In this document: piece by piece, positions 1-64,000 of the stretch
Layout of the letters: each line of letters begins with the position of its first letter
Position numbering within the stretch: position 1 is the stretch's first letter
NCBI GenBank assembly: GCA_964016885.1
Contig: OZ024757.1
Span: 42,780,001-42,844,000, forward strand
DNA: 64,000 nt
Reading direction: 5' to 3'
Source of the DNA: Eledone cirrhosa
Taxonomy: Eukaryota
Made by a program: the position numbers and the translations under genes
The notes under the pieces: model-generated
Told to the model about the DNA's origin: nothing
What the model saw: only the letters and a program-made list of their open reading frames with translations
Database searches by the model: none

Positions 1-3000
1 GGACCATACACCGCATGCGCCAAGGCCGCCGGACCATACTCCGCATGCGCCAAGGCCGCCGGACCGTTGTGCGCATGCGCCAAGGCCGCCTGACGACTGC
101 GCATGCGTCAAGGTCGCAATACCGAACTGCGCATGCGCTAAGGCCGGCGGACCGTAGTGCGCATTCGCCAAGGCCGCCGGACCGTAGTGCGCATTCGCCA
201 AGGCCGCCGGACCGTAGTGCGCATGCGCCAAGGCCGCCGGACCGTAGTGCGCATGCGCCAAGGCCGCCTAACTGTACTGCGCATGCGTCAAGGTCGCAGT
301 ACCGAACTGCGCATGCGCTAAGGCCGCCGGACCGTACTGCGCATGCGCCAAGGCCGCCGGACCGTAGTGCGCATGCGCCAAAGCCGCCGAACCGTAGTGC
401 GCATGCGCCAAGGTCGCCGGACCTGACTGCGCATGCGCCGCGGCCGCCGGACCGTACTGCGCATGCCCCAAGGCCGCCTGGTTGTACTGCGCATGCCCCA
501 AGGCTGCCTGGTTGTACTGCTAATGCCCCAAGGCCGCCCGACCGTAGTGCGAATGCGCCAAGGCCGCCTGACCGTAGTGCGCATGCGCCAAGGCCGCCGG
601 AGCGTAGTGCGCATGCGTCAAGGTCGCAGTACCGAACTGCGCATGCGCTAAGGCCGCCGGACCGAACTGCGTATGGGCTAAGGCCGCCGGACCGTACTGC
701 GCATGCGCCAAAGCCGCCGGACCGTAGTGCGCATGCGTCAAGGTCGCAGTACCGAACTGCGCATGCGCTAAGGCCGCCGGACCGTACTGCGCATGCGCCA
801 AGGCCGCCGGACCGTACTGCGCATACCCCAAGGCCGCCTGGTTGTACTGCGCATGCCCCAAGGCCGCCCGACCGTAGTGCGCATGCGCCAAAGCCGCCGA
901 ACCGTAGTGCGCATGCGCCAAGGCCGCCTAACTGTACTGCGCATGCGTCAAGGTCGCAGTACCGAACTGCGCATGCGCCAAGGCCGCCGGACCGTACTGC
1001 GAATGCGCCAAGGCCGCCGGACCGTAGTGCGCATGCGCCAAAGCCGCCGAACCGTAGTGCGCATGCGCCAAGGCCGCCGGACCATACTGCGCACGCATGC
1101 GCCGCGGCCGCAGGACCGTAGTGCGCATGCGCCAAGGCCGCCTGGTTGTACTGCGCATGCGCCAAGGCCGCCGGACCGTAGTGCGCATGCGCCAAGGCCG
1201 CCTGACTGTACTGCGCATGCGTCAAGGCCGCAGTACCGAACTGCGTATGGGCTAAGGCCGCCGGACCGTAGTGCGCATGCGCCAAGGCCGCCGGACCGTA
1301 GTGCGCATGCGCCAAGGCCGCCGGACCATACTGCGCATGCGCCAAGGCCGCCGGACCGTAGTGCGCATGCGCCAAGGCCGCCTAACTGTACTGCGCATGC
1401 GTCAAGGTCGCAGTACCGTACTGCGCATGCGCCAAGGCCGCCGAACCGTACTGCGCATGCGCCAAGGCCGCCGAACCGTACTGCGCATGCGCCAAGGCCG
1501 CCGAACCGTACTGCGCATGCGCCAAAGCCGCCGAACCGTAGTGCGCATGCGCCAAAGCCGCTGGACCGTAGTGCGCATGCGCCAAGGCCACTGGACCGTA
1601 CTGCGCGTGCTCTAAGACCGTCGGACCGCAGTGCGCATGCCCCAAGGCCGTCGGACCGTAGTGCGCATGCGCCAAGGCCGCCAGACCGTAGTGCGCATGC
1701 GCCAAGGCCGCCGAACCGTACTGCGCATGCGCCAAGGCCGCCGAACCGTACTGCGCATGCGCCAAGGCCGCCGAACCGTACTGCGCATGCGCCAAGGCCG
1801 CCGAACCGTACTGCGCATGCGCCAAAGCCGCCGAACCGTAGTGCGCATGCGCCAAAGCCGCTGGACCGTAGTGCGCATGCGCCAAGGCCACTGGACCGTA
1901 CTGCGCATGTACCAAGGCCGCCGTCGTAGTGCGCATGCGCCAAGGCCGCCGGAACTTTGTGCGCATGCGCCAAGGCCGCCGGACCGTAGTGCGCATGCGC
2001 CAAGGCCGCCGGAGCATACTGCGCATGCGCCAAGGCCACCGGACCGTAGTGCGCATGAGCCAAGGCCGCCGGACCGTAGTGCGCATGCGCCAAGGCCACC
2101 GGACCGTAGTGCGCATTAGCCAAGGCCGCCGGACCGTAGTGCGCATGCGCCAGAGCCGCCGAACCGTGGTGCACATGCGCCAAGCCCGTCGGACCGTAGT
2201 GCGCATGCGCCAAGCCCGCCGGACCGTAGTGCGCATGCGCCAAGGCCGCCTGACTGTACTGCGCATGCGTCAAGGTCCCAGTACCGAACTGCGCATGCGC
2301 TAAGGCCACCGGACCGTACTGCGCATGCGCCAAGGCCGCCGGACCGTTGTGCGCATGCGCCAGAGCCGCCGAACCGTGGTGTGCATGCGCCAAGGCCGCC
2401 GGACCATACTGCGCATGCGCCAAAGCCGCCTGACTGTACTGCGCATGCGACAAGGCCGCCGGACCGTAGTGCGCATGCGCCCAAGCCGCCGGACCATACT
2501 GCGCATGCGCCAAGGCCGCCGGACCGTAGTGCGCATGCGTCAAGACCGCAGTACCGAACTGCGCATGCGCTAAGGCCGCAGTACCGAACTGCGCATGCGC
2601 CAAGGCCGCCGGACCGTACTGCGCATGCGCCAAGGACGCCGGACCGTAGTGCGCATGCGCCAAAGACGCCGGACCGTAGTGCGCATGCGCCAAAGACGCC
2701 GAACAGTCGTGCCCATGCGCCAAGACCGCCGGACCGTACTGCGCATGCGCCAAGGCCGCTGAACCGTACTGCGCATGCCCCAAAGCCGCCGACCCGTAGT
2801 GCGCATGCACCAAGGCCACCGGACCGTACTGCGCATGCTCTAAGACCGTCGGACCGTAGTGCGCATGCCCCAAGGCCGTCGGACCGTAGTGCGCATGCGC
2901 CAAGGCCGCCAGACCGTAGTGCGCATACGCCAAGGCCGCCGAACCGTACTGCGCATGCGCCAAGGCCGCCGAACCGTACTGCGCATGCGCCAAGGCCGCC

Positions 3001-3167
3001 GAACCGTACTGCGCATGCGCCAAGGCCGCCGAACCGTACTGCGCATGCGCCAAAGCCGCTGGACCGTAGTGCGCATGCGCCAAGGCCACTGGACCGTACT
3101 GCGCATGTACCAAGGCCGCCGTCGTAGTGCGCATGCGCCAATGCCGCCGGACCTTTGTGCGCATGCG

Positions 3168-4132
3168 GTACGGTGGCCTTGGCGCATGCGCACTAAGGTC
3201 TAACGGCATTGGCGCATGCGCACTACGGTTCGGCGGCTTTGACGCACACGGACTACGTTCCGTCAGATTTGGCGCACGCACACTACGGTCCGGCGGTCTT
3301 GGCGCATGCGCACTACGGTCCGGCGACCATGCCGCATGCGCACTACGTTCCGGTGGCCTTGGCACATGCGCAGTACGGTCCGGCGGCTTTTGCGCATGCG
3401 CACTACGGTCTGGCAGCCTTGGCGCATGCGCACTACGGTCCAGCGGCCTTGGCGCATGCGCACTACGTTCCGGTGGCCTTGGCGCATGCGCAGTACGGTC
3501 CAGTGGCCTTGGCGCATGCGTAGTAAGGTCCGGCGCCCTTAGCGCATGCGCAGTACGGTCCGGCAGCCTTGGCGCATGCGCACTAAGGGCCAGCGGTCTT
3601 TGCGCATGCGCACAACGGTCCGGTGGCCTTGGCGCATGCGCACTACGGTCCGGCGGCCTTGGCGCATGCGCACTAAGGTCCGGCGGCCTTGGCGCATGCG
3701 CACTAAGGTCCGGCGGCTTTGGTGCATGCGCACTACGGTCTGGCATCATTGGCGCATGCGCACTACGGTCCGGCGGCCTTGGCGCATGCGCAGTACGGCT
3801 GGCAACCTTGGCGTATGCGCACTACGGTCTGTCGGCCTTGGCGCATGCGCACTACTGTCCGGCGGCCTTGGCGTATGCGCAGTACGGTCCAGCGGCCTTG
3901 GCGCATGCGCACTACGGTTCGGCGGCCTTGGCGCATGCGCACTACGGTTCGGCGGCCTTGGCGCATGCGTACAACGGTCCGGCGGCCTTGGCGCATGCGC
4001 ACTACGGTCTGGCAGCATTGGCGCAGGCGCACTAAGGTCCGGCGGCCTTGGCGCATGCGCACTACGGTCCGACGTCCTTGGCGCATGCGCACTACGGTCC
4101 GACGTCCTTGGCGCATGTGCAGTACGGTCCGG
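3168..4132 (-). repeat. Long inverted arm of the 30-bp satellite (965 bp)
   Basis: After the junction TTTGTGCGCATGCG|GTACGGTGGCCTTGG the monomers read ACTACGGTCCGGCGGCCTTG (reverse complement) up to the AT island. Confidence 0.97.
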
Positions 4133-4604
4133 ATGACTTTTTGGCCATTTTAAGCCTTTATGTTGCCATATTTAGCCATTTTTGAGTCATTTTAGTAATT
4201 TATGATGCAGTTTCAGCCATTCTGTTGTAATATGGCAACATAAATGATTAAATGGCCCTAAAATGGCTAAAACAGCATCATATTTGACAAAAATGACTCG
4301 TAAATGAGTAAAACGGTATCGTAAATGACTAAAATAACTCTAGAAAGGCTACTACAGCATCATAAATGATTAAAATGACTCTAAAACGACTAAAACGTCT
4401 AAAATGACAAAAATGGCTTTAATATAGCTTAAACTGCATCTTAAATGACTAAAACTACTAAAATGACTCCGAAATGGCTAAAAAAAAACATCATAAATGG
4501 CTAAAATGACACTAATGTGGCTAAAACGGACTGTTAAATTGCTAAATTGTCTCAAAAATGGCTAAAACGTCTTCATAAATAAATAAAATGGCTAAAACGT
4601 GGGT
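4133..4604. repeat. AT-rich island 1, type C with a 130-bp deletion (472 bp)
   Basis: Runs from ATGACTTTTTGGCC to GGCTAAAACGTGGGT and lacks the segment between the two ATTTATGATGCAGTTT direct repeats. Confidence 0.97.
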
Positions 4605-6393
4605 GCCGGACCGTAGTGCGCATGCGCCAAGGCCGCCGGACCGTAATGCGCATGCGCCAAGGCCGCCGGACCGTAGTGCGCATGCGCCAAGACCGACTGA
4701 CTGTACTGCGCATGTGTCATCGTCGCAGTACCGCACTGCGCATGCGGTAAGGCCGCCGGACCGTACTGCGCATGCGCCAAGGCCGCCGGACCGTAGTGCG
4801 CAGGCGCCAAGGCCGCCGGACCGTAGTGCGCATGCACCAAGGCCGCCTGAGTGTACTGCGCATGCATCAAGGTCCCAGTACCGTACTGCGCATGCGCAAA
4901 GGCCGCCGGACAGTAGTGCGCATGCGCCAGAGCCGCCGAACCGTAGTGCGCATGCGCCAAGGCCGTCGGACCGTAGTGCGCATGGGCCAAAGCCGCCCGA
5001 CCGTACTGCGCATGCGCTAAGTCCGTAGTACCGTACTGCGCATGCTACAAGGCCGCAGTACCGTACTGCGCATGCGACAAGGCCGCAGTACCGTAGTGCG
5101 CATGCGCCAAGGCCACCGGACCGTAGTGCGCATGAGCCAAGGCCGCCGGACCGTACTGCGCATGCGCCAAGCCCGCCGGACCGTAGTGCGCATGCGCCAA
5201 GGCCGCCTGACTGTACTGCGCATGCGCCAAGGCCGCCTGACTGTACTGCGCATGCGTCAAGGTCCCAGTACCGAACTGCGCATGCGCTAAGGCCACCGGA
5301 CCGTACTGCGCATGCGCCAAGGCCGCCGGACCGTAGTGCGCATGCGCCAGAGCCGCCGAACCCTGGTGTGCATGCGCCAAGGCCGCCGGACCATACTGCA
5401 CATGCGCCAAAGCCACCTGACTGTACTGCGCATGTGCCAAGGCCGCCTGACTGTACTGCGCATGCGACAAGGCCGCCAGACCGTAGTGCGCATGCGCCAA
5501 GGCCACCTAACTGTACTGCGCATGCGTCAAGGTCGCAGTACCGAACTGCGCATGCGCCAAGGCCGCCGGACCGTACTGCGCATGCGCCAAGGCCGCCGGA
5601 CCGTAGTGCGCATGCGCCAAAGCCGCCGAACCGTAGTGCGCATGCGCCAAGGCCGCCGGACCATACTGCGCACGCATGCGCGCGGCCGCAGGACCGTAGT
5701 GCGCATGCGCCAAGGCCGCCTGGTTGTACTGCGCATGCGCCAAGGCCGCCGGACCGTAGTGCGCATGCGCCAAGGCCGCCTGACTGTACTGCGCATGCGT
5801 CAAGGCCGCAGTACCGAACTGCGTATGGGCTAAGGCCGCCGGACCGTACTGCGCATGCGCCAAGGCCGCCGGACCGTAGTGCGCATGCGCCAAGGCCGCC
5901 GGACCGTAGTGCGCCTGCGCCAAGGCCGCCTAACTGTACTGCGCATGCGTTAAATCGCAGTACCGAACTGCGCATGCGCCAAGGCCGCCGGACCGTACTG
6001 CGAATGCGCCAAGGCCGCCGGACCGTAGTGCGCATGCGCCAAAGCCGCCGAACCGTAGTGCGCATGCGCCAAGGCCGCCGGACCATACTGCGCACGCATG
6101 CGCCGCGGCCGCAGGACCGTAGTGCGCATGCGCCAAGGCCGCCTGGTTGTACTGCGCATGCGCCAAGGCCGCCGGACCGTAGTGCGCATGCGCCAAGGCC
6201 GCCTGACTGTACTGCGCATGCGTCAAGGCCGCAGTACCGAACTGCGTATGGGCTAAGGCCGCCGGACCGTACTGCGCATGCGCCAAGGCCGCCGGACCGT
6301 AGTGCGCATGCGCCAAGGCCGCCATACCATACTGCGCATGCGCCAAGGCCGCCAGACCGTAGTGCGCATGCGCCAAGGCCGCCTAACTGTACT

Positions 6394-6433
6394 GCGCATG
6401 CGCACTACGGTCCGGCGGCCTTGGCGCATGCGC
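6394..6433 (-). repeat. Single inverted monomer within the forward array (inverted 20-mer also starts at 20404, 33378, 34673, 47088, 48383 and 60796)
   Basis: GCGCATGCGC-ACTACGGTCCGGCGGCCTTG-GCGCATGCGC, flanked on both sides by forward monomers. Confidence 0.95.
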
Positions 6434-7890
6434 TAAGGCCGCCGGACCGTACTGCGCATGCGCCAATGCCGCCGGACCGTAGTGCGCATGCGCCAAAGCC
6501 GCCGGACCGTAGTGCGCATGCGCCAAGGCCGCCTGGTTGTACTGCGCATGCGCCAAGGCCGCCGGATCGTAGTGCGCATGCGCCAAGGCCGCCTGACTGC
6601 ACTGCGCATGCGTCAAGGCCGCAGTACCGAACTGCGTATGGGCTAAGGCCGCCGGACCGTACTGCGCATGCGCCAAGGCCGCCGGACCGTAGTGCGCATG
6701 CGTCAAGGTCGCAGTACCGAACTGCGCATGCGCTAAGGCCGCCGGACCGTACTGCGCATGCGCCAAGGCCGCCGGACCGTAGTGCGCATGTGCCAAAGCC
6801 GCCGAACCGTAGTGCGCATGCGCCAAGGCCGCCTAACTGTACTGCGCATGCGTCAAGGTCGCAGTACCGAACTGCGCATGCGCCAAGGCCGCCGGACCGT
6901 ACTGCGAATGCGCCAAAGCCGCCGAACCGTAGTGCGCATGCGCCAAGGCCGCCGGACCATACTGCGCACGCATGCCGCGGTCGCAGGACCGTAGTGCGCA
7001 TGCGCCAAGGCCGCCTGGTTGTACTGCGCATGCGCCAAGGCCGCCGGACCGTAGTGCGCATGCGCCAAGGCCGCCTGACTGTACTGCGCATGCGTCAAGG
7101 CCGCAGTACCGAACTGCGTATGGGCTAAGGCCGCCGGACCGTACTGCGCATGCGCCAAGGCCGCCGGACCATACTGCGCATGCGCCAAGGCCGCCGGACC
7201 GTAGTGCGCATGCGCCAAGGCCGCCTAACTGTACTGCGCATGCGTCAAGGTCGCAGTACCGAACTGCGCATGCGCTAAGGCCGCCGGACCGTACTGCGCA
7301 TGCGCCAAGGCCGCGGGACCGTAGTGCGCATGCGCCAAAGCCGCCGGACCGTAGTGCGCATGCGCCAAGGCCGCCGGATCGTAGTGCGCATGCGCCAAGG
7401 CCGCCTGACTGTACTGCGCATGCGTCAAGGCCGCAGTACCGAACTGCGTATGGGCTAAGGCCGCCGGACCGTACTGCGCATGCGCCAAGACCGCCGGACC
7501 GTAGTGCGCATGCGTCAAGGTCGCAGTACCGAACTGCGCTTGCGCTAAGGCCGCCGGACCGTACTGCGCATGCGCCAAGGCCGCCGGACCGTAGTGCTCA
7601 TGCGCCAAAGCCGCCGAACCGTAGTGCGCATGCGCCAAGGCCGCCGGACCAGACTGCGCATGCGCCAAGGCCGCCGGACCGTAGTGCGCATGCGCCAAGG
7701 CCGCCGGACCGTAGTGCGCATGCGCCAAGGCCGCCTGACCGTAGTGCGCATGCGTCAAGGCCGCAGTACCGAACTGCGTATGGGCTAAGGCCGCCGGACC
7801 GTACTGCGCATGCGCCAAGGCCGCCGGACCGTACTGCGCATGCGCCAAGGCCGCCGGACCATACTGCGCATGCGCCAAGGCCGCCGTACA

Positions 7891-8266
7891 GCGCACTACG
7901 GTCTGGCATCATTGGCGCATGCGCACTACGGCCCGGCGGCCTTGGCGCATGCGCAGTACGGCCCGGCAACCTTGGCGTATGCGCACTACGGTCTGTCGGC
8001 CTTGGCGCATGCGCACTACTGTCCGGCGGCCTTGGCGCATGCGCAGTACGGTCCAGCGGCCTTGACGCATGCGCACTACGGTTCGGCGGCCTTGGCGCAT
8101 GCGTACAACGGTCCGGCGGCCTTGGCGCATGCGCACTACGGTCTGGCAGCATTGGCGCATGCGCACTACGGTCCGCCGTCCTTGGCGCATGCGCACTACG
8201 GTCCGCCGTCCTTGGCGCATGCGCACTACGGTCCGACGTCCTTGGCGCATGTGCAGTACGGTCCGG
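7891..8266 (-). repeat. Short inverted arm of the 30-bp satellite (376 bp)
   Basis: Junction CCGCCGTACA|GCGCACTACGG, followed by reverse-complement monomers. Confidence 0.97.
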
Positions 8267-8845
8267 ATGACTTTTTAGCCATTTTAAGCCTTTATGTTGC
8301 CATATTTAGCCATTTTTGAGTCATTTTAGTAATTTATGATGCAGTTTTTACCATTTTAGAGCCATTTATAGTCATTTTAGACGTTTCAGTCGTGTTAGAG
8401 TCATTCTAGTCAATTATGATACGGTTTTAGCATTTTAGTCGTTGATGATGACGTTTTAGTCATTTATGATGCAGATTCAGCCATTCTGTTGTAATATGGC
8501 AACATAAATGATTAAATGGCCCTAAAATGGCTAAAACAGCATCATATTTGACAAAAGTGACTCGTAAATGAGTAAAACGGTATCATAAATGACTAAAATA
8601 ACTCTAGAAAGGCTACTACAGCATCATAAATGATTAAAATGACTCTAAAACGACTAAAACGTCTAAAATGACAAAAATGGCTTTAATATAGCTTAAACTG
8701 CATCTTAAATGACTAAAACTACTAAAATGACTCCGAAATGGCTAAAATGACACTAAAGTGGCTAAAACGGACTGTTAAATTGCTAAATTGTCTCTAAAAT
8801 GGCTAAAACGTCTTCATAAATAAATAAAATGGCTAAAACGTGGGT
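8267..8845. repeat. AT-rich island 2, type A (579 bp)
   Basis: Diagnostic variants CTTTTTAGCC, GCAGATTCAG and ACAAAAGTGA. It lacks the A-run/CATCATAAATGGCT segment of types B and C. Confidence 0.97.
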
Positions 8846-11800
8846 GCCGGACCGTAGTGCGCATGCGCCAAGGCCGCCGGACCGTAATGCGCATGCGCCA
8901 AGGCCGCCGGATCGTAGTGCGCATGCGCCAAGGCCGACTGACTGTACTGCGCATGTGTCATCGTCGCAGTACCGAACTGCGCATGCGGTAAGGCCGCCGG
9001 ACCGTACTGCGCATGCGCCAAGGCCGCCGGACCGTAGTGCGCAGGCGCCAAGGCCGCCGGACCGTAGTGCGCATGCACCAAGGCCGCCTGAGTGTACTGC
9101 GCATGCATCAAGGTCCCAGTACCGTACTGCGCAAAGGCCGCCGGACAGTAGTGCGCATGCGCCAGAGCCGCCGAACCGTAGTGCGCATGCGCCAAGGCCG
9201 CCCGACCGTAGTGCGCATGGGCCAAAGCCGCCCGACCGTACTGCGCATGCGCTAAGTCCGTAGTACCGTACTGCGCATGCTACAAGGCCGCAGTACCGTA
9301 CTGCGCATGCGACAAGGCCGCAGTACCGTAGTGCGCATGCGCCAAGGCCACCGGACCGTAGTGCGCATGAGCCAAGGCCGCCGGACCGTACTGCGCATGC
9401 GCCAAGCCCGCCGGACCGTAGTGCGCATGCGCCAGAGCCGCCGAACCGTGGTGCACATGCGCCAAGCCCGCCGGACCGTAGTGCGCATGCGCCAAGCCCG
9501 CCGGACCGTAGTGCGCATGCGCCAAGGCCGCCTGACTGTACTGCGCATGCGTCAAGGTCCCAGTACCGAACTGCTCATGCGCTAAGGCCACCGGACCGTA
9601 CTGCGCATGCGCCAAGGCCGCCGGACCTTAGTGCGCATGCGCCAGAGCCGCCGAACCGTGGTGTGCATGCGCCAAGGCCGCCGGACCATACTGCGCATGC
9701 GCCAAAGCCGCCTGACTGTACTGCGCATGCGCCAAGGCCGCCTGACTGTACTGCGCATGCGACAAGGCCGCCGGACCGTTGTGCGCATGCGCCAAGGAAC
9801 CTAAATGTACTGCGCATGGTCGCAGTACCGAACTGCGCATGCGCCAAGGCCGCCGGACCGTACTGCGAATGCGCCAAGGCCGCCGGACCGTAGTGCGCAT
9901 GCGCCAAAGCCGCCGAACCGTGGTGCACATGCGCCAAGCCCGTCGGACCGTAGTGCGCATGCGCCAAGCCCGCCGGACCGTAGTGCGCATGCGCCAAGGC
10001 CGCCTGACTGTACTGCGCATGCGTCAAGGTCCCAGTACCGAACTGCGCATGCGCTAAGGCCACGGGACCGTACTGCGCATGCGCCAAGGCCGCCGGACCG
10101 TTGTGCGCATGCGCCAGAGCCGCCGAACCGTGGTGTGCATGCGCCAAGGCCACCGGACCATACTGCGCATGCGCCAAAGCCGCCTGACTGTACTGCGCAT
10201 GCGCCAAGGCCGCCTGACTGTACTGCGCATGCGACAAGGCCGCCGGACCGTAGTGCGCATGCGCCCAAGCCGCCGGACCATACTGCGCATGCGCCAAGGC
10301 CGCCGGACCGTAGTGCGCATGCGTCAAGGCCGCAGTACCGAACTGCGCATGCGCTAAGGCCGCAGTACCGAACTGCGCATGCGCTAAGGCCGCAGTACCG
10401 AACTGCGCATGCGCCAAGGCCGCCGGACCGTACTGCGCATGCGCCAAGGACGCCGGACCGTAGTGCGCAGGCGCCAAAGACGCCGGACCGTAGTGCGCAT
10501 GCGCCAAAGACGCCGAACAGTCGTGCCCATGCGCCAAGACCGCCGGACCGTACTGCGCATGCGCCAAGGCCGCTGAACCGTACTGCGCATGCCCCAAAGC
10601 CGCCGACCCGTAGTGCGCATGCACCAAGGCCACCGGACCGTACTGCGCATGCTCCAAGACCGTCGGACCGTAGTGCGCATGCCCCAAGGCCGTCGGACCG
10701 TAGTGCGCATGCGCCAATGCCGCCAGACCGTAGTGCGCATACGCCAAGGCCGCCGAACCGTACTGCGCATGCGCCAAGGCCGCCGAACCGTACTGCGCAT
10801 GCGCCAAGGCCGCCGAACCGTACTGCGCATGCGCCAAGGCCGCCGAACCGTACTGCGCATGCGCCAAAGCCGCTGGACCGTAGTGCGCATGCGCCAAGGC
10901 CACTGGACCGTACTGCGCATGTACCAAGGCCGCCGTCGTAGTGCGCATGCGCCAATGCCGCCGGACCTTTGTGCGCATGCGGTACGGTGGCCTTGGCGCA
11001 TGCGCACTAAGGTCTAACGGCCTTGGCGCATGCGCACTACGGTTCGGCGGCTTTGACGCACACGGACTACGTTCCGTCAGATTTGGCGCACGCACACTAC
11101 GGTCCGGCGGTCTTGGCGCATGCGCACTACGGTCCGGCGACCACGCCGCATGCGCACTACGTTCCGGTGGCCTTGGCACATGCGCAGTACCGTCCGGCGG
11201 CTTTTGCGCATGCGCACTACGGTCTGGCAGCCTTGGCGCATGCGCACTACGGTCCAGCGGCCTTGGCGCATGCGCACTACGTTCCGGTGGCCTTGGCGCA
11301 TGCGCAGTACGGTCCAGTGGCCTTGGCGCATGCGTAGTAAGGTCCGGCGCCCTTAGCGCATGCGCAGTACGGTCCGGCAGCCTTGGCGCATGCGCACTAA
11401 GGGCCAGCGGTCTTTGCGCATGCGCACAACGGTCCGGTGGCCTTGGCGCATGCGCACTACGGTCCGGCGGCCTTGGCGCATGCGCACTAAGGTCCGGCGG
11501 CTTTGGTGCATGCGCACTACGGTCTGGCATCATTGGCGCATGCGCACTACGGTCCGGCGGCCTTGGCGCATGCGCAGTACGGCTGGCAACCTTGGCGTAT
11601 GCGCACTACGGTCTGTCGGCCTTGGCGCATGCGCACTACTGTCCGGCGGCCTTGGCGTATGCGCAGTACGGTCCAGCGGCCTTGGCGCATGCGCACTACG
11701 GTTCGGCGGCCTTGGCGCATGCGCACTACGGTTCGGCGGCCTTGGCGCATGCGTACAACGGTCCGGCGGCCTTGGCGCATGCGCACTACGGTCTGGCAGC

Positions 11801-12140
11801 ATTGGCGCAGGCGCACTAAGGTCCGGCGGCCTTGGCGCATGCGCACTACGGTCCGACGTCCTTGGCGCATGCGCACTACGGTCCGACGTCCTTGGCGCAT
11901 GTGCAGTACGGTCCGGATGACTTTTTGGCCATTTTAAGCCTTTATGTTGCCATATTTAGCCATTTTTGAGTCATTTTAGTAATTTATGATGCAGTTTTTA
12001 CCATTTTAGAGCCATTTATAGTCATTTTAGACGTTTCAGTCGTGTTAGAGTCATTCTAGTCAATTATGATACGGTTTTAGCATTTTAGTCGTTGATGATG
12101 ACGTTTTAGTCATTTATGATGCAGTTTCAGCCATTCTGTT
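8490..12140. mobile_element. Representative macro-unit read as a putative non-autonomous foldback-like element (AT-forward, GC-forward ... GC-reverse, AT-reverse), tandemly amplified
   Basis: Bipartite inverted repeats built from tandem sub-repeats, with homologous AT/GC junctions on both sides. No transposase or target-site duplication is visible, so mobility is inferred only. Confidence 0.4.
10982..11916 (-). repeat. Long inverted arm (935 bp)
   Basis: Same junction and variant order as 3168-4132, one monomer shorter. Confidence 0.96.
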
Positions 12141-12517
12141 GTAATATGGCAACATAAATGATTAAATGGCCCTAAAATGGCTAAAACAGCATCATATTTG
12201 ACAAAAATGACTCGTAAATGAGTAAAACGGTATCGTAAATGACTAAAATAACTCTAGAAAGGCTACTACAACATCATAAATGATTAAAATGACTCTAAAA
12301 CGACTAAAACGTCTAAAATGACAAAAATGGCTTTAATATAGCTTAAACTGCATCTTAAATGACTAAAACTACTAAGATGACTCCGAAATGGCTAAAAAAA
12401 ACATCATAAATGGCTAAAATGACACTAAAGTGGCTAAAACGGACTGTTAAATTGCTAAATTGTCTCTAAAATGGCTAAAACGTCTTCATAAATAAATAAA
12501 ATGGCTAAAACGTGGGT
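11917..12517. repeat. AT-rich island 3, type B (601 bp)
   Basis: Diagnostic variants CTACAACATC and ACTAAGATGA, with an A8 run. Confidence 0.97.
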
Positions 12518-15500
12518 GCCGGACCGTAGTGCGCATGCGCCAAGGCCGCCGGACCGTAATGCGCATGCGCCAAGGCCGCCGGACCGTAGTGCGCATGCGC
12601 CAAGACCGACTGACTGTACTGCGCATGTGTCATCGTCGCAGTACCGCACTGCGCATGCGGTAAGGCCGCCGGACCGTACTGCGCATGCGCCAAGGCCGCC
12701 GGACCGTAGTGCGCAGGCGCCAAGGCCGCCAGACCGTAGTGCGCATGCACCAAGGCCGCCTGAGTGTACTGCGCATGCATCAAGGTCCCAGTACCGCACT
12801 GCGCATGCGCAAAGGCCGCCGGACAGTAGTGCGCATGCGCCAGAGCCGCCGAACCGTAGTGCGCATGCGCCAAGGCCGCCGGACCGTAGTGCGCATGGGC
12901 CAAAGCCGCCCGACCGTACTGCGCATGCGCTAAGTCCGTAGTACCGTACTGCGCATGCTACAAGGCCGCAGTACCGTACTGCGCATGCGACAAGGCCGCA
13001 GTACCGTAGTGCGCATGCGCCAAGGCCACCGGACCGTAGTGCGCATGAGCCAAGGCCGCCGGACCGTACTGCGCATGCGCCAAGCCCGCCGGACCGTAGT
13101 GCGCATGCGCCAGAGCCGCCGAACCGTGGTGCACATGCGCCAAGCCCGCCGGACCGTAGTGCGCATGCGCCAAGGCCGCCGGACCATACACCGCATGCGC
13201 CAAGGCCGCCGGACCATACTCCGCATGCGCCAAGGCCGCCGGACCGTTGTGCGCATGCGCCAAGGCCGCCTGACGACTGCGCATGCGTCAAGGTCGAAAT
13301 ACCGAACTGCGCATGCGCTAAGGCCGGCGGACCGTAGTGCGCATTCGCCAAGGCCGCCGGACCGTAGTGCGCATTCGCCAAGGCCGCCGGACCGTAGTGC
13401 GCATGCGCCAAGGCCGCCGGACCGTAGTGCGCATGCGCCAAGGCCGCCTAACTGTACTGCGCATGCGTCAAGGTCGCAGTACCGAACTGCGCATGCGCTA
13501 AGGCCGCCGGACCGTACTGCGCATGCGCCAAGGCCGCCGGACCGTAGTGCGCATGCGCCAAAGCCGCCGAACCGTAGTGCGCATGCGCCAAGGTCGCCGG
13601 ACCTGACTGCGCATGCGCCGCGGCCGCCGGACCGTACTGCGCATGCCCCAAGGCCGCCTGGTTGTACTGCGCATGCCCCAAGGCTGCCTGGTTGTACTGC
13701 TAATGCCCCAAGGCCGCCCGACCGTAGTGCGCATGCGCCAAGGCCGCCTGACCGTAGTGCGCATGCGCCAAGGCCGCCGGACCGTAGTGCGCATGCGTCA
13801 AGGTCGCAGTACCGAACTGCGCATGCGCTAAGGCCGCCGGACCGAACTGCGTATGGGCTAAGGCCGCCGGACCGTACTGCGCATGCGCCAAAGCCGCCGG
13901 ACCGTAGTGCGCATGCGTCAAGGTCGCAGTACCGAACTGCGCATGCGCTAAGGCCGCCGGACCGTACTGCGCATGCGCCAAGGCCGCCGGACCGTACTGC
14001 GCATACCCCAAGGCCGCCTGGTTGTACTGCGCATGCCCCAAGGCCGCCCGACCGTAGTGCGCATGCGCCAAAGCCGCCGAACCGTAGTGCGCATGCGCCA
14101 AGGCCGCCTAACTGTACTGCGCATGCGTCAAGGTCGCAGTACCGAACTGCGCATGCGCCAAGGCCGCCGGACCGTACTGCGAATGCGCCAAGGCCGCCGG
14201 ACCGTAGTGCGCATGCGCCAAAGCCGCCGAACCGTAGTGCGCATGCGCCAAGGCCGCCGGACCATACTGCGCACGCATGCGCCGCGGCCGCAGGACCGTA
14301 GTGCGCATGCGCCAAGGCCGCCTGGTTGTACTGCGCATGCGCCAAGGCCGCCGGACCGTAGTGCGCATGCGCCAAGGCCGCCTGACTGTACTGCGCATGC
14401 GTCAAGGCCGCAGTACCGAACTGCGTATGGGCTAAGGCCGCCGGACCGTACTGCGCATGCGCCAAGGCCGCCGGACCGTAGTGCGCATGCGCCAAGGCCG
14501 CCGGACCATACTGCGCATGCGCCAAGGCCGCCGGACCGTAGTGCGCATGCGCCAAGGCCGCCTAACTGTACTGCGCATGCGTCAAGGTCGCAGTACCGTA
14601 CTGCGCATGCGCCAAGGCCGCCGAACCGTACTGCGCATGCGCCAAGGCCGCCGAACCGTACTGCGCATGCGCCAAGGCCGCCGAACCGTACTGCGCATGC
14701 GCCAAAGCCGCCGAACCGTAGTGCGCATGCGCCAAAGCCGCTGGACCGTAGTGCGCATGCGCCAAGGCCACTGGACCGTACTGCGCATGTACCAAGGCCG
14801 CCGTCGTAGTGCGCATGCGCCAAGGCCGCCGGAACTTTGTGCGCATGCGCCAAGGCCGCCGGACCGTAGTGCGCATGCGCCAAGGCCGCCGGACCATAGT
14901 GCGCATGCGCCAAGGCCGCCGGAGCATACTGCGCATGCGCCAAGGCCACCGGACCGTAGTGCGCATGAGCCAAGGCCGCCGGACCGTAGTGCGCATGCGC
15001 CAAGGCCACCGGACCGTAGTGCGCATGAGCCAAGGCCGCCGGACCGTAGTGCGCATGCGCCAGAGCCGCCGAACCGTGGTGCACATGCGCCAAGCCCGTC
15101 GGACCGTAGTGCGCATGCGCCAAGCCCGCCGGACCGTAGTGCGCATGCGCCAAGGCCGCCTGACTGTACTGCGCATGCGTCAAGGTCCCAGTACCGAACT
15201 GCGCATGCGCTAAGGCCACCGGACCGTACTGCGCATGCGCCAAGGCCGCCGGACCGTTGTGCGCATGCGCCAGAGCCGCCGAACCGTGGTGTGCATGCGC
15301 CAAGGCCGCCGGACCATACTGCGCATGCGCCAAAGCCGCCTGACTGTACTGCGCATGCGCCAAGGCCGCCTGACTGTACTGCGCATGCGACAAGGCCGCC
15401 GGACCGTAGTGCGCATGCGCCCAAGCCGCCGGACCATACTGCGCATGCGCCAAGGCCGCCGGACCGTAGTGCGCATGCGTCAAGGCCGCAGTACCGAACT

Positions 15501-16107
15501 GCGCATGCGCTAAGGCCGCAGTACCGAACTGCGCATGCGCCAAGGCCGCCGGACCGTACTGCGCATGCGCCAAGGACGCCGGACCGTAGTGCGCATGCGC
15601 CAAAGACGCCGGACCGTAGTGCGCATGCGCCAAAGACGCCGAACAGTCGTGCCCATGCGCCAAGACCGCCGGACCGTACTGCGCATGCGCCAAGGCCGCT
15701 GAACCGTACTGCGCATGCCCCAAAGCCGCCGACCCGTAGTGCGCATGCACCAAGGCCACCGGACCGTACTGCGCATGCTCTAAGACCGTCGGACCGTAGT
15801 GCGCATGCCCCAAGGCCGTCGGACCGTAGTGCGCATGCGCCAAGGCCGCCAGACCGTAGTGCGCATACGCCAAGGCCGCCGAACCGTACTGCGCATGCGC
15901 CAAGGCCGCCGAACCGTACTGCGCATGCGCCAAGGCCGCCGAACCGTACTGCGCATGCGCCAAGGCCGCCGAACCGTACTGCGCATGCGCCAAGGCCGCC
16001 GAACCGTAGTGCGCATGCGCCAAGGCCACTGGACCGTACTGCGCATGTACCAAGGCCGCCGTCGTAGTGCGCATGCGCCAATGCCGCCGGACCTTTGTGC
16101 GCATGCG

Positions 16108-17102
16108 GTACGGTGGCCTTGGCGCATGCGCACTAAGGTCTAACGGCATTGGCGCATGCGCACTACGGTTCGGCGGCTTTGACGCACACGGACTACGTTC
16201 CGTCAGATTTGGCGCACGCACACTACGGTCCGGCGGTCTTGGCGCATGCGCACTACGGTCCGGCGACCATGCCGCATGCGCACTACGTTCCGGTGGCCTT
16301 GGCACATGCGCAGTACGGTCCGGCGGCTTTTGCGCATGCGCACTACGGTCTGGCAGCCTTGGCGCATGCGCACTACGGTCCAGCGGCCTTGGCGCATGCG
16401 CACTACGTTCCGGTGGCCTTGGCGCATGCGCAGTACGGTCCAGTGGCCTTGGCGCATGCGTAGTAAGGTCCGGCGCCCTTAGCGCATGCGCAGTACGGTC
16501 CGGCAGCCTTGGCGCATGCGCACTAAGGGCCAGCGGTCTTTGCGCATGCGCACAACGGTCCGGTGGCCTTGGCGCATGCGCACTACGGTCCGGTGGCCTT
16601 GGCGCATGCGCACTACGGTCCGGCGGCCTTGGCGCATGCGCACTAAGGTCCGGCGGCTTTGGTGCATGCGCACTACGGTCTGGCATCATTGGCGCATGCG
16701 CACTACGGTCCGGCGGCCTTGGCGCATGCGCAGTACGGCTGGCAACCTTGGCGTATGCGCACTACGGTCTGTCGGCCTTGGCGCATGCGCACTACTGTCC
16801 GGCGGCCTTGGCGTATGCGCAGTACGGTCCAGCGGCCTTGGCGCATGCGCAGTACGGTCCAGCGGCCTTGGCGCATGCGCACTACGGTTCGGCGGCCTTG
16901 GCGCATGCGCACTACGGTTCGGCGGCCTTGGCGCATGCGTACAACGGTCCGGCGGCCTTGGCGCATGCGCACTACGGTCTGGCAGCATTGGCGCAGGCGC
17001 ACTAAGGTCCGGCGGCCTTGGCGCATGCGCACTACGGTCCGACGTCCTTGGCGCATGCGCACTACGGTCCGACGTCCTTGGCGCATGTGCAGTACGGTCC
17101 GG
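16108..17102 (-). repeat. Long inverted arm (995 bp)
   Basis: Same junction as 3168. Confidence 0.96.
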
Positions 17103-17704
17103 ATGACTTTTTGGCCATTTTAAGCCTTTATGTTGCCATATTTAGCCATTTTTGAGTCATTTTAGTAATTTATGATGCAGTTTTTACCATTTTAGAGCCA
17201 TTTATAGTCATTTTAGACGTTTCAGTCGTGTTAGAGTCATTCTAGTCAATTATGATACGGTTTTAGCATTTTAGTCGTTGATGATGACGTTTTAGTCATT
17301 TATGATGCAGTTTCAGCCATTCTGTTGTAATATGGCAACATAAATGATTAAATGGCCCTAAAATGGCTAAAACAGCATCATATTTGACAAAAATGACTCG
17401 TAAATGAGTAAAACGGTATCGTAAATGACTAAAATAACTCTAGAAAGGCTACTACAGCATCATAAATGATTAAAATGACTCTAAAACGACTAAAACGTCT
17501 AAAATGACAAAAATGGCTTTAATATAGCTTAAACTGCATCTTAAATGACTAAAACTACTAAAATGACTCCGAAATGGCTAAAAAAAAACATCATAAATGG
17601 CTAAAATGACACTAAAGTGGCTAAAACGGACTGTTAAATTGCTAAATTGTCTCTAAAATGGCTAAAACGTCTTCATAAATAAATAAAATGGCTAAAACGT
17701 GGGT
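17103..17704. repeat. AT-rich island 4, type C (602 bp)
   Basis: Full-length island with an A9 run, CTACAGCATC and ACTAAAATGA. Confidence 0.97.
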
Positions 17705-20700
17705 GCCGGACCGTAGTGCGCATGCGCCAAGGCCGCCGGACCGTAATGCGCATGCGCCAAGGCCGCCGGACCGTAGTGCGCATGCGCCAAGACCGACTGA
17801 CTGTACTGCGCATGTGTCATCGTCGCAGTACCGCACTGCGCATGCGGTAAGGCCGCCGGACCGTACTGCGCATGCGCCAAGGCCGCCGGACCGTAGTGCG
17901 CAGGCGCCAAGGCCGCCGGACCGTAGTGCGCATGCACCAAGGCCGCCTGAGTGTACTGCGCATGCATCAAGGTCCCAGTACCGTACTGCGCATGCGCAAA
18001 GGCCGCCGGACAGTAGTGCGCATGCACCAGAGCCGCCGAACCGTAGTGCGCATGCGCCAAGGCCGTCGGACCGTAGTGCGCATGGGCCAAAGCCGCCCGA
18101 CCGTACTGCGCATGCGCTAAGTCCGTAGTACCGTACTGCGCATGCTACAAGGCCGCAGTACCGTACTGCGCATGCGACAAGGCCGCAGTACCGTAGTGCG
18201 CATGCGCCAAGGCCACCGGACCGTAGTGCGCATGAGCCAAGGCCGCCGGACCGTACTGCGCATGCGCCAAGCCCGCCGGACCGTAGTGCGCATGCGCCAA
18301 GGCCGCCTGACTGTACTGCGCATGCGCCAAGGCCGCCTGACTGTACTGCGCATGCGTCAAGGTCCCAGTACCGAACTGCGCATGCGCTAAGGCCACCGGA
18401 CCGTACTGCGCATGCGCCAAGGCCGCCGGACCGTAGTGCGCATGCGCCAGAGCCGCCGAACCCTGGTGTGCATGCGCCAAGGCCGCCGGACCATACTGCA
18501 CATGCGCCAAAGCCACCTGACTGTACTGCGCATGTGCCAAGGCCGCCTGACTGTACTGCGCATGCGACAAGGCCGCCAGACCGTAGTGCGCATGCGCCAA
18601 GGCCACCTAACTGTACTGCGCATGCGTCAAGGTCGCAGTACCGAACTGCGCATGCGCCAAGGCCGCCGGACCGTACTGCGCATGCGCCAAGGCCGCCGGA
18701 CCGTAGTGCGCATGCGCCAAAGCCGCCGAACCGTAGTGCGCATGCGCCAAGGCCGCCGGACCATACTGCGCACGCATGCGCGCGGCCGCAGGACCGTAGT
18801 GCGCATGCGCCAAGGCCGCCTGGTTGTACTGCGCATGCGCCAAGGCCGCCGGACCGTAGTGCGCATGCGCCAAGGCCGCCTGACTGTATTGCGCATGCGT
18901 CAAGGCCGCAGTACCGAACTGCGTATGGGCTAAGGCCGCCGGACCGTACTGCGCATGCGCCAAGGCCGCCGGACCGTAGTGCGCATGCGCCAAGGCCGCC
19001 GGACCGTAGTGCGCCTGCGCCAAGGCCGCCTAACTGTACTGCGCATGCGTTAAATCGCAGTACCGAACTGCGCATGCGCTAAGGCCGCCGGACCGTACTG
19101 CGCATGCGCCAAAGCCGCCGGACCGTAGTGCGCATGCGCCAAGTCCGCCTGGTTGTACTGCGCATGCGCCAAGGCCGCCGGACCGTAGTGCGCATGCGCC
19201 AAGGCCGCCTGACTGTACTGCGCATGCGTCAAGGCCGCAGTACCGAACTGCGTATGGGCTAAGGCCGCCGGACCGTACTGCGCATGCGCCAAGGCCGCCG
19301 GACCGTAGTGCGCATGCGCCAAGGCCGCCGGACCATACTGCGCATGCGCCAAGGCCGCCGGACCGTAGTGCGCATGCGCCAAGGCCGCCTAACTGTACTG
19401 CGCATGCGTCAAGGTCGCAGTACCGAACTGCGCATGCGCTAAGGCCGCCGGACCGTACTGCGCATGCGCCAAGGCCGCCGTACCGTAGTGCGCATGCGCC
19501 AAAGCCGCCGAACCGTAGTGCGCATGCGCCAAGGCCGCCGGACCAGACTGCGCATGCGCCATGGCCGCCGGACCGTAGTGCGCATGCGCCAAGGCCGCCT
19601 GACCGTAGTGCGCATGCGCCAAGGCCGCCTGACTGTACTGCGCATGCGCCAAGGCCGCCGGACCGTAGTGCGCATGCGCCAAGGCCGCCGGACCGTAGTG
19701 TGCATGCGCCAAGACCGCCTAACTGTACTGCGCATGCGCCAAGGCCACCTAACTGTACTGCGCATGCGTCAAGGTCGCAGTACCGAACTGCGCATGCGCC
19801 AAGGCCGCCGGACCGTACTGCGAATGCGCCAAGGCCGCCGAACCGTAGTGCGCATGCGCCAAGGCCGCCTGACTGTACTGCGCATGCGTCAAGGCCGCAG
19901 TACCGAACTGCGCATGCGCTAAGGCCGCCGGACCGAACAGCGTATGGGCTAAGGCCGCCGGACCGTACTGCGCATGCGCCAAGGCCGCCGGACCGTAGTG
20001 CGCATGCGCCAAAGCCGCCGAACCGTAGTGCGCATGCGCCAAGGCCGCCTAACTGTACTGCGCATGCGTCAAGGTCGCAGTACCGAACTGCGCATGCGCC
20101 AAGGCCGCCGGACCGTACTGCGAATGCGCCAAGGCCGCCGGACCGTAGTGCGCATGCGCCAAAGCCGCCGAACCGTAGTGCGCATGCGCCAAGGCCGCCG
20201 GACCATACTGCGCACGCATGCGCCGCGGCCGCAGGGCCGTAGTGCGCATGCGCCAAGGCCGCCGGACCGTACTGCGCATGCGCCAAGGCCGCCGGACCGT
20301 AGTGCGCATGCGCCAAGGCCGCCGGACCATACTGCGCATGCGCCAAGGCCGCCAGACCGTAGTGCGCATGCGCCAAGGCCGCCTAACTGTACTGCGCATG
20401 CGCACTACGGTCCGGCGGCCTTGGCGCATGCGCTAAGGCCGCCGGACCGTACTGCACATGCGCCAATGCCGCCGGACCGTAGTGCGCATGCGCCAAAGCC
20501 GCCGGACCGTAGTGCGCATGCGCCAAGGCCGCCTGGTTGTACTGCGCATGCGCCAAGGCCGCCGGATCGTAGTGCGCATGCGCCAAGGCCGCCTGACTGC
20601 ACTGCGCATGCGTCAAGGCCGCAGTACCGAACTGCGTATGGGCTAAGGCCGCCGGACCGTACTGCGCATGCGCCAAGGCCGCCGGACCGTAGTGCGCATG

Positions 20701-21890
20701 CGTCAAGGTCGCAGTACCGAACTGCGCATGCGCTAAGGCCGCCGGACCGTACTGCGCATGCGCCAAGGCCGCCGGACCGTAGTGCGCATGTGCCAAAGCC
20801 GCCGAACCGTAGTGCGCATGCGCCAAGGCCGCCTAACTGTACTGCGCATGCGTCAAGGTCGCAGTACCGAACTGCGCATGCGCCAAGGCCGCCGGACCGT
20901 ACTGCGAATGCGCCAAAGCCGCCGAACCGTAGTGCGCATGCGCCAAGGCCGCCGGAACATACTGCGCACGCATGCCGCGGTCGCAGGACCGTAGTGCGCA
21001 TGCGCCAAGGCCGCCTGGTTGTACTGCGCATGCGCCAAGGCCGCCGGACCGTAGTGCGCATGCGCCAAGGCCGCCTGACTGTACTGCGCATGCGTCAAGG
21101 CCGCAGTACCGAACTGCGTATGGGCTAAGGCCGCCGGACCGTACTGCGCATGCGCCAAGGCCGCCGGACCATACTGCGCATGCGCCAAGGCCGCCGGACC
21201 GTAGTGCGCATGCGCCAAGGCCGCCTAACTGTACTGCGCATGCGTCAAGGTCGCAGTACCGAACTGCGCATGCGCTAAGGCCGCCGGACCGTACTGCGCA
21301 TGCGCCAAGGCCGCGGGACCGTAGTGCGCATGCGCCAAAGCCGCCGGACCGTAGTGCGCATGCGCCAAGGCCGCCGGATCGTAGTGCGCATGCGCCAAGG
21401 CCGCCTGACTGTACTGCGCATGCGTCAAGGCCGCAGTACCGAACTGCGTATGGGCTAAGGCCGCCGGACCGTACTGCGCATGCGCCAAGACCGCCGGACC
21501 GTAGTGCGCATGCGTCAAGGTCGCAGTACCGAACTGCGCTTGCGCTAAGGCCGCCGGACCGTACTGCGCATGCGCCAAGGCCGCCGGACCGTAGTGCTCA
21601 TGCGCCAAAGCCGCCGAACCGTAGTGCGCATGCGCCAAGGCCGCCGGACCAGACTGCGCATGCGCCAAGGCCGCCGGACCGTAGTGCGCATGCGCCAAGG
21701 CCGCCGGACCGTAGTGCGCATGCGCCAAGGCCGCCTGACCGTAGTGCGCATGCGTCAAGGCCGCAGTACCGAACTGCGTATGGGCTAAGGCCGCCGGACC
21801 GTACTGCGCATGCGCCAAGGCCGCCGGACCGTACTGCGCATGCGCCAAGGCCGCCGGACCATACTGCGCATGCGCCAAGGCCGCCGTACA

Positions 21891-22266
21891 GCGCACTACG
21901 GTCTGGCATCATTGGCGCATGCGCACTACGGCCCGGCGGCCTTGGCGCATGCGCAGTACGGCCCGGCAACCTTGGCGTATGCGCACTACGGTCTGTCGGC
22001 CTTGGCGCATGCGCACTACTGTCCGGCGGCCTTGGCGCATGCGCAGTACGGTCCAGCGGCCTTGACGCATGCGCACTACGGTTCGGCGGCCTTGGCGCAT
22101 GCGTACAACGGTCCGGCGGCCTTGGCGCATGCGCACTACGGTCTGGCAGCATTGGCGCATGCGCACTACGGTCCGCCGTCCTTGGCGCATGCGCACTACG
22201 GTCCGCCGTCCTTGGCGCATGCGCACTACGGTCCGACGTCCTTGGCGCATGTGCAGTACGGTCCGG
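21891..22266 (-). repeat. Short inverted arm (376 bp)
   Basis: Same junction as 7891 at offset 14,000. Confidence 0.96.
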
Positions 22267-22845
22267 ATGACTTTTTAGCCATTTTAAGCCTTTATGTTGC
22301 CATATTTAGCCATTTTTGAGTCATTTTAGTAATTTATGATGCAGTTTTTACCATTTTAGAGCCATTTATAGTCATTTTAGACGTTTCAGTCGTGTTAGAG
22401 TCATTCTAGTCAATTATGATACGGTTTTAGCATTTTAGTCGTTGATGATGACGTTTTAGTCATTTATGATGCAGATTCAGCCATTCTGTTGTAATATGGC
22501 AACATAAATGATTAAATGGCCCTAAAATGGCTTAAACAGCATCATATTTGACAAAAGTGACTCGTAAATGAGTAAAACGGTATCATAAATGACTAAAATA
22601 ACTCTAGAAAGGCTACTACAGCATCATAAATGATTAAAATGACTCTAAAACGACTAAAACGTCTAAAATGACAAAAATGGCTTTAATATAGCTTAAACTG
22701 CATCTTAAATGACTAAAACTACTAAAATGACTCCGAAATGGCTAAAATGACACTAAAGTGGCTAAAACGGACTGTTAAATTGCTAAATTGTCTCTAAAAT
22801 GGCTAAAACGTCTTCATAAATAAATAAAATGGCTAAAACGTGGGT
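22267..22845. repeat. AT-rich island 5, type A (579 bp)
   Basis: Carries the type A diagnostic variants. Confidence 0.97.
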
Positions 22846-24922
22846 GCCGGACCGTAGTGCGCATGCGCCAAGGCCGCCGGACCGTAATGCGCATGCGCCA
22901 AGGCCGCCGGATCGTAGTGCGCATGCGCCAAGGCCGACTGACTGTACTGCGCATGTGTCATCGTCGCAGTACCGAACTGCGCATGCGGTAAGGCCGCCGG
23001 ACCGTACTGCGCATGCGCCAAGGCCGCCGGACCGTAGTGCGCAGGCGCCAAGGCCGCCGGACCGTAGTGCGCATGCACCAAGGCCGCCTGAGTGTACTGC
23101 GCATGCATCAAGGTCCCAGTACCGTACTGCGCAAAGGCCGCCGGACAGTAGTGCGCATGCGCCAGAGCCGCCGAACCGTAGTGCGCATGCGCCAAGGCCG
23201 CCCGACCGTAGTGCGCATGGGCCAAAGCCGCCCGACCGTACTGCGCATGCGCTAAGTCCGTAGTACCGTACTGCGCATGCTACAAGGCCGCAGTACCGTA
23301 CTGCGCATGCGACAAGGCCGCAGTACCGTAGTGCGCATGCGCCAAGGCCACCGGACCGTAGTGCGCATGAGCCAAGGCCGCCGGACCGTACTGCGCATGC
23401 GCCAAGCCCGCCGGACCGTAGTGCGCATGCGCCAGAGCCGCCGAACCGTGGTGCACATGCGCCAAGCCCGCCGGACCGTAGTGCGCATGCGCCAAGCCCG
23501 CCGGACCGTAGTGCGCATGCGCCAAGGCCGCCTGACTGTACTGCGCATGCGTCAAGGTCCCAGTACCGAACTGCTCATGCGCTAAGGCCACCGGACCGTA
23601 CTGCGCATGCGCCAAGGCCGCCGGACCTTAGTGCGCATGCGCCAGAGCCGCCGAACCGTGGTGTGCATGCGCCAAGGCCGCCGGACCATACTGCGCATGC
23701 GCCAAAGCCGCCTGACTGTACTACGCATGCGCCAAGGCCGCCTGACTGTACTGCGCATGCGACAAGGCCGCCGGACCGTTGTGCGCATGCGCCAAGGCCA
23801 CCTAAATGTACTGCGCATGGTCGCAGTACCGAACTGCGCATGCGCCAAGGCCGCCGGACCGTACTGCGAATGCGCCAAGGCCGCCGGACCGTAGTGCGCA
23901 TGCGCCAAAGCCGCCGGACCGTAGTGCGCATGCGCCAAGGCCGCCTGACTGTACTGCGCATGCGTCAAGGTCCCAGTACCGAACTGCGCATGCGCTAAGG
24001 CCACGGGACCGTACTGCGCATGCGCCAAGGCCGCCGGACCGTTGTGCGCATGCGCCAGAGCCGCCGAACCGTGGTGTGCATGCGCCAAGGCCACCGGACC
24101 ATACTGCGCATGCGCCAAAGCCGCCTGACTGTACTGCGCATGCGCCAAGGCCGCCTGACTGTACTGCGCATGCGACAAGGCCGCCGGACCGTAGTGCGCA
24201 TGCGCCCAAGCCGCCGGACCATACTGCGCATGCGCCAAGGCCGCCGGACCGTAGTGCGCATGCGTCAAGGCCGCAGTACCGAACTGCGCATGCGCTAAGG
24301 CCGCAGTACCGAACTGCGCATGCGCTAAGGCCGCAGTACCGAACTGCGCATGCGCCAAGGCCGCCGGACCGTACTGCGCATGCGCCAAGGACGCCGGACC
24401 GTAGTGCGCAGGCGCCAAAGACGCCGGACCGTAGTGCGCATGCGCCAAAGACGCCGAACAGTCGTGCCCATGCGCCAAGACCGCCGGACCGTACTGCGCA
24501 TGCGCCAAGGCCGCTGAACCGTACTGCGCATGCCCCAAAGCCGCCGACCCGTAGTGCGCATGCACCAAGGCCACCGGACCGTACTGCGCATGCTCTAAGA
24601 CCGTCGGACCGTAGTGCGCATGCCCCAAGGCCGTCGGACCGTAGTGCGCATGCGCCAATGCCGCCAGACCGTAGTGCGCATACGCCAAGGCCGCCGAACC
24701 GTACTGCGCATGCGCCAAGGCCGCCGAACCGTACTGCGCATGCGCCAAGGCCGCCGAACCGTACTGCGCATGCGCCAAGGCCGCCGAACCGTACTGCGCA
24801 TGCGCCAAAGCCGCTGGACCGTAGTGCGCATGCGCCAAGGCCACTGGACCGTACTGCGCATGTACCAAGGCCGCCGTCGTAGTGCGCATGCGCCAATGCC
24901 GCCGGACCTTTGTGCGCATGCG

Positions 24923-25827
24923 GTACGGTGGCCTTGGCGCATGCGCACTAAGGTCTAACGGCCTTGGCGCATGCGCACTACGGTTCGGCGGCTTTGACGC
25001 ACACGGACTACGTTCCGTCAGATTTGGCGCACGCACACTACGGTCCGGCGGTCTTGGCGCATGCGCACTACGGTCCGGCGACCACGCCGCATGCGCACTA
25101 CGTTCCGGTGGCCTTGGCACATGCGCAGTACCGTCCGGCGGCTTTTGCGCATGCGCACTACGGTCTGGCAGCCTTGGCGCATGCGCACTACGGTCCAGCG
25201 GCCTTGGCGCATGCGCACTACGTTCCGGTGGCCTTGGCGCATGCGCAGTACGGTCCAGTGGCCTTGGCGCATGCGTAGTAAGGTCCGGCGCCCTTAGCGC
25301 ATGCGCAGTACGGTCCGGCAGCCTTGGCGCATGCGCACTAAGGGCCAGCGGTCTTTGCGCATGCGCACAACGGTCCGGTGGCCTTGGCGCATGCGCACTA
25401 CGGTCCGGCGGCCTTGGCGCATGCGCACTAAGGTCCGGCGGCTTTGGTGCATGCGCACTACGGTCTGGCATCATTGGCGCATGCGCACTACGGTCCGGCG
25501 GCCTTGGCGCATGCGCAGTACGGCTGGCAACCTTGGCGTATGCGCACTACGGTCTGTCGGCCTTGGCGCATGCGCACTACTGTCCGGCGGCCTTGGCGTA
25601 TGCGCAGTACGGTCCAGCGGCCTTGGCGCATGCGCACTACGGTTCGGCGGCCTTGGCGCATGCGCACTACGGTTCGGCGGCCTTGGCGCATGCGTACAAC
25701 GGTCCGGCGGCCTTGGCGCATGCGCACTAAGGTCCGGCGGCCTTGGCGCATGCGCACTACGGTCCGACGTCCTTGGCGCATGCGCACTACGGTCCGACGT
25801 CCTTGGCGCATGTGCAGTACGGTCCGG
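24923..25827 (-). repeat. Long inverted arm (905 bp)
   Basis: Same junction as 3168, and shares private variants with 10982-11916 (TAACGGCCTT, ACCACGCCGC). Confidence 0.96.
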
Positions 25828-26428
25828 ATGACTTTTTGGCCATTTTAAGCCTTTATGTTGCCATATTTAGCCATTTTTGAGTCATTTTAGTAATTTATGA
25901 TGCAGTTTTTACCATTTTAGAGCCATTTATAGTCATTTTAGACGTTTCAGTCGTGTTAGAGTCATTCTAGTCAATTATGATACGGTTTTAGCATTTTAGT
26001 CGTTGATGATGACGTTTTAGTCATTTATGATGCAGTTTCAGCCATTCTGTTGTAATATGGCAACATAAATGATTAAATGGCCCTAAAATGGCTAAAACAG
26101 CATCATATTTGACAAAAATGACTCGTAAATGAGTAAAACGGTATCGTAAATGACTAAAATAACTCTAGAAAGGCTACTACAACATCATAAATGATTAAAA
26201 TGACTCTAAAACGACTAAAACGTCTAAAATGACAAAAATGGCTTTAATATAGCTTAAACTGCATCTTAAATGACTAAAACTACTAAGATGACTCCGAAAT
26301 GGCTAAAAAAAACATCATAAATGGCTAAAATGACACTAAAGTGGCTAAAACGGACTGTTAAATTGCTAAATTGTCTCTAAAATGGCTAAAACGTCTTCAT
26401 AAATAAATAAAATGGCTAAAACGTGGGT
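25828..26428. repeat. AT-rich island 6, type B (601 bp)
   Basis: Carries the type B diagnostic variants. Confidence 0.97.
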
Positions 26429-28805
26429 GCCGGACCGTAGTGCGCATGCGCCAAGGCCGCCGGACCGTAATGCGCATGCGCCAAGGCCGCCGGACCGTAG
26501 TGCGCATGCGCCAAGACCGACTGACTGTACTGCGCATGTGTCATCGTCGCAGTACCGCACTGCGCATGCGGTAAGGCCGCCGGACCGTACTGCGCATGCG
26601 CCAAGGCCGCCGGACCGTAGTGCGCAGGCGCCAAGGCCGCCGGACCGTAGTGCGCATGCACCAAGGCCGCCTGAGTGTACTGCGCATGCATCAAGGTCCC
26701 AGTACCGCACTGCGCATGCGCAAAGGCCGCCGGACAGTAGTGCGCATGCGCCAGAGCCGCCGAACCGTAGTGCGCATGCGCCAAGGCCGCCGGACCGTAG
26801 TGCGCATGGGCCAAAGCCGCCCGACCGTACTGCGCATGCGCTAAGTCCGTAGTACCGTACTGCGCATGCTACAAGGCCGCAGTACCGTACTGCGCATGCG
26901 ACAAGGCCGCAGTACCGTAGTGCGCATGCGCCAAGGCCACCGGACCGTAGTGCGCATGAGCCAAGGCCGCCGGACCGTACTGCGCATGCGCCAAGCCCGC
27001 CGGACCGTAGTGCGCATGCGCCAGAGCCGCCGAACCGTGGTGCACATGCGCCAAGCCCGCCGGACCGTAGTGCGCATGCGCCAAGGCCGCCGGACCATAC
27101 ACCGCATGCGCCAAGGCCGCCGGACCATACTCCGCATGCGCCAAGGCCGCCGGACCGTTGTGCGCATGCGCCAAGGCCGCCTGACGACTGCGCATGCGTC
27201 AAGGTCGCAATACCGAACTGCGCATGCGCTAAGGCCGGCGGACCGTAGTGCGCATTCGCCAAGGCCGCCGGACCGTAGTGCGCATTCGCCAAGGCCGCCG
27301 GACCGTAGTGCGCATGCGCCAAGGCCGCCGGACCGTAGTGCGCATGCGCCAAGGCCGCCTAACTGTACTGCGCATGCGTCAAGGTCGCAGTACCGAACTG
27401 CGCATGCGCTAAGGCCGCCGGACCGTACTGCGCATGCGCCAAGGCCGCCGGACCGTAGTGCGCATGCGCCAAGGCCGCCGAACCGTAGTGCGCATGCGCC
27501 AAGGTCGCCGGACCTGACTGCGCATGCGCCGCGGCCGCCGGACCGTACTGCGCATGCCCCAAGGCCGCCTGGTTGTACTGCGCATGCCCCAAGGCTGCCT
27601 GGTTGTACTGCTAATGCCCCAAGGCCGCCCGACCGTAGTGCGAATGCGCCAAGGCCGCCTGACCGTAGTGCGCATGCGCCAAGGCCGCCGGAGCGTAGTG
27701 CGCATGCGTCAAGGTCGCAGTACCGAACTGCGCATGCGCTAAGGCCGCCGGACCGAACTGCGTATGGGCTAAGGCCGCCGGACCGTACTGCGCATGCGCC
27801 AAAGCCGCCGGACCGTAGTGCGCATGCGTCAAGGTCGCAGTACCGAACTGCGCATGCGCTAAGGCCGCCGGACCGTACTGCGCATGCGCCAAGGCCGCCG
27901 GACCGTACTGCGCATACCCCAAGGCCGCCTGGTTGTACTGCGCATGCCCCAAGGCCGCCCGACCGTAGTGCGCATGCGCCAAAGCCGCCGAACCGTAGTG
28001 CTCATGCGCCAAGGCCGCCTAACTGTACTGCGCATGCGTCAAGGTCGCAGTACCGAACTGCGCATGCGCCAAGGCCGCCGGACCGTACTGCGAATGCGCC
28101 AAGGCCGCCGGACCGTAGTGCGCATGCGCCAAAGCCGCCGAACCGTAGTGCGCATGCGCCAAGGCCGCCGGACCATACTGCGCACGCATGCGCCGCGGCC
28201 GCAGGACCGTAGTGCGCATGCGCCAAGGCCGCCTGGTTGTACTGCGCATGCGCCAAGGCCGCCGGACCGTAGTGCGCATGCGCCAAGGCCGCCTGACTGT
28301 ACTGCGCATGCGTCAAGGCCGCAGTACCGAACTGCGTATGGGCTAAGGCCGCCGGACCGTACTGCGCATGCGCCAAGGCCGCCGGACCGTAGTGCGCATG
28401 CGCCAAGGCCGCCGGACCATACTGCGCATGCGCCAAGGCCGCCGGACCGTAGTGCGCATGCGCCAAGGCCGCCTAACTGTACTGCGCATGCGTCAAGGTC
28501 GCAGTACCGTACTGCGCATGCGCCAAGGCCGCCGAACCGTACTGCGCATGCGCCAAGGCCGCCGAACCGTACTGCGCATGCGCCAAGGCCGCCGAACCGT
28601 ACTGCGCATGCGCCAAAGCCGCCGAACCGTAGTGCGCATGCGCCAAAGCCGCTGGACCGTAGTGCGCATGCGCCAAGGCCACTGGACCGTACTGCGCGTG
28701 CTCTAAGACCGTCGGACCGCAGTGCGCATGCCCCAAGGCCGTCGGACCGTAGTGCGCATGCGCCAAGGCCGCCAGACCGTAGTGCGCATGCGCCAAGGCC
28801 GCCGA

Positions 28806-30283
28806 ACCGTAGTGCGCATGCGCCAAGGCTGCCAGACCGTAGTGCGCATGCGCAAAAGCCGCCGGACCGTACTGCGCATGTGCCAAGGCCACCGGAACGT
28901 AGTGCGCATGCGGCATGGTCGCCGGACCGTAGTGCGCATGCGCCAAGACCGCCGGACCGTAGTGTGCGTGCGCCAAATCTGACGGAACGTAGTCCGTGTG
29001 CGTCAAAGCCGCCGAACCGTAGTGCGCATGCGCCAATGCCGTTAGACCTTAGTGCGCATGCGCCAAGGCCACCGTACCGCATGCGCACAAAGGTCCGGCG
29101 GCATTGGCGCATGCGCACTACGACGGCGGCCTTGGTACATGCGCAGTACGGTCCAGTGGCCTTGGCGCATGCGCACTACGGTCCAGCGGCTTTGGCGCAT
29201 GCGCAGTACGGTTCGGCGGCCTTGGCGCATGCGCAGTACGGTTCGGCGGCCTTGGCGCATGCGCAGTACGGTTCGGCGGCCTTGGCGCATGCGCAGTACG
29301 GTTCGGCGGCCTTGGCGTATGCGCACTACGGTCTGGCGGCCTTGGCGCATGCGCACTACGGTCCGACGGCCTTGGGGCATGCGCACTACGGTCCGACGGT
29401 CTTAGAGCATGCGCAGTACGGTCCGGTGGCCTTGGTGCATGCGCACTACGGGTCGGCGGCTTTGGGGCATGCGCAGTACGGTTCAGCGGCCTTGGCGCAT
29501 GCGCAGTACGGTCCGGCGGTCTTGGCGCATGGGCACGACTGTTCGGCGTCTTTGGCGCATGCGCCAAGACCGCCGGACCGTACTGCGCATGCGCCAAGGC
29601 CGCTGAACCGTACTGCGCATGCCCCAAAGCCGCCGACCCGTAGTGCGCATGCACCAAGGCCACCGGACCGTACTGCGCATGCTCTAAGACCGTCGGACCG
29701 TAGTGCGCATGCCCCAAGGCCGTCGGACCGTAGTGCGCATGCGCCAAGGCCGCCAGACCGTAGTGCGCATACGCCAAGGCCGCCGAACCGTACTGCGCAT
29801 GCGCCAAGGCCGCCGAACCGTACTGCGCATGCGCCAAGGCCGCCGAACCGTACTGCGCATGCGCCAAGGCCGCCGAACCGTACTGCGCATGCGCCAAAGC
29901 CGCTGGACCGTAGTGCGCATGCGCCAAGGCCACTGGACCGTACTGCGCATGTACCAAGGCCGCCGTCGTAGTGCGCATGCGCCAATGCCGCCGGACCTTT
30001 GTGCGCATGCGGTACGGTGGCCTTGGCGCATGCGCACTAAGGTCTAACGGCATTGGCGCATGCGCACTACGGTTCGGCGGCTTTGACGCACACGGACTAC
30101 GTTCCGTCAGATTTGGCGCACGCACACTACGGTCCGGCGGTCTTGGCGCATGCGCACTACGGTCCGGCGACCATGCCGCATGCGCACTACGTTCCGGTGG
30201 CCTTGGCACATGCGCAGTACGGTCCGGCGGCTTTTGCGCATGCGCACTACGGTCTGGCAGCCTTGGCGCATGCGCACTACGGT
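28806..30283. repeat. Near-perfect 1,478-bp palindrome (726-bp arms, 26-bp loop at 29532-29557)
   Basis: Mirror-image ORF pairs have coordinates summing to 59,089 (29042..29386- with 29703..30047+, and 29052..29405+ with 29684..30037-). Rare variants such as TCAGATTT/AAATCTGA appear on opposite strands. Confidence 0.93.
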
Positions 30284-30976
30284 CCAGCGGCCTTGGCGCA
30301 TGCGCACTACGTTCCGGTGGCCTTGGCGCATGCGCAGTACGGTCCAGTGGCCTTGGCGCATGCGTAGTACGGTCCGGCGCCCTTAGCGCATGCGCAGTAC
30401 GGTCCGGCAGCCTTGGCGCATGCGCACTAAGGGCCAGCGGTCTTTGCGCATGCGCACAACGGTCCGGTGGCCTTGGCGCATGCGCACTACGGTCCGGCGG
30501 CCTTGGCGCATGCGCACTAAGGTCCGGCGGCCTTGGCGCATGCGCACTAAGGTCCGGCGGCTTTGGTGCATGCGCACTACGGTCTGGCATCATTGGCGCA
30601 TGCGCACTACGGTCCGGCGGCCTTGGCGCATGCGCAGTACGGCTGGCAACCTTGGCGTATGCGCACTACGGTCTGTCGGCCTTGGCGCATGCGCACTACT
30701 GTCCGGCGGCCTTGGCGTATGCGCAGTACGGTCCAGCGGCCTTGGCGCATGCGCACTACGGTTCGGCGGCCTTGGCGCATGCGCACTACGGTTCGGCGGC
30801 CTTGGCGCATGCGTACAACGGTCCGGCGGCCTTGGCGCATGCGCACTACGGTCTGGCAGCATTGGCGCAGGCGCACTAAGGTCCGGCGGCCTTGGCGCAT
30901 GCGCACTACGGTCCGACGTCCTTGGCGCATGCGCACTACGGTCCGACGTCCTTGGCGCATGTGCAGTACGGTCCGG
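30012..30976 (-). repeat. Long inverted arm (965 bp)
   Basis: Same junction as 3168. Confidence 0.96.
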
Positions 30977-31578
30977 ATGACTTTTTGGCCATTTTAAGCC
31001 TTTATGTTGCCATATTTAGCCATTTTTGAGTCATTTTAGTAATTTATGATGCAGTTTTTACCATTTTAGAGCCATTTATAGTCATTTTAGACGTTTCAGT
31101 CGTGTTAGAGTAATTCTAGTCAATTATGATACGGTTTTAGCATTTTAGTCGTTGATGATGACGTTTTAGTCATTTATGATGCAGTTTCAGCCATTCTGTT
31201 GTAATATGGCAACATAAATGATTAAATGGCCCTAAAATGGCTAAAACAGCATCATATTTGACAAAAATGACTCGTAAATGAGTAAAACGGTATCGTAAAT
31301 GACTAAAATAACTCTAGAAAGGCTACTACAGCATCATAAATGATTAAAATGACTCTAAAACGACTAAAACGTCTAAAATGACAAAAATGGCTTTAATATA
31401 GCTTAAACTGCATCTTAAATGACTAAAACTACTAAAATGACTCCGAAATGGCTAAAAAAAAAAATCATAAATGGCTAAAATGACACTAATGTGGCTAAAA
31501 CGGACTGTTAAATTGCTAAATTGTCTCAAAAATGGCTAAAACGTCTTCATAAATAAATAAAATGGCTAAAACGTGGGT
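30977..31578. repeat. AT-rich island 7, type C (602 bp)
   Basis: Type C, sharing ACACTAATGTGG with island 1. Confidence 0.97.
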
Positions 31579-32660
31579 GCCGGACCGTAGTGCGCATGCG
31601 CCAAGGCCGCCGGACCGTAATGCGCATGCGCCAAGGCCGCCGGACCGTAGTGCGCATGCGCCAAGACCGACTGACTGTACTGCGCATGTGTCATCGTCGC
31701 AGTACCGCACTGCGCATGCGGTAAGGCCGCCGGACCGTACTGCGCATGCGCCAAGGCCGCCGGACCGTAGTGCGCAGGCGCCAAGGCCGCCGGACCGTAG
31801 TGCGCATGCACCAAGGCCGCCTGAGTGTACTGCGCATGCATCAAGGTCCCAGTACCGTACTGCGCATGCGCAAAGGCCGCCGGACAGTAGTGCGCATGCG
31901 CCAGAGCCGCCGAACCGTAGTGCGCATGCGCCAAGGCCGTCGGACCGTAGTGCGCATGGGCCAAAGCCGCCCGACCGTACTGCGCATGCGCTAAGTCCGT
32001 AGTACCGTACTGCGCATGCGCCAAGGCCACCTAAATGTACTGCGCATGCGCCAAGGCCGCCTGACTGTACTGCGCATGCGCCAAGGCCACCGGACCGTAG
32101 TGCGCATGAGCCAAGGCCGCCGGACCGTACTGCGCATGCGCCAAGCCCGCCGGACCGTAGTGCGCATGCGCCAAGGCCGCCTGACTGTACTGCGCATGCG
32201 CCAAGGCCGCCTGACTGTACTGCGCATGCGTCAAGGTCCCAGTACCGAACTGCGCATGCGCCAAGGCCGCCGGACCGTAGTGCGCATGCGCCAAGGCCGC
32301 CGGACCGTAGTGCGCATGCGCCAGAGCCGCCGAACCCTGGTGTGCATGCGCCAAGGCCGCCGGACCATACTGCACATGCGCCAAAGCCACCTGACTGTAC
32401 TGCGCATGTGCCAAGGCCGCCTGACTGTACTGCGCATGCGACAAGGCCGCCAGACCGTAGTGCGCATGCGCCAAGGCCACCTAACTGTACTGCGCATGCG
32501 TCAAGGTCGCAGTACCGAACTGCGCATGCGCCAAGGCCGCCGGACCGTACTGCGCATGCGCCAAGGCCGCCGGACCGTAGTGCGCATGCGCCAAAGCCGC
32601 CGAACCGTAGTGCGCATGCGCCAAGGCCGCCGGACCATACTGCGCACGCATGCGCGCGGC

Positions 32661-35439
32661 CGCAGGACCGTAGTGCGCATGCGCCAAGGCCGCCTGGTTG
32701 TACTGCGCATGCGCCAAGGCCGCCGGACCGTAGTGCGCATGCGCCAAGGCCGCCTGACTGTACTGCGCATGCGTCAAGGCCGCAGTACCGAACTGCGTAT
32801 GGGCTAAGGCCGCCGGACCGTACTGCGCATGCGCCAAGGCCGCCGGACCGTAGTGCGCATGCGCCAAGGCCGCCGGACCGTAGTGCGCCTGCGCCAAGGC
32901 CGCCTAACTGTACTGCGCATGCGTTAAATCGCAGTACCGAACTGCGCATGCGCCAAGGCCGCCGGACCGTACTGCGAATGCGCCAAGGCCGCCGGACCGT
33001 AGTGCGCATGCGCCAAAGCCGCCGAACCGTAGTGCGCATGCGCCAAGGCCGCCGGACCATACTGCGCACGCATGCGCCGCGGCCGCAGGACCGTAGTGCG
33101 CATGCGCCAAGGCCGCCTGGTTGTACTGCGCATGCGCCAAGGCCGCCGGACCGTAGTGCGCATGCGCCAAGGCCGCCTGACTGTACTGCGCATGCGTCAA
33201 GGCCGCAGTACCGAACTGCGTATGGGCTAAGGCCGCCGGACCGTACTGCGCATGCGCCAAGGCCGCCGGACCGTAGTGCGCATGCGCCAAGGCCGCCGGA
33301 CCATACTGCGCATGCGCCAAGGCCGCCAGACCGTAGTGCGCATGCGCCAAGGCCGCCTAACTGTACTGCGCATGCGCACTACGGTCCGGCGGCCTTGGCG
33401 CATGCGCTAAGGCCGCCGGACCGTACTGCGCATGCGCCAATGCCGCCGGACCGTAGTGCGCATGCGCCAAAGCCGCCGGACCGTAGTGCGCATGCGCCAA
33501 GGCCGCCTGGTTGTACTGCGCATGCGCCAAGGCCGCCGGATCGTAGTGCGCATGCGCCAAGGCCGCCTGACTGCACTGCGCATGCGTCAAGGCCGCAGTA
33601 CCGAACTGCGTATGGGCTAAGGCCGCCGGACCGTACTGCGCATGCGCCAAGGCCGCCGGACCGTAGTGCGCATGCGTCAAGGTCGCAGTACCGAACTGCG
33701 CATGCGCTAAGGCCGCCGGACCGTACTGCGCATGCGCCAAGGCCGCCGGACCGTAGTGCGCATGTGCCAAAGCCGCCGAACCGTAGTGCGCATGCGCCAA
33801 GGCCGCCTAACTGTACTGCGCATGCGTCAAGGTCGCAGTACCGAACTGCGCATGCGCCAAGGCCGCCGGACCGTACTGCGAATGCGCCAAAGCCGCCGAA
33901 CCGTAGTGCGCATGCGCCAAGGCCGCCGGACCATACTGCGCACGCATGCCGCGGTCGCAGGACCGTAGTGCGCATGCGCCAAGGCCGCCTGGTTGTACTG
34001 CGCATGCGCCAAGGCCGCCGGACCGTAGTGCGCATGCGCCAAGGCCGCCTGACTGTACTGCGCATGCGTCAAGGCCGCAGTACCGAACTGCGTATGGGCT
34101 AAGGCCGCCGGACCGTACTGCGCATGCGCCAAGGCCGCCGGACCGTAGTGCGCATGCGCCAAGGCCGCCGGACCGTAGTGCGCCTGCGCCAAGGCCGCCT
34201 AACTGTACTGCGCATGCGTTAAATCGCAGTACCGAACTGCGCATGCGCCAAGGCCGCCGGACCGTACTGCGAATGCGCCAAGGCCGCCGGACCGTAGTGC
34301 GCATGCGCCAAAGCCGCCGAACCGTAGTGCGCATGCGCCAAGGCCGCCGGACCATACTGCGCACGCATGCGCCGCGGCCGCAGGACCGTAGTGCGCATGC
34401 GCCAAGGCCGCCTGGTTGTACTGCGCATGCGCCAAGGCCGCCGGACCGTAGTGCGCATGCGCCAAGGCCGCCTGACTGTACTGCGCATGCGTCAAGGCCG
34501 CAGTACCGAACTGCGTATGGGCTAAGGCCGCCGGACCGTACTGCGCATGCGCCAAGGCCGCCGGACCGTAGTGCGCATGCGCCAAGGCCGCCGGACCATA
34601 CTGCGCATGCGCCAAGGCCGCCAGACCGTAGTGCGCATGCGCCAAGGCCGCCTAACTGTACTGCGCATGCGCACTACGGTCCGGCGGCCTTGGCGCATGC
34701 GCTAAGGCCGCCGGACCGTACTGCGCATGCGCCAATGCCGCCGGACCGTAGTGCGCATGCGCCAAAGCCGCCGGACCGTAGTGCGCATGCGCCAAGGCCG
34801 CCTGGTTGTACTGCGCATGCGCCAAGGCCGCCGGATCGTAGTGCGCATGCGCCAAGGCCGCCTGACTGCACTGCGCATGCGTCAAGGCCGCAGTACCGAA
34901 CTGCGTATGGGCTAAGGCCGCCGGACCGTACTGCGCATGCGCCAAGGCCGCCGGACCGTAGTGCGCATGCGTCAAGGTCGCAGTACCGAACTGCGCATGC
35001 GCTAAGGCCGCCGGACCGTACTGCGCATGCGCCAAGGCCGCCGGACCGTAGTGCGCATGTGCCAAAGCCGCCGAACCGTAGTGCGCATGCGCCAAGGCCG
35101 CCTAACTGTACTGCGCATGCGTCAAGGTCGCAGTACCGAACTGCGCATGCGCCAAGGCCGCCGGACCGTACTGCGAATGCGCCAAAGCCGCCGAACCGTA
35201 GTGCGCATGCGCCAAGGCCGCCGGACCATACTGCGCACGCATGCCGCGGTCGCAGGACCGTAGTGCGCATGCGCCAAGGCCGCCTGGTTGTACTGCGCAT
35301 GCGCCAAGGCCGCCGGACCGTAGTGCGCATGCGCCAAGGCCGCCTGACTGTACTGCGCATGCGTCAAGGCCGCAGTACCGAACTGCGTATGGGCTAAGGC
35401 CGCCGGACCGTACTGCGCATGCGCCAAGGCCGCCGGACC
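32661..35439 (+). repeat. 1,295-bp tandem duplication inside a type C macro-unit (copied again at 46371-49149)
   Basis: ORFs recur at +1,295 (32904/34199, 33357/34652, 46614/47909). The GTTAAATCGC marker and the inverted monomer are both doubled. Confidence 0.92.
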
Positions 35440-36159
35440 ATACTGCGCATGCGCCAAGGCCGCCGGACCGTAGTGCGCATGCGCCAAGGCCGCCTAACTG
35501 TACTGCGCATGCGTCAAGGTCGCAGTACCGAACTGCGCATGCGCTAAGGCCGCCGGACCGTACTGCGCATGCGCCAAGGCCGCGGGACCGTAGTGCGCAT
35601 GCGCCAAAGCCGCCGGACCGTAGTGCGCATGCGCCAAGGCCGCCGGATCGTAGTGCGCATGCGCCAAGGCCGCCTGACTGTACTGCGCATGCGTCAAGGC
35701 CGCAGTACCGAACTGCGTATGGGCTAAGGCCGCCGGAACGTACTGCGCATGCGCCAAGACCGCCGGACCGTAGTGCGCATGCGTCAAGGTCGCAGTACCG
35801 AACTGCGCTTGCGCTAAGGCCGCCGGACCGTACTGCGCATGCGCCAAGGCCGCCGGACCGTAGTGCTCATGCGCCAAAGCCGCCGAACCGTAGTGCGCAT
35901 GCGCCAAGGCCGCCGGACCAGACTGCGCATGCGCCAAGGCCGCCGGACCGTAGTGCGCATGCGCCAAGGCCGCCGGACCGTAGTGCGCATGCGCCAAGGC
36001 CGCCTGACCGTAGTGCGCATGCGTCAAGGCCGCAGTACCGAACTGCGTATGGGCTAAGGCCGCCGGACCGTACTGCGCATGCGCCAAGGCCGCCGGACCG
36101 TACTGCGCATGCGCCAAGGCCGCCGGACCATACTGCGCATGCGCCAAGGCCGCCGTACA

Positions 36160-36535
36160 GCGCACTACGGTCTGGCATCATTGGCGCATGCGCACTACGG
36201 CCCGGCGGCCTTGGCGCATGCGCAGTACGGCCCGGCAACCTTGGCGTATGCGCACTACGGTCTGTCGGCCTTGGCGCATGCGCACTACTGTCCGGCGGCC
36301 TTGGCGCATGCGCAGTACGGTCCAGCGGCCTTGACGCATGCGCACTACGGTTCGGCGGCCTTGGCGCATGCGTACAACGGTCCGGCGGCCTTGGCGCATG
36401 CGCACTACGGTCTGGCAGCATTGGCGCATGCGCACTACGGTCCGCCGTCCTTGGCGCATGCGCACTACGGTCCGCCGTCCTTGGCGCATGCGCACTACGG
36501 TCCGACGTCCTTGGCGCATGTGCAGTACGGTCCGG
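36160..36535 (-). repeat. Short inverted arm (376 bp)
   Basis: Same junction as 7891. Confidence 0.96.
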
Positions 36536-37114
36536 ATGACTTTTTAGCCATTTTAAGCCTTTATGTTGCCATATTTAGCCATTTTTGAGTCATTTTAGTA
36601 ATTTATGATGCAGTTTTTACCATTTTAGAGCCATTTATAGTCATTTTAGACGTTTCAGTCGTGTTAGAGTCATTCTAGTCAATTATGATACGGTTTTAGC
36701 ATTTTAGTCGTTGATGATGACGTTTTAGTCATTTATGATGCAGATTCAGCCATTCTGTTGTAATATGGCAACATAAATGATTAAATGGCCCTAAAATGGC
36801 TAAAACAGCATCATATTTGACAAAAGTGACTCGTAAATGAGTAAAACGGTATCATAAATGACTAAAATAACTCTAGAAAGGCTACTACAGCATCATAAAT
36901 GATTAAAATGACTCTAAAACGACTAAAACGTCTAAAATGACAAAAATGGCTTTAATATAGCTTAAACTGCATCTTAAATGACTAAAACTACTAAAATGAC
37001 TCCGAAATGGCTAAAATGACACTAAAGTGGCTAAAACGGACTGTTAAATTGCTAAATTGTCTCTAAAATGGCTAAAACGTCTTCATAAATAAATAAAATG
37101 GCTAAAACGTGGGT
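36536..37114. repeat. AT-rich island 8, type A (579 bp)
   Basis: Carries the type A diagnostic variants. Confidence 0.97.
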
Positions 37115-40100
37115 GCCGGACCGTAGTGCGCATGCGCCAAGGCCGCCGGACCGTAATGCGCATGCGCCAAGGCCGCCGGATCGTAGTGCGCATGCGCCAA
37201 GGCCGACTGACTGTACTGCGCATGTGTCATCGTCGCAGTACCGAACTGCGCATGCGGTAAGGCCGCCGGACCGTACTGCGCATGCGCCAAGGCCGCCGGA
37301 CCGTAGTGCGCAGGCGCCAAGGCCGCCGGACCGTAGTGCGCATGCACCAAGGCCGCCTGAGTGTACTGCGCATGCATCAAGGTCCCAGTACCGTACTGCG
37401 CAAAGGCCGCCGGACAGTAGTGCGCATGCGCCAGAGCCGCCGAACCGTAGTGCGCATGCGCCAAGGCCGCCCGACCGTAGTGCGCATGGGCCAAAGCCGC
37501 CCGACCGTACTGCGCATGCGCTAAGTCCGTAGTACCGTACTGCGCATGCTACAAGGCCGCAGTACCGTACTGCGCATGCGACAAGGCCGCAGTACCGTAG
37601 TGCGCATGCGCCAAGGCCACCGGACCGTAGTGCGCATGAGCCAAGGCCGCCGGACCGTACTGCGCATGCGCCAAGCCCGCCGGACCGTAGTGCGCATGCG
37701 CCAGAGCCGCCGAACCGTGGTGCACATGCGCCAAGCCCGCCGGACCGTAGTGCGCATGCGCCAAGCCCGCCGGACCGTAGTGCGCATGCGCCAAGGCCGC
37801 CTGACTGTACTGCGCATGCGTCAAGGTCCCAGTACCGAACTGCTCATGCGCTAAGGCCACCGGACCGTACTGCGCATGCGCCAAGGCCGCCGGACCTTAG
37901 TGCGCATGCGCCAGAGCCGCCGAACCGTGGTGTGCATGCGCCAAGGCCGCCGGACCATACTGCGCATGCGCCAAAGCCGCCTGACTGTACTGCGCATGCG
38001 CCAAGGCCGCCTGACTGTACTGCGCATGCGACAAGGCCGCCGGACCGTTGTGCGCATGCGCCAAGGCCACCTAAATGTACTGCGCATGGTCGCAGTACCG
38101 AACTGCGCATGCGCCAAGGCCGCCGGACCGTACTGCGAATGCGCCAAGGCCGCCGGACCGTAGTGCGCATGCGCCAAAGCCGCCGAACCGTAGTGCGCAT
38201 GCGCCAAGGCCGCCGGACCATACTGCGCACGCATGCGCCGCGGCCGCAGGACCGTAGTGCGCATGCGCCAAGGCCGCCTGACTGTACTGCGCATGCGGCA
38301 AGACCACAGTACCGAACTGCGCATGCACTAAGGCCGCAGGACCGTAGTGCGCATGCGCCAAGGCCGCCTAACTGTACTGCGCATGCGTCAAGGTCGCAGT
38401 GCCGAACTGCGCATGCGCTAAGGCCGCCGGACCGTACTGCGCATGCGCCAAGGCCGCCGGACCGTAGTGCGCATGCGCCAAAGCCGCCGAACCGTAGTGC
38501 GCATGCGCCAAGGTCGCCGGACCTGACTGCGCATGCGCCGCGGCCGCCGGACCGTACTGCGCATGCCCCAAGGCCGCCTGGTTGTACTGCGCATGCCCCA
38601 AGGCCGCCTGGTTGTACTGCTCATGCCCCAAGGCCGCCCGACCGTAGTGCGCATGCGCCAAGGCCGCCCGACCGTAGTGCGCATGCGTCAAGGTCGCAGT
38701 ACCGAATTGCGCATGCACTAAGGCCGCCGGACCGAACTGCGTATGGGCTAAGGCCGCCGGACCGTACTGCGCATGCGCCAAAGCCGCCGGACCGTAGTGC
38801 GCATGCGTCAAGGTCGCAGTACCGAACTGCGCATGCGCTAAGGCCGCCGGACCGTACTGCGCATGCGCCAAGGCCGCCGGACCGTACTGCGCATGCCCCA
38901 AGGCCGCCAGGTTGTACTGCGCATGCCCAAGGCCTTCCGACCGTAGTGCGCATGCGCCAAAGCCGCCGAACCGTAGTGCGCATGCGCCAAGGCCGCCTAA
39001 CTGTACTGCGCATGCGTCAAGGTCGCAGTACCGAACTGCGCATGCGCCAAGGCCGCCGGACCGTACTGCGAATGCGCCAAGGCCGCCGGACCGTAGTGCG
39101 CATGCGCCGAACCGTAGTGCGCATGCGCCAAGGCCGCCGGACCATACTGCGCAAGCATGCGCCGCGGCCGCAGGACCGTAGTGCGCATGCGCCAAGGCCG
39201 CCGGACCGTAGTGCGCATGCGCCAAGGCCGCCGGACCGTAGTGCGCATGCGCCAAGGCCGCCTGACTGTACTGCGCATGCGTCAAGGCCGCAGTACCGAA
39301 CTGTGTATGGGCTAAGGCCGCCGGACCGTACTGCGCATGCGCCAAGGCCGCCGGACCGTAGTGCGCATGCGCCAAGGCCGCCGGACCATACTGCGCATGC
39401 GCCAAGGCCGCCGGACCGTAGTGCGCATGCACCAAGGCCGCCTGAGTGTACTGCGCATGCATCAAGGTCCCAGTACCGCACTGCGCATGCGCAAAGGCCG
39501 CCGGACAGTAGTGCGCATGCGCCAGAGCCGCCGAACCGTAGTGCGCATGCGCCAAGGCCGCCGGACCGTAGTGCGCATGGGCCAAAGCCGCCCGACCGTA
39601 CTGCGCATGCGCTAAGTCCGTAGTACCGTACTGCGCATGCTACAAGGCCGCAGTACCGTACTGCGCATGCGACAAGGCCGCAGTACCGTAGTGCGCATGC
39701 GCCAAGGCCACCGGACCGTAGTGCGCATGAGCCAAGGCCGCCGGACCGTACTGCGCATGCGCCAAGCCCGCCGGACCGTAGTGCGCATGCGCCAGAGCCG
39801 CCGAACCGTGGTGCACATGCGCCAAGCCCGCCGGACCGTAGTGCGCATGCGCCAAGGCCGCCGGACCATACACCGCATGCGCCAAGGCCGCCGGACCATA
39901 CTCCGCATGCGCCAAGGCCGCCGGACCGTTGTGCGCATGCGCCAAGGCCGCCTGACGACTGCGCATGCGTCAAGGTCGCAATACCGAACTGCGCATGCGC
40001 TAAGGCCGGCGGACCGTAGTGCGCATTCGCCAAGGCCGCCGGACCGTAGTGCGCATTCGCCAAGGCCGCCGGACCGTAGTGCGCATGCGCCAAGGCCGCC

Positions 40101-42699
40101 GGACCGTAGTGCGCATGCGCCAAGGCCGCCTAACTGTACTGCGCATGCGTCAAGGTCGCAGTACCGAACTGCGCATGCGCTAAGGCCGCCGGACCGTACT
40201 GCGCATGCGCCAAGGCCGCCGGACCGTAGTGCGCATGCGCCAAAGCCGCCGAACCGTAGTGCGCATGCGCCAAGGTCGCCGGACCTGACTGCGCATGCGC
40301 CGCGGCCGCCGGACCGTACTGCGCATGCCCCAAGGCCGCCTGGTTGTACTGCGCATGCCCCAAGGCTGCCTGGTTGTACTGCTAATGCCCCAAGGCCGCC
40401 CGACCGTAGTGCGCATGCGCCAAGGCCGCCTGACCGTAGTGCGCATGCGCCAAGGCCGCCGGACCGTAGTGCGCATGCGTCAAGGTCGCAGTACCGAACT
40501 GCGCATGCGCTAAGGCCGCCGGACCGAACTGCGTATGGGCTAAGGCCGCCGGACCGTACTGCGCATGCGCCAAAGCCGCCGGACCGTAGTGCGCATGCGT
40601 CAAGGTCGCAGTACCGAACTGCGCATGCGCTAAGGCCGCCGGACCGTACTGCGCATGCGCCAAGGCCGCCGGACCGTACTGCGCATACCCCAAGGCCGCC
40701 TGGTTGTACTGCGCATGCCCCAAGGCCGCCCGACCGTAGTGCGCATGCGCCAAAGCCGCCGAACCGTAGTGCGCATGCGCCAAGGCCGCCGGACCATACT
40801 GCGCACGCATGCGCCGCGGCCGCAGGACCGTAGTGCGCATGCGCCAAGGCCGCCTGGTTGTACTGCGCATGCGCCAAGGCCGCCGGACCGTAGTGCGCAT
40901 GCGCCAAGGCCGCCTGACTGTACTGCGCATGCGTCAAGGCCGCAGTACCGAACTGCGTATGGGCTAAGGCCGCCGGACCGTACTGCGCATGCGCCAAGGC
41001 CGCCGGACCGTAGTGCGCATGCGCCAAGGCCGCCGGACCATACTGCGCATGCGCCAAGGCCGCCGGACCGTAGTGCGCATGCGCCAAGGCCGCCTAACTG
41101 TACTGCGCATGCGTCAAGGTCGCAGTACCGTACTGCGCATGCGCCAAGGCCGCCGAACCGTACTGCGCATGCGCCAAGGCCGCCGAACCGTACTGCGCAT
41201 GCGCCAAGGCCGCCGAACCGTACTGCGCATGCGCCAAAGCCGCCGAACCGTAGTGCGCATGCGCCAAAGCCGCTGGACCGTAGTGCGCATGCGCCAAGGC
41301 CACTGGACCGTACTGCGCGTGCTCTAAGACCGTCGGACCGCAGTGCGCATGCGCCAAGGCCGCCGAACCGTACTGCGCATGCGCCAAGGCCGCCGAACCG
41401 TACTGCGCATGCGCCAAAGCCGCCGAACCGTAGTGCGCATGCGCCAAAGCCGCTGGACCGTAGTGCGCATGCGCCAAGGCCACTGGACCGTACTGCGCAT
41501 GTACCAAGGCCGCCGTCGTAGTGCGCATGCGCCAAGGCCGCCGGAACTTTGTGCGCATGCGCCAAGGCCGCCGGACCGTAGTGCGCATGCGCCAAGGCCG
41601 CCGGACCATAGTGCGCATGCGCCAAGGCCGCCGGAGCATACTGCGCATGCGCCAAGGCCACCGGACCGTAGTGCGCATGAGCCAAGGCCGCCGGACCGTA
41701 GTGCGCATGCGCCAAGGCCACCGGACCGTAGTGCGCATGAGCCAAGGCCGCCGGACCGTAGTGCGCATGCGCCAGAGCCGCCGAACCGTGGTGCACATGC
41801 GCCAAGCCCGTCGGACCGTAGTGCGCATGCGCCAAGCCCGCCGGACCGTAGTGCGCATGCGCCAAGGCCGCCTGACTGTACTGCGCATGCGTCAAGGTCC
41901 CAGTACCGAACTGCGCATGCGCTAAGGCCACCGGACCGTACTGCGCATGCGCCAAGGCCGCCGGACCGTTGTGCGCATGCGCCAGAGCCGCCGAACCGTG
42001 GTGTGCATGCGCCAAGGCCGCCGGACCATACTGCGCATGCGCCAAAGCCGCCTGACCATACTGCGCATGCGCCAAGGCCGCCGGACCGTAGTGCGCATGC
42101 GTCAAGGCCGCAGTACCGAACTGCGCATGCGCTAAGGCCGCAGTACCGAACTGCGCATGCGCCAAGGCCGCCGGACCGTACTGCGCATGCGCCAAGGACG
42201 CCGGACCGTAGTGCGCATGCGCCAAAGACGCCGGACCGTAGTGCGCATGCGCCAAAGACGCCGAACAGTCGTGCCCATGCGCCAAGACCGCCGGACCGTA
42301 CTGCGCATGCGCCAAGGCCGCTGAACCGTACTGCGCATGCCCCAAAGCCGCCGACCCGTAGTGCGCATGCACCAAGGCCACCGGACCGTACTGCGCATGC
42401 TCTAAGACCGTCGGACCGTAGTGCGCATGCCCCAAGGCCGTCGGACCGTAGTGCGCATGCGCCAAGGCCGCCAGACCGTAGTGCGCATACGCCAAGGCCG
42501 CCGAACCGTACTGCGCATGCGCCAAGGCCGCCGAACCGTACTGCGCATGCGCCAAGGCCGCCGAACCGTACTGCGCATGCGCCAAAGCCGCTGGACCGTA
42601 GTGCGCATGCGCCAAGGCCACTGGACCGTACTGCGCATGTACCAAGGCCGCCGTCGTAGTGCGCATGCGCCAATGCCGCCGGACCTTTGTGCGCATGCG

Positions 42700-43634
42700 G
42701 TACGGTGGCCTTGGCGCATGCGCACTAAGGTCTAACGGCATTGGCGCATGCGCACTACGGTTCGGCGGCTTTGACGCACACGGACTACGTTCCGTCAGAT
42801 TTGGCGCACGCACACTACGGTCCGGCGGTCTTGGCGCATGCGCACTACGGTCCGGCGACCATGCCGCATGCGCACTACGTTCCGGTGGCCTTGGCACATG
42901 CGCAGTACGGTCCGGCGGCTTTTGCGCATGCGCACTACGGTCTGGCAGCCTTGGCGCATGCGCACTACGGTCCAGCGGCCTTGGCGCATGCGCACTACGT
43001 TCCGGTGGCCTTGGCGCATGCGCAGTACGGTCCAGTGGCCTTGGCGCATGCGTAGTAAGGTCCGGCGCCCTTAGCGCATGCGCAGTACGGTCCGGCAGCC
43101 TTGGCGCATGCGCACTAAGGGCCAGCGGTCTTTGCGCATGCGCACAACGGTCCGGTGGTCTTGGCGCATGCGCACTACGGTCCGGCGGCCTTGGCGCATG
43201 CGCACTAAGGTCCGGCGGCTTTGGTGCATGCGCACTACGGTCTGGCATCATTGGCGCATGCGCACTACGGTCCGGCGGCCTTGGCGCATGCGCAGTACGG
43301 CTGGCAACCTTGGCGTATGCGCACTACGGTCTGTCGGCCTTGGCGCATGCGCACTACTGTCCGGCGGCCTTGGCGTATGCGCAGTACGGTCCAGCGGCCT
43401 TGGCGCATGCGCACTACGGTTCGGCGGCCTTGGCGCATGCGCACTACGGTTCGGCGGCCTTGGCACATGCGTACAACGGTCCGGCGGCCTTGGCGCATGC
43501 GCACTACGGTCTGGCAGCATTGGCGCAGGCGCACTAAGGTCTGGCGGCCTTGGCGCATGCGCACTACGGTCCGACGTCCTTGGCGCATGCGCACTACGGT
43601 CCGACGTCCTTGGCGCATGTGCAGTACGGTCCGG
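42700..43634 (-). repeat. Long inverted arm (935 bp)
   Basis: Same junction as 3168. Confidence 0.96.
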
Positions 43635-44236
43635 ATGACTTTTTGGCCATTTTAAGCCTTTATGTTGCCATATTTAGCCATTTTTGAGTCATTTTAGTAA
43701 TTTATGATGCAGTTTTTACCATTTTAGAGCCATTTATAGTCATTTTAGACGTTTCAGTCGTGTTAGAGTCATTCTAGTCAATTATGATACGGTTTTAGCA
43801 TTTTAGTCGTTGATGATGACGTTTTAGTCATTTATGATGCAGTTTCAGCCATTCTGTTGTAATATGGCAACATAAATGATTAAATGGCCCTAAAATGGCT
43901 AAAACAGCATCATATTTGACATAAATGACTCGTAAATGAGTAAAACGGTATCGTAAATGACTAAAATAACTCTAGAAAGGCTACTACAGCATCATAAATG
44001 ATTAAAATGACTCTAAAACGACTAAAACGTCTAAAATGACAAAAATGGCTTTAATATAGCTTAAACTGCATCTTAAATGACTAAAACTACTAAAATGACT
44101 CCGAAATGGCTAAAAAAAAACATCATAAATGGCTAAAATGACACTAAAGTGGCTAAAACGGACTGTTAAATTGCTAAATTGTCTCAAAAATGGCTAAAAC
44201 GTCTTCATAAATAAATAAAATGGCTAAAACGTGGGT
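43635..44236. repeat. AT-rich island 9, type C (602 bp)
   Basis: Type C, with a private T at 43922. Confidence 0.97.
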
Positions 44237-47200
44237 GCCGGACCGTAGTGCGCATGCGACAAGGCCGCCGGACCGTAGTGCGCATGCGCCAAGACCGACT
44301 GACTGTACTGCGCATGTGTCATCGTCGCAGTACCGCACTGCGCATGCGGTAAGGCCGCCGGACCGTACTGCGCATGCGCCAAGGCCGCCGGACCGTAGTG
44401 CGCAGGCGCCAAGGCCGCCGGACCGTAGTGCGCATGCACCAAGGCCGCCTGAGTGTACTGCGCATGCATCAAGGTCCCAGTACCGTACTGCGCATGCGCA
44501 AAGGCCGCCGGACAGTAGTGCGCATGCGCCAGAGCCGCCGAACCGTAGTGCGCATGCGCCAAGGCCGTCGGACCGTAGTGCGCATGGGCCAAAGCCGCCC
44601 GACCGTACTGCGCATGCGCTAAGTCCGTAGTACCGTACTGCGCATGCTACAAGGCCGCAGTACCGTACTGCGCATGCGACAAGGCCGCAGTACCGTAGTG
44701 CGCATGCGCCAAGGCCACCGGACCGTAGTGCGCATGAGCCAAGGCCGCCGGACCGTACTGCGCATGCGCCAAGCCCGCCGGACCGTAGTGCGCATGCGCC
44801 AAGGCCGCCTGACTGTACTGAGCATGCGCCAAGGCCGCCTGACTGTACTGCGCATGCGTCAAGGTCCCAGTACCGAACTGCGCATGCGCTAAGGCCACCG
44901 GACCGTACTGCGCATGCGCCAAGGCCGCCGGACCGTAGTGCGCATGCGCCAGAGCCGCCGAACCCTGGTGTGCATGCGCCAAGGCCGCCGGACCATACTG
45001 CACATGCGCCAAAGCCACCTGACTGTACTGCGCATGTGCCAAGGCCGCCTGACTGTACTGCGCATGCGACAAGGCCGCCAGACCGTAGTGCGCATGCGCC
45101 AAGGCCACCTAACTGTACTGCGCATGCGTCAAGGTCGCAGTACCGAACTGCGCATGCGCCAAGGCCGCCGGACCGTACTGCGCATGCGCCAAGGCCTCCG
45201 GACCGTAGTGCGCATGCGCCAAAGCCGCCGAACCGTAGTGCGCATGCGCCAAGGCCGCCGGACCATACTGCGCACGCATGCGCGCGGCCGCAGGACCGTA
45301 GTGCGCATGCGCCAAGGCCGCCTGGTTGTACTGCGCATGCGCCAAGGCCGCCGGACCGTAGTGCGCATGCGCCAAGGCCGCCTGACTGTACTGCGCATGC
45401 GTCAAGGCCGCAGTACCGAACTGCGTATGGGCTAAGGCCGCCGGACCGTACTGCGCATGCGCCAAGGCCGCCGGACCGTAGTGCGCATGCGCCAAGGCCG
45501 CCGGACCGTAGTGCGCCTGCGCCAAGGCCGCCTAACTGTACTGCGCATGCGTTAAATCGCAGTACCGAACTGCGCATGCGCTAAGGCCGCCGGACCGTAC
45601 TGCGCATGCGCCAAAGCCGCCGGACCGTAGTGCGCATGCGCCAAGGCCGCCGGACCGTAGTGCGCATGCGCCAAGGCCGCCGGACCGTAGTGCGCATGCG
45701 CCAAGGCCGCCTGACTGTACTGCGCATGCGTCAAGGCCGCAGTACCGAACTGCGTATGGGCTAAGGCCGCCGGACCGTACTGCGCATGCGCCAAGGCCGC
45801 CGGACCGTAGTGCGCATGCGCCAAGGCCGCCGGACCGTACTGCGCATGCGCCAAGCCCGCCGGACCGTAGTGCGCATGCGCCAAGGCCGCCTGACTGTAC
45901 TGCGCATGCGCCAAGGCCGCCTGACTGTACTGCGCATGCGTCAAGGTCCCAGTACCGAACTGCGCATGCGCCAAGGCCGCCGGACCGTAGTGCGCATGCG
46001 CCAAGGCCGCCGGACCGTAGTGCGCATGCGCCAGAGCCGCCGAACCCTGGTGTGCATGCGCCAAGGCCGCCGGACCATACTGCACATGCGCCAAAGCCAC
46101 CTGACTGTACTGCGCATGTGCCAAGGCCGCCTGACTGTACTGCGCATGCGACAAGGCCGCCAGACCGTAGTGCGCATGCGCCAAGGCCACCTAACTGTAC
46201 TGCGCATGCGTCAAGGTCGCAGTACCGAACTGCGCATGCGCCAAGGCCGCCGGACCGTACTGCGCATGCGCCAAGGCCGCCGGACCGTAGTGCGCATGCG
46301 CCAAAGCCGCCGAACCGTAGTGCGCATGCGCCAAGGCCGCCGGACCATACTGCGCACGCATGCGCGCGGCCGCAGGACCGTAGTGCGCATGCGCCAAGGC
46401 CGCCTGGTTGTACTGCGCATGCGCCAAGGCCGCCGGACCGTAGTGCGCATGCGCCAAGGCCGCCTGACTGTACTGCGCATGCGTCAAGGCCGCAGTACCG
46501 AACTGCGTATGGGCTAAGGCCGCCGGACCGTACTGCGCATGCGCCAAGGCCGCCGGACCGTAGTGCGCATGCGCCAAGGCCGCCGGACCGTAGTGCGCCT
46601 GCGCCAAGGCCGCCTAACTGTACTGCGCATGCGTTAAATCGCAGTACCGAACTGCGCATGCGCCAAGGCCGCCGGACCGTACTGCGAATGCGCCAAGGCC
46701 GCCGGACCGTAGTGCGCATGCGCCAAAGCCGCCGAACCGTAGTGCGCATGCGCCAAGGCCGCCGGACCATACTGCGCACGCATGCGCCGCGGCCGCAGGA
46801 CCGTAGTGCGCATGCGCCAAGGCCGCCTGGTTGTACTGCGCATGCGCCAAGGCCGCCGGACCGTAGTGCGCATGCGCCAAGGCCGCCTGACTGTACTGCG
46901 CATGCGTCAAGGCCGCAGTACCGAACTGCGTATGGGCTAAGGCCGCCGGACCGTACTGCGCATGCGCCAAGGCCGCCGGACCGTAGTGCGCATGCGCCAA
47001 GGCCGCCGGACCATACTGCGCATGCGCCAAGGCCGCCAGACCGTAGTGCGCATGCGCCAAGGCCGCCTAACTGTACTGCGCATGCGCACTACGGTCCGGC
47101 GGCCTTGGCGCATGCGCTAAGGCCGCCGGACCGTACTGCGCATGCGCCAATGCCGCCGGACCGTAGTGCGCATGCGCCAAAGCCGCCGGACCGTAGTGCG

Positions 47201-49869
47201 CATGCGCCAAGGCCGCCTGGTTGTACTGCGCATGCGCCAAGGCCGCCGGATCGTAGTGCGCATGCGCCAAGGCCGCCTGACTGCACTGCGCATGCGTCAA
47301 GGCCGCAGTACCGAACTGCGTATGGGCTAAGGCCGCCGGACCGTACTGCGCATGCGCCAAGGCCGCCGGACCGTAGTGCGCATGCGTCAAGGTCGCAGTA
47401 CCGAACTGCGCATGCGCTAAGGCCGCCGGACCGTACTGCGCATGCGCCAAGGCCGCCGGACCGTAGTGCGCATGTGCCAAAGCCGCCGAACCGTAGTGCG
47501 CATGCGCCAAGGCCGCCTAACTGTACTGCGCATGCGTCAAGGTCGCAGTACCGAACTGCGCATGCGCCAAGGCCGCCGGACCGTACTGCGAATGCGCCAA
47601 AGCCGCCGAACCGTAGTGCGCATGCGCCAAGGCCGCCGGACCATACTGCGCACGCATGCCGCGGTCGCAGGACCGTAGTGCGCATGCGCCAAGGCCGCCT
47701 GGTTGTACTGCGCATGCGCCAAGGCCGCCGGACCGTAGTGCGCATGCGCCAAGGCCGCCTGACTGTACTGCGCATGCGTCAAGGCCGCAGTACCGAACTG
47801 CGTATGGGCTAAGGCCGCCGGACCGTACTGCGCATGCGCCAAGGCCGCCGGACCGTAGTGCGCATGCGCCAAGGCCGCCGGACCGTAGTGCGCCTGCGCC
47901 AAGGCCGCCTAACTGTACTGCGCATGCGTTAAATCGCAGTACCGAACTGCGCATGCGCCAAGGCCGCCGGACCGTACTGCGAATGCGCCAAGGCCGCCGG
48001 ACCGTAGTGCGCATGCGCCAAAGCCGCCGAACCGTAGTGCGCATGCGCCAAGGCCGCCGGACCATACTGCGCACGCATGCGCCGCGGCCGCAGGACCGTA
48101 GTGCGCATGCGCCAAGGCCGCCTGGTTGTACTGCGCATGCGCCAAGGCCGCCGGACCGTAGTGCGCATGCGCCAAGGCCGCCTGACTGTACTGCGCATGC
48201 GTCAAGGCCGCAGTACCGAACTGCGTATGGGCTAAGGCCGCCGGACCGTACTGCGCATGCGCCAAGGCCGCCGGACCGTAGTGCGCATGCGCCAAGGCCG
48301 CCGGACCATACTGCGCATGCGCCAAGGCCGCCAGACCGTAGTGCGCATGCGCCAAGGCCGCCTAACTGTACTGCGCATGCGCACTACGGTCCGGCGGCCT
48401 TGGCGCATGCGCTAAGGCCGCCGGACCGTACTGCGCATGCGCCAATGCCGCCGGACCGTAGTGCGCATGCGCCAAAGCCGCCGGACCGTAGTGCGCATGC
48501 GCCAAGGCCGCCTGGTTGTACTGCGCATGCGCCAAGGCCGCCGGATCGTAGTGCGCATGCGCCAAGGCCGCCTGACTGCACTGCGCATGCGTCAAGGCCG
48601 CAGTACCGAACTGCGTATGGGCTAAGGCCGCCGGACCGTACTGCGCATGCGCCAAGGCCGCCGGACCGTAGTGCGCATGCGTCAAGGTCGCAGTACCGAA
48701 CTGCGCATGCGCTAAGGCCGCCGGACCGTACTGCGCATGCGCCAAGGCCGCCGGACCGTAGTGCGCATGTGCCAAAGCCGCCGAACCGTAGTGCGCATGC
48801 GCCAAGGCCGCCTAACTGTACTGCGCATGCGTCAAGGTCGCAGTACCGAACTGCGCATGCGCCAAGGCCGCCGGACCGTACTGCGAATGCGCCAAAGCCG
48901 CCGAACCGTAGTGCGCATGCGCCAAGGCCGCCGGACCATACTGCGCACGCATGCCGCGGTCGCAGGACCGTAGTGCGCATGCGCCAAGGCCGCCTGGTTG
49001 TACTGCGCATGCGCCAAGGCCGCCGGACCGTAGTGCGCATGCGCCAAGGCCGCCTGACTGTACTGCGCATGCGTCAAGGCCGCAGTACCGAACTGCGTAT
49101 GGGCTAAGGCCGCCGGACCGTACTGCGCATGCGCCAAGGCCGCCGGACCATACTGCGCATGCGCCAAGGCCGCCGGACCGTAGTGCGCATGCGCCAAGGC
49201 CGCCTAACTGTACTGCGCATGCGTCAAGGTCGCAGTACCGAACTGCGCATGCGCTAAGGCCGCCGGACCGTACTGCGCATGCGCCAAGGCCGCGGGACCG
49301 TAGTGCGCATGCGCCAAAGCCGCCGGACCGTAGTGCGCATGCGCCAAGGCCGCCGGATCGTAGTGCGCATGCGCCAAGGCCGCCTGACTGTACTGCGCAT
49401 GCGTCAAGGCCGCAGTACCGAACTGCGTATGGGCTAAGGCCGCCGGAACGTACTGCGCATGCGCCAAGACCGCCGGACCGTAGTGCGCATGCGTCAAGGT
49501 CGCAGTACCGAACTGCGCTTGCGCTAAGGCCGCCGGACCGTACTGCGCATGCGCCAAGGCCGCCGGACCGTAGTGCTCATGCGCCAAAGCCGCCGAACCG
49601 TAGTGCGCATGCGCCAAGGCCGCCGGACCAGACTGCGCATGCGCCAAGGCCGCCGGACCGTAGTGCGCATGCGCCAAGGCCGCCGGACCGTAGTGCGCAT
49701 GCGCCAAGGCCGCCTGACCGTAGTGCGCATGCGTCAAGGCCGCAGTACCGAACTGCGTATGGGCTAAGGCCGCCGGACCGTACTGCGCATGCGCCAAGGC
49801 CGCCGGACCGTACTGCGCATGCGCCAAGGCCGCCGGACCATACTGCGCATGCGCCAAGGCCGCCGTACA

Positions 49870-50245
49870 GCGCACTACGGTCTGGCATCATTGGCGCATG
49901 CGCACTACGGCCCGGCGGCCTTGGCGCATGCGCAGTACGGCCCGGCAACCTTGGCGTATGCGCACTACGGTCTGTCGGCCTTGGCGCATGCGCACTACTG
50001 TCCGGCGGCCTTGGCGCATGCGCAGTACGGTCCAGCGGCCTTGACGCATGCGCACTACGGTTCGGCGGCCTTGGCGCATGCGTACAACGGTCCGGCGGCC
50101 TTGGCGCATGCGCACTACGGTCTGGCAGCATTGGCGCATGCGCACTACGGTCCGCCGTCCTTGGCGCATGCGCACTACGGTCCGCCGTCCTTGGCGCATG
50201 CGCACTACGGTCCGACGTCCTTGGCGCATGTGCAGTACGGTCCGG
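49870..50245 (-). repeat. Short inverted arm (376 bp)
   Basis: Same junction as 7891. Confidence 0.96.
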
Positions 50246-50824
50246 ATGACTTTTTAGCCATTTTAAGCCTTTATGTTGCCATATTTAGCCATTTTTGAGT
50301 CATTTTAGTAATTTATGATGCAGTTTTTACCATTTTAGAGCCATTTATAGTCATTTTAGACGTTTCAGTCGTGTTAGAGTCATTCTAGTCAATTATGATA
50401 CGGTTTTAGCATTTTAGTCGTTGATGATGACGTTTTAGTCATTTATGATGCAGATTCAGCCATTCTGTTGTAATATGGCAACATAAATGATTAAATGGCC
50501 CTAAAATGGCTAAAACAGCATCATATTTGACAAAAGTGACTCGTAAATGAGTAAAACGGTATCATAAATGACTAAAATAACTCTAGAAAGGCTACTACAG
50601 CATCATAAATGATTAAAATGACTCTAAAACGACTAAAACGTCTAAAATGACAAAAATGGCTTTAATATAGCTTAAACTGCATCTTAAATGACTAAAACTA
50701 CTAAAATGACTCCGAAATGGCTAAAATGACACTAAAGTGGCTAAAACGGACTGTTAAATTGCTAAATTGTCTCTAAAATGGCTAAAACGTCTTCATAAAT
50801 AAATAAAATGGCTAAAACGTGGGT
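50246..50824. repeat. AT-rich island 10, type A (579 bp)
   Basis: Carries the type A diagnostic variants. Confidence 0.97.
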
Positions 50825-53800
50825 GCCGGACCGTAGTGCGCATGCGCCAAGGCCGCCGGACCGTAATGCGCATGCGCCAAGGCCGCCGGATCGTAGTGCG
50901 CATGCGCCAAGGCCGACTGACTGTACTGCGCATGTGTCATCGTCGCAGTACCGAACTGCGCATGCGGTAAGGCCGCCGGACCGTACTGCGCATGCGCCAA
51001 GGCCGCCGGACCGTAGTGCGCAGGCGCCAAGGCCGCCGGACCGTAGTGCGCATGCACCAAGGCCGCCTGAGTGTACTGCGCATGCATCAAGGTCCCAGTA
51101 CCGTACTGCGCAAAGGCCGCCGGACAGTAGTGCGCATGCGCCAGAGCCGCCGAACCGTAGTGCGCATGCGCCAAGGCCGCCCGACCGTAGTGCGCATGGG
51201 CCAAAGCCGCCCGACCGTACTGCGCATGCGCTAAGTCCGTAGTACCGTACTGCGCATGCTACAAGGCCGCAGTACCGTACTGCGCATGCGACAAGGCCGC
51301 AGTACCGTAGTGCGCATGCGCCAAGGCCACCGGACCGTAGTGCGCATGAGCCAAGGCCGCCGGACCGTACTGCGCATGCGCCAAGCCCGCCGGACCGTAG
51401 TGCGCATGCGCCAGAGCCGCCGAACCGTGGTGCACATGCGCCAAGCCCGCCGGACCGTAGTGCGCATGCGCCAAGCCCGCCGGACCGTAGTGCGCATGCG
51501 CCAAGGCCGCCTGACTGTACTGCGCATGCGTCAAGGTCCCAGTACCGAACTGCTCATGCGCTAAGGCCACCGGACCGTACTGCGCATGCGCCAAGGCCGC
51601 CGGACCTTAGTGCGCATGCGCCAGAGCCGCCGAACCGTGGTGTGCATGCGCCAAGGCCGCCGGACCATACTGCGCATGCGCCAAAGCCGCCTGACTGTAC
51701 TGCGCATGCGCCAAGGCCGCCTGACTGTACTGCGCATGCGACAAGGCCGCCGGACCGTTGTGCGCATGCGCCAAGGCCACCTAAATGTACTGCGCATGGT
51801 CGCAGTACCGAACTGCGCATGCGCCAAGGCCGCCGGACCGTACTGCGAATGCGCCAAGGCCGCCGGACCGTAGTGCGCATGCGCCAAAGCCGCCGAACCG
51901 TAGTGCGCATGCGCCAAGGCCGCCGGACCATACTGCGCACGCATGCGCCGCGGCCGCAGGACCGTAGTGCGCATGCGCCAAGGCCGCCTGACTGTACTGC
52001 GCATGCGGCAAGACCACAGTACCGAACTGCGCATGCACTAAGGCCGCAGGACCGTAGTGCGCATGCGCCAAGGCCGCCTAACTGTACTGCGCATGCGTCA
52101 AGGTCGCAGTGCCGAACTGCGCATGCGCTAAGGCCGCCGGACCGTACTGCGCATGCGCCAAGGCCGCCGGACCGTAGTGCGCATGCGCCAAAGCCGCCGA
52201 ACCGTAGTGCGCATGCGCCAAGGTCGCCGGACCTGACTGCGCATGCGCCGCGGCCGCCGGACCGTACTGCGCATGCCCCAAGGCCGCCTGGTTGTACTGC
52301 GCATGCCCCAAGGCCGCCTGGTTGTACTGCTCATGCCCCAAGGCCGCCCGACCGTAGTGCGCATGCGCCAAGGCCGCCCGACCGTAGTGCGCATGCGTCA
52401 AGGTCGCAGTACCGAATTGCGCATGCACTAAGGCCGCCGGACCGAACTGCGTATGGGCTAAGGCCGCCGGACCGTACTGCGCATGCGCCAAAGCCGCCGG
52501 ACCGTAGTGCGCATGCGTCAAGGTCGCAGTACCGAACTGCGCATGCGCTAAGGCCGCCGGACCGTACTGCGCATGCGCCAAGGCCGCCGGACCGTACTGC
52601 GCATGCCCCAAGGCCGCCAGGTTGTACTGCGCATGCCCAAGGCCTTCCGACCGTAGTGCGCATGCGCCAAAGCCGCCGAACCGTAGTGCGCATGCGCCAA
52701 GGCCGCCTAACTGTACTGCGCATGCGTCAAGGTCGCAGTACCGAACTGCGCATGCGCCAAGGCCGCCGGACCGTACTGCGAATGCGCCAAGGCCGCCGGA
52801 CCGTAGTGCGCATGCGCCGAACCGTAGTGCGCATGCGCCAAGGCCGCCGGACCATACTGCGCAAGCATGCGCCGCGGCCGCAGGACCGTAGTGCGCATGC
52901 GCCAAGGCCGCCGGACCGTAGTGCGCATGCGCCAAGGCCGCCGGACCGTAGTGCGCATGCGCCAAGGCCGCCTGACTGTACTGCGCATGCGTCAAGGCCG
53001 CAGTACCGAACTGTGTATGGGCTAAGGCCGCCGGACCGTACTGCGCATGCGCCAAGGCCGCCGGACCGTAGTGCGCATGCGCCAAGGCCGCCGGACCATA
53101 CTGCGCATGCGCCAAGGCCGCCGGACCGTAGTGCGCATGCACCAAGGCCGCCTGAGTGTACTGCGCATGCATCAAGGTCCCAGTACCGCACTGCGCATGC
53201 GCAAAGGCCGCCGGACAGTAGTGCGCATGCGCCAGAGCCGCCGAACCGTAGTGCGCATGCGCCAAGGCCGCCGGACCGTAGTGCGCATGGGCCAAAGCCG
53301 CCCGACCGTACTGCGCATGCGCTAAGTCCGTAGTACCGTACTGCGCATGCTACAAGGCCGCAGTACCGTACTGCGCATGCGACAAGGCCGCAGTACCGTA
53401 GTGCGCATGCGCCAAGGCCACCGGACCGTAGTGCGCATGAGCCAAGGCCGCCGGACCGTACTGCGCATGCGCCAAGCCCGCCGGACCGTAGTGCGCATGC
53501 GCCAGAGCCGCCGAACCGTGGTGCACATGCGCCAAGCCCGCCGGACCGTAGTGCGCATGCGCCAAGGCCGCCGGACCATACACCGCATGCGCCAAGGCCG
53601 CCGGACCATACTCCGCATGCGCCAAGGCCGCCGGACCGTTGTGCGCATGCGCCAAGGCCGCCTGACGACTGCGCATGCGTCAAGGTCGCAATACCGAACT
53701 GCGCATGCGCTAAGGCCGGCGGACCGTAGTGCGCATTCGCCAAGGCCGCCGGACCGTAGTGCGCATTCGCCAAGGCCGCCGGACCGTAGTGCGCATGCGC

Positions 53801-56409
53801 CAAGGCCGCCGGACCGTAGTGCGCATGCGCCAAGGCCGCCTAACTGTACTGCGCATGCGTCAAGGTCGCAGTACCGAACTGCGCATGCGCTAAGGCCGCC
53901 GGACCGTACTGCGCATGCGCCAAGGCCGCCGGACCGTAGTGCGCATGCGCCAAAGCCGCCGAACCGTAGTGCGCATGCGCCAAGGTCGCCGGACCTGACT
54001 GCGCATGCGCCGCGGCCGCCGGACCGTACTGCGCATGCCCCAAGGCCGCCTGGTTGTACTGCGCATGCCCCAAGGCTGCCTGGTTGTACTGCTAATGCCC
54101 CAAGGCCGCCCGACCGTAGTGCGCATGCGCCAAGGCCGCCTGACCGTAGTGCGCATGCGCCAAGGCCGCCGGACCGTAGTGCGCATGCGTCAAGGTCGCA
54201 GTACCGAACTGCGCATGCGCTAAGGCCGCCGGACCGAACTGCGTATGGGCTAAGGCCGCCGGACCGTACTGCGCATGCGCCAAAGCCGCCGGACCGTAGT
54301 GCGCATGCGTCAAGGTCGCAGTACCGAACTGCGCATGCGCTAAGGCCGCCGGACCGTACTGCGCATGCGCCAAGGCCGCCGGACCGTACTGCGCATACCC
54401 CAAGGCCGCCTGGTTGTACTGCGCATGCCCCAAGGCCGCCCGACCGTAGTGCGCATGCGCCAAAGCCGCCGAACCGTAGTGCGCATGCGCCAAGGCCGCC
54501 GGACCATACTGCGCACGCATGCGCCGCGGCCGCAGGACCGTAGTGCGCATGCGCCAAGGCCGCCTGGTTGTACTGCGCATGCGCCAAGGCCGCCGGACCG
54601 TAGTGCGCATGCGCCAAGGCCGCCTGACTGTACTGCGCATGCGTCAAGGCCGCAGTACCGAACTGCGTATGGGCTAAGGCCGCCGGACCGTACTGCGCAT
54701 GCGCCAAGGCCGCCGGACCGTAGTGCGCATGCGCCAAGGCCGCCGGACCATACTGCGCATGCGCCAAGGCCGCCGGACCGTAGTGCGCATGCGCCAAGGC
54801 CGCCTAACTGTACTGCGCATGCGTCAAGGTCGCAGTACCGTACTGCGCATGCGCCAAGGCCGCCGAACCGTACTGCGCATGCGCCAAGGCCGCCGAACCG
54901 TACTGCGCATGCGCCAAGGCCGCCGAACCGTACTGCGCATGCGCCAAAGCCGCCGAACCGTAGTGCGCATGCGCCAAAGCCGCTGGACCGTAGTGCGCAT
55001 GCGCCAAGGCCACTGGACCGTACTGCGCGTGCTCTAAGACCGTCGGACCGCAGTGCGCATGCGCCAAGGCCGCCGAACCGTACTGCGCATGCGCCAAGGC
55101 CGCCGAACCGTACTGCGCATGCGCCAAAGCCGCCGAACCGTAGTGCGCATGCGCCAAAGCCGCTGGACCGTAGTGCGCATGCGCCAAGGCCACTGGACCG
55201 TACTGCGCATGTACCAAGGCCGCCGTCGTAGTGCGCATGCGCCAAGGCCGCCGGAACTTTGTGCGCATGCGCCAAGGCCGCCGGACCGTAGTGCGCATGC
55301 GCCAAGGCCGCCGGACCATAGTGCGCATGCGCCAAGGCCGCCGGAGCATACTGCGCATGCGCCAAGGCCACCGGACCGTAGTGCGCATGAGCCAAGGCCG
55401 CCGGACCGTAGTGCGCATGCGCCAAGGCCACCGGACCGTAGTGCGCATGAGCCAAGGCCGCCGGACCGTAGTGCGCATGCGCCAGAGCCGCCGAACCGTG
55501 GTGCACATGCGCCAAGCCCGTCGGACCGTAGTGCGCATGCGCCAAGCCCGCCGGACCGTAGTGCGCATGCGCCAAGGCCGCCTGACTGTACTGCGCATGC
55601 GTCAAGGTCCCAGTACCGAACTGCGCATGCGCTAAGGCCACCGGACCGTACTGCGCATGCGCCAAGGCCGCCGGACCGTTGTGCGCATGCGCCAGAGCCG
55701 CCGAACCGTGGTGTGCATGCGCCAAGGCCGCCGGACCATACTGCGCATGCGCCAAAGCCGCCTGACCATACTGCGCATGCGCCAAGGCCGCCGGACCGTA
55801 GTGCGCATGCGTCAAGGCCGCAGTACCGAACTGCGCATGCGCTAAGGCCGCAGTACCGAACTGCGCATGCGCCAAGGCCGCCGGACCGTACTGCGCATGC
55901 GCCAAGGACGCCGGACCGTAGTGCGCATGCGCCAAAGACGCCGGACCGTAGTGCGCATGCGCCAAAGACGCCGAACAGTCGTGCCCATGCGCCAAGACCG
56001 CCGGACCGTACTGCGCATGCGCCAAGGCCGCTGAACCGTACTGCGCATGCCCCAAAGCCGCCGACCCGTAGTGCGCATGCACCAAGGCCACCGGACCGTA
56101 CTGCGCATGCTCTAAGACCGTCGGACCGTAGTGCGCATGCCCCAAGGCCGTCGGACCGTAGTGCGCATGCGCCAAGGCCGCCAGACCGTAGTGCGCATAC
56201 GCCAAGGCCGCCGAACCGTACTGCGCATGCGCCAAGGCCGCCGAACCGTACTGCGCATGCGCCAAGGCCGCCGAACCGTACTGCGCATGCGCCAAAGCCG
56301 CTGGACCGTAGTGCGCATGCGCCAAGGCCACTGGACCGTACTGCGCATGTACCAAGGCCGCCGTCGTAGTGCGCATGCGCCAATGCCGCCGGACCTTTGT
56401 GCGCATGCG

Positions 56410-57344
56410 GTACGGTGGCCTTGGCGCATGCGCACTAAGGTCTAACGGCATTGGCGCATGCGCACTACGGTTCGGCGGCTTTGACGCACACGGACTACGT
56501 TCCGTCAGATTTGGCGCACGCACACTACGGTCCGGCGGTCTTGGCGCATGCGCACTACGGTCCGGCGACCATGCCGCATGCGCACTACGTTCCGGTGGCC
56601 TTGGCACATGCGCAGTACGGTCCGGCGGCTTTTGCGCATGCGCACTACGGTCTGGCAGCCTTGGCGCATGCGCACTACGGTCCAGCGGCCTTGGCGCATG
56701 CGCACTACGTTCCGGTGGCCTTGGCGCATGCGCAGTACGGTCCAGTGGCCTTGGCGCATGCGTAGTAAGGTCCGGCGCCCTTAGCGCATGCGCAGTACGG
56801 TCCGGCAGCCTTGGCGCATGCGCACTAAGGGCCAGCGGTCTTTGCGCATGCGCACAACGGTCCGGTGGTCTTGGCGCATGCGCACTACGGTCCGGCGGCC
56901 TTGGCGCATGCGCACTAAGGTCCGGCGGCTTTGGTGCATGCGCACTACGGTCTGGCATCATTGGCGCATGCGCACTACGGTCCGGCGGCCTTGGCGCATG
57001 CGCAGTACGGCTGGCAACCTTGGCGTATGCGCACTACGGTCTGTCGGCCTTGGCGCATGCGCACTACTGTCCGGCGGCCTTGGCGTATGCGCAGTACGGT
57101 CCAGCGGCCTTGGCGCATGCGCACTACGGTTCGGCGGCCTTGGCGCATGCGCACTACGGTTCGGCGGCCTTGGCACATGCGTACAACGGTCCGGCGGCCT
57201 TGGCGCATGCGCACTACGGTCTGGCAGCATTGGCGCAGGCGCACTAAGGTCTGGCGGCCTTGGCGCATGCGCACTACGGTCCGACGTCCTTGGCGCATGC
57301 GCACTACGGTCCGACGTCCTTGGCGCATGTGCAGTACGGTCCGG
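56410..57344 (-). repeat. Long inverted arm (935 bp)
   Basis: Copy of 42700-43634 at +13,710. Confidence 0.96.
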
Positions 57345-57946
57345 ATGACTTTTTGGCCATTTTAAGCCTTTATGTTGCCATATTTAGCCATTTTTGAGTC
57401 ATTTTAGTAATTTATGATGCAGTTTTTACCATTTTAGAGCCATTTATAGTCATTTTAGACGTTTCAGTCGTGTTAGAGTCATTCTAGTCAATTATGATAC
57501 GGTTTTAGCATTTTAGTCGTTGATGATGACGTTTTAGTCATTTATGATGCAGTTTCAGCCATTCTGTTGTAATATGGCAACATAAATGATTAAATGGCCC
57601 TAAAATGGCTAAAACAGCATCATATTTGACAAAAATGACTCGTAAATGAGTAAAACGGTATCGTAAATGACTAAAATAACTCTAGAAAGGCTACTACAGC
57701 ATCATAAATGATTAAAATGACTCTAAAACGACTAAAACGTCTAAAATGACAAAAATGGCTTTAATATAGCTTAAACTGCATCTTAAATGACTAAAACTAC
57801 TAAAATGACTCCGAAATGGCTAAAAAAAAACATCATAAATGGCTAAAATGACACTAAAGTGGCTAAAACGGACTGTTAAATTGCTAAATTGTCTCAAAAA
57901 TGGCTAAAACGTCTTCATAAATAAATAAAATGGCTAAAACGTGGGT
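57345..57946. repeat. AT-rich island 11, type C (602 bp)
   Basis: Type C. Confidence 0.97.
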
Positions 57947-60900
57947 GCCGGACCGTAGTGCGCATGCGACAAGGCCGCCGGACCGTAGTGCGCATGCGCC
58001 AAGACCGACTGACTGTACTGCGCATGTGTCATCGTCGCAGTACCGCACTGCGCATGCGGTAAGGCCGCCGGACCGTACTGCGCATGCGCCAAGGCCGCCG
58101 GACCGTAGTGCGCAGGCGCCAAGGCCGCCGGACCGTAGTGCGCATGCACCAAGGCCGCCTGAGTGTACTGCGCATGCATCAAGGTCCCAGTACCGTACTG
58201 CGCATGCGCAAAGGCCGCCGGACAGTAGTGCGCATGCGCCAGAGCCGCCGAACCGTAGTGCGCATGCGCCAAGGCCGTCGGACCGTAGTGCGCATGGGCC
58301 AAAGCCGCCCGACCGTACTGCGCATGCGCTAAGTCCGTAGTACCGTACTGCGCATGCTACAAGGCCGCAGTACCGTACTGCGCATGCGACAAGGCCGCAG
58401 TACCGTAGTGCGCATGCGCCAAGGCCACCGGACCGTAGTGCGCATGAGCCAAGGCCGCCGGACCGTACTGCGCATGCGCCAAGCCCGCCGGACCGTAGTG
58501 CGCATGCGCCAAGGCCGCCTGACTGTACTGAGCATGCGCCAAGGCCGCCTGACTGTACTGCGCATGCGTCAAGGTCCCAGTACCGAACTGCGCATGCGCT
58601 AAGGCCACCGGACCGTACTGCGCATGCGCCAAGGCCGCCGGACCGTAGTGCGCATGCGCCAGAGCCGCCGAACCCTGGTGTGCATGCGCCAAGGCCGCCG
58701 GACCATACTGCACATGCGCCAAAGCCACCTGACTGTACTGCGCATGTGCCAAGGCCGCCTGACTGTACTGCGCATGCGACAAGGCCGCCAGACCGTAGTG
58801 CGCATGCGCCAAGGCCACCTAACTGTACTGCGCATGCGTCAAGGTCGCAGTACCGAACTGCGCATGCGCCAAGGCCGCCGGACCGTACTGCGCATGCGCC
58901 AAGGCCTCCGGACCGTAGTGCGCATGCGCCAAAGCCGCCGAACCGTAGTGCGCATGCGCCAAGGCCGCCGGACCATACTGCGCACGCATGCGCGCGGCCG
59001 CAGGACCGTAGTGCGCATGCGCCAAGGCCGCCTGGTTGTACTGCGCATGCGCCAAGGCCGCCGGACCGTAGTGCGCATGCGCCAAGGCCGCCTGACTGTA
59101 CTGCGCATGCGTCAAGGCCGCAGTACCGAACTGCGTATGGGCTAAGGCCGCCGGACCGTACTGCGCATGCGCCAAGGCCGCCGGACCGTAGTGCGCATGC
59201 GCCAAGGCCGCCGGACCGTAGTGCGCCTGCGCCAAGGCCGCCTAACTGTACTGCGCATGCGTTAAATCGCAGTACCGAACTGCGCATGCGCTAAGGCCGC
59301 CGGACCGTACTGCGCATGCGCCAAAGCCGCCGGACCGTAGTGCGCATGCGCCAAGGCCGCCGGACCGTAGTGCGCATGCGCCAAGGCCGCCGGACCGTAG
59401 TGCGCATGCGCCAAGGCCGCCTGACTGTACTGCGCATGCGTCAAGGCCGCAGTACCGAACTGCGTATGGGCTAAGGCCGCCGGACCGTACTGCGCATGCG
59501 CCAAGGCCGCCGGACCGTAGTGCGCATGCGCCAAGGCCGCCGGACCATACTGCGCATGCGCCAAGGCCGCCGGACCGTAGTGCGCATGCGCCAAGGCCGC
59601 CTAACTGTACTGCGCATGCGTCAAGGTCGCAGTACCGAACTGCGCATGCGCTAAGGCCGCCGGACCGTACTGCGCATGCGCCAAGGCCGCCGTACCGTAG
59701 TGCGCATGCGCCAAAGCCGCCGAACCGTAGTGCGCATGCGCCAAGGCCGCCGGACCAGACTGCGCATGCGCCATGGCCGCCGGACCGTAGTGCGCATGCG
59801 CCAAGGCCGCCTGACTGTACTGCGCATGCGCCAAGGCCGCCGGACCGTAGTGCGCATGCGCCAAGGCCGCCTGACTGTACTGCGCATGCGGCAAGACCAC
59901 AGTACCGAACTGCGCATGCGCTAAGGCCGCCGGACCGTAGTGCGCATGCGCCAAGGCCGCCGGACCGTAGTGTGCATGCGCCAAGACCGCCTAACTGTAC
60001 TGCGCATGCGCCAAGGCCGCCTAACTGTACTGCGCATGCGTCAAGGTCGCAGTACCGAACTGCGCATGCGCCAAGGCCGCCGGACCGTACTGCGAATGCG
60101 CCAAGGCCGCCGAACCGTAGTGCGCATGCGCCAAGGCCGCCTGACTGTACTGCGCATGCGTCAAGGCCGCAGTACCGAACTGCGCATGCGCTAAGGCCGC
60201 CGGACCGAACTGCGTATGGGCTAAGGCCGCCGGACCGTACTGCGCATGCGCCAAGGCCGCCGGACCGTAGTGCGCATGCGCCAAAGCCGCCGAACCGTAG
60301 TGCGCATGCGCCAAGGCCGCCTAACTGTACTGCGCATGCGTCAAGGTCGCAGTACCGAACTGCGCATGCGCCAAGGCCGCCGGACCGTACAGCGAATGCG
60401 CCAAGGCCGCCGGACCGTAGTGCGCATGCGCCAAAGCCGCCGAACCGTAGTGCGCATGCGCCAAGGCCGCCGGACCATACTGCGCACGCATGCGCCGCGG
60501 CCGCAGGACCGTAGTGCGCATGCGCCAAGGCCGCCTGGTTGTACTGCGCATGCGCCAAGGCCGCCGGACCGTAGTGCGCATGCGCCAAGGCCGCCTGACT
60601 GTACTGCGCATGCGTCAAGGCCGCAGTACCGAACTGCGTATGGGCTAAGGCCGCCGGACCGTACTGCGCATGCGCCAAGGCCGCCGGACCGTAGTGCGCA
60701 TGCGCCAAGGCCGCCGGACCATACTGCGCATGCGCCAAGGCCGCCAGACCGTAGTGCGCATGCGCCAAGGCCGCCTAACTGTACTGCGCATGCGCACTAC
60801 GGTCCGGCGGCCTTGGCGCATGCGCTAAGGCCGCCGGACCGTACTGCGCATGCGCCAATGCCGCCGGACCGTAGTGCGCATGCGCCAAAGACGCCGGACC

Positions 60901-62220
60901 GTAGTGCGCATGCGCCAAGGCCGCCTGGTTGTACTGCGCATGCGCCAAGGCCGCCGGATCGTAGTGCGCATGCGCCAAGGCCGCCTGACTGCACTGCGCA
61001 TGCGTCAAGGCCGCAGTACCGAACTGCGTATGGGCTAAGGCCGCCGGGCCGTACTGCGCATGCGCCAAGGCCGCCGGACCGTAGTGCGCATGCGTCAAGG
61101 TCGCAGTACCGAACTGCGCATGCGCTAAGGCCGCCGGACCGTACTGCGCATGCGCCAAGGCCGCCGGACCGTAGTGCGCATGTGCCAAAGCCGCCGAACC
61201 GTAGTGCGCATGCGCCAAGGCCGCCTAACTGTACTGCGCATGCGTCAAGGTCGCAGTACCGAACTGCGCATGCGCCAAGGCCGCCGGACCGTACTGCGAA
61301 TGCGCCAAAGCCGCCGAACCGTAGTGCGCATGCGCCAAGGCCGCCGGACCATACTGCGCACGCATGCCGCGGTCGCAGGACCGTAGTGCGCATGCGCCAA
61401 GGCCGCCTGGTTGTACTGCGCATGCGCCAAGGCCGCCGGACCGTAGTGCGCATGCGCCAAGGCCGCCTGACTGTACTGCGCATGCGTCAAGGCCGCAGTA
61501 CCGAACTGCGTATGGGCTAAGGCCGCCGGACCGTACTGCGCATGCGCCAAGGCCCCCGGACCATACTGCGCATGCGCCAAGGCCGCCGGACCGTAGTGCG
61601 CATGCGCCAAGGCCGCCTAACTGTACTGCGCATGCGTCAAGGTCGCAGTACCGAACTGCGCATGCGCTAAGGCCGCCGGACCGTACTGCGCATGCGCCAA
61701 GGCCGCGGGACCGTAGTGCTCATGCGCCAAAGCCGCCGGACCGTAGTGCGCATGCGCCAAGGCCGCCGGATCGTAGTGCGCATGCGCCAAGGCCGCCTGA
61801 CTACTGCGCATGCGTCAAGGCCGCAGTACCGAACTGCGTATGGGCTAAGGCCGCCGGACCGTACTGCGCATGCGCCAAGACCGCCGGACCGTAGTGCGCA
61901 TGCGTCAAGGTCGCAGTACCGAACTGCGCTTGCGCTAAGGCCGCCGGACCGTACTGCGCATGCGCCAAGGCCGCCGGACCGTAGTGCTCATGCGCCAAAG
62001 CCGCCGAACCGTAGTGCGCATGCGCCAAGGCCGCCGGACCAGACTGCGCATGCGCCAAGGCCGCCGGACCGTAGTGCGCATGCGCCAAGGCCGCCTGACC
62101 GTAGTGCGCATGCGTCAAGGCCGCAGTACCGAACTGCGTATGGGCTAAGGCCGCCGGACCGTACTGCGCATGCGCCAAGGCCGCCGGACCATACTGCGCA
62201 TGCGCCAAGGCCGCCGTACA

Positions 62221-62596
62221 GCGCACTACGGTCTGGCATCATTGGCGCATGCGCACTACGGCCCGGCGGCCTTGGCGCATGCGCAGTACGGCCCGGCAAC
62301 CTTGGCGTATGCGCACTACGGTCTGTCGGCCTTGGCGCATGCGCACTACTGTCCGGCGGCCTTGGCGCATGCGCAGTACGGTCCAGCGGCCTTGACGCAT
62401 GCGCACTACGGTTCGGCGGCCTTGGCGCATGCGTACAACGGTCCGGCGGCCTTGGCGCATGCGCACTACGGTCTGGCAGCATTGGCGCATGCGCACTACG
62501 GTCCGCCGTCCTTGGCGCATGCGCACTACGGTCCGCCGTCCTTGGCGCATGCGCACTACGGTCCGACGTCCTTGGCGCATGTGCAGTACGGTCCGG
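62221..62596 (-). repeat. Short inverted arm (376 bp)
   Basis: Same junction as 7891. Confidence 0.96.
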
Positions 62597-63175
62597 ATGA
62601 CTTTTTAGCCATTTTAAGCCTTTATGTTGCCATATTTAGCCATTTTTGAGTCATTTTAGTAATTTATGATGCAGTTTTTACCATTTTAGAGCCATTTATA
62701 GTCATTTTAGACGTTTCAGTCGTGTTAGAGTCATTCTAGTCAATTATGATACGGTTTTAGCATTTTAGTCGTTGATGATGACGTTTTAGTCATTTATGAT
62801 GCAGATTCAGCCATTCTGTTGTAATATGGCAACATAAATGATTAAATGGCCCTAAAATGGCTAAAACAGCATCATATTTGACAAAAGTGACTCGTAAATG
62901 AGTAAAACGGTATCATAAATGACTAAAATAACTCTAGAAAGGCTACTACAGCATCATAAATGATTAAAATGACTCTAAAACGACTAAAACGTCTAAAATG
63001 ACAAAAATGGCTTTAATATAGCTTAAACTGCATCTTAAATGACTAAAACTACTAAAATGACTCCGAAATGGCTAAAATGACACTAAAGTGGCTAAAACGG
63101 ACTGTTAAATTGCTAAATTGTCTCTAAAATGGCTAAAACGTCTTCATAAATAAATAAAATGGCTAAAACGTGGGT
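62597..63175. repeat. AT-rich island 12, type A (579 bp)
   Basis: Carries the type A diagnostic variants. Confidence 0.97.
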
Positions 63176-64000
63176 GCCGGACCGTAGTGCGCATGCGCCA
63201 AGGCCGCCGGACCGTAATGCGCATGCGCCAAGGCCGCCGGATCGTAGTGCGCATGCGCCAAGGCCGACTGACTGTACTGCGCATGTGTCATCGTCGCAGT
63301 ACCGAACTGCGCATGCGGTAAGGCCGCCGGACCGTACTGCGCATGCGCCAAGGCCGCCGGACCGTAGTGCGCAGGCGCCAAGGCCGCCGGACCGTAGTGC
63401 GCATGCACCAAGGCCGCCTGAGTGTACTGCGCATGCATCAAGGTCCCAGTACCGTACTGCGCAAAGGCCGCCGGACAGTAGTGCGCATGCGCCAGAGCCG
63501 CCGAACCGTAGTGCGCATGCGCCAAGGCCGCCCGACCGTAGTGCGCATGGGCCAAAGCCGCCCGACCGTACTGCGCATGCGCTAAGTCCGTAGTACCGTA
63601 CTGCGCATGCTACAAGGCCGCAGTACCGTACTGCGCATGCGACAAGGCCGCAGTACCGTAGTGCGCATGCGCCAAGGCCACCGGACCGTAGTGCGCATGA
63701 GCCAAGGCCGCCGGACCGTACTGCGCATGCGCCAAGCCCGCCGGACCGTAGTGCGCATGCGCCAGAGCCGCCGAACCGTGGTGCACATGCGCCAAGCCCG
63801 CCGGACCGTAGTGCGCATGCGCCAAGCCCGCCGGACCGTAGTGCGCATGCGCCAAGGCCGCCTGACTGTACTGCGCATGCGTCAAGGTCCCAGTACCGAA
63901 CTGCTCATGCGCTAAGGCCACCGGACCGTACTGCGCATGCGCCAAGGCCGCCGGACCTTAGTGCGCATGCGCCAGAGCCGCCGAACCGTGGTGTGCATGC

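Follow-up and report, generated by a model that had tools for sequence, protein, structure and literature searches.

Mirrored AT/GC junctions of a satellite cassette in Eledone cirrhosa: a probable old fold-back followed by tandem amplification

Every AT-rich island in the stretch of Eledone cirrhosa DNA analysed here (64,000 nucleotides, hereafter the window) is bounded by two AT/GC junctions that resemble each other in inverted orientation. The question raised by this locus is whether a single AT+GC module was duplicated in inverted orientation, as a preliminary description of the sequence proposed, or whether the two junctions were formed separately. The entire window (1–64000) is satellite DNA. 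Most of the 64 kb consists of the major satellite, whose 30-bp repeat has about 68% GC, and the minor satellite is a degenerate 41-bp repeat of about 31% GC whose 12 islands account for 10.9% of the window. The two monomers are unrelated, an equal alignment score being reached in 153 of 1,000 shuffles. Each unit runs from a long forward GC arm through a strand switch into a short inverted GC arm, then into an inverted AT arm, and through another switch into a forward AT arm and a forward GC arm. The cassettes follow one another in the order B A B B A B B A B A B A, with a unit length of 3.6–7.1 kb and super-units of about 12.4–14.3 kb; the commonest long repeat offsets include 13,710, 14,269, 14,000, 13,911 and 12,351. 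A coding role is ruled out, and the 56 open reading frames of at least 250 aa arise from the 30-mer, which is read in overlapping frames on both strands. There were no Rfam matches in 7500–13000, no matches of the AT/GC junction pattern in metagenome contigs, and no matches of the GC monomer pattern in metagenome, viral or prokaryote contigs. Literature searches with a 15-nt GC motif and a 16-nt AT motif found no paper containing either, and a search by a combined description of this arrangement found none.

Five of the islands are of type A and seven of type B, and one base near the left junction separates the two types. Any two islands differ by 0–8 substitutions and by deletions of about 23 and 130 nt. 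Cassette lengths are 580 (n = 5), 602–603 (n = 6) and 473 (n = 1), all changes in length being deletions, and the island variants are heritable and nested in their pattern. All 12 islands are a single amplified cassette. Because they are nearly identical, they count as one independent junction pair and provide one test, however often a feature recurs among them. The 602-bp type B cassette at 11917–12518 served as the reference for read mapping and unit analysis.

According to the preliminary description, both junctions leave the AT repeat in the same phase and enter the 30-mer at the same register. We found the junction strings as they had been written, and the register is the same at both junctions in 12/12 islands. 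The left junction lies at 8255–8282 on the minus strand, with its breakpoint at 8266/8267, and is bridged by contigs and by raw reads; the right junction lies at 8827–8860 on the plus strand, with its breakpoint at about 8846/8847. In a phase permutation, random AT × GC chimeras were built with 20 or 30 nt per side under a null of uniform breakpoints. With 20 nt per side, 501 of 124,560 chimeras scored at least as well as the real pair (496 of 62,280 when only the same orientation was counted), and with 30 nt per side the count was 290 of 119,760 (290 of 59,880). Random chimeras as good as the real junction pair therefore occur at a rate of 0.2–0.4%, or 0.2–0.8% if the same-orientation counts are included, and the shared register is beyond chance.

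The similarity of the two junctions is mostly a common phase. The left and right terminal AT 30-mers are identical at 22/30 positions, the next best windows reach 21/30, and the right terminal 30-mer fits an internal unit of the left arm (23/30) slightly better than it fits the left terminal unit. Both terminal AT units are short forms with at most one derived substitution in common, and short units also occur within the left arm. At the joint itself, the two junctions have different letters (GTCAT vs GTGGGTG), so the two breakpoints may lie 3–5 nt apart. Microhomology at the joints amounts to about 1 base. Furthermore, both junctions lie about 12 nt off the 10-bp palindrome of the GC monomer. 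Because this palindromic hot spot is at another phase than either junction, it does not explain the shared register.

The left AT arm (8267–8495, minus strand) is 229 bp of degenerate 41-bp repeat that includes a fused unit, and the right arm (8496–8846, plus strand) is 351 bp long, or 373–374 bp in type B. An AT unit consensus was built from 10 units, and derived states were scored against it. Two adjacent unit pairs, lying on one diagonal, have derived states in common, namely two substitutions and a 3-nt gap in the one and then four states in the other. The 3-nt gap fuses two AT units, and part of the following four states come from the same fusion. Shuffles of the unit order reached the observed collinearity in 37 of 4,000 cases with local alignment and in 39 of 4,000 with global alignment. 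Across the aligned columns of the two arms, 189 of 228 (83%) are identical, with several long gaps. In addition, the arms have two 16-mers in common, which are 3 and 2 positions off the consensus. Among independent simulated arms, a common 16-mer at least 3 positions off the consensus appeared in 16–34 of 4,000 cases and one at least 2 positions off in 126–185 of 4,000. Because the simulation assumes a star phylogeny, this result shows a common source array and not a common junction. Between its junction and the fused unit, the right arm is longer by two units. On balance, we read the AT arms as a duplicated pair.

The two AT arms meet at a zero-spacer palindrome (8487–8504), which is centred on 8495/8496 and forms 7 of 9 pairs. 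Among 555 centres, this is the only one with 7/9 pairs and a zero spacer, and 31 nt around it are without a mismatch in 12/12 islands. An intact copy of the centre motif lies in the left arm at 8291–8306, and the centre was therefore likely once a perfect 18-bp palindrome from which two pairs have been lost. Damage to the centre of a palindrome stabilises it. A decayed palindrome at the point of a strand switch may be taken as the signature of a fold-back, and it fits an inverted duplication.

A single-strand fold of 8200–8910 is predicted to pair junction with junction (−199.4 kcal/mol, z of −22 against 20 shuffles). Given the divergence of the arms, extrusion of such a structure from duplex DNA is hypothetical. 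Both AT arms contain A- and T-tracts with a period of about 10.1 bp, a periodicity reached by 1 and 2 of 500 shuffles; in the right arm, this phasing refers to the type B copy. Across the centre, the tract phases match to about 1 bp, an agreement expected by chance in about one case in five. Phasing of A-tracts at about 10.1 bp would favour bending or the rotational setting of nucleosomes.

The GC satellite has a history of inversion of its own. Its monomer contains a perfect 10-bp palindrome (GCGCATGCGC), and the window contains 12 GC switches, one ahead of each island. Four of the five distinct types of GC switch break inside the palindrome, and the fifth breaks beside a palindrome remnant. 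The type A switch (7879–7910), which leads from forward to reverse, occurs in 5 identical copies in the window, and the type B switch (10965–11000), which is located at the palindrome, occurs in 7 identical copies and in one inverted copy ending at 29094. A larger pattern had been missed in the preliminary description, namely that the GC satellite also switches strand in every unit and that the islands are one amplified cassette. The short inverted GC arm ahead of the island (7890–8266, minus strand) comprises about 12.5 monomers of the 30-bp repeat and is a truncated form of the 0.9–0.97 kb arm of type B. The long forward arm behind it (8847–10981, plus strand, 2.1 kb) contains monomer variants that are absent from the inverted arm. 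Forward arms measure about 2–5.6 kb and inverted arms 0.38–0.97 kb, and they are always lopsided in the same way. When 31 inverted-arm monomers were compared with 119 forward-arm monomers, at most 2 common variants and no diagonal were found. A quick turnover of GC monomers could have erased a signal of duplication from these arms.

Inversion in the GC satellite occurs at several scales. A single monomer is inverted between two 10-bp palindromes at 6390–6432, an arrangement with 7 copies across the 64 kb. An inverted duplication at 28813–29564 (minus strand), which spans a type B switch, is a 752-nt exact reverse-complement match to 2681–3432, and this event has 726 exact bases per arm and a 27-nt spacer between them. 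The exact copy suggests that the process of inversion is recent, although it is a single occurrence and could be an assembly error. We consider it likely that the palindrome-rich monomer keeps generating new inversions. Among 196 distinct GC monomers, there was no excess of CpG transitions (0.058 vs 0.059 for CHH and 0.068 for CHG), the counts not being independent.

Sequencing reads provide a view of these joints outside the assembly. Four of the seven listed runs were mapped on 11860–12580 at 82% likeness; X1 and X2 are possibly from the same sample as the window, X5 is from another sample, and X4 carries another species label. No RNA run is listed among those containing this DNA, which carries no information on expression. 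The left junction is bridged by contigs of X1, X2 and X4 and is found in raw X5 reads at a depth of about 800, and the AT centre is bridged by an X2 contig. An X1 contig reaches across the right junction with only 28 letters of GC flank, which is below the 31-letter threshold, and this junction is probably also spanned by 50 X5 molecules, which end at 12458. Among the matches listed, no contig covers the whole island. The left-type junction in the X4 contig shows 18 differences along with 11 gap letters over 177 nt, which indicates that junctions of this kind survive as they diverge. X4 contains only 0.05 of the words and its depth is 0 at 12335–12384, so this run, which may represent a relative or a trace, was not used for dating.

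The preliminary description had regarded junctions at other registers as evidence against a duplicated module, and such evidence is present in part: the reads contain a joint 37 nt shorter than the left type and probably one joint of opposite relative orientation. The former is seen among the matches listed in 111 X5 reads in which a left-type arm is joined 37 nt short, and it looks like a deletion of the left junction. Another joint, also among the matches listed, leads from the left arm (12087) through 116 letters into forward GC, with a depth of 249.8 in X1, 4.06 in X4 and 2 reads in X5; the X1 depths sum to 184 + 250 = 434, as if two structures had the left arm in common. A further 322 X5 loose ends among the matches listed (agreement 0.64) look like joins, at the palindrome phase, of reverse AT with forward GC, and we infer that they represent the same joint as the one with 116 letters. 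The junctions are thus inherited and diverging, yet other AT/GC registers are also present in the genome. Consensus-like stretches of the AT repeat reach depths of thousands (summed), compared with about 100–250 for island-specific contigs; depth is not copy number, but this contrast suggests a larger AT satellite elsewhere.

We believe that one hybrid AT+GC junction was probably duplicated by one old fold-back and then amplified in tandem. According to this model, two unrelated satellites would have been joined once. A fork or a broken end would then have folded back at a short palindrome within the AT stretch to make a reverse copy of the AT arm, together with the junction and some of the GC monomers, after which a second switch at the 10-bp palindrome of the GC monomer would have restored the direction. 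It is the decayed palindrome and the collinear arms that point to this fold-back. The arms have since diverged by about 17% plus indels, presumably through drift; two units would have been gained by one arm or lost by the other, and two base changes at the centre would have lessened the instability of the hairpin. The cassette and its GC arms were copied as the 3.6–7.1 kb units and the 12.4–14.3 kb super-units. Because of this amplification of whole units, the fixed junctions and switch sites were inherited and not formed again. The random insertion of an unrelated AT sequence, which the preliminary description had argued against, is likewise disfavoured here by the agreement of the register, the collinear AT arms and the palindromic strand switch. 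Its proposal of a single AT+GC module duplicated in inverted orientation is supported by the AT arms, which are collinear and meet at a palindromic switch; a common descent of the junctions themselves is less well supported, as the terminal units, the extra units and the GC arms speak against it. The divergence of the arms, the two extra units, the letters at the joints, the GC arms and the other joints are evidence against a clean duplication.

The same observations could be read as a fold-back within a pure AT array, after which each arm joined the GC satellite separately and reached nearly the same register by chance or microhomology. The different letters at the two joints, with breakpoints perhaps 3–5 nt apart, agree with such separate joins, as do the two extra units of the right arm, GC arms that are unrelated in detail, and the further types of AT/GC joint in the reads. 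There is also a precedent in Drosophila, in which independent Rsp-like/1.688 junctions are described as recurring near one position of the 1.688 monomer (PMC7403614). However, separate joins would require a coincidence of 0.2–0.8% (for uniform breakpoints) and a short terminal unit arising twice; moreover, microhomology at the joints is about 1 base, and the hot spot for GC switching is at another phase. We therefore regard separate joins as rather unlikely. An assembly artefact from fold-back chimeric reads would account for the absence of a whole-island contig among the matches listed, and the exact palindrome at 28813–30284 could itself be one. This explanation is extremely improbable for the inverted structure as such: the arms are diverged and are not exact mirrors, the island variants are nested and heritable, contigs bridge the centre and the left junction, and the latter is also covered in raw reads from another sample.

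The cassette with its GC arms might alternatively be a foldback-type transposon whose outer repeats have grown into a satellite, comparable to Tetris in Drosophila virilis. An outer tandem domain and an inner, AT-rich one make up the bipartite inverted repeat, which would suit this origin, and Tetris provides the precedent (PMC4079207). Against this, the zero spacer leaves no place for a middle domain, and the 64 kb are without a flanking domain, fixed termini or unique flanks. The arms are about 17% diverged, no 8–10 bp duplication is visible at the GC switches, where all flanks are satellite, and depth in the runs is far higher for the AT repeat elsewhere than for the parts specific to the island. 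A transposon origin is accordingly quite improbable. The dyad layout might also be kept by selection as a (peri)centromeric chromatin element, as has been proposed for Tribolium, and this possibility is compatible with an origin by fold-back. The four fixed points are the same as in the Tribolium cassette, the A-tracts are phased at about 10.1 bp, and the predicted hairpin is strong. However, near-identical switch sites and junctions follow from recent amplification, whole islands being equally conserved; the GC dyad is lopsided one way, and the agreement of tract phases across the centre is within chance. Selection on the layout would appear unlikely. The old fold-back with tandem amplification, which we prefer, explains the pattern without any function, and a chromatin role is hypothetical only.

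The closest known systems are the macro-dyads of Tribolium, including TmSat1/TmSat2 of T. madens (PMC13081366) and TfSat01/TfSat03 of T. freemani, in which the major and minor satellites are unrelated (bioRxiv 10.1101/2024.12.02.626372). In the available text, the authors describe satellite macro-dyads as documented in that genus only, and they state that the conserved inversion and transition sites are possibly functional and that mechanisms of spread could also explain them (PMC13081366). Our search for "macro-dyad" satellites, thin on subscription papers, returned only the Tribolium work and papers citing it; isolated inversions within satellite arrays are also known from other organisms, e.g., mouse (bioRxiv 10.1101/2024.12.02.626372). 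As far as the Tribolium systems are described there, the window resembles them in its long arrays of the major satellite, which short minor cassettes interrupt (here 12 AT islands), in the strand switches of both satellites (here in 12/12 AT islands and at 12 GC switches), in conserved inversion sites (here, at one locus, GC switches identical in 5/5 and 7/7 copies and the AT centre in 12/12), and in two different conserved transition zones on opposite sides (here junctions in 12/12).

The differences are equally clear within the same published descriptions. The monomers here are 30 and 41 bp, compared with 166–704 bp in Tribolium; the cassette size is nearly fixed, whereas the number of minor repeats varies there; and the GC arms are lopsided one way within 64 kb, whereas an overall tendency to symmetry is described there. 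The scale also differs, with cassettes of 0.6 kb in 3.6–7.1 kb units here. The Tribolium domains are described as spanning multiple megabases, as putatively (peri)centromeric and as present on all chromosomes. Furthermore, the satellites here contrast at 68% vs 31% GC, and the origin can be read at the level of single bases, unlike in Tribolium. The window has three features of the Tribolium macro-dyads and lacks two; it would appear to work like that layout and is not assigned to it as a member. That a very different pair of satellites has the same four fixed points suggests that the layout can arise again. A more far-reaching reading, in which a macro-dyad domain was reached independently outside Tribolium through a self-inverting satellite and the cassettes with phased A-tracts are putative protein-bound (peri)centromeric landmarks, must be considered doubtful.

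What makes the locus valuable is its overall architecture, more than the match between the junctions. Fold-back combined with tandem amplification constitutes a testable neutral alternative to the functional reading of the Tribolium sites. Should the domain prove centromeric, this case outside Tribolium would be relevant to whether centromeres are marked by DNA shape rather than by DNA sequence; if it is not centromeric, it would be a clear worked case of palindromic monomers making satellite arrays invert.

Other systems match single steps of the model. In the Rsp-like/1.688 hybrids of the Drosophila simulans clade, a rare junction of unrelated satellites spreads by descent as a higher-order unit, as here. 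In the account given there, however, a fixed end is paired with a variable one and microhomology reaches up to 7 bp, whereas both ends are fixed and mirrored here; the word "inverted" is absent from the main text of that paper (PMC7403614). Human fold-back inverted duplications, as far as they are described, switch at a short inverted sequence, as at the AT centre and the GC switches of the window. Their spacers range from 766 bp to 70 kb, compared with 0 nt at the AT centre and 27 nt in the GC event, and they differ from the tandem amplification inside a satellite seen here (PMC3907307). As to mirror arms of common descent through the whole segment, the window gives a mixed answer, the AT arms being collinear and the GC arms not. 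Tetris-like elements are described as long modular inverted repeats holding tandem repeats that are able to grow into satellite arrays. Tetris has termini, a middle domain and target-site duplications, none of which was seen in the window, nor was a flanking domain or a dispersed copy (PMC4079207). At its outer ends, the cassette plus GC arms is bounded by two types of satellite switch.

The strand switch of the GC satellite in its type A form (7879-7910) resembles the type B switch (29065-29094) read in reverse, and a monomer short by 5 nt precedes the palindrome in both. The type A switch may be a type B switch that was flipped and truncated. A single GC monomer, flipped and bordered on each side by the 10-bp palindrome, occupies positions 6390-6432, and six further copies of this arrangement lie near 20400, 33380, 34680, 47090, 48390 and 60800. 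A near-perfect palindrome with arms of 0.73 kb and a spacer of 27 nt occurs once in the window, at 28813-30284, and represents either an inverted duplication of very recent date or an assembly artefact.

The forward GC arm contains, at 12609-15550, variant monomers with short internal inverted repeats, which are absent from the inverted arm and look as if they were produced by local template switching. Although the 30-bp unit holds 5 CpG, no excess of CpG transitions was found among the 196 distinct GC monomers of the whole window, which may indicate little methylation in the lineage or in the array. The palindrome of the monomer (12519-12548) may be similar to the binding motif of NRF1/EWG-type factors.

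The mirror-image island of AT repeats at 4133-4605 lacks approximately 130 nt of its left arm. A complete island has a 16-nt direct repeat at 11982 and again at 12112, and the missing stretch falls between these copies. When sequencing runs were compared with 11860-12580, another and apparently one-armed cassette was observed, in which the left arm is followed by 116 letters and then by forward GC satellite. Its depth exceeds that of the window's type in run X1, possibly the window's own source, and it was also found in X4, which carries another species label.

What the first reader, a model, noticed from the sequence alone, without database searches (positions are those of the whole stretch)
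8493..8845. The AT island is a hidden 41-bp satellite with four A-tracts per unit (10.25-bp phasing)
Seen: the A-rich half parses as 11+9+13+8 = 41-bp units with consensus AAAATGACTCT AAAATGGCT AAAACAGCATCAT AAATGACT. Examples are aaaataactct-agaaaggct-actacagcatcat-aaatgatt, aaaatgacact-aaagtggct-aaaacggactgtt-aaattgct and aaattgtctct-aaaatggct-aaaacgtcttcat-aaataaat. Established: A-tracts phased at about 10-10.5 bp give intrinsic curvature and rotational nucleosome positioning (kinetoplast bent DNA, nematode PATCs). Inference: the islands are bent-DNA or chromatin-organising modules embedded regularly in GC-rich satellite.
Basis: partly seen in the sequence, partly recalled or inferred. Interest (0 to 1): 0.7.

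Follow-up and report, generated by a model that had tools for sequence, protein, structure and literature searches.

The report
Phased AT palindrome in GC satellite
Each AT-rich island is an imperfect palindrome built from a worn 41-bp repeat with A-runs about every 10 bp, sitting where a GC-rich 30-bp satellite reverses direction; it likely arose by one old fold-back duplication that was later copied as a block, and it is predicted to bend DNA moderately, probably as a by-product of its repeat length.

Summary
The 41-bp repeat is real (lag-41 autocorrelation z=9.8; all three quoted units are exact), but only six full units cover 246 of 353 bp, with 2-5 A-tracts each. Two short units (38 and 29 bp) shift the AA/TT period to 10.04 bp; at 10.25 the power is at chance level. 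All 12 islands (0-8 mismatches apart) sit at the reverse-to-forward switch of a 30-bp GC satellite. Together they form 3.6-7.1-kb units within 12-14-kb higher-order repeats. This matches the two-satellite 'macro-dyad' architecture described in Tribolium, with unrelated sequence. Models predict moderate left-handed curvature and a WW/SS antiphase pattern favourable to nucleosomes. A neutral slippage simulation gives the same 10-bp power (55% of 400 runs), and block amplification explains the recurrence, so a selected chromatin role is not shown. Verdict: real, partly mis-described, a new variant of a known architecture. Organism and chromosomal position unchecked.

The parts
8267..8846 (.). Whole AT island (580 bp, 31% GC): imperfect palindrome of a degenerate 41-bp minisatellite
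   Evidence: folds as one long hairpin as single-stranded DNA, -128 kcal/mol, z=-16 against 100 shuffles
8267..8492 (-). Left (T-rich) arm: inverted homolog of the right arm, same subunits, AA/TT period 10.03 bp
   Evidence: 157 of 185 aligned bases identical to the right arm; 0 of 1000 subunit-order shuffles and 4 of 1000 41-bp-block shuffles score as high; period
8493..8846 (+).
8478..8545 (.). Turning point of the palindrome (asymmetric; the right arm carries the unpaired extra bases)
   Evidence: 8480-8545 occurs exactly in 11 of 12 islands
8513..8635 (+). Three consecutive full 41-bp units (8513, 8554, 8595)
8636..8673 (+). Shortened 38-bp unit; this irregular block is shared with the left arm
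   Evidence: 36 of 40 ungapped match between the arms, the best arm-to-arm diagonal
8674..8714 (+). Full 41-bp unit
   Evidence: 34 of 41
8715..8743 (+). Shortened 29-bp unit; 7 of 12 islands carry 22-23 more bases here
8744..8825 (+). Two consecutive full 41-bp units (8744, 8785)
   Evidence: 32 and 34 of 41
7890..8266 (-). Reverse-oriented sub-array of the 30-bp GC satellite (short type; about 1 kb in the other type)
8847..10981 (+). Forward sub-array of the 30-bp GC satellite (10-bp palindromic core plus 20-bp spacer)
7866..7914 (.). Forward-to-reverse GC junction, type A (5 copies in the window)
10973..10995 (.). Forward-to-reverse GC junction, type B (7 copies plus 1 inverted copy)
4133..4605 (.). 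Island copy lacking 130 bp of the left arm
11917..12518 (.). Island copy (602 bp)
17103..17705 (.). Island copy (603 bp)
22267..22846 (.). Island copy (580 bp)
25828..26429 (.). Island copy (602 bp)
30977..31579 (.). Island copy (603 bp)
36536..37115 (.). Island copy (580 bp, identical to the focal one)
43635..44237 (.). Island copy (603 bp)
50246..50825 (.). Island copy (580 bp, identical to the focal one)
57345..57947 (.). Island copy (603 bp)
62597..63176 (.). Island copy (580 bp, identical to the focal one)

Best explanation
The island is an imperfect palindrome of a degenerate AT-rich 41-bp minisatellite at the reverse-to-forward switch of a 30-bp GC satellite, likely made by one old fold-back duplication across an AT/GC satellite boundary and likely multiplied recently as part of a 3.6-7.1-kb block, and it is predicted to be moderately curved, probably as a by-product of its roughly 10-bp subunit. 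Step 1 (inferred from autocorrelation lags 9, 20/21, 41, 82): a 9-10-bp A-run unit grew into a 20/21-bp dimer and then the 41-bp unit; slippage between like subunits later cut some units short. Step 2 (shown): the two arms are inverted homologs that share an irregular block; both run outward into the GC satellite. Step 3 (inferred): the inversion came from a replication template switch or ectopic recombination; 15-20% divergence of the arms makes it old. Step 4 (shown as structure, mechanism inferred): the block was copied with under 1.5% divergence into 12-14-kb higher-order repeats, by unequal exchange or circle re-integration. Step 5 (predicted): short tracts at 10.04-10.14 bp give a left-handed superhelical bias and would set the rotational phase of any nucleosome placed there. 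No sequence evidence requires selection for this.
For: Arms homologous and colinear: 157 of 185 (focal) and 166 of 207 (long allele) aligned bases identical; 0 of 1000 subunit-order shuffles reach the score, and 4 and 13 of 1000 block shuffles. 12 of 12 islands lie at a reverse-to-forward switch, all in one orientation. Copies differ by 0-8 mismatches, with 12 variable columns besides two indels. A 13,710-bp direct duplicate is 99.99% identical, and offsets of 12.4-14.3 kb recur. The array still makes fold-backs: a perfect 726-bp palindrome at 28806-30283 and 7 copies of a single spacer flipped between palindromic cores. Neutral simulation from the island's own subunits reaches the observed 10-bp power in 92%, 55%, 32% and 16% of 400 runs at skip rates 0, 0.1, 0.2 and 0.3; about 3 of 35 subunit junctions are irregular. 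One copy lacks 130 bp of an arm and lengths run 473-603 bp. No coding or RNA role: longest stop-free frame 40 codons; 6 Rfam matches in 7500-13000, all far below gathering score.
Against: W-to-S changes are rarer inside tracts than at other W positions (4 of 126 against 10 of 77, Fisher p=0.01), which fits selection on the tracts, though the test is post hoc, the classes come from the same copies, and conversion among four like subunits could do the same. The two arms are in phase across the turning point (1 degree in the focal allele, -5 to -18 in three others). My idea that fold-back microhomology forces this was not borne out (1 of 7 possible stems within 1.5 bp), so it stays unexplained; as one event it ranks 1st of 11 registers in the focal allele and 4th of 11 in the long one. 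The GC arms are 83-84% alike but not shown to be colinear (6 of 100 shuffles reach the score). The simulated period centres on 10.22-10.24; the observed 10.04 sits near the lower 5% bound (10.02) at skip rate 0.1.
Confidence: 0.6

Rival explanations
1. The island is kept by selection as a chromatin module: a bent or nucleosome-phasing element, a PATC-like barrier, or a centromere-protein landing site at the apex of each macro-dyad.
For: 10.04-bp phase stays within 66-138 degrees across all 580 bp, including the inversion. AA/TT and SS in antiphase, 165-181 degrees in four alleles. 147-bp WW-SS amplitude 0.19-0.31 against a mean of 0.08 (max 0.15) in the GC satellite. Curvature above shuffles in six of six models. 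W-to-S depletion in tracts. PATCs act as barriers in C. elegans (bioRxiv 10.64898/2026.08.08.743475), and conserved inversion sites are proposed as functional in Tribolium (PMC13081366).
Against: Tandem origin alone gives this coherence. All 12 copies descend from one block, so they are one observation. Length varies 473-603 bp and spacing 3.6-7.1 kb. Tracts are short: 1 A5 and no A6 in 32 runs. [quoted passage not shown]
Confidence: 0.2
2. The block is a decayed non-autonomous foldback transposon (Tetris or Rehavkus type) whose long inverted arms carry an AT 41-bp domain and a GC 30-bp domain, later amplified in tandem or nested in itself.
For: Two-domain inverted arms. Foldback elements seed satellites from tandem repeats in their inverted termini (PMC4079207; PMC12581902). 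Both forward-to-reverse junction types carry the same rare 14-bp word, on the forward side in type A and the reverse side in type B, as paired termini would.
Against: No unique middle or flanking domain, no host flank, no 8-10-bp target-site duplication visible at either junction. The same word also occurs twice as an ordinary spacer variant (19470, 59682). The GC arms are not shown to be colinear.
Confidence: 0.15
3. The island is the scar of an end-to-end chromosome or sister fusion (breakage-fusion-bridge) in an AT-rich terminal repeat flanked by GC-rich subtelomeric satellite.
For: Geometry fits: T-rich strand runs into the centre, A-rich strand runs out, arms unequal (226 and 354 bp), inverted GC satellite on both sides.
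Against: No G-rich strand: GC skew is 0.000 in the two 400-bp windows over the focal island. Subunits vary 7-13 bp in a 41-bp order, unlike telomerase repeats (own knowledge). Template switching at cores already explains inversions in this array.
Confidence: 0.05

Closest known systems
Tribolium 'macro-dyad' two-satellite arrays: TfSat01/TfSat03 in T. freemani (PMC12581902; passages, sections 5 and 6, word search of supplements) and TmSat1/TmSat2 in T. madens (PMC13081366; passages, word search of supplement)
   Same: Major-satellite arrays made of two inverted, unequal sub-arrays; a few conserved inversion types; arrays separated by a cassette of a second, degenerate satellite that is itself a dyad with a conserved centre; conserved transition zones.
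   Different: Unrelated sequence: 0 hits for five words in the consensus tables. Monomers 30 and 41 bp, not 166 bp or ~110-bp-derived. Major satellite 68% GC. Cassette 0.5-0.6 kb, not about 4 kb, and it carries a 10-bp A-tract phase. Centromeric position unknown here.
C. elegans PATCs (bioRxiv 10.64898/2026.08.08.743475; parts 1-4 of 9 of the text and passages)
   Same: AT-rich, minisatellite-derived, about 10-bp periodic A/T clusters over hundreds of bases, predicted curved.
   Different: PATCs come from a 35-bp Helitron minisatellite, gain the 10-bp period by mutation, and lie in introns of germline genes. Here the period is built into the repeat unit and the setting is pure satellite.
Phased A-tract (kinetoplast-type) bent DNA (definitions from PMC7229863 and PMC4066768, passages; A5 models in PMC2760788, search listing only)
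   Same: Tracts of 4 or more A:T pairs without a TA step, on one strand, about one per turn (30 tracts over 35 subunits).
   Different: Runs are A3-A4, while bending is maximal at A6. Spacing is 8-13 bp with mean 10.06, not 10.5, so bends drift out of plane.
Foldback transposons Tetris (PMC4079207, passages) and Rehavkus (PMC12581902, passages)
   Same: Long inverted arms that hold tandem-repeat domains and can seed satellites.
   Different: No unique flanking or middle domain, no target-site duplication, tandem not dispersed as far as the window shows.
Chicken CNM 41-bp repeat (PMC9974502, passages)
   Same: 41-bp monomer; occurs in higher-order repeats.
   Different: CNM higher-order units hold 26-98 monomers; here at most 3 full units run in a row. 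CNM has an internal dyad; here each arm has A-runs on one strand only. The length match is coincidence; no sequence comparison was possible.
10-bp-periodic satellites such as Drosophila Prodsat (PMC5844345, passages) and curved insect satellites (PMC8122249, passages)
   Same: 10-bp AA/WW periodicity and predicted curvature are common in satellites.
   Different: Those are long homogeneous arrays; this is a short degenerate cassette inside another satellite.

Membership tests
Tribolium-type macro-dyad two-satellite architecture | Two different satellites in alternating arrays | tested here: met
   30-bp GC arrays alternate with 12 AT cassettes
Tribolium-type macro-dyad two-satellite architecture | Major arrays made mostly of two inverted, unequal sub-arrays | tested here: met
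   10 of 11 complete inter-island arrays have two sub-arrays, 1 of 11 has four (single-spacer flips not counted)
Tribolium-type macro-dyad two-satellite architecture | Few, highly conserved inversion types in the major satellite | tested here: met
   Type A 5 copies, type B 7 copies plus 1 inverted
Tribolium-type macro-dyad two-satellite architecture | Minor-satellite cassette is itself a dyad with a degenerate but conserved centre | tested here: met
   centre exact in 11 of 12 copies
Tribolium-type macro-dyad two-satellite architecture | Conserved transition zones between the two satellites | tested here: met
   17-bp words across each border found at 12 of 12 islands
Tribolium-type macro-dyad two-satellite architecture | Multi-megabase (peri)centromeric blocks on most chromosomes | not testable with these tools
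   only a 64-kb window; no eukaryotic genome collection on hand
Tribolium satellite families (sequence membership) | Sequence similarity to the T. freemani or T. madens satDNA consensus sets | tested here: not met
   0 hits for five exact 13-15-bp words in the supplements holding the consensus tables; cells over 400 letters are cut, and one data archive and one PDF could not be read
Phased A-tract (kinetoplast-type) bent DNA | Tracts of 4 or more A:T pairs without TA, about one per helical turn | tested here: met
   30 tracts over 35 subunits in the right arm, 15 in the left arm
Phased A-tract (kinetoplast-type) bent DNA | Runs of 5-6 A (length recalled; An bending maximal at n=6) | tested here: not met
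   1 A5, 0 A6 among 32 runs
Phased A-tract (kinetoplast-type) bent DNA | Spacing equal to the helical repeat (about 10.5 bp) | tested here: not met
   peak 10.03-10.14 bp; a side peak at 10.5 has about one third of the power
Phased A-tract (kinetoplast-type) bent DNA | Anomalous polyacrylamide mobility | not testable with these tools
   models only
PATC | About 10-bp periodic A/T clusters over hundreds of bases | tested here: met
PATC | High score under the Fire et al. PATC algorithm | not tested
   algorithm not on hand
PATC | Lies in introns of germline genes; derived from a 35-bp Helitron minisatellite | tested here: not met
   window is satellite throughout; unit is 41 bp
PATC | Nucleosome-depleted, digestion-resistant footprint | not testable with these tools
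   no chromatin data
Foldback transposon (Tetris/Rehavkus type) | Long inverted arms with tandem-repeat domains | tested here: met
Foldback transposon (Tetris/Rehavkus type) | Non-repeat flanking and middle domains | tested here: not met
   centre and both junction types consist of repeat-derived sequence
Foldback transposon (Tetris/Rehavkus type) | 8-10-bp target-site duplication | tested here: inconclusive
   none seen by eye at the junctions; no host flank in the window
Foldback transposon (Tetris/Rehavkus type) | Dispersed copies, autonomous partner | not testable with these tools
   no eukaryotic genome collection
Chicken CNM repeat | 41-bp monomer | tested here: met
Chicken CNM repeat | Long tandem arrays (26-98 monomers per higher-order unit) of a monomer with internal dyad | tested here: not met
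   at most 3 consecutive units; A-runs on one strand per arm

The most novel reading that the evidence does not exclude
A macro-dyad two-satellite array of a kind so far reported only in Tribolium, built from unrelated sequences, in which the minor cassette is a phase-locked bendable palindrome kept by selection at every head-to-head inversion, acting as a nucleosome-phasing or barrier element or as the centromere-protein site inside a GC-rich satellite.
Probability: 0.15. Interest if true: 0.7.

Novelty: new variant of a known kind. Interest (0 to 1): 0.36.

Why it matters
Phased A-runs in a satellite are ordinary. What is worth recording is the architecture. A 2026 paper states that macro-dyads of satellite arrays have been documented only in Tribolium (PMC13081366). 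This window shows the same layout with a 68% GC 30-bp major repeat and a 31% GC phased cassette. If the source is not a Tribolium, the layout is convergent. The GC contrast and the unique island k-mers also make it an easy test bed: CENP-A, MNase or Fiber-seq reads can be assigned to apex versus arms, which tests directly whether conserved inversion sites are functional or only co-amplified.

Tried and rejected
Bacterial and archaeal genomes: 0 matches for a 30-letter GC-unit pattern and 0 for a 30-letter AT-unit pattern. Rfam on 7500-13000: 6 matches, all far below gathering score, the hairpin kind any palindrome gives. Coding role: longest stop-free frame in the island 40 codons. Papers: six sequence words gave 5 unrelated papers; satellite plus the core palindrome 1 unrelated paper; descriptor searches gave 2, 4 and 0 papers without this repeat in the listings; 'macro-dyad' gave the two Tribolium works plus two papers that only cite them. 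So I found no description of this satellite in those searches; subscription journals and Repbase/Dfam were not searchable. Rejected: a uniform 10.25-bp phase; a Fourier peak at 41 bp; my idea that fold-back microhomology forces the arms into phase; colinearity of the GC arms; TA-step periodicity of the Widom-601 kind (TA power only 0.7-1.2); CNM identity; methylation-driven decay of the GC satellite (CpG o/e 1.21, 80 transitions at 10 CpG positions against 125 at 12 other G/C positions in 150 distinct monomers). No protein, structure or complex tools were used because nothing here codes.

Full report
SETTING. The whole window is satellite. A 30-bp, 68% GC repeat runs from end to end; 1748 of 1870 core-to-core distances are exactly 30 bp. 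Its unit is a 10-bp palindromic core plus a 20-bp spacer. Twelve AT-rich islands of 473-603 bp interrupt it. The finding covers the right part of the second island, whose full extent is 8267-8846.

CHECK OF THE OBSERVATION. The three quoted units are exact at 8595, 8744 and 8785. Autocorrelation of 8493-8845 peaks at lag 41 (z=9.8, 1000 dinucleotide shuffles; 99th percentile of the best shuffle z 3.96), then 20, 9, 50 and 82. So the 41-bp unit is real, and the lags suggest a hierarchy of 9-10, 20/21 and 41 bp. It is a worn repeat. A 38-bp and a 29-bp unit break the register. The AA/TT spectrum therefore peaks at 10.03-10.05 bp (power 7.1; best of 300 shuffles 3.14). At 10.25 bp the power is 0.45, reached by 24% of shuffles, and there is no peak at 41. 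Longer alleles peak at 10.11-10.14. The six units hold 4, 3, 2, 2, 3 and 5 tracts of 4 bp or more. A-runs are short: 14 A3, 17 A4, 1 A5, no A6.

The T-rich half (8267-8492) is the same repeat on the other strand and a true homolog of the A-rich half. 157 of 185 aligned bases are identical in the focal island and 166 of 207 in a long allele. No subunit-order shuffle of 1000 reaches the score; 4 and 13 of 1000 41-bp-block shuffles do. The arms share the irregular block at 8636-8673 (36 of 40, the best arm-to-arm diagonal). As a single strand the island folds into one long hairpin (z=-16, 100 shuffles). Every island (12 of 12) lies where the GC satellite turns from reverse to forward, with the short arm on the left. 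Between islands the GC array turns back at one of two conserved junctions: type A in 5 copies, type B in 7 copies plus one inverted. Ten of 11 complete arrays have two sub-arrays and one has four. The islands differ by 0-8 mismatches, plus a 22-23-bp indel and one 130-bp loss. They recur every 3.6-7.1 kb (CV 0.22) within higher-order repeats of 12-14 kb, one of them a 13,710-bp duplicate at 99.99%. The two AT arms are 15-20% diverged and the flanking GC arms 16-17%, so the inversion is inferred to be old and the amplification recent. Inversion is ongoing: a perfect 726-bp palindrome sits at 28806-30283, and a single spacer is flipped between two cores in 7 places.

PHYSICAL PREDICTION. I ran six simple trajectory models. 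The wedge angles are recalled from Bolshoy et al. and the code is my own, so the results are qualitative. The right arm bends 3.8-16.9 degrees per turn against 2.6-6.6 for shuffles; 0 of 100 shuffles reach it in five models, 1 of 100 when tracts must be 5 bp or longer. A synthetic A6 control at 10.5 bp gives 13-29. The torsion sign is negative in all six models, as expected when tract spacing is shorter than the helix: an extended left-handed superhelix, not a planar kinetoplast-type bend. AA/TT and SS steps are in antiphase (179 degrees), and the 147-bp WW-SS amplitude is about three times that of the GC satellite. A 10-bp WW period is said to favour nucleosome wrapping (PMC5844345, passages), and short phased tracts are enriched in positioning sequences (PMC7229863, passages). 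C. elegans PATCs, in contrast, are reported as nucleosome-depleted barriers (bioRxiv 10.64898/2026.08.08.743475, parts 1-4 of 9 and passages).

IS THE PHASE SELECTED? The observed subunit order is more coherent than random order (1 of 500 shuffles), but a 41-bp tandem origin pairs long with short subunits by itself. Arrays simulated from the island's own subunits reach the observed power in 92%, 55%, 32% and 16% of 400 runs at skip rates 0, 0.1, 0.2 and 0.3; the real rate is about 3 of 35. Against this reading: the simulated period centres on 10.22-10.24 and the observed 10.04 lies near the lower 5% bound at skip rate 0.1; W-to-S changes are rarer in tracts than at other W sites (4 of 126 against 10 of 77, p=0.01, post hoc and non-independent); and the arms are in phase across the turning point (1 degree; -5 to -18 in three other alleles). 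That last point is one event, ranking 1st of 11 registers in the focal allele and 4th of 11 in the long one, and my microhomology explanation for it failed (1 of 7 stems). These are hints, not proof.

COMPARISON WITH WHAT IS KNOWN. The closest architecture is the macro-dyad organisation of Tribolium (peri)centromeric DNA. In T. freemani, major-satellite arrays of two inverted unequal sub-arrays with six conserved inversion types alternate with cassettes of a second, degenerate satellite that form their own dyad around a conserved centre (PMC12581902, passages and sections 5-6). T. madens is alike, and that paper says such arrays are documented only in Tribolium (PMC13081366, passages). Five architectural features were tested here and met. 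Sequence membership was not: five words gave 0 hits in the supplements that hold the consensus tables (long cells are cut, and one archive and one PDF were unreadable). So it works like a macro-dyad array and is not one of those families. Foldback transposons (PMC4079207, passages) share the two-domain inverted arms but need unique domains and target-site duplications that are not seen. Chicken CNM shares only the length (PMC9974502, passages). Curvature and dyads are common in insect satellites, with no established role (PMC8122249, passages). A-tract definitions are from PMC4066768, PMC7229863 and PMC3372288 (passages). PMC13427858 and PMC13277930 only cite the Tribolium work. No paper describing this satellite turned up, and neither unit occurs in the bacterial and archaeal genomes. 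The lack of CpG decay (o/e 1.21) fits a eukaryote that does not methylate this repeat; that is inference, and the organism is unknown.

VERDICT. Observation partly confirmed; interpretation partly supported. Best reading (0.6): a fold-back relic of a phased AT minisatellite, co-amplified with a GC satellite into a macro-dyad array, with curvature as a likely by-product. Rivals: selected chromatin module (0.2), decayed foldback transposon (0.15), fusion scar (0.05). Novelty: new variant of a known kind. Interest 0.36; 0.7 if the cassette proves to be a selected apex element.

Noticed in passing
window 1-64000, core of the 30-bp unit: Each GC monomer holds a perfect 10-bp palindrome (1167 exact copies). 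With its 5' neighbour it reads like the NRF1/Ewg binding motif (recalled, not tested). The first eight core positions vary less than most spacer positions among 150 distinct monomers (cores were picked with at most 2 mismatches).
   Followed up: partly
window 6419, 20419, 33393, 34688, 47103, 48398, 60811: A single 20-bp spacer is inverted exactly between two palindromic cores inside forward arrays; looks like a template switch at the cores.
   Followed up: partly
window 28806-30283: Perfect young palindrome: 726-bp arms, 100% identical, 26-bp spacer, carrying an inverted copy of junction B.
   Followed up: partly
window 32110-59546: 13,710-bp tandem duplicate at 99.99% identity, with 1295-bp internal duplicates at 100%. 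Very recent expansion or an assembly artefact; not decidable here.
   Followed up: no
window 7876 (type A) and 10982 (type B) and their copies: Both forward-to-reverse junction types carry the same rare 14-bp word, on opposite sides, like paired termini; it also occurs twice as an ordinary spacer variant at 19470 and 59682. Unexplained.
   Followed up: partly
window 8291-8306 and 8493-8508: A 16-bp exact inverted match links the outer end of the left arm to the inner start of the right arm, hinting at an older, longer period in the AT array.
   Followed up: no
window 4133-4605: One island lacks 130 bp of its left arm between direct repeats, 13 turns at 10.0 bp; the phase across the centre is kept.
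   Followed up: partly
window 12600-16000: No CpG depletion (o/e 1.21) and no excess of CpG transitions in the GC satellite.
   Followed up: partly
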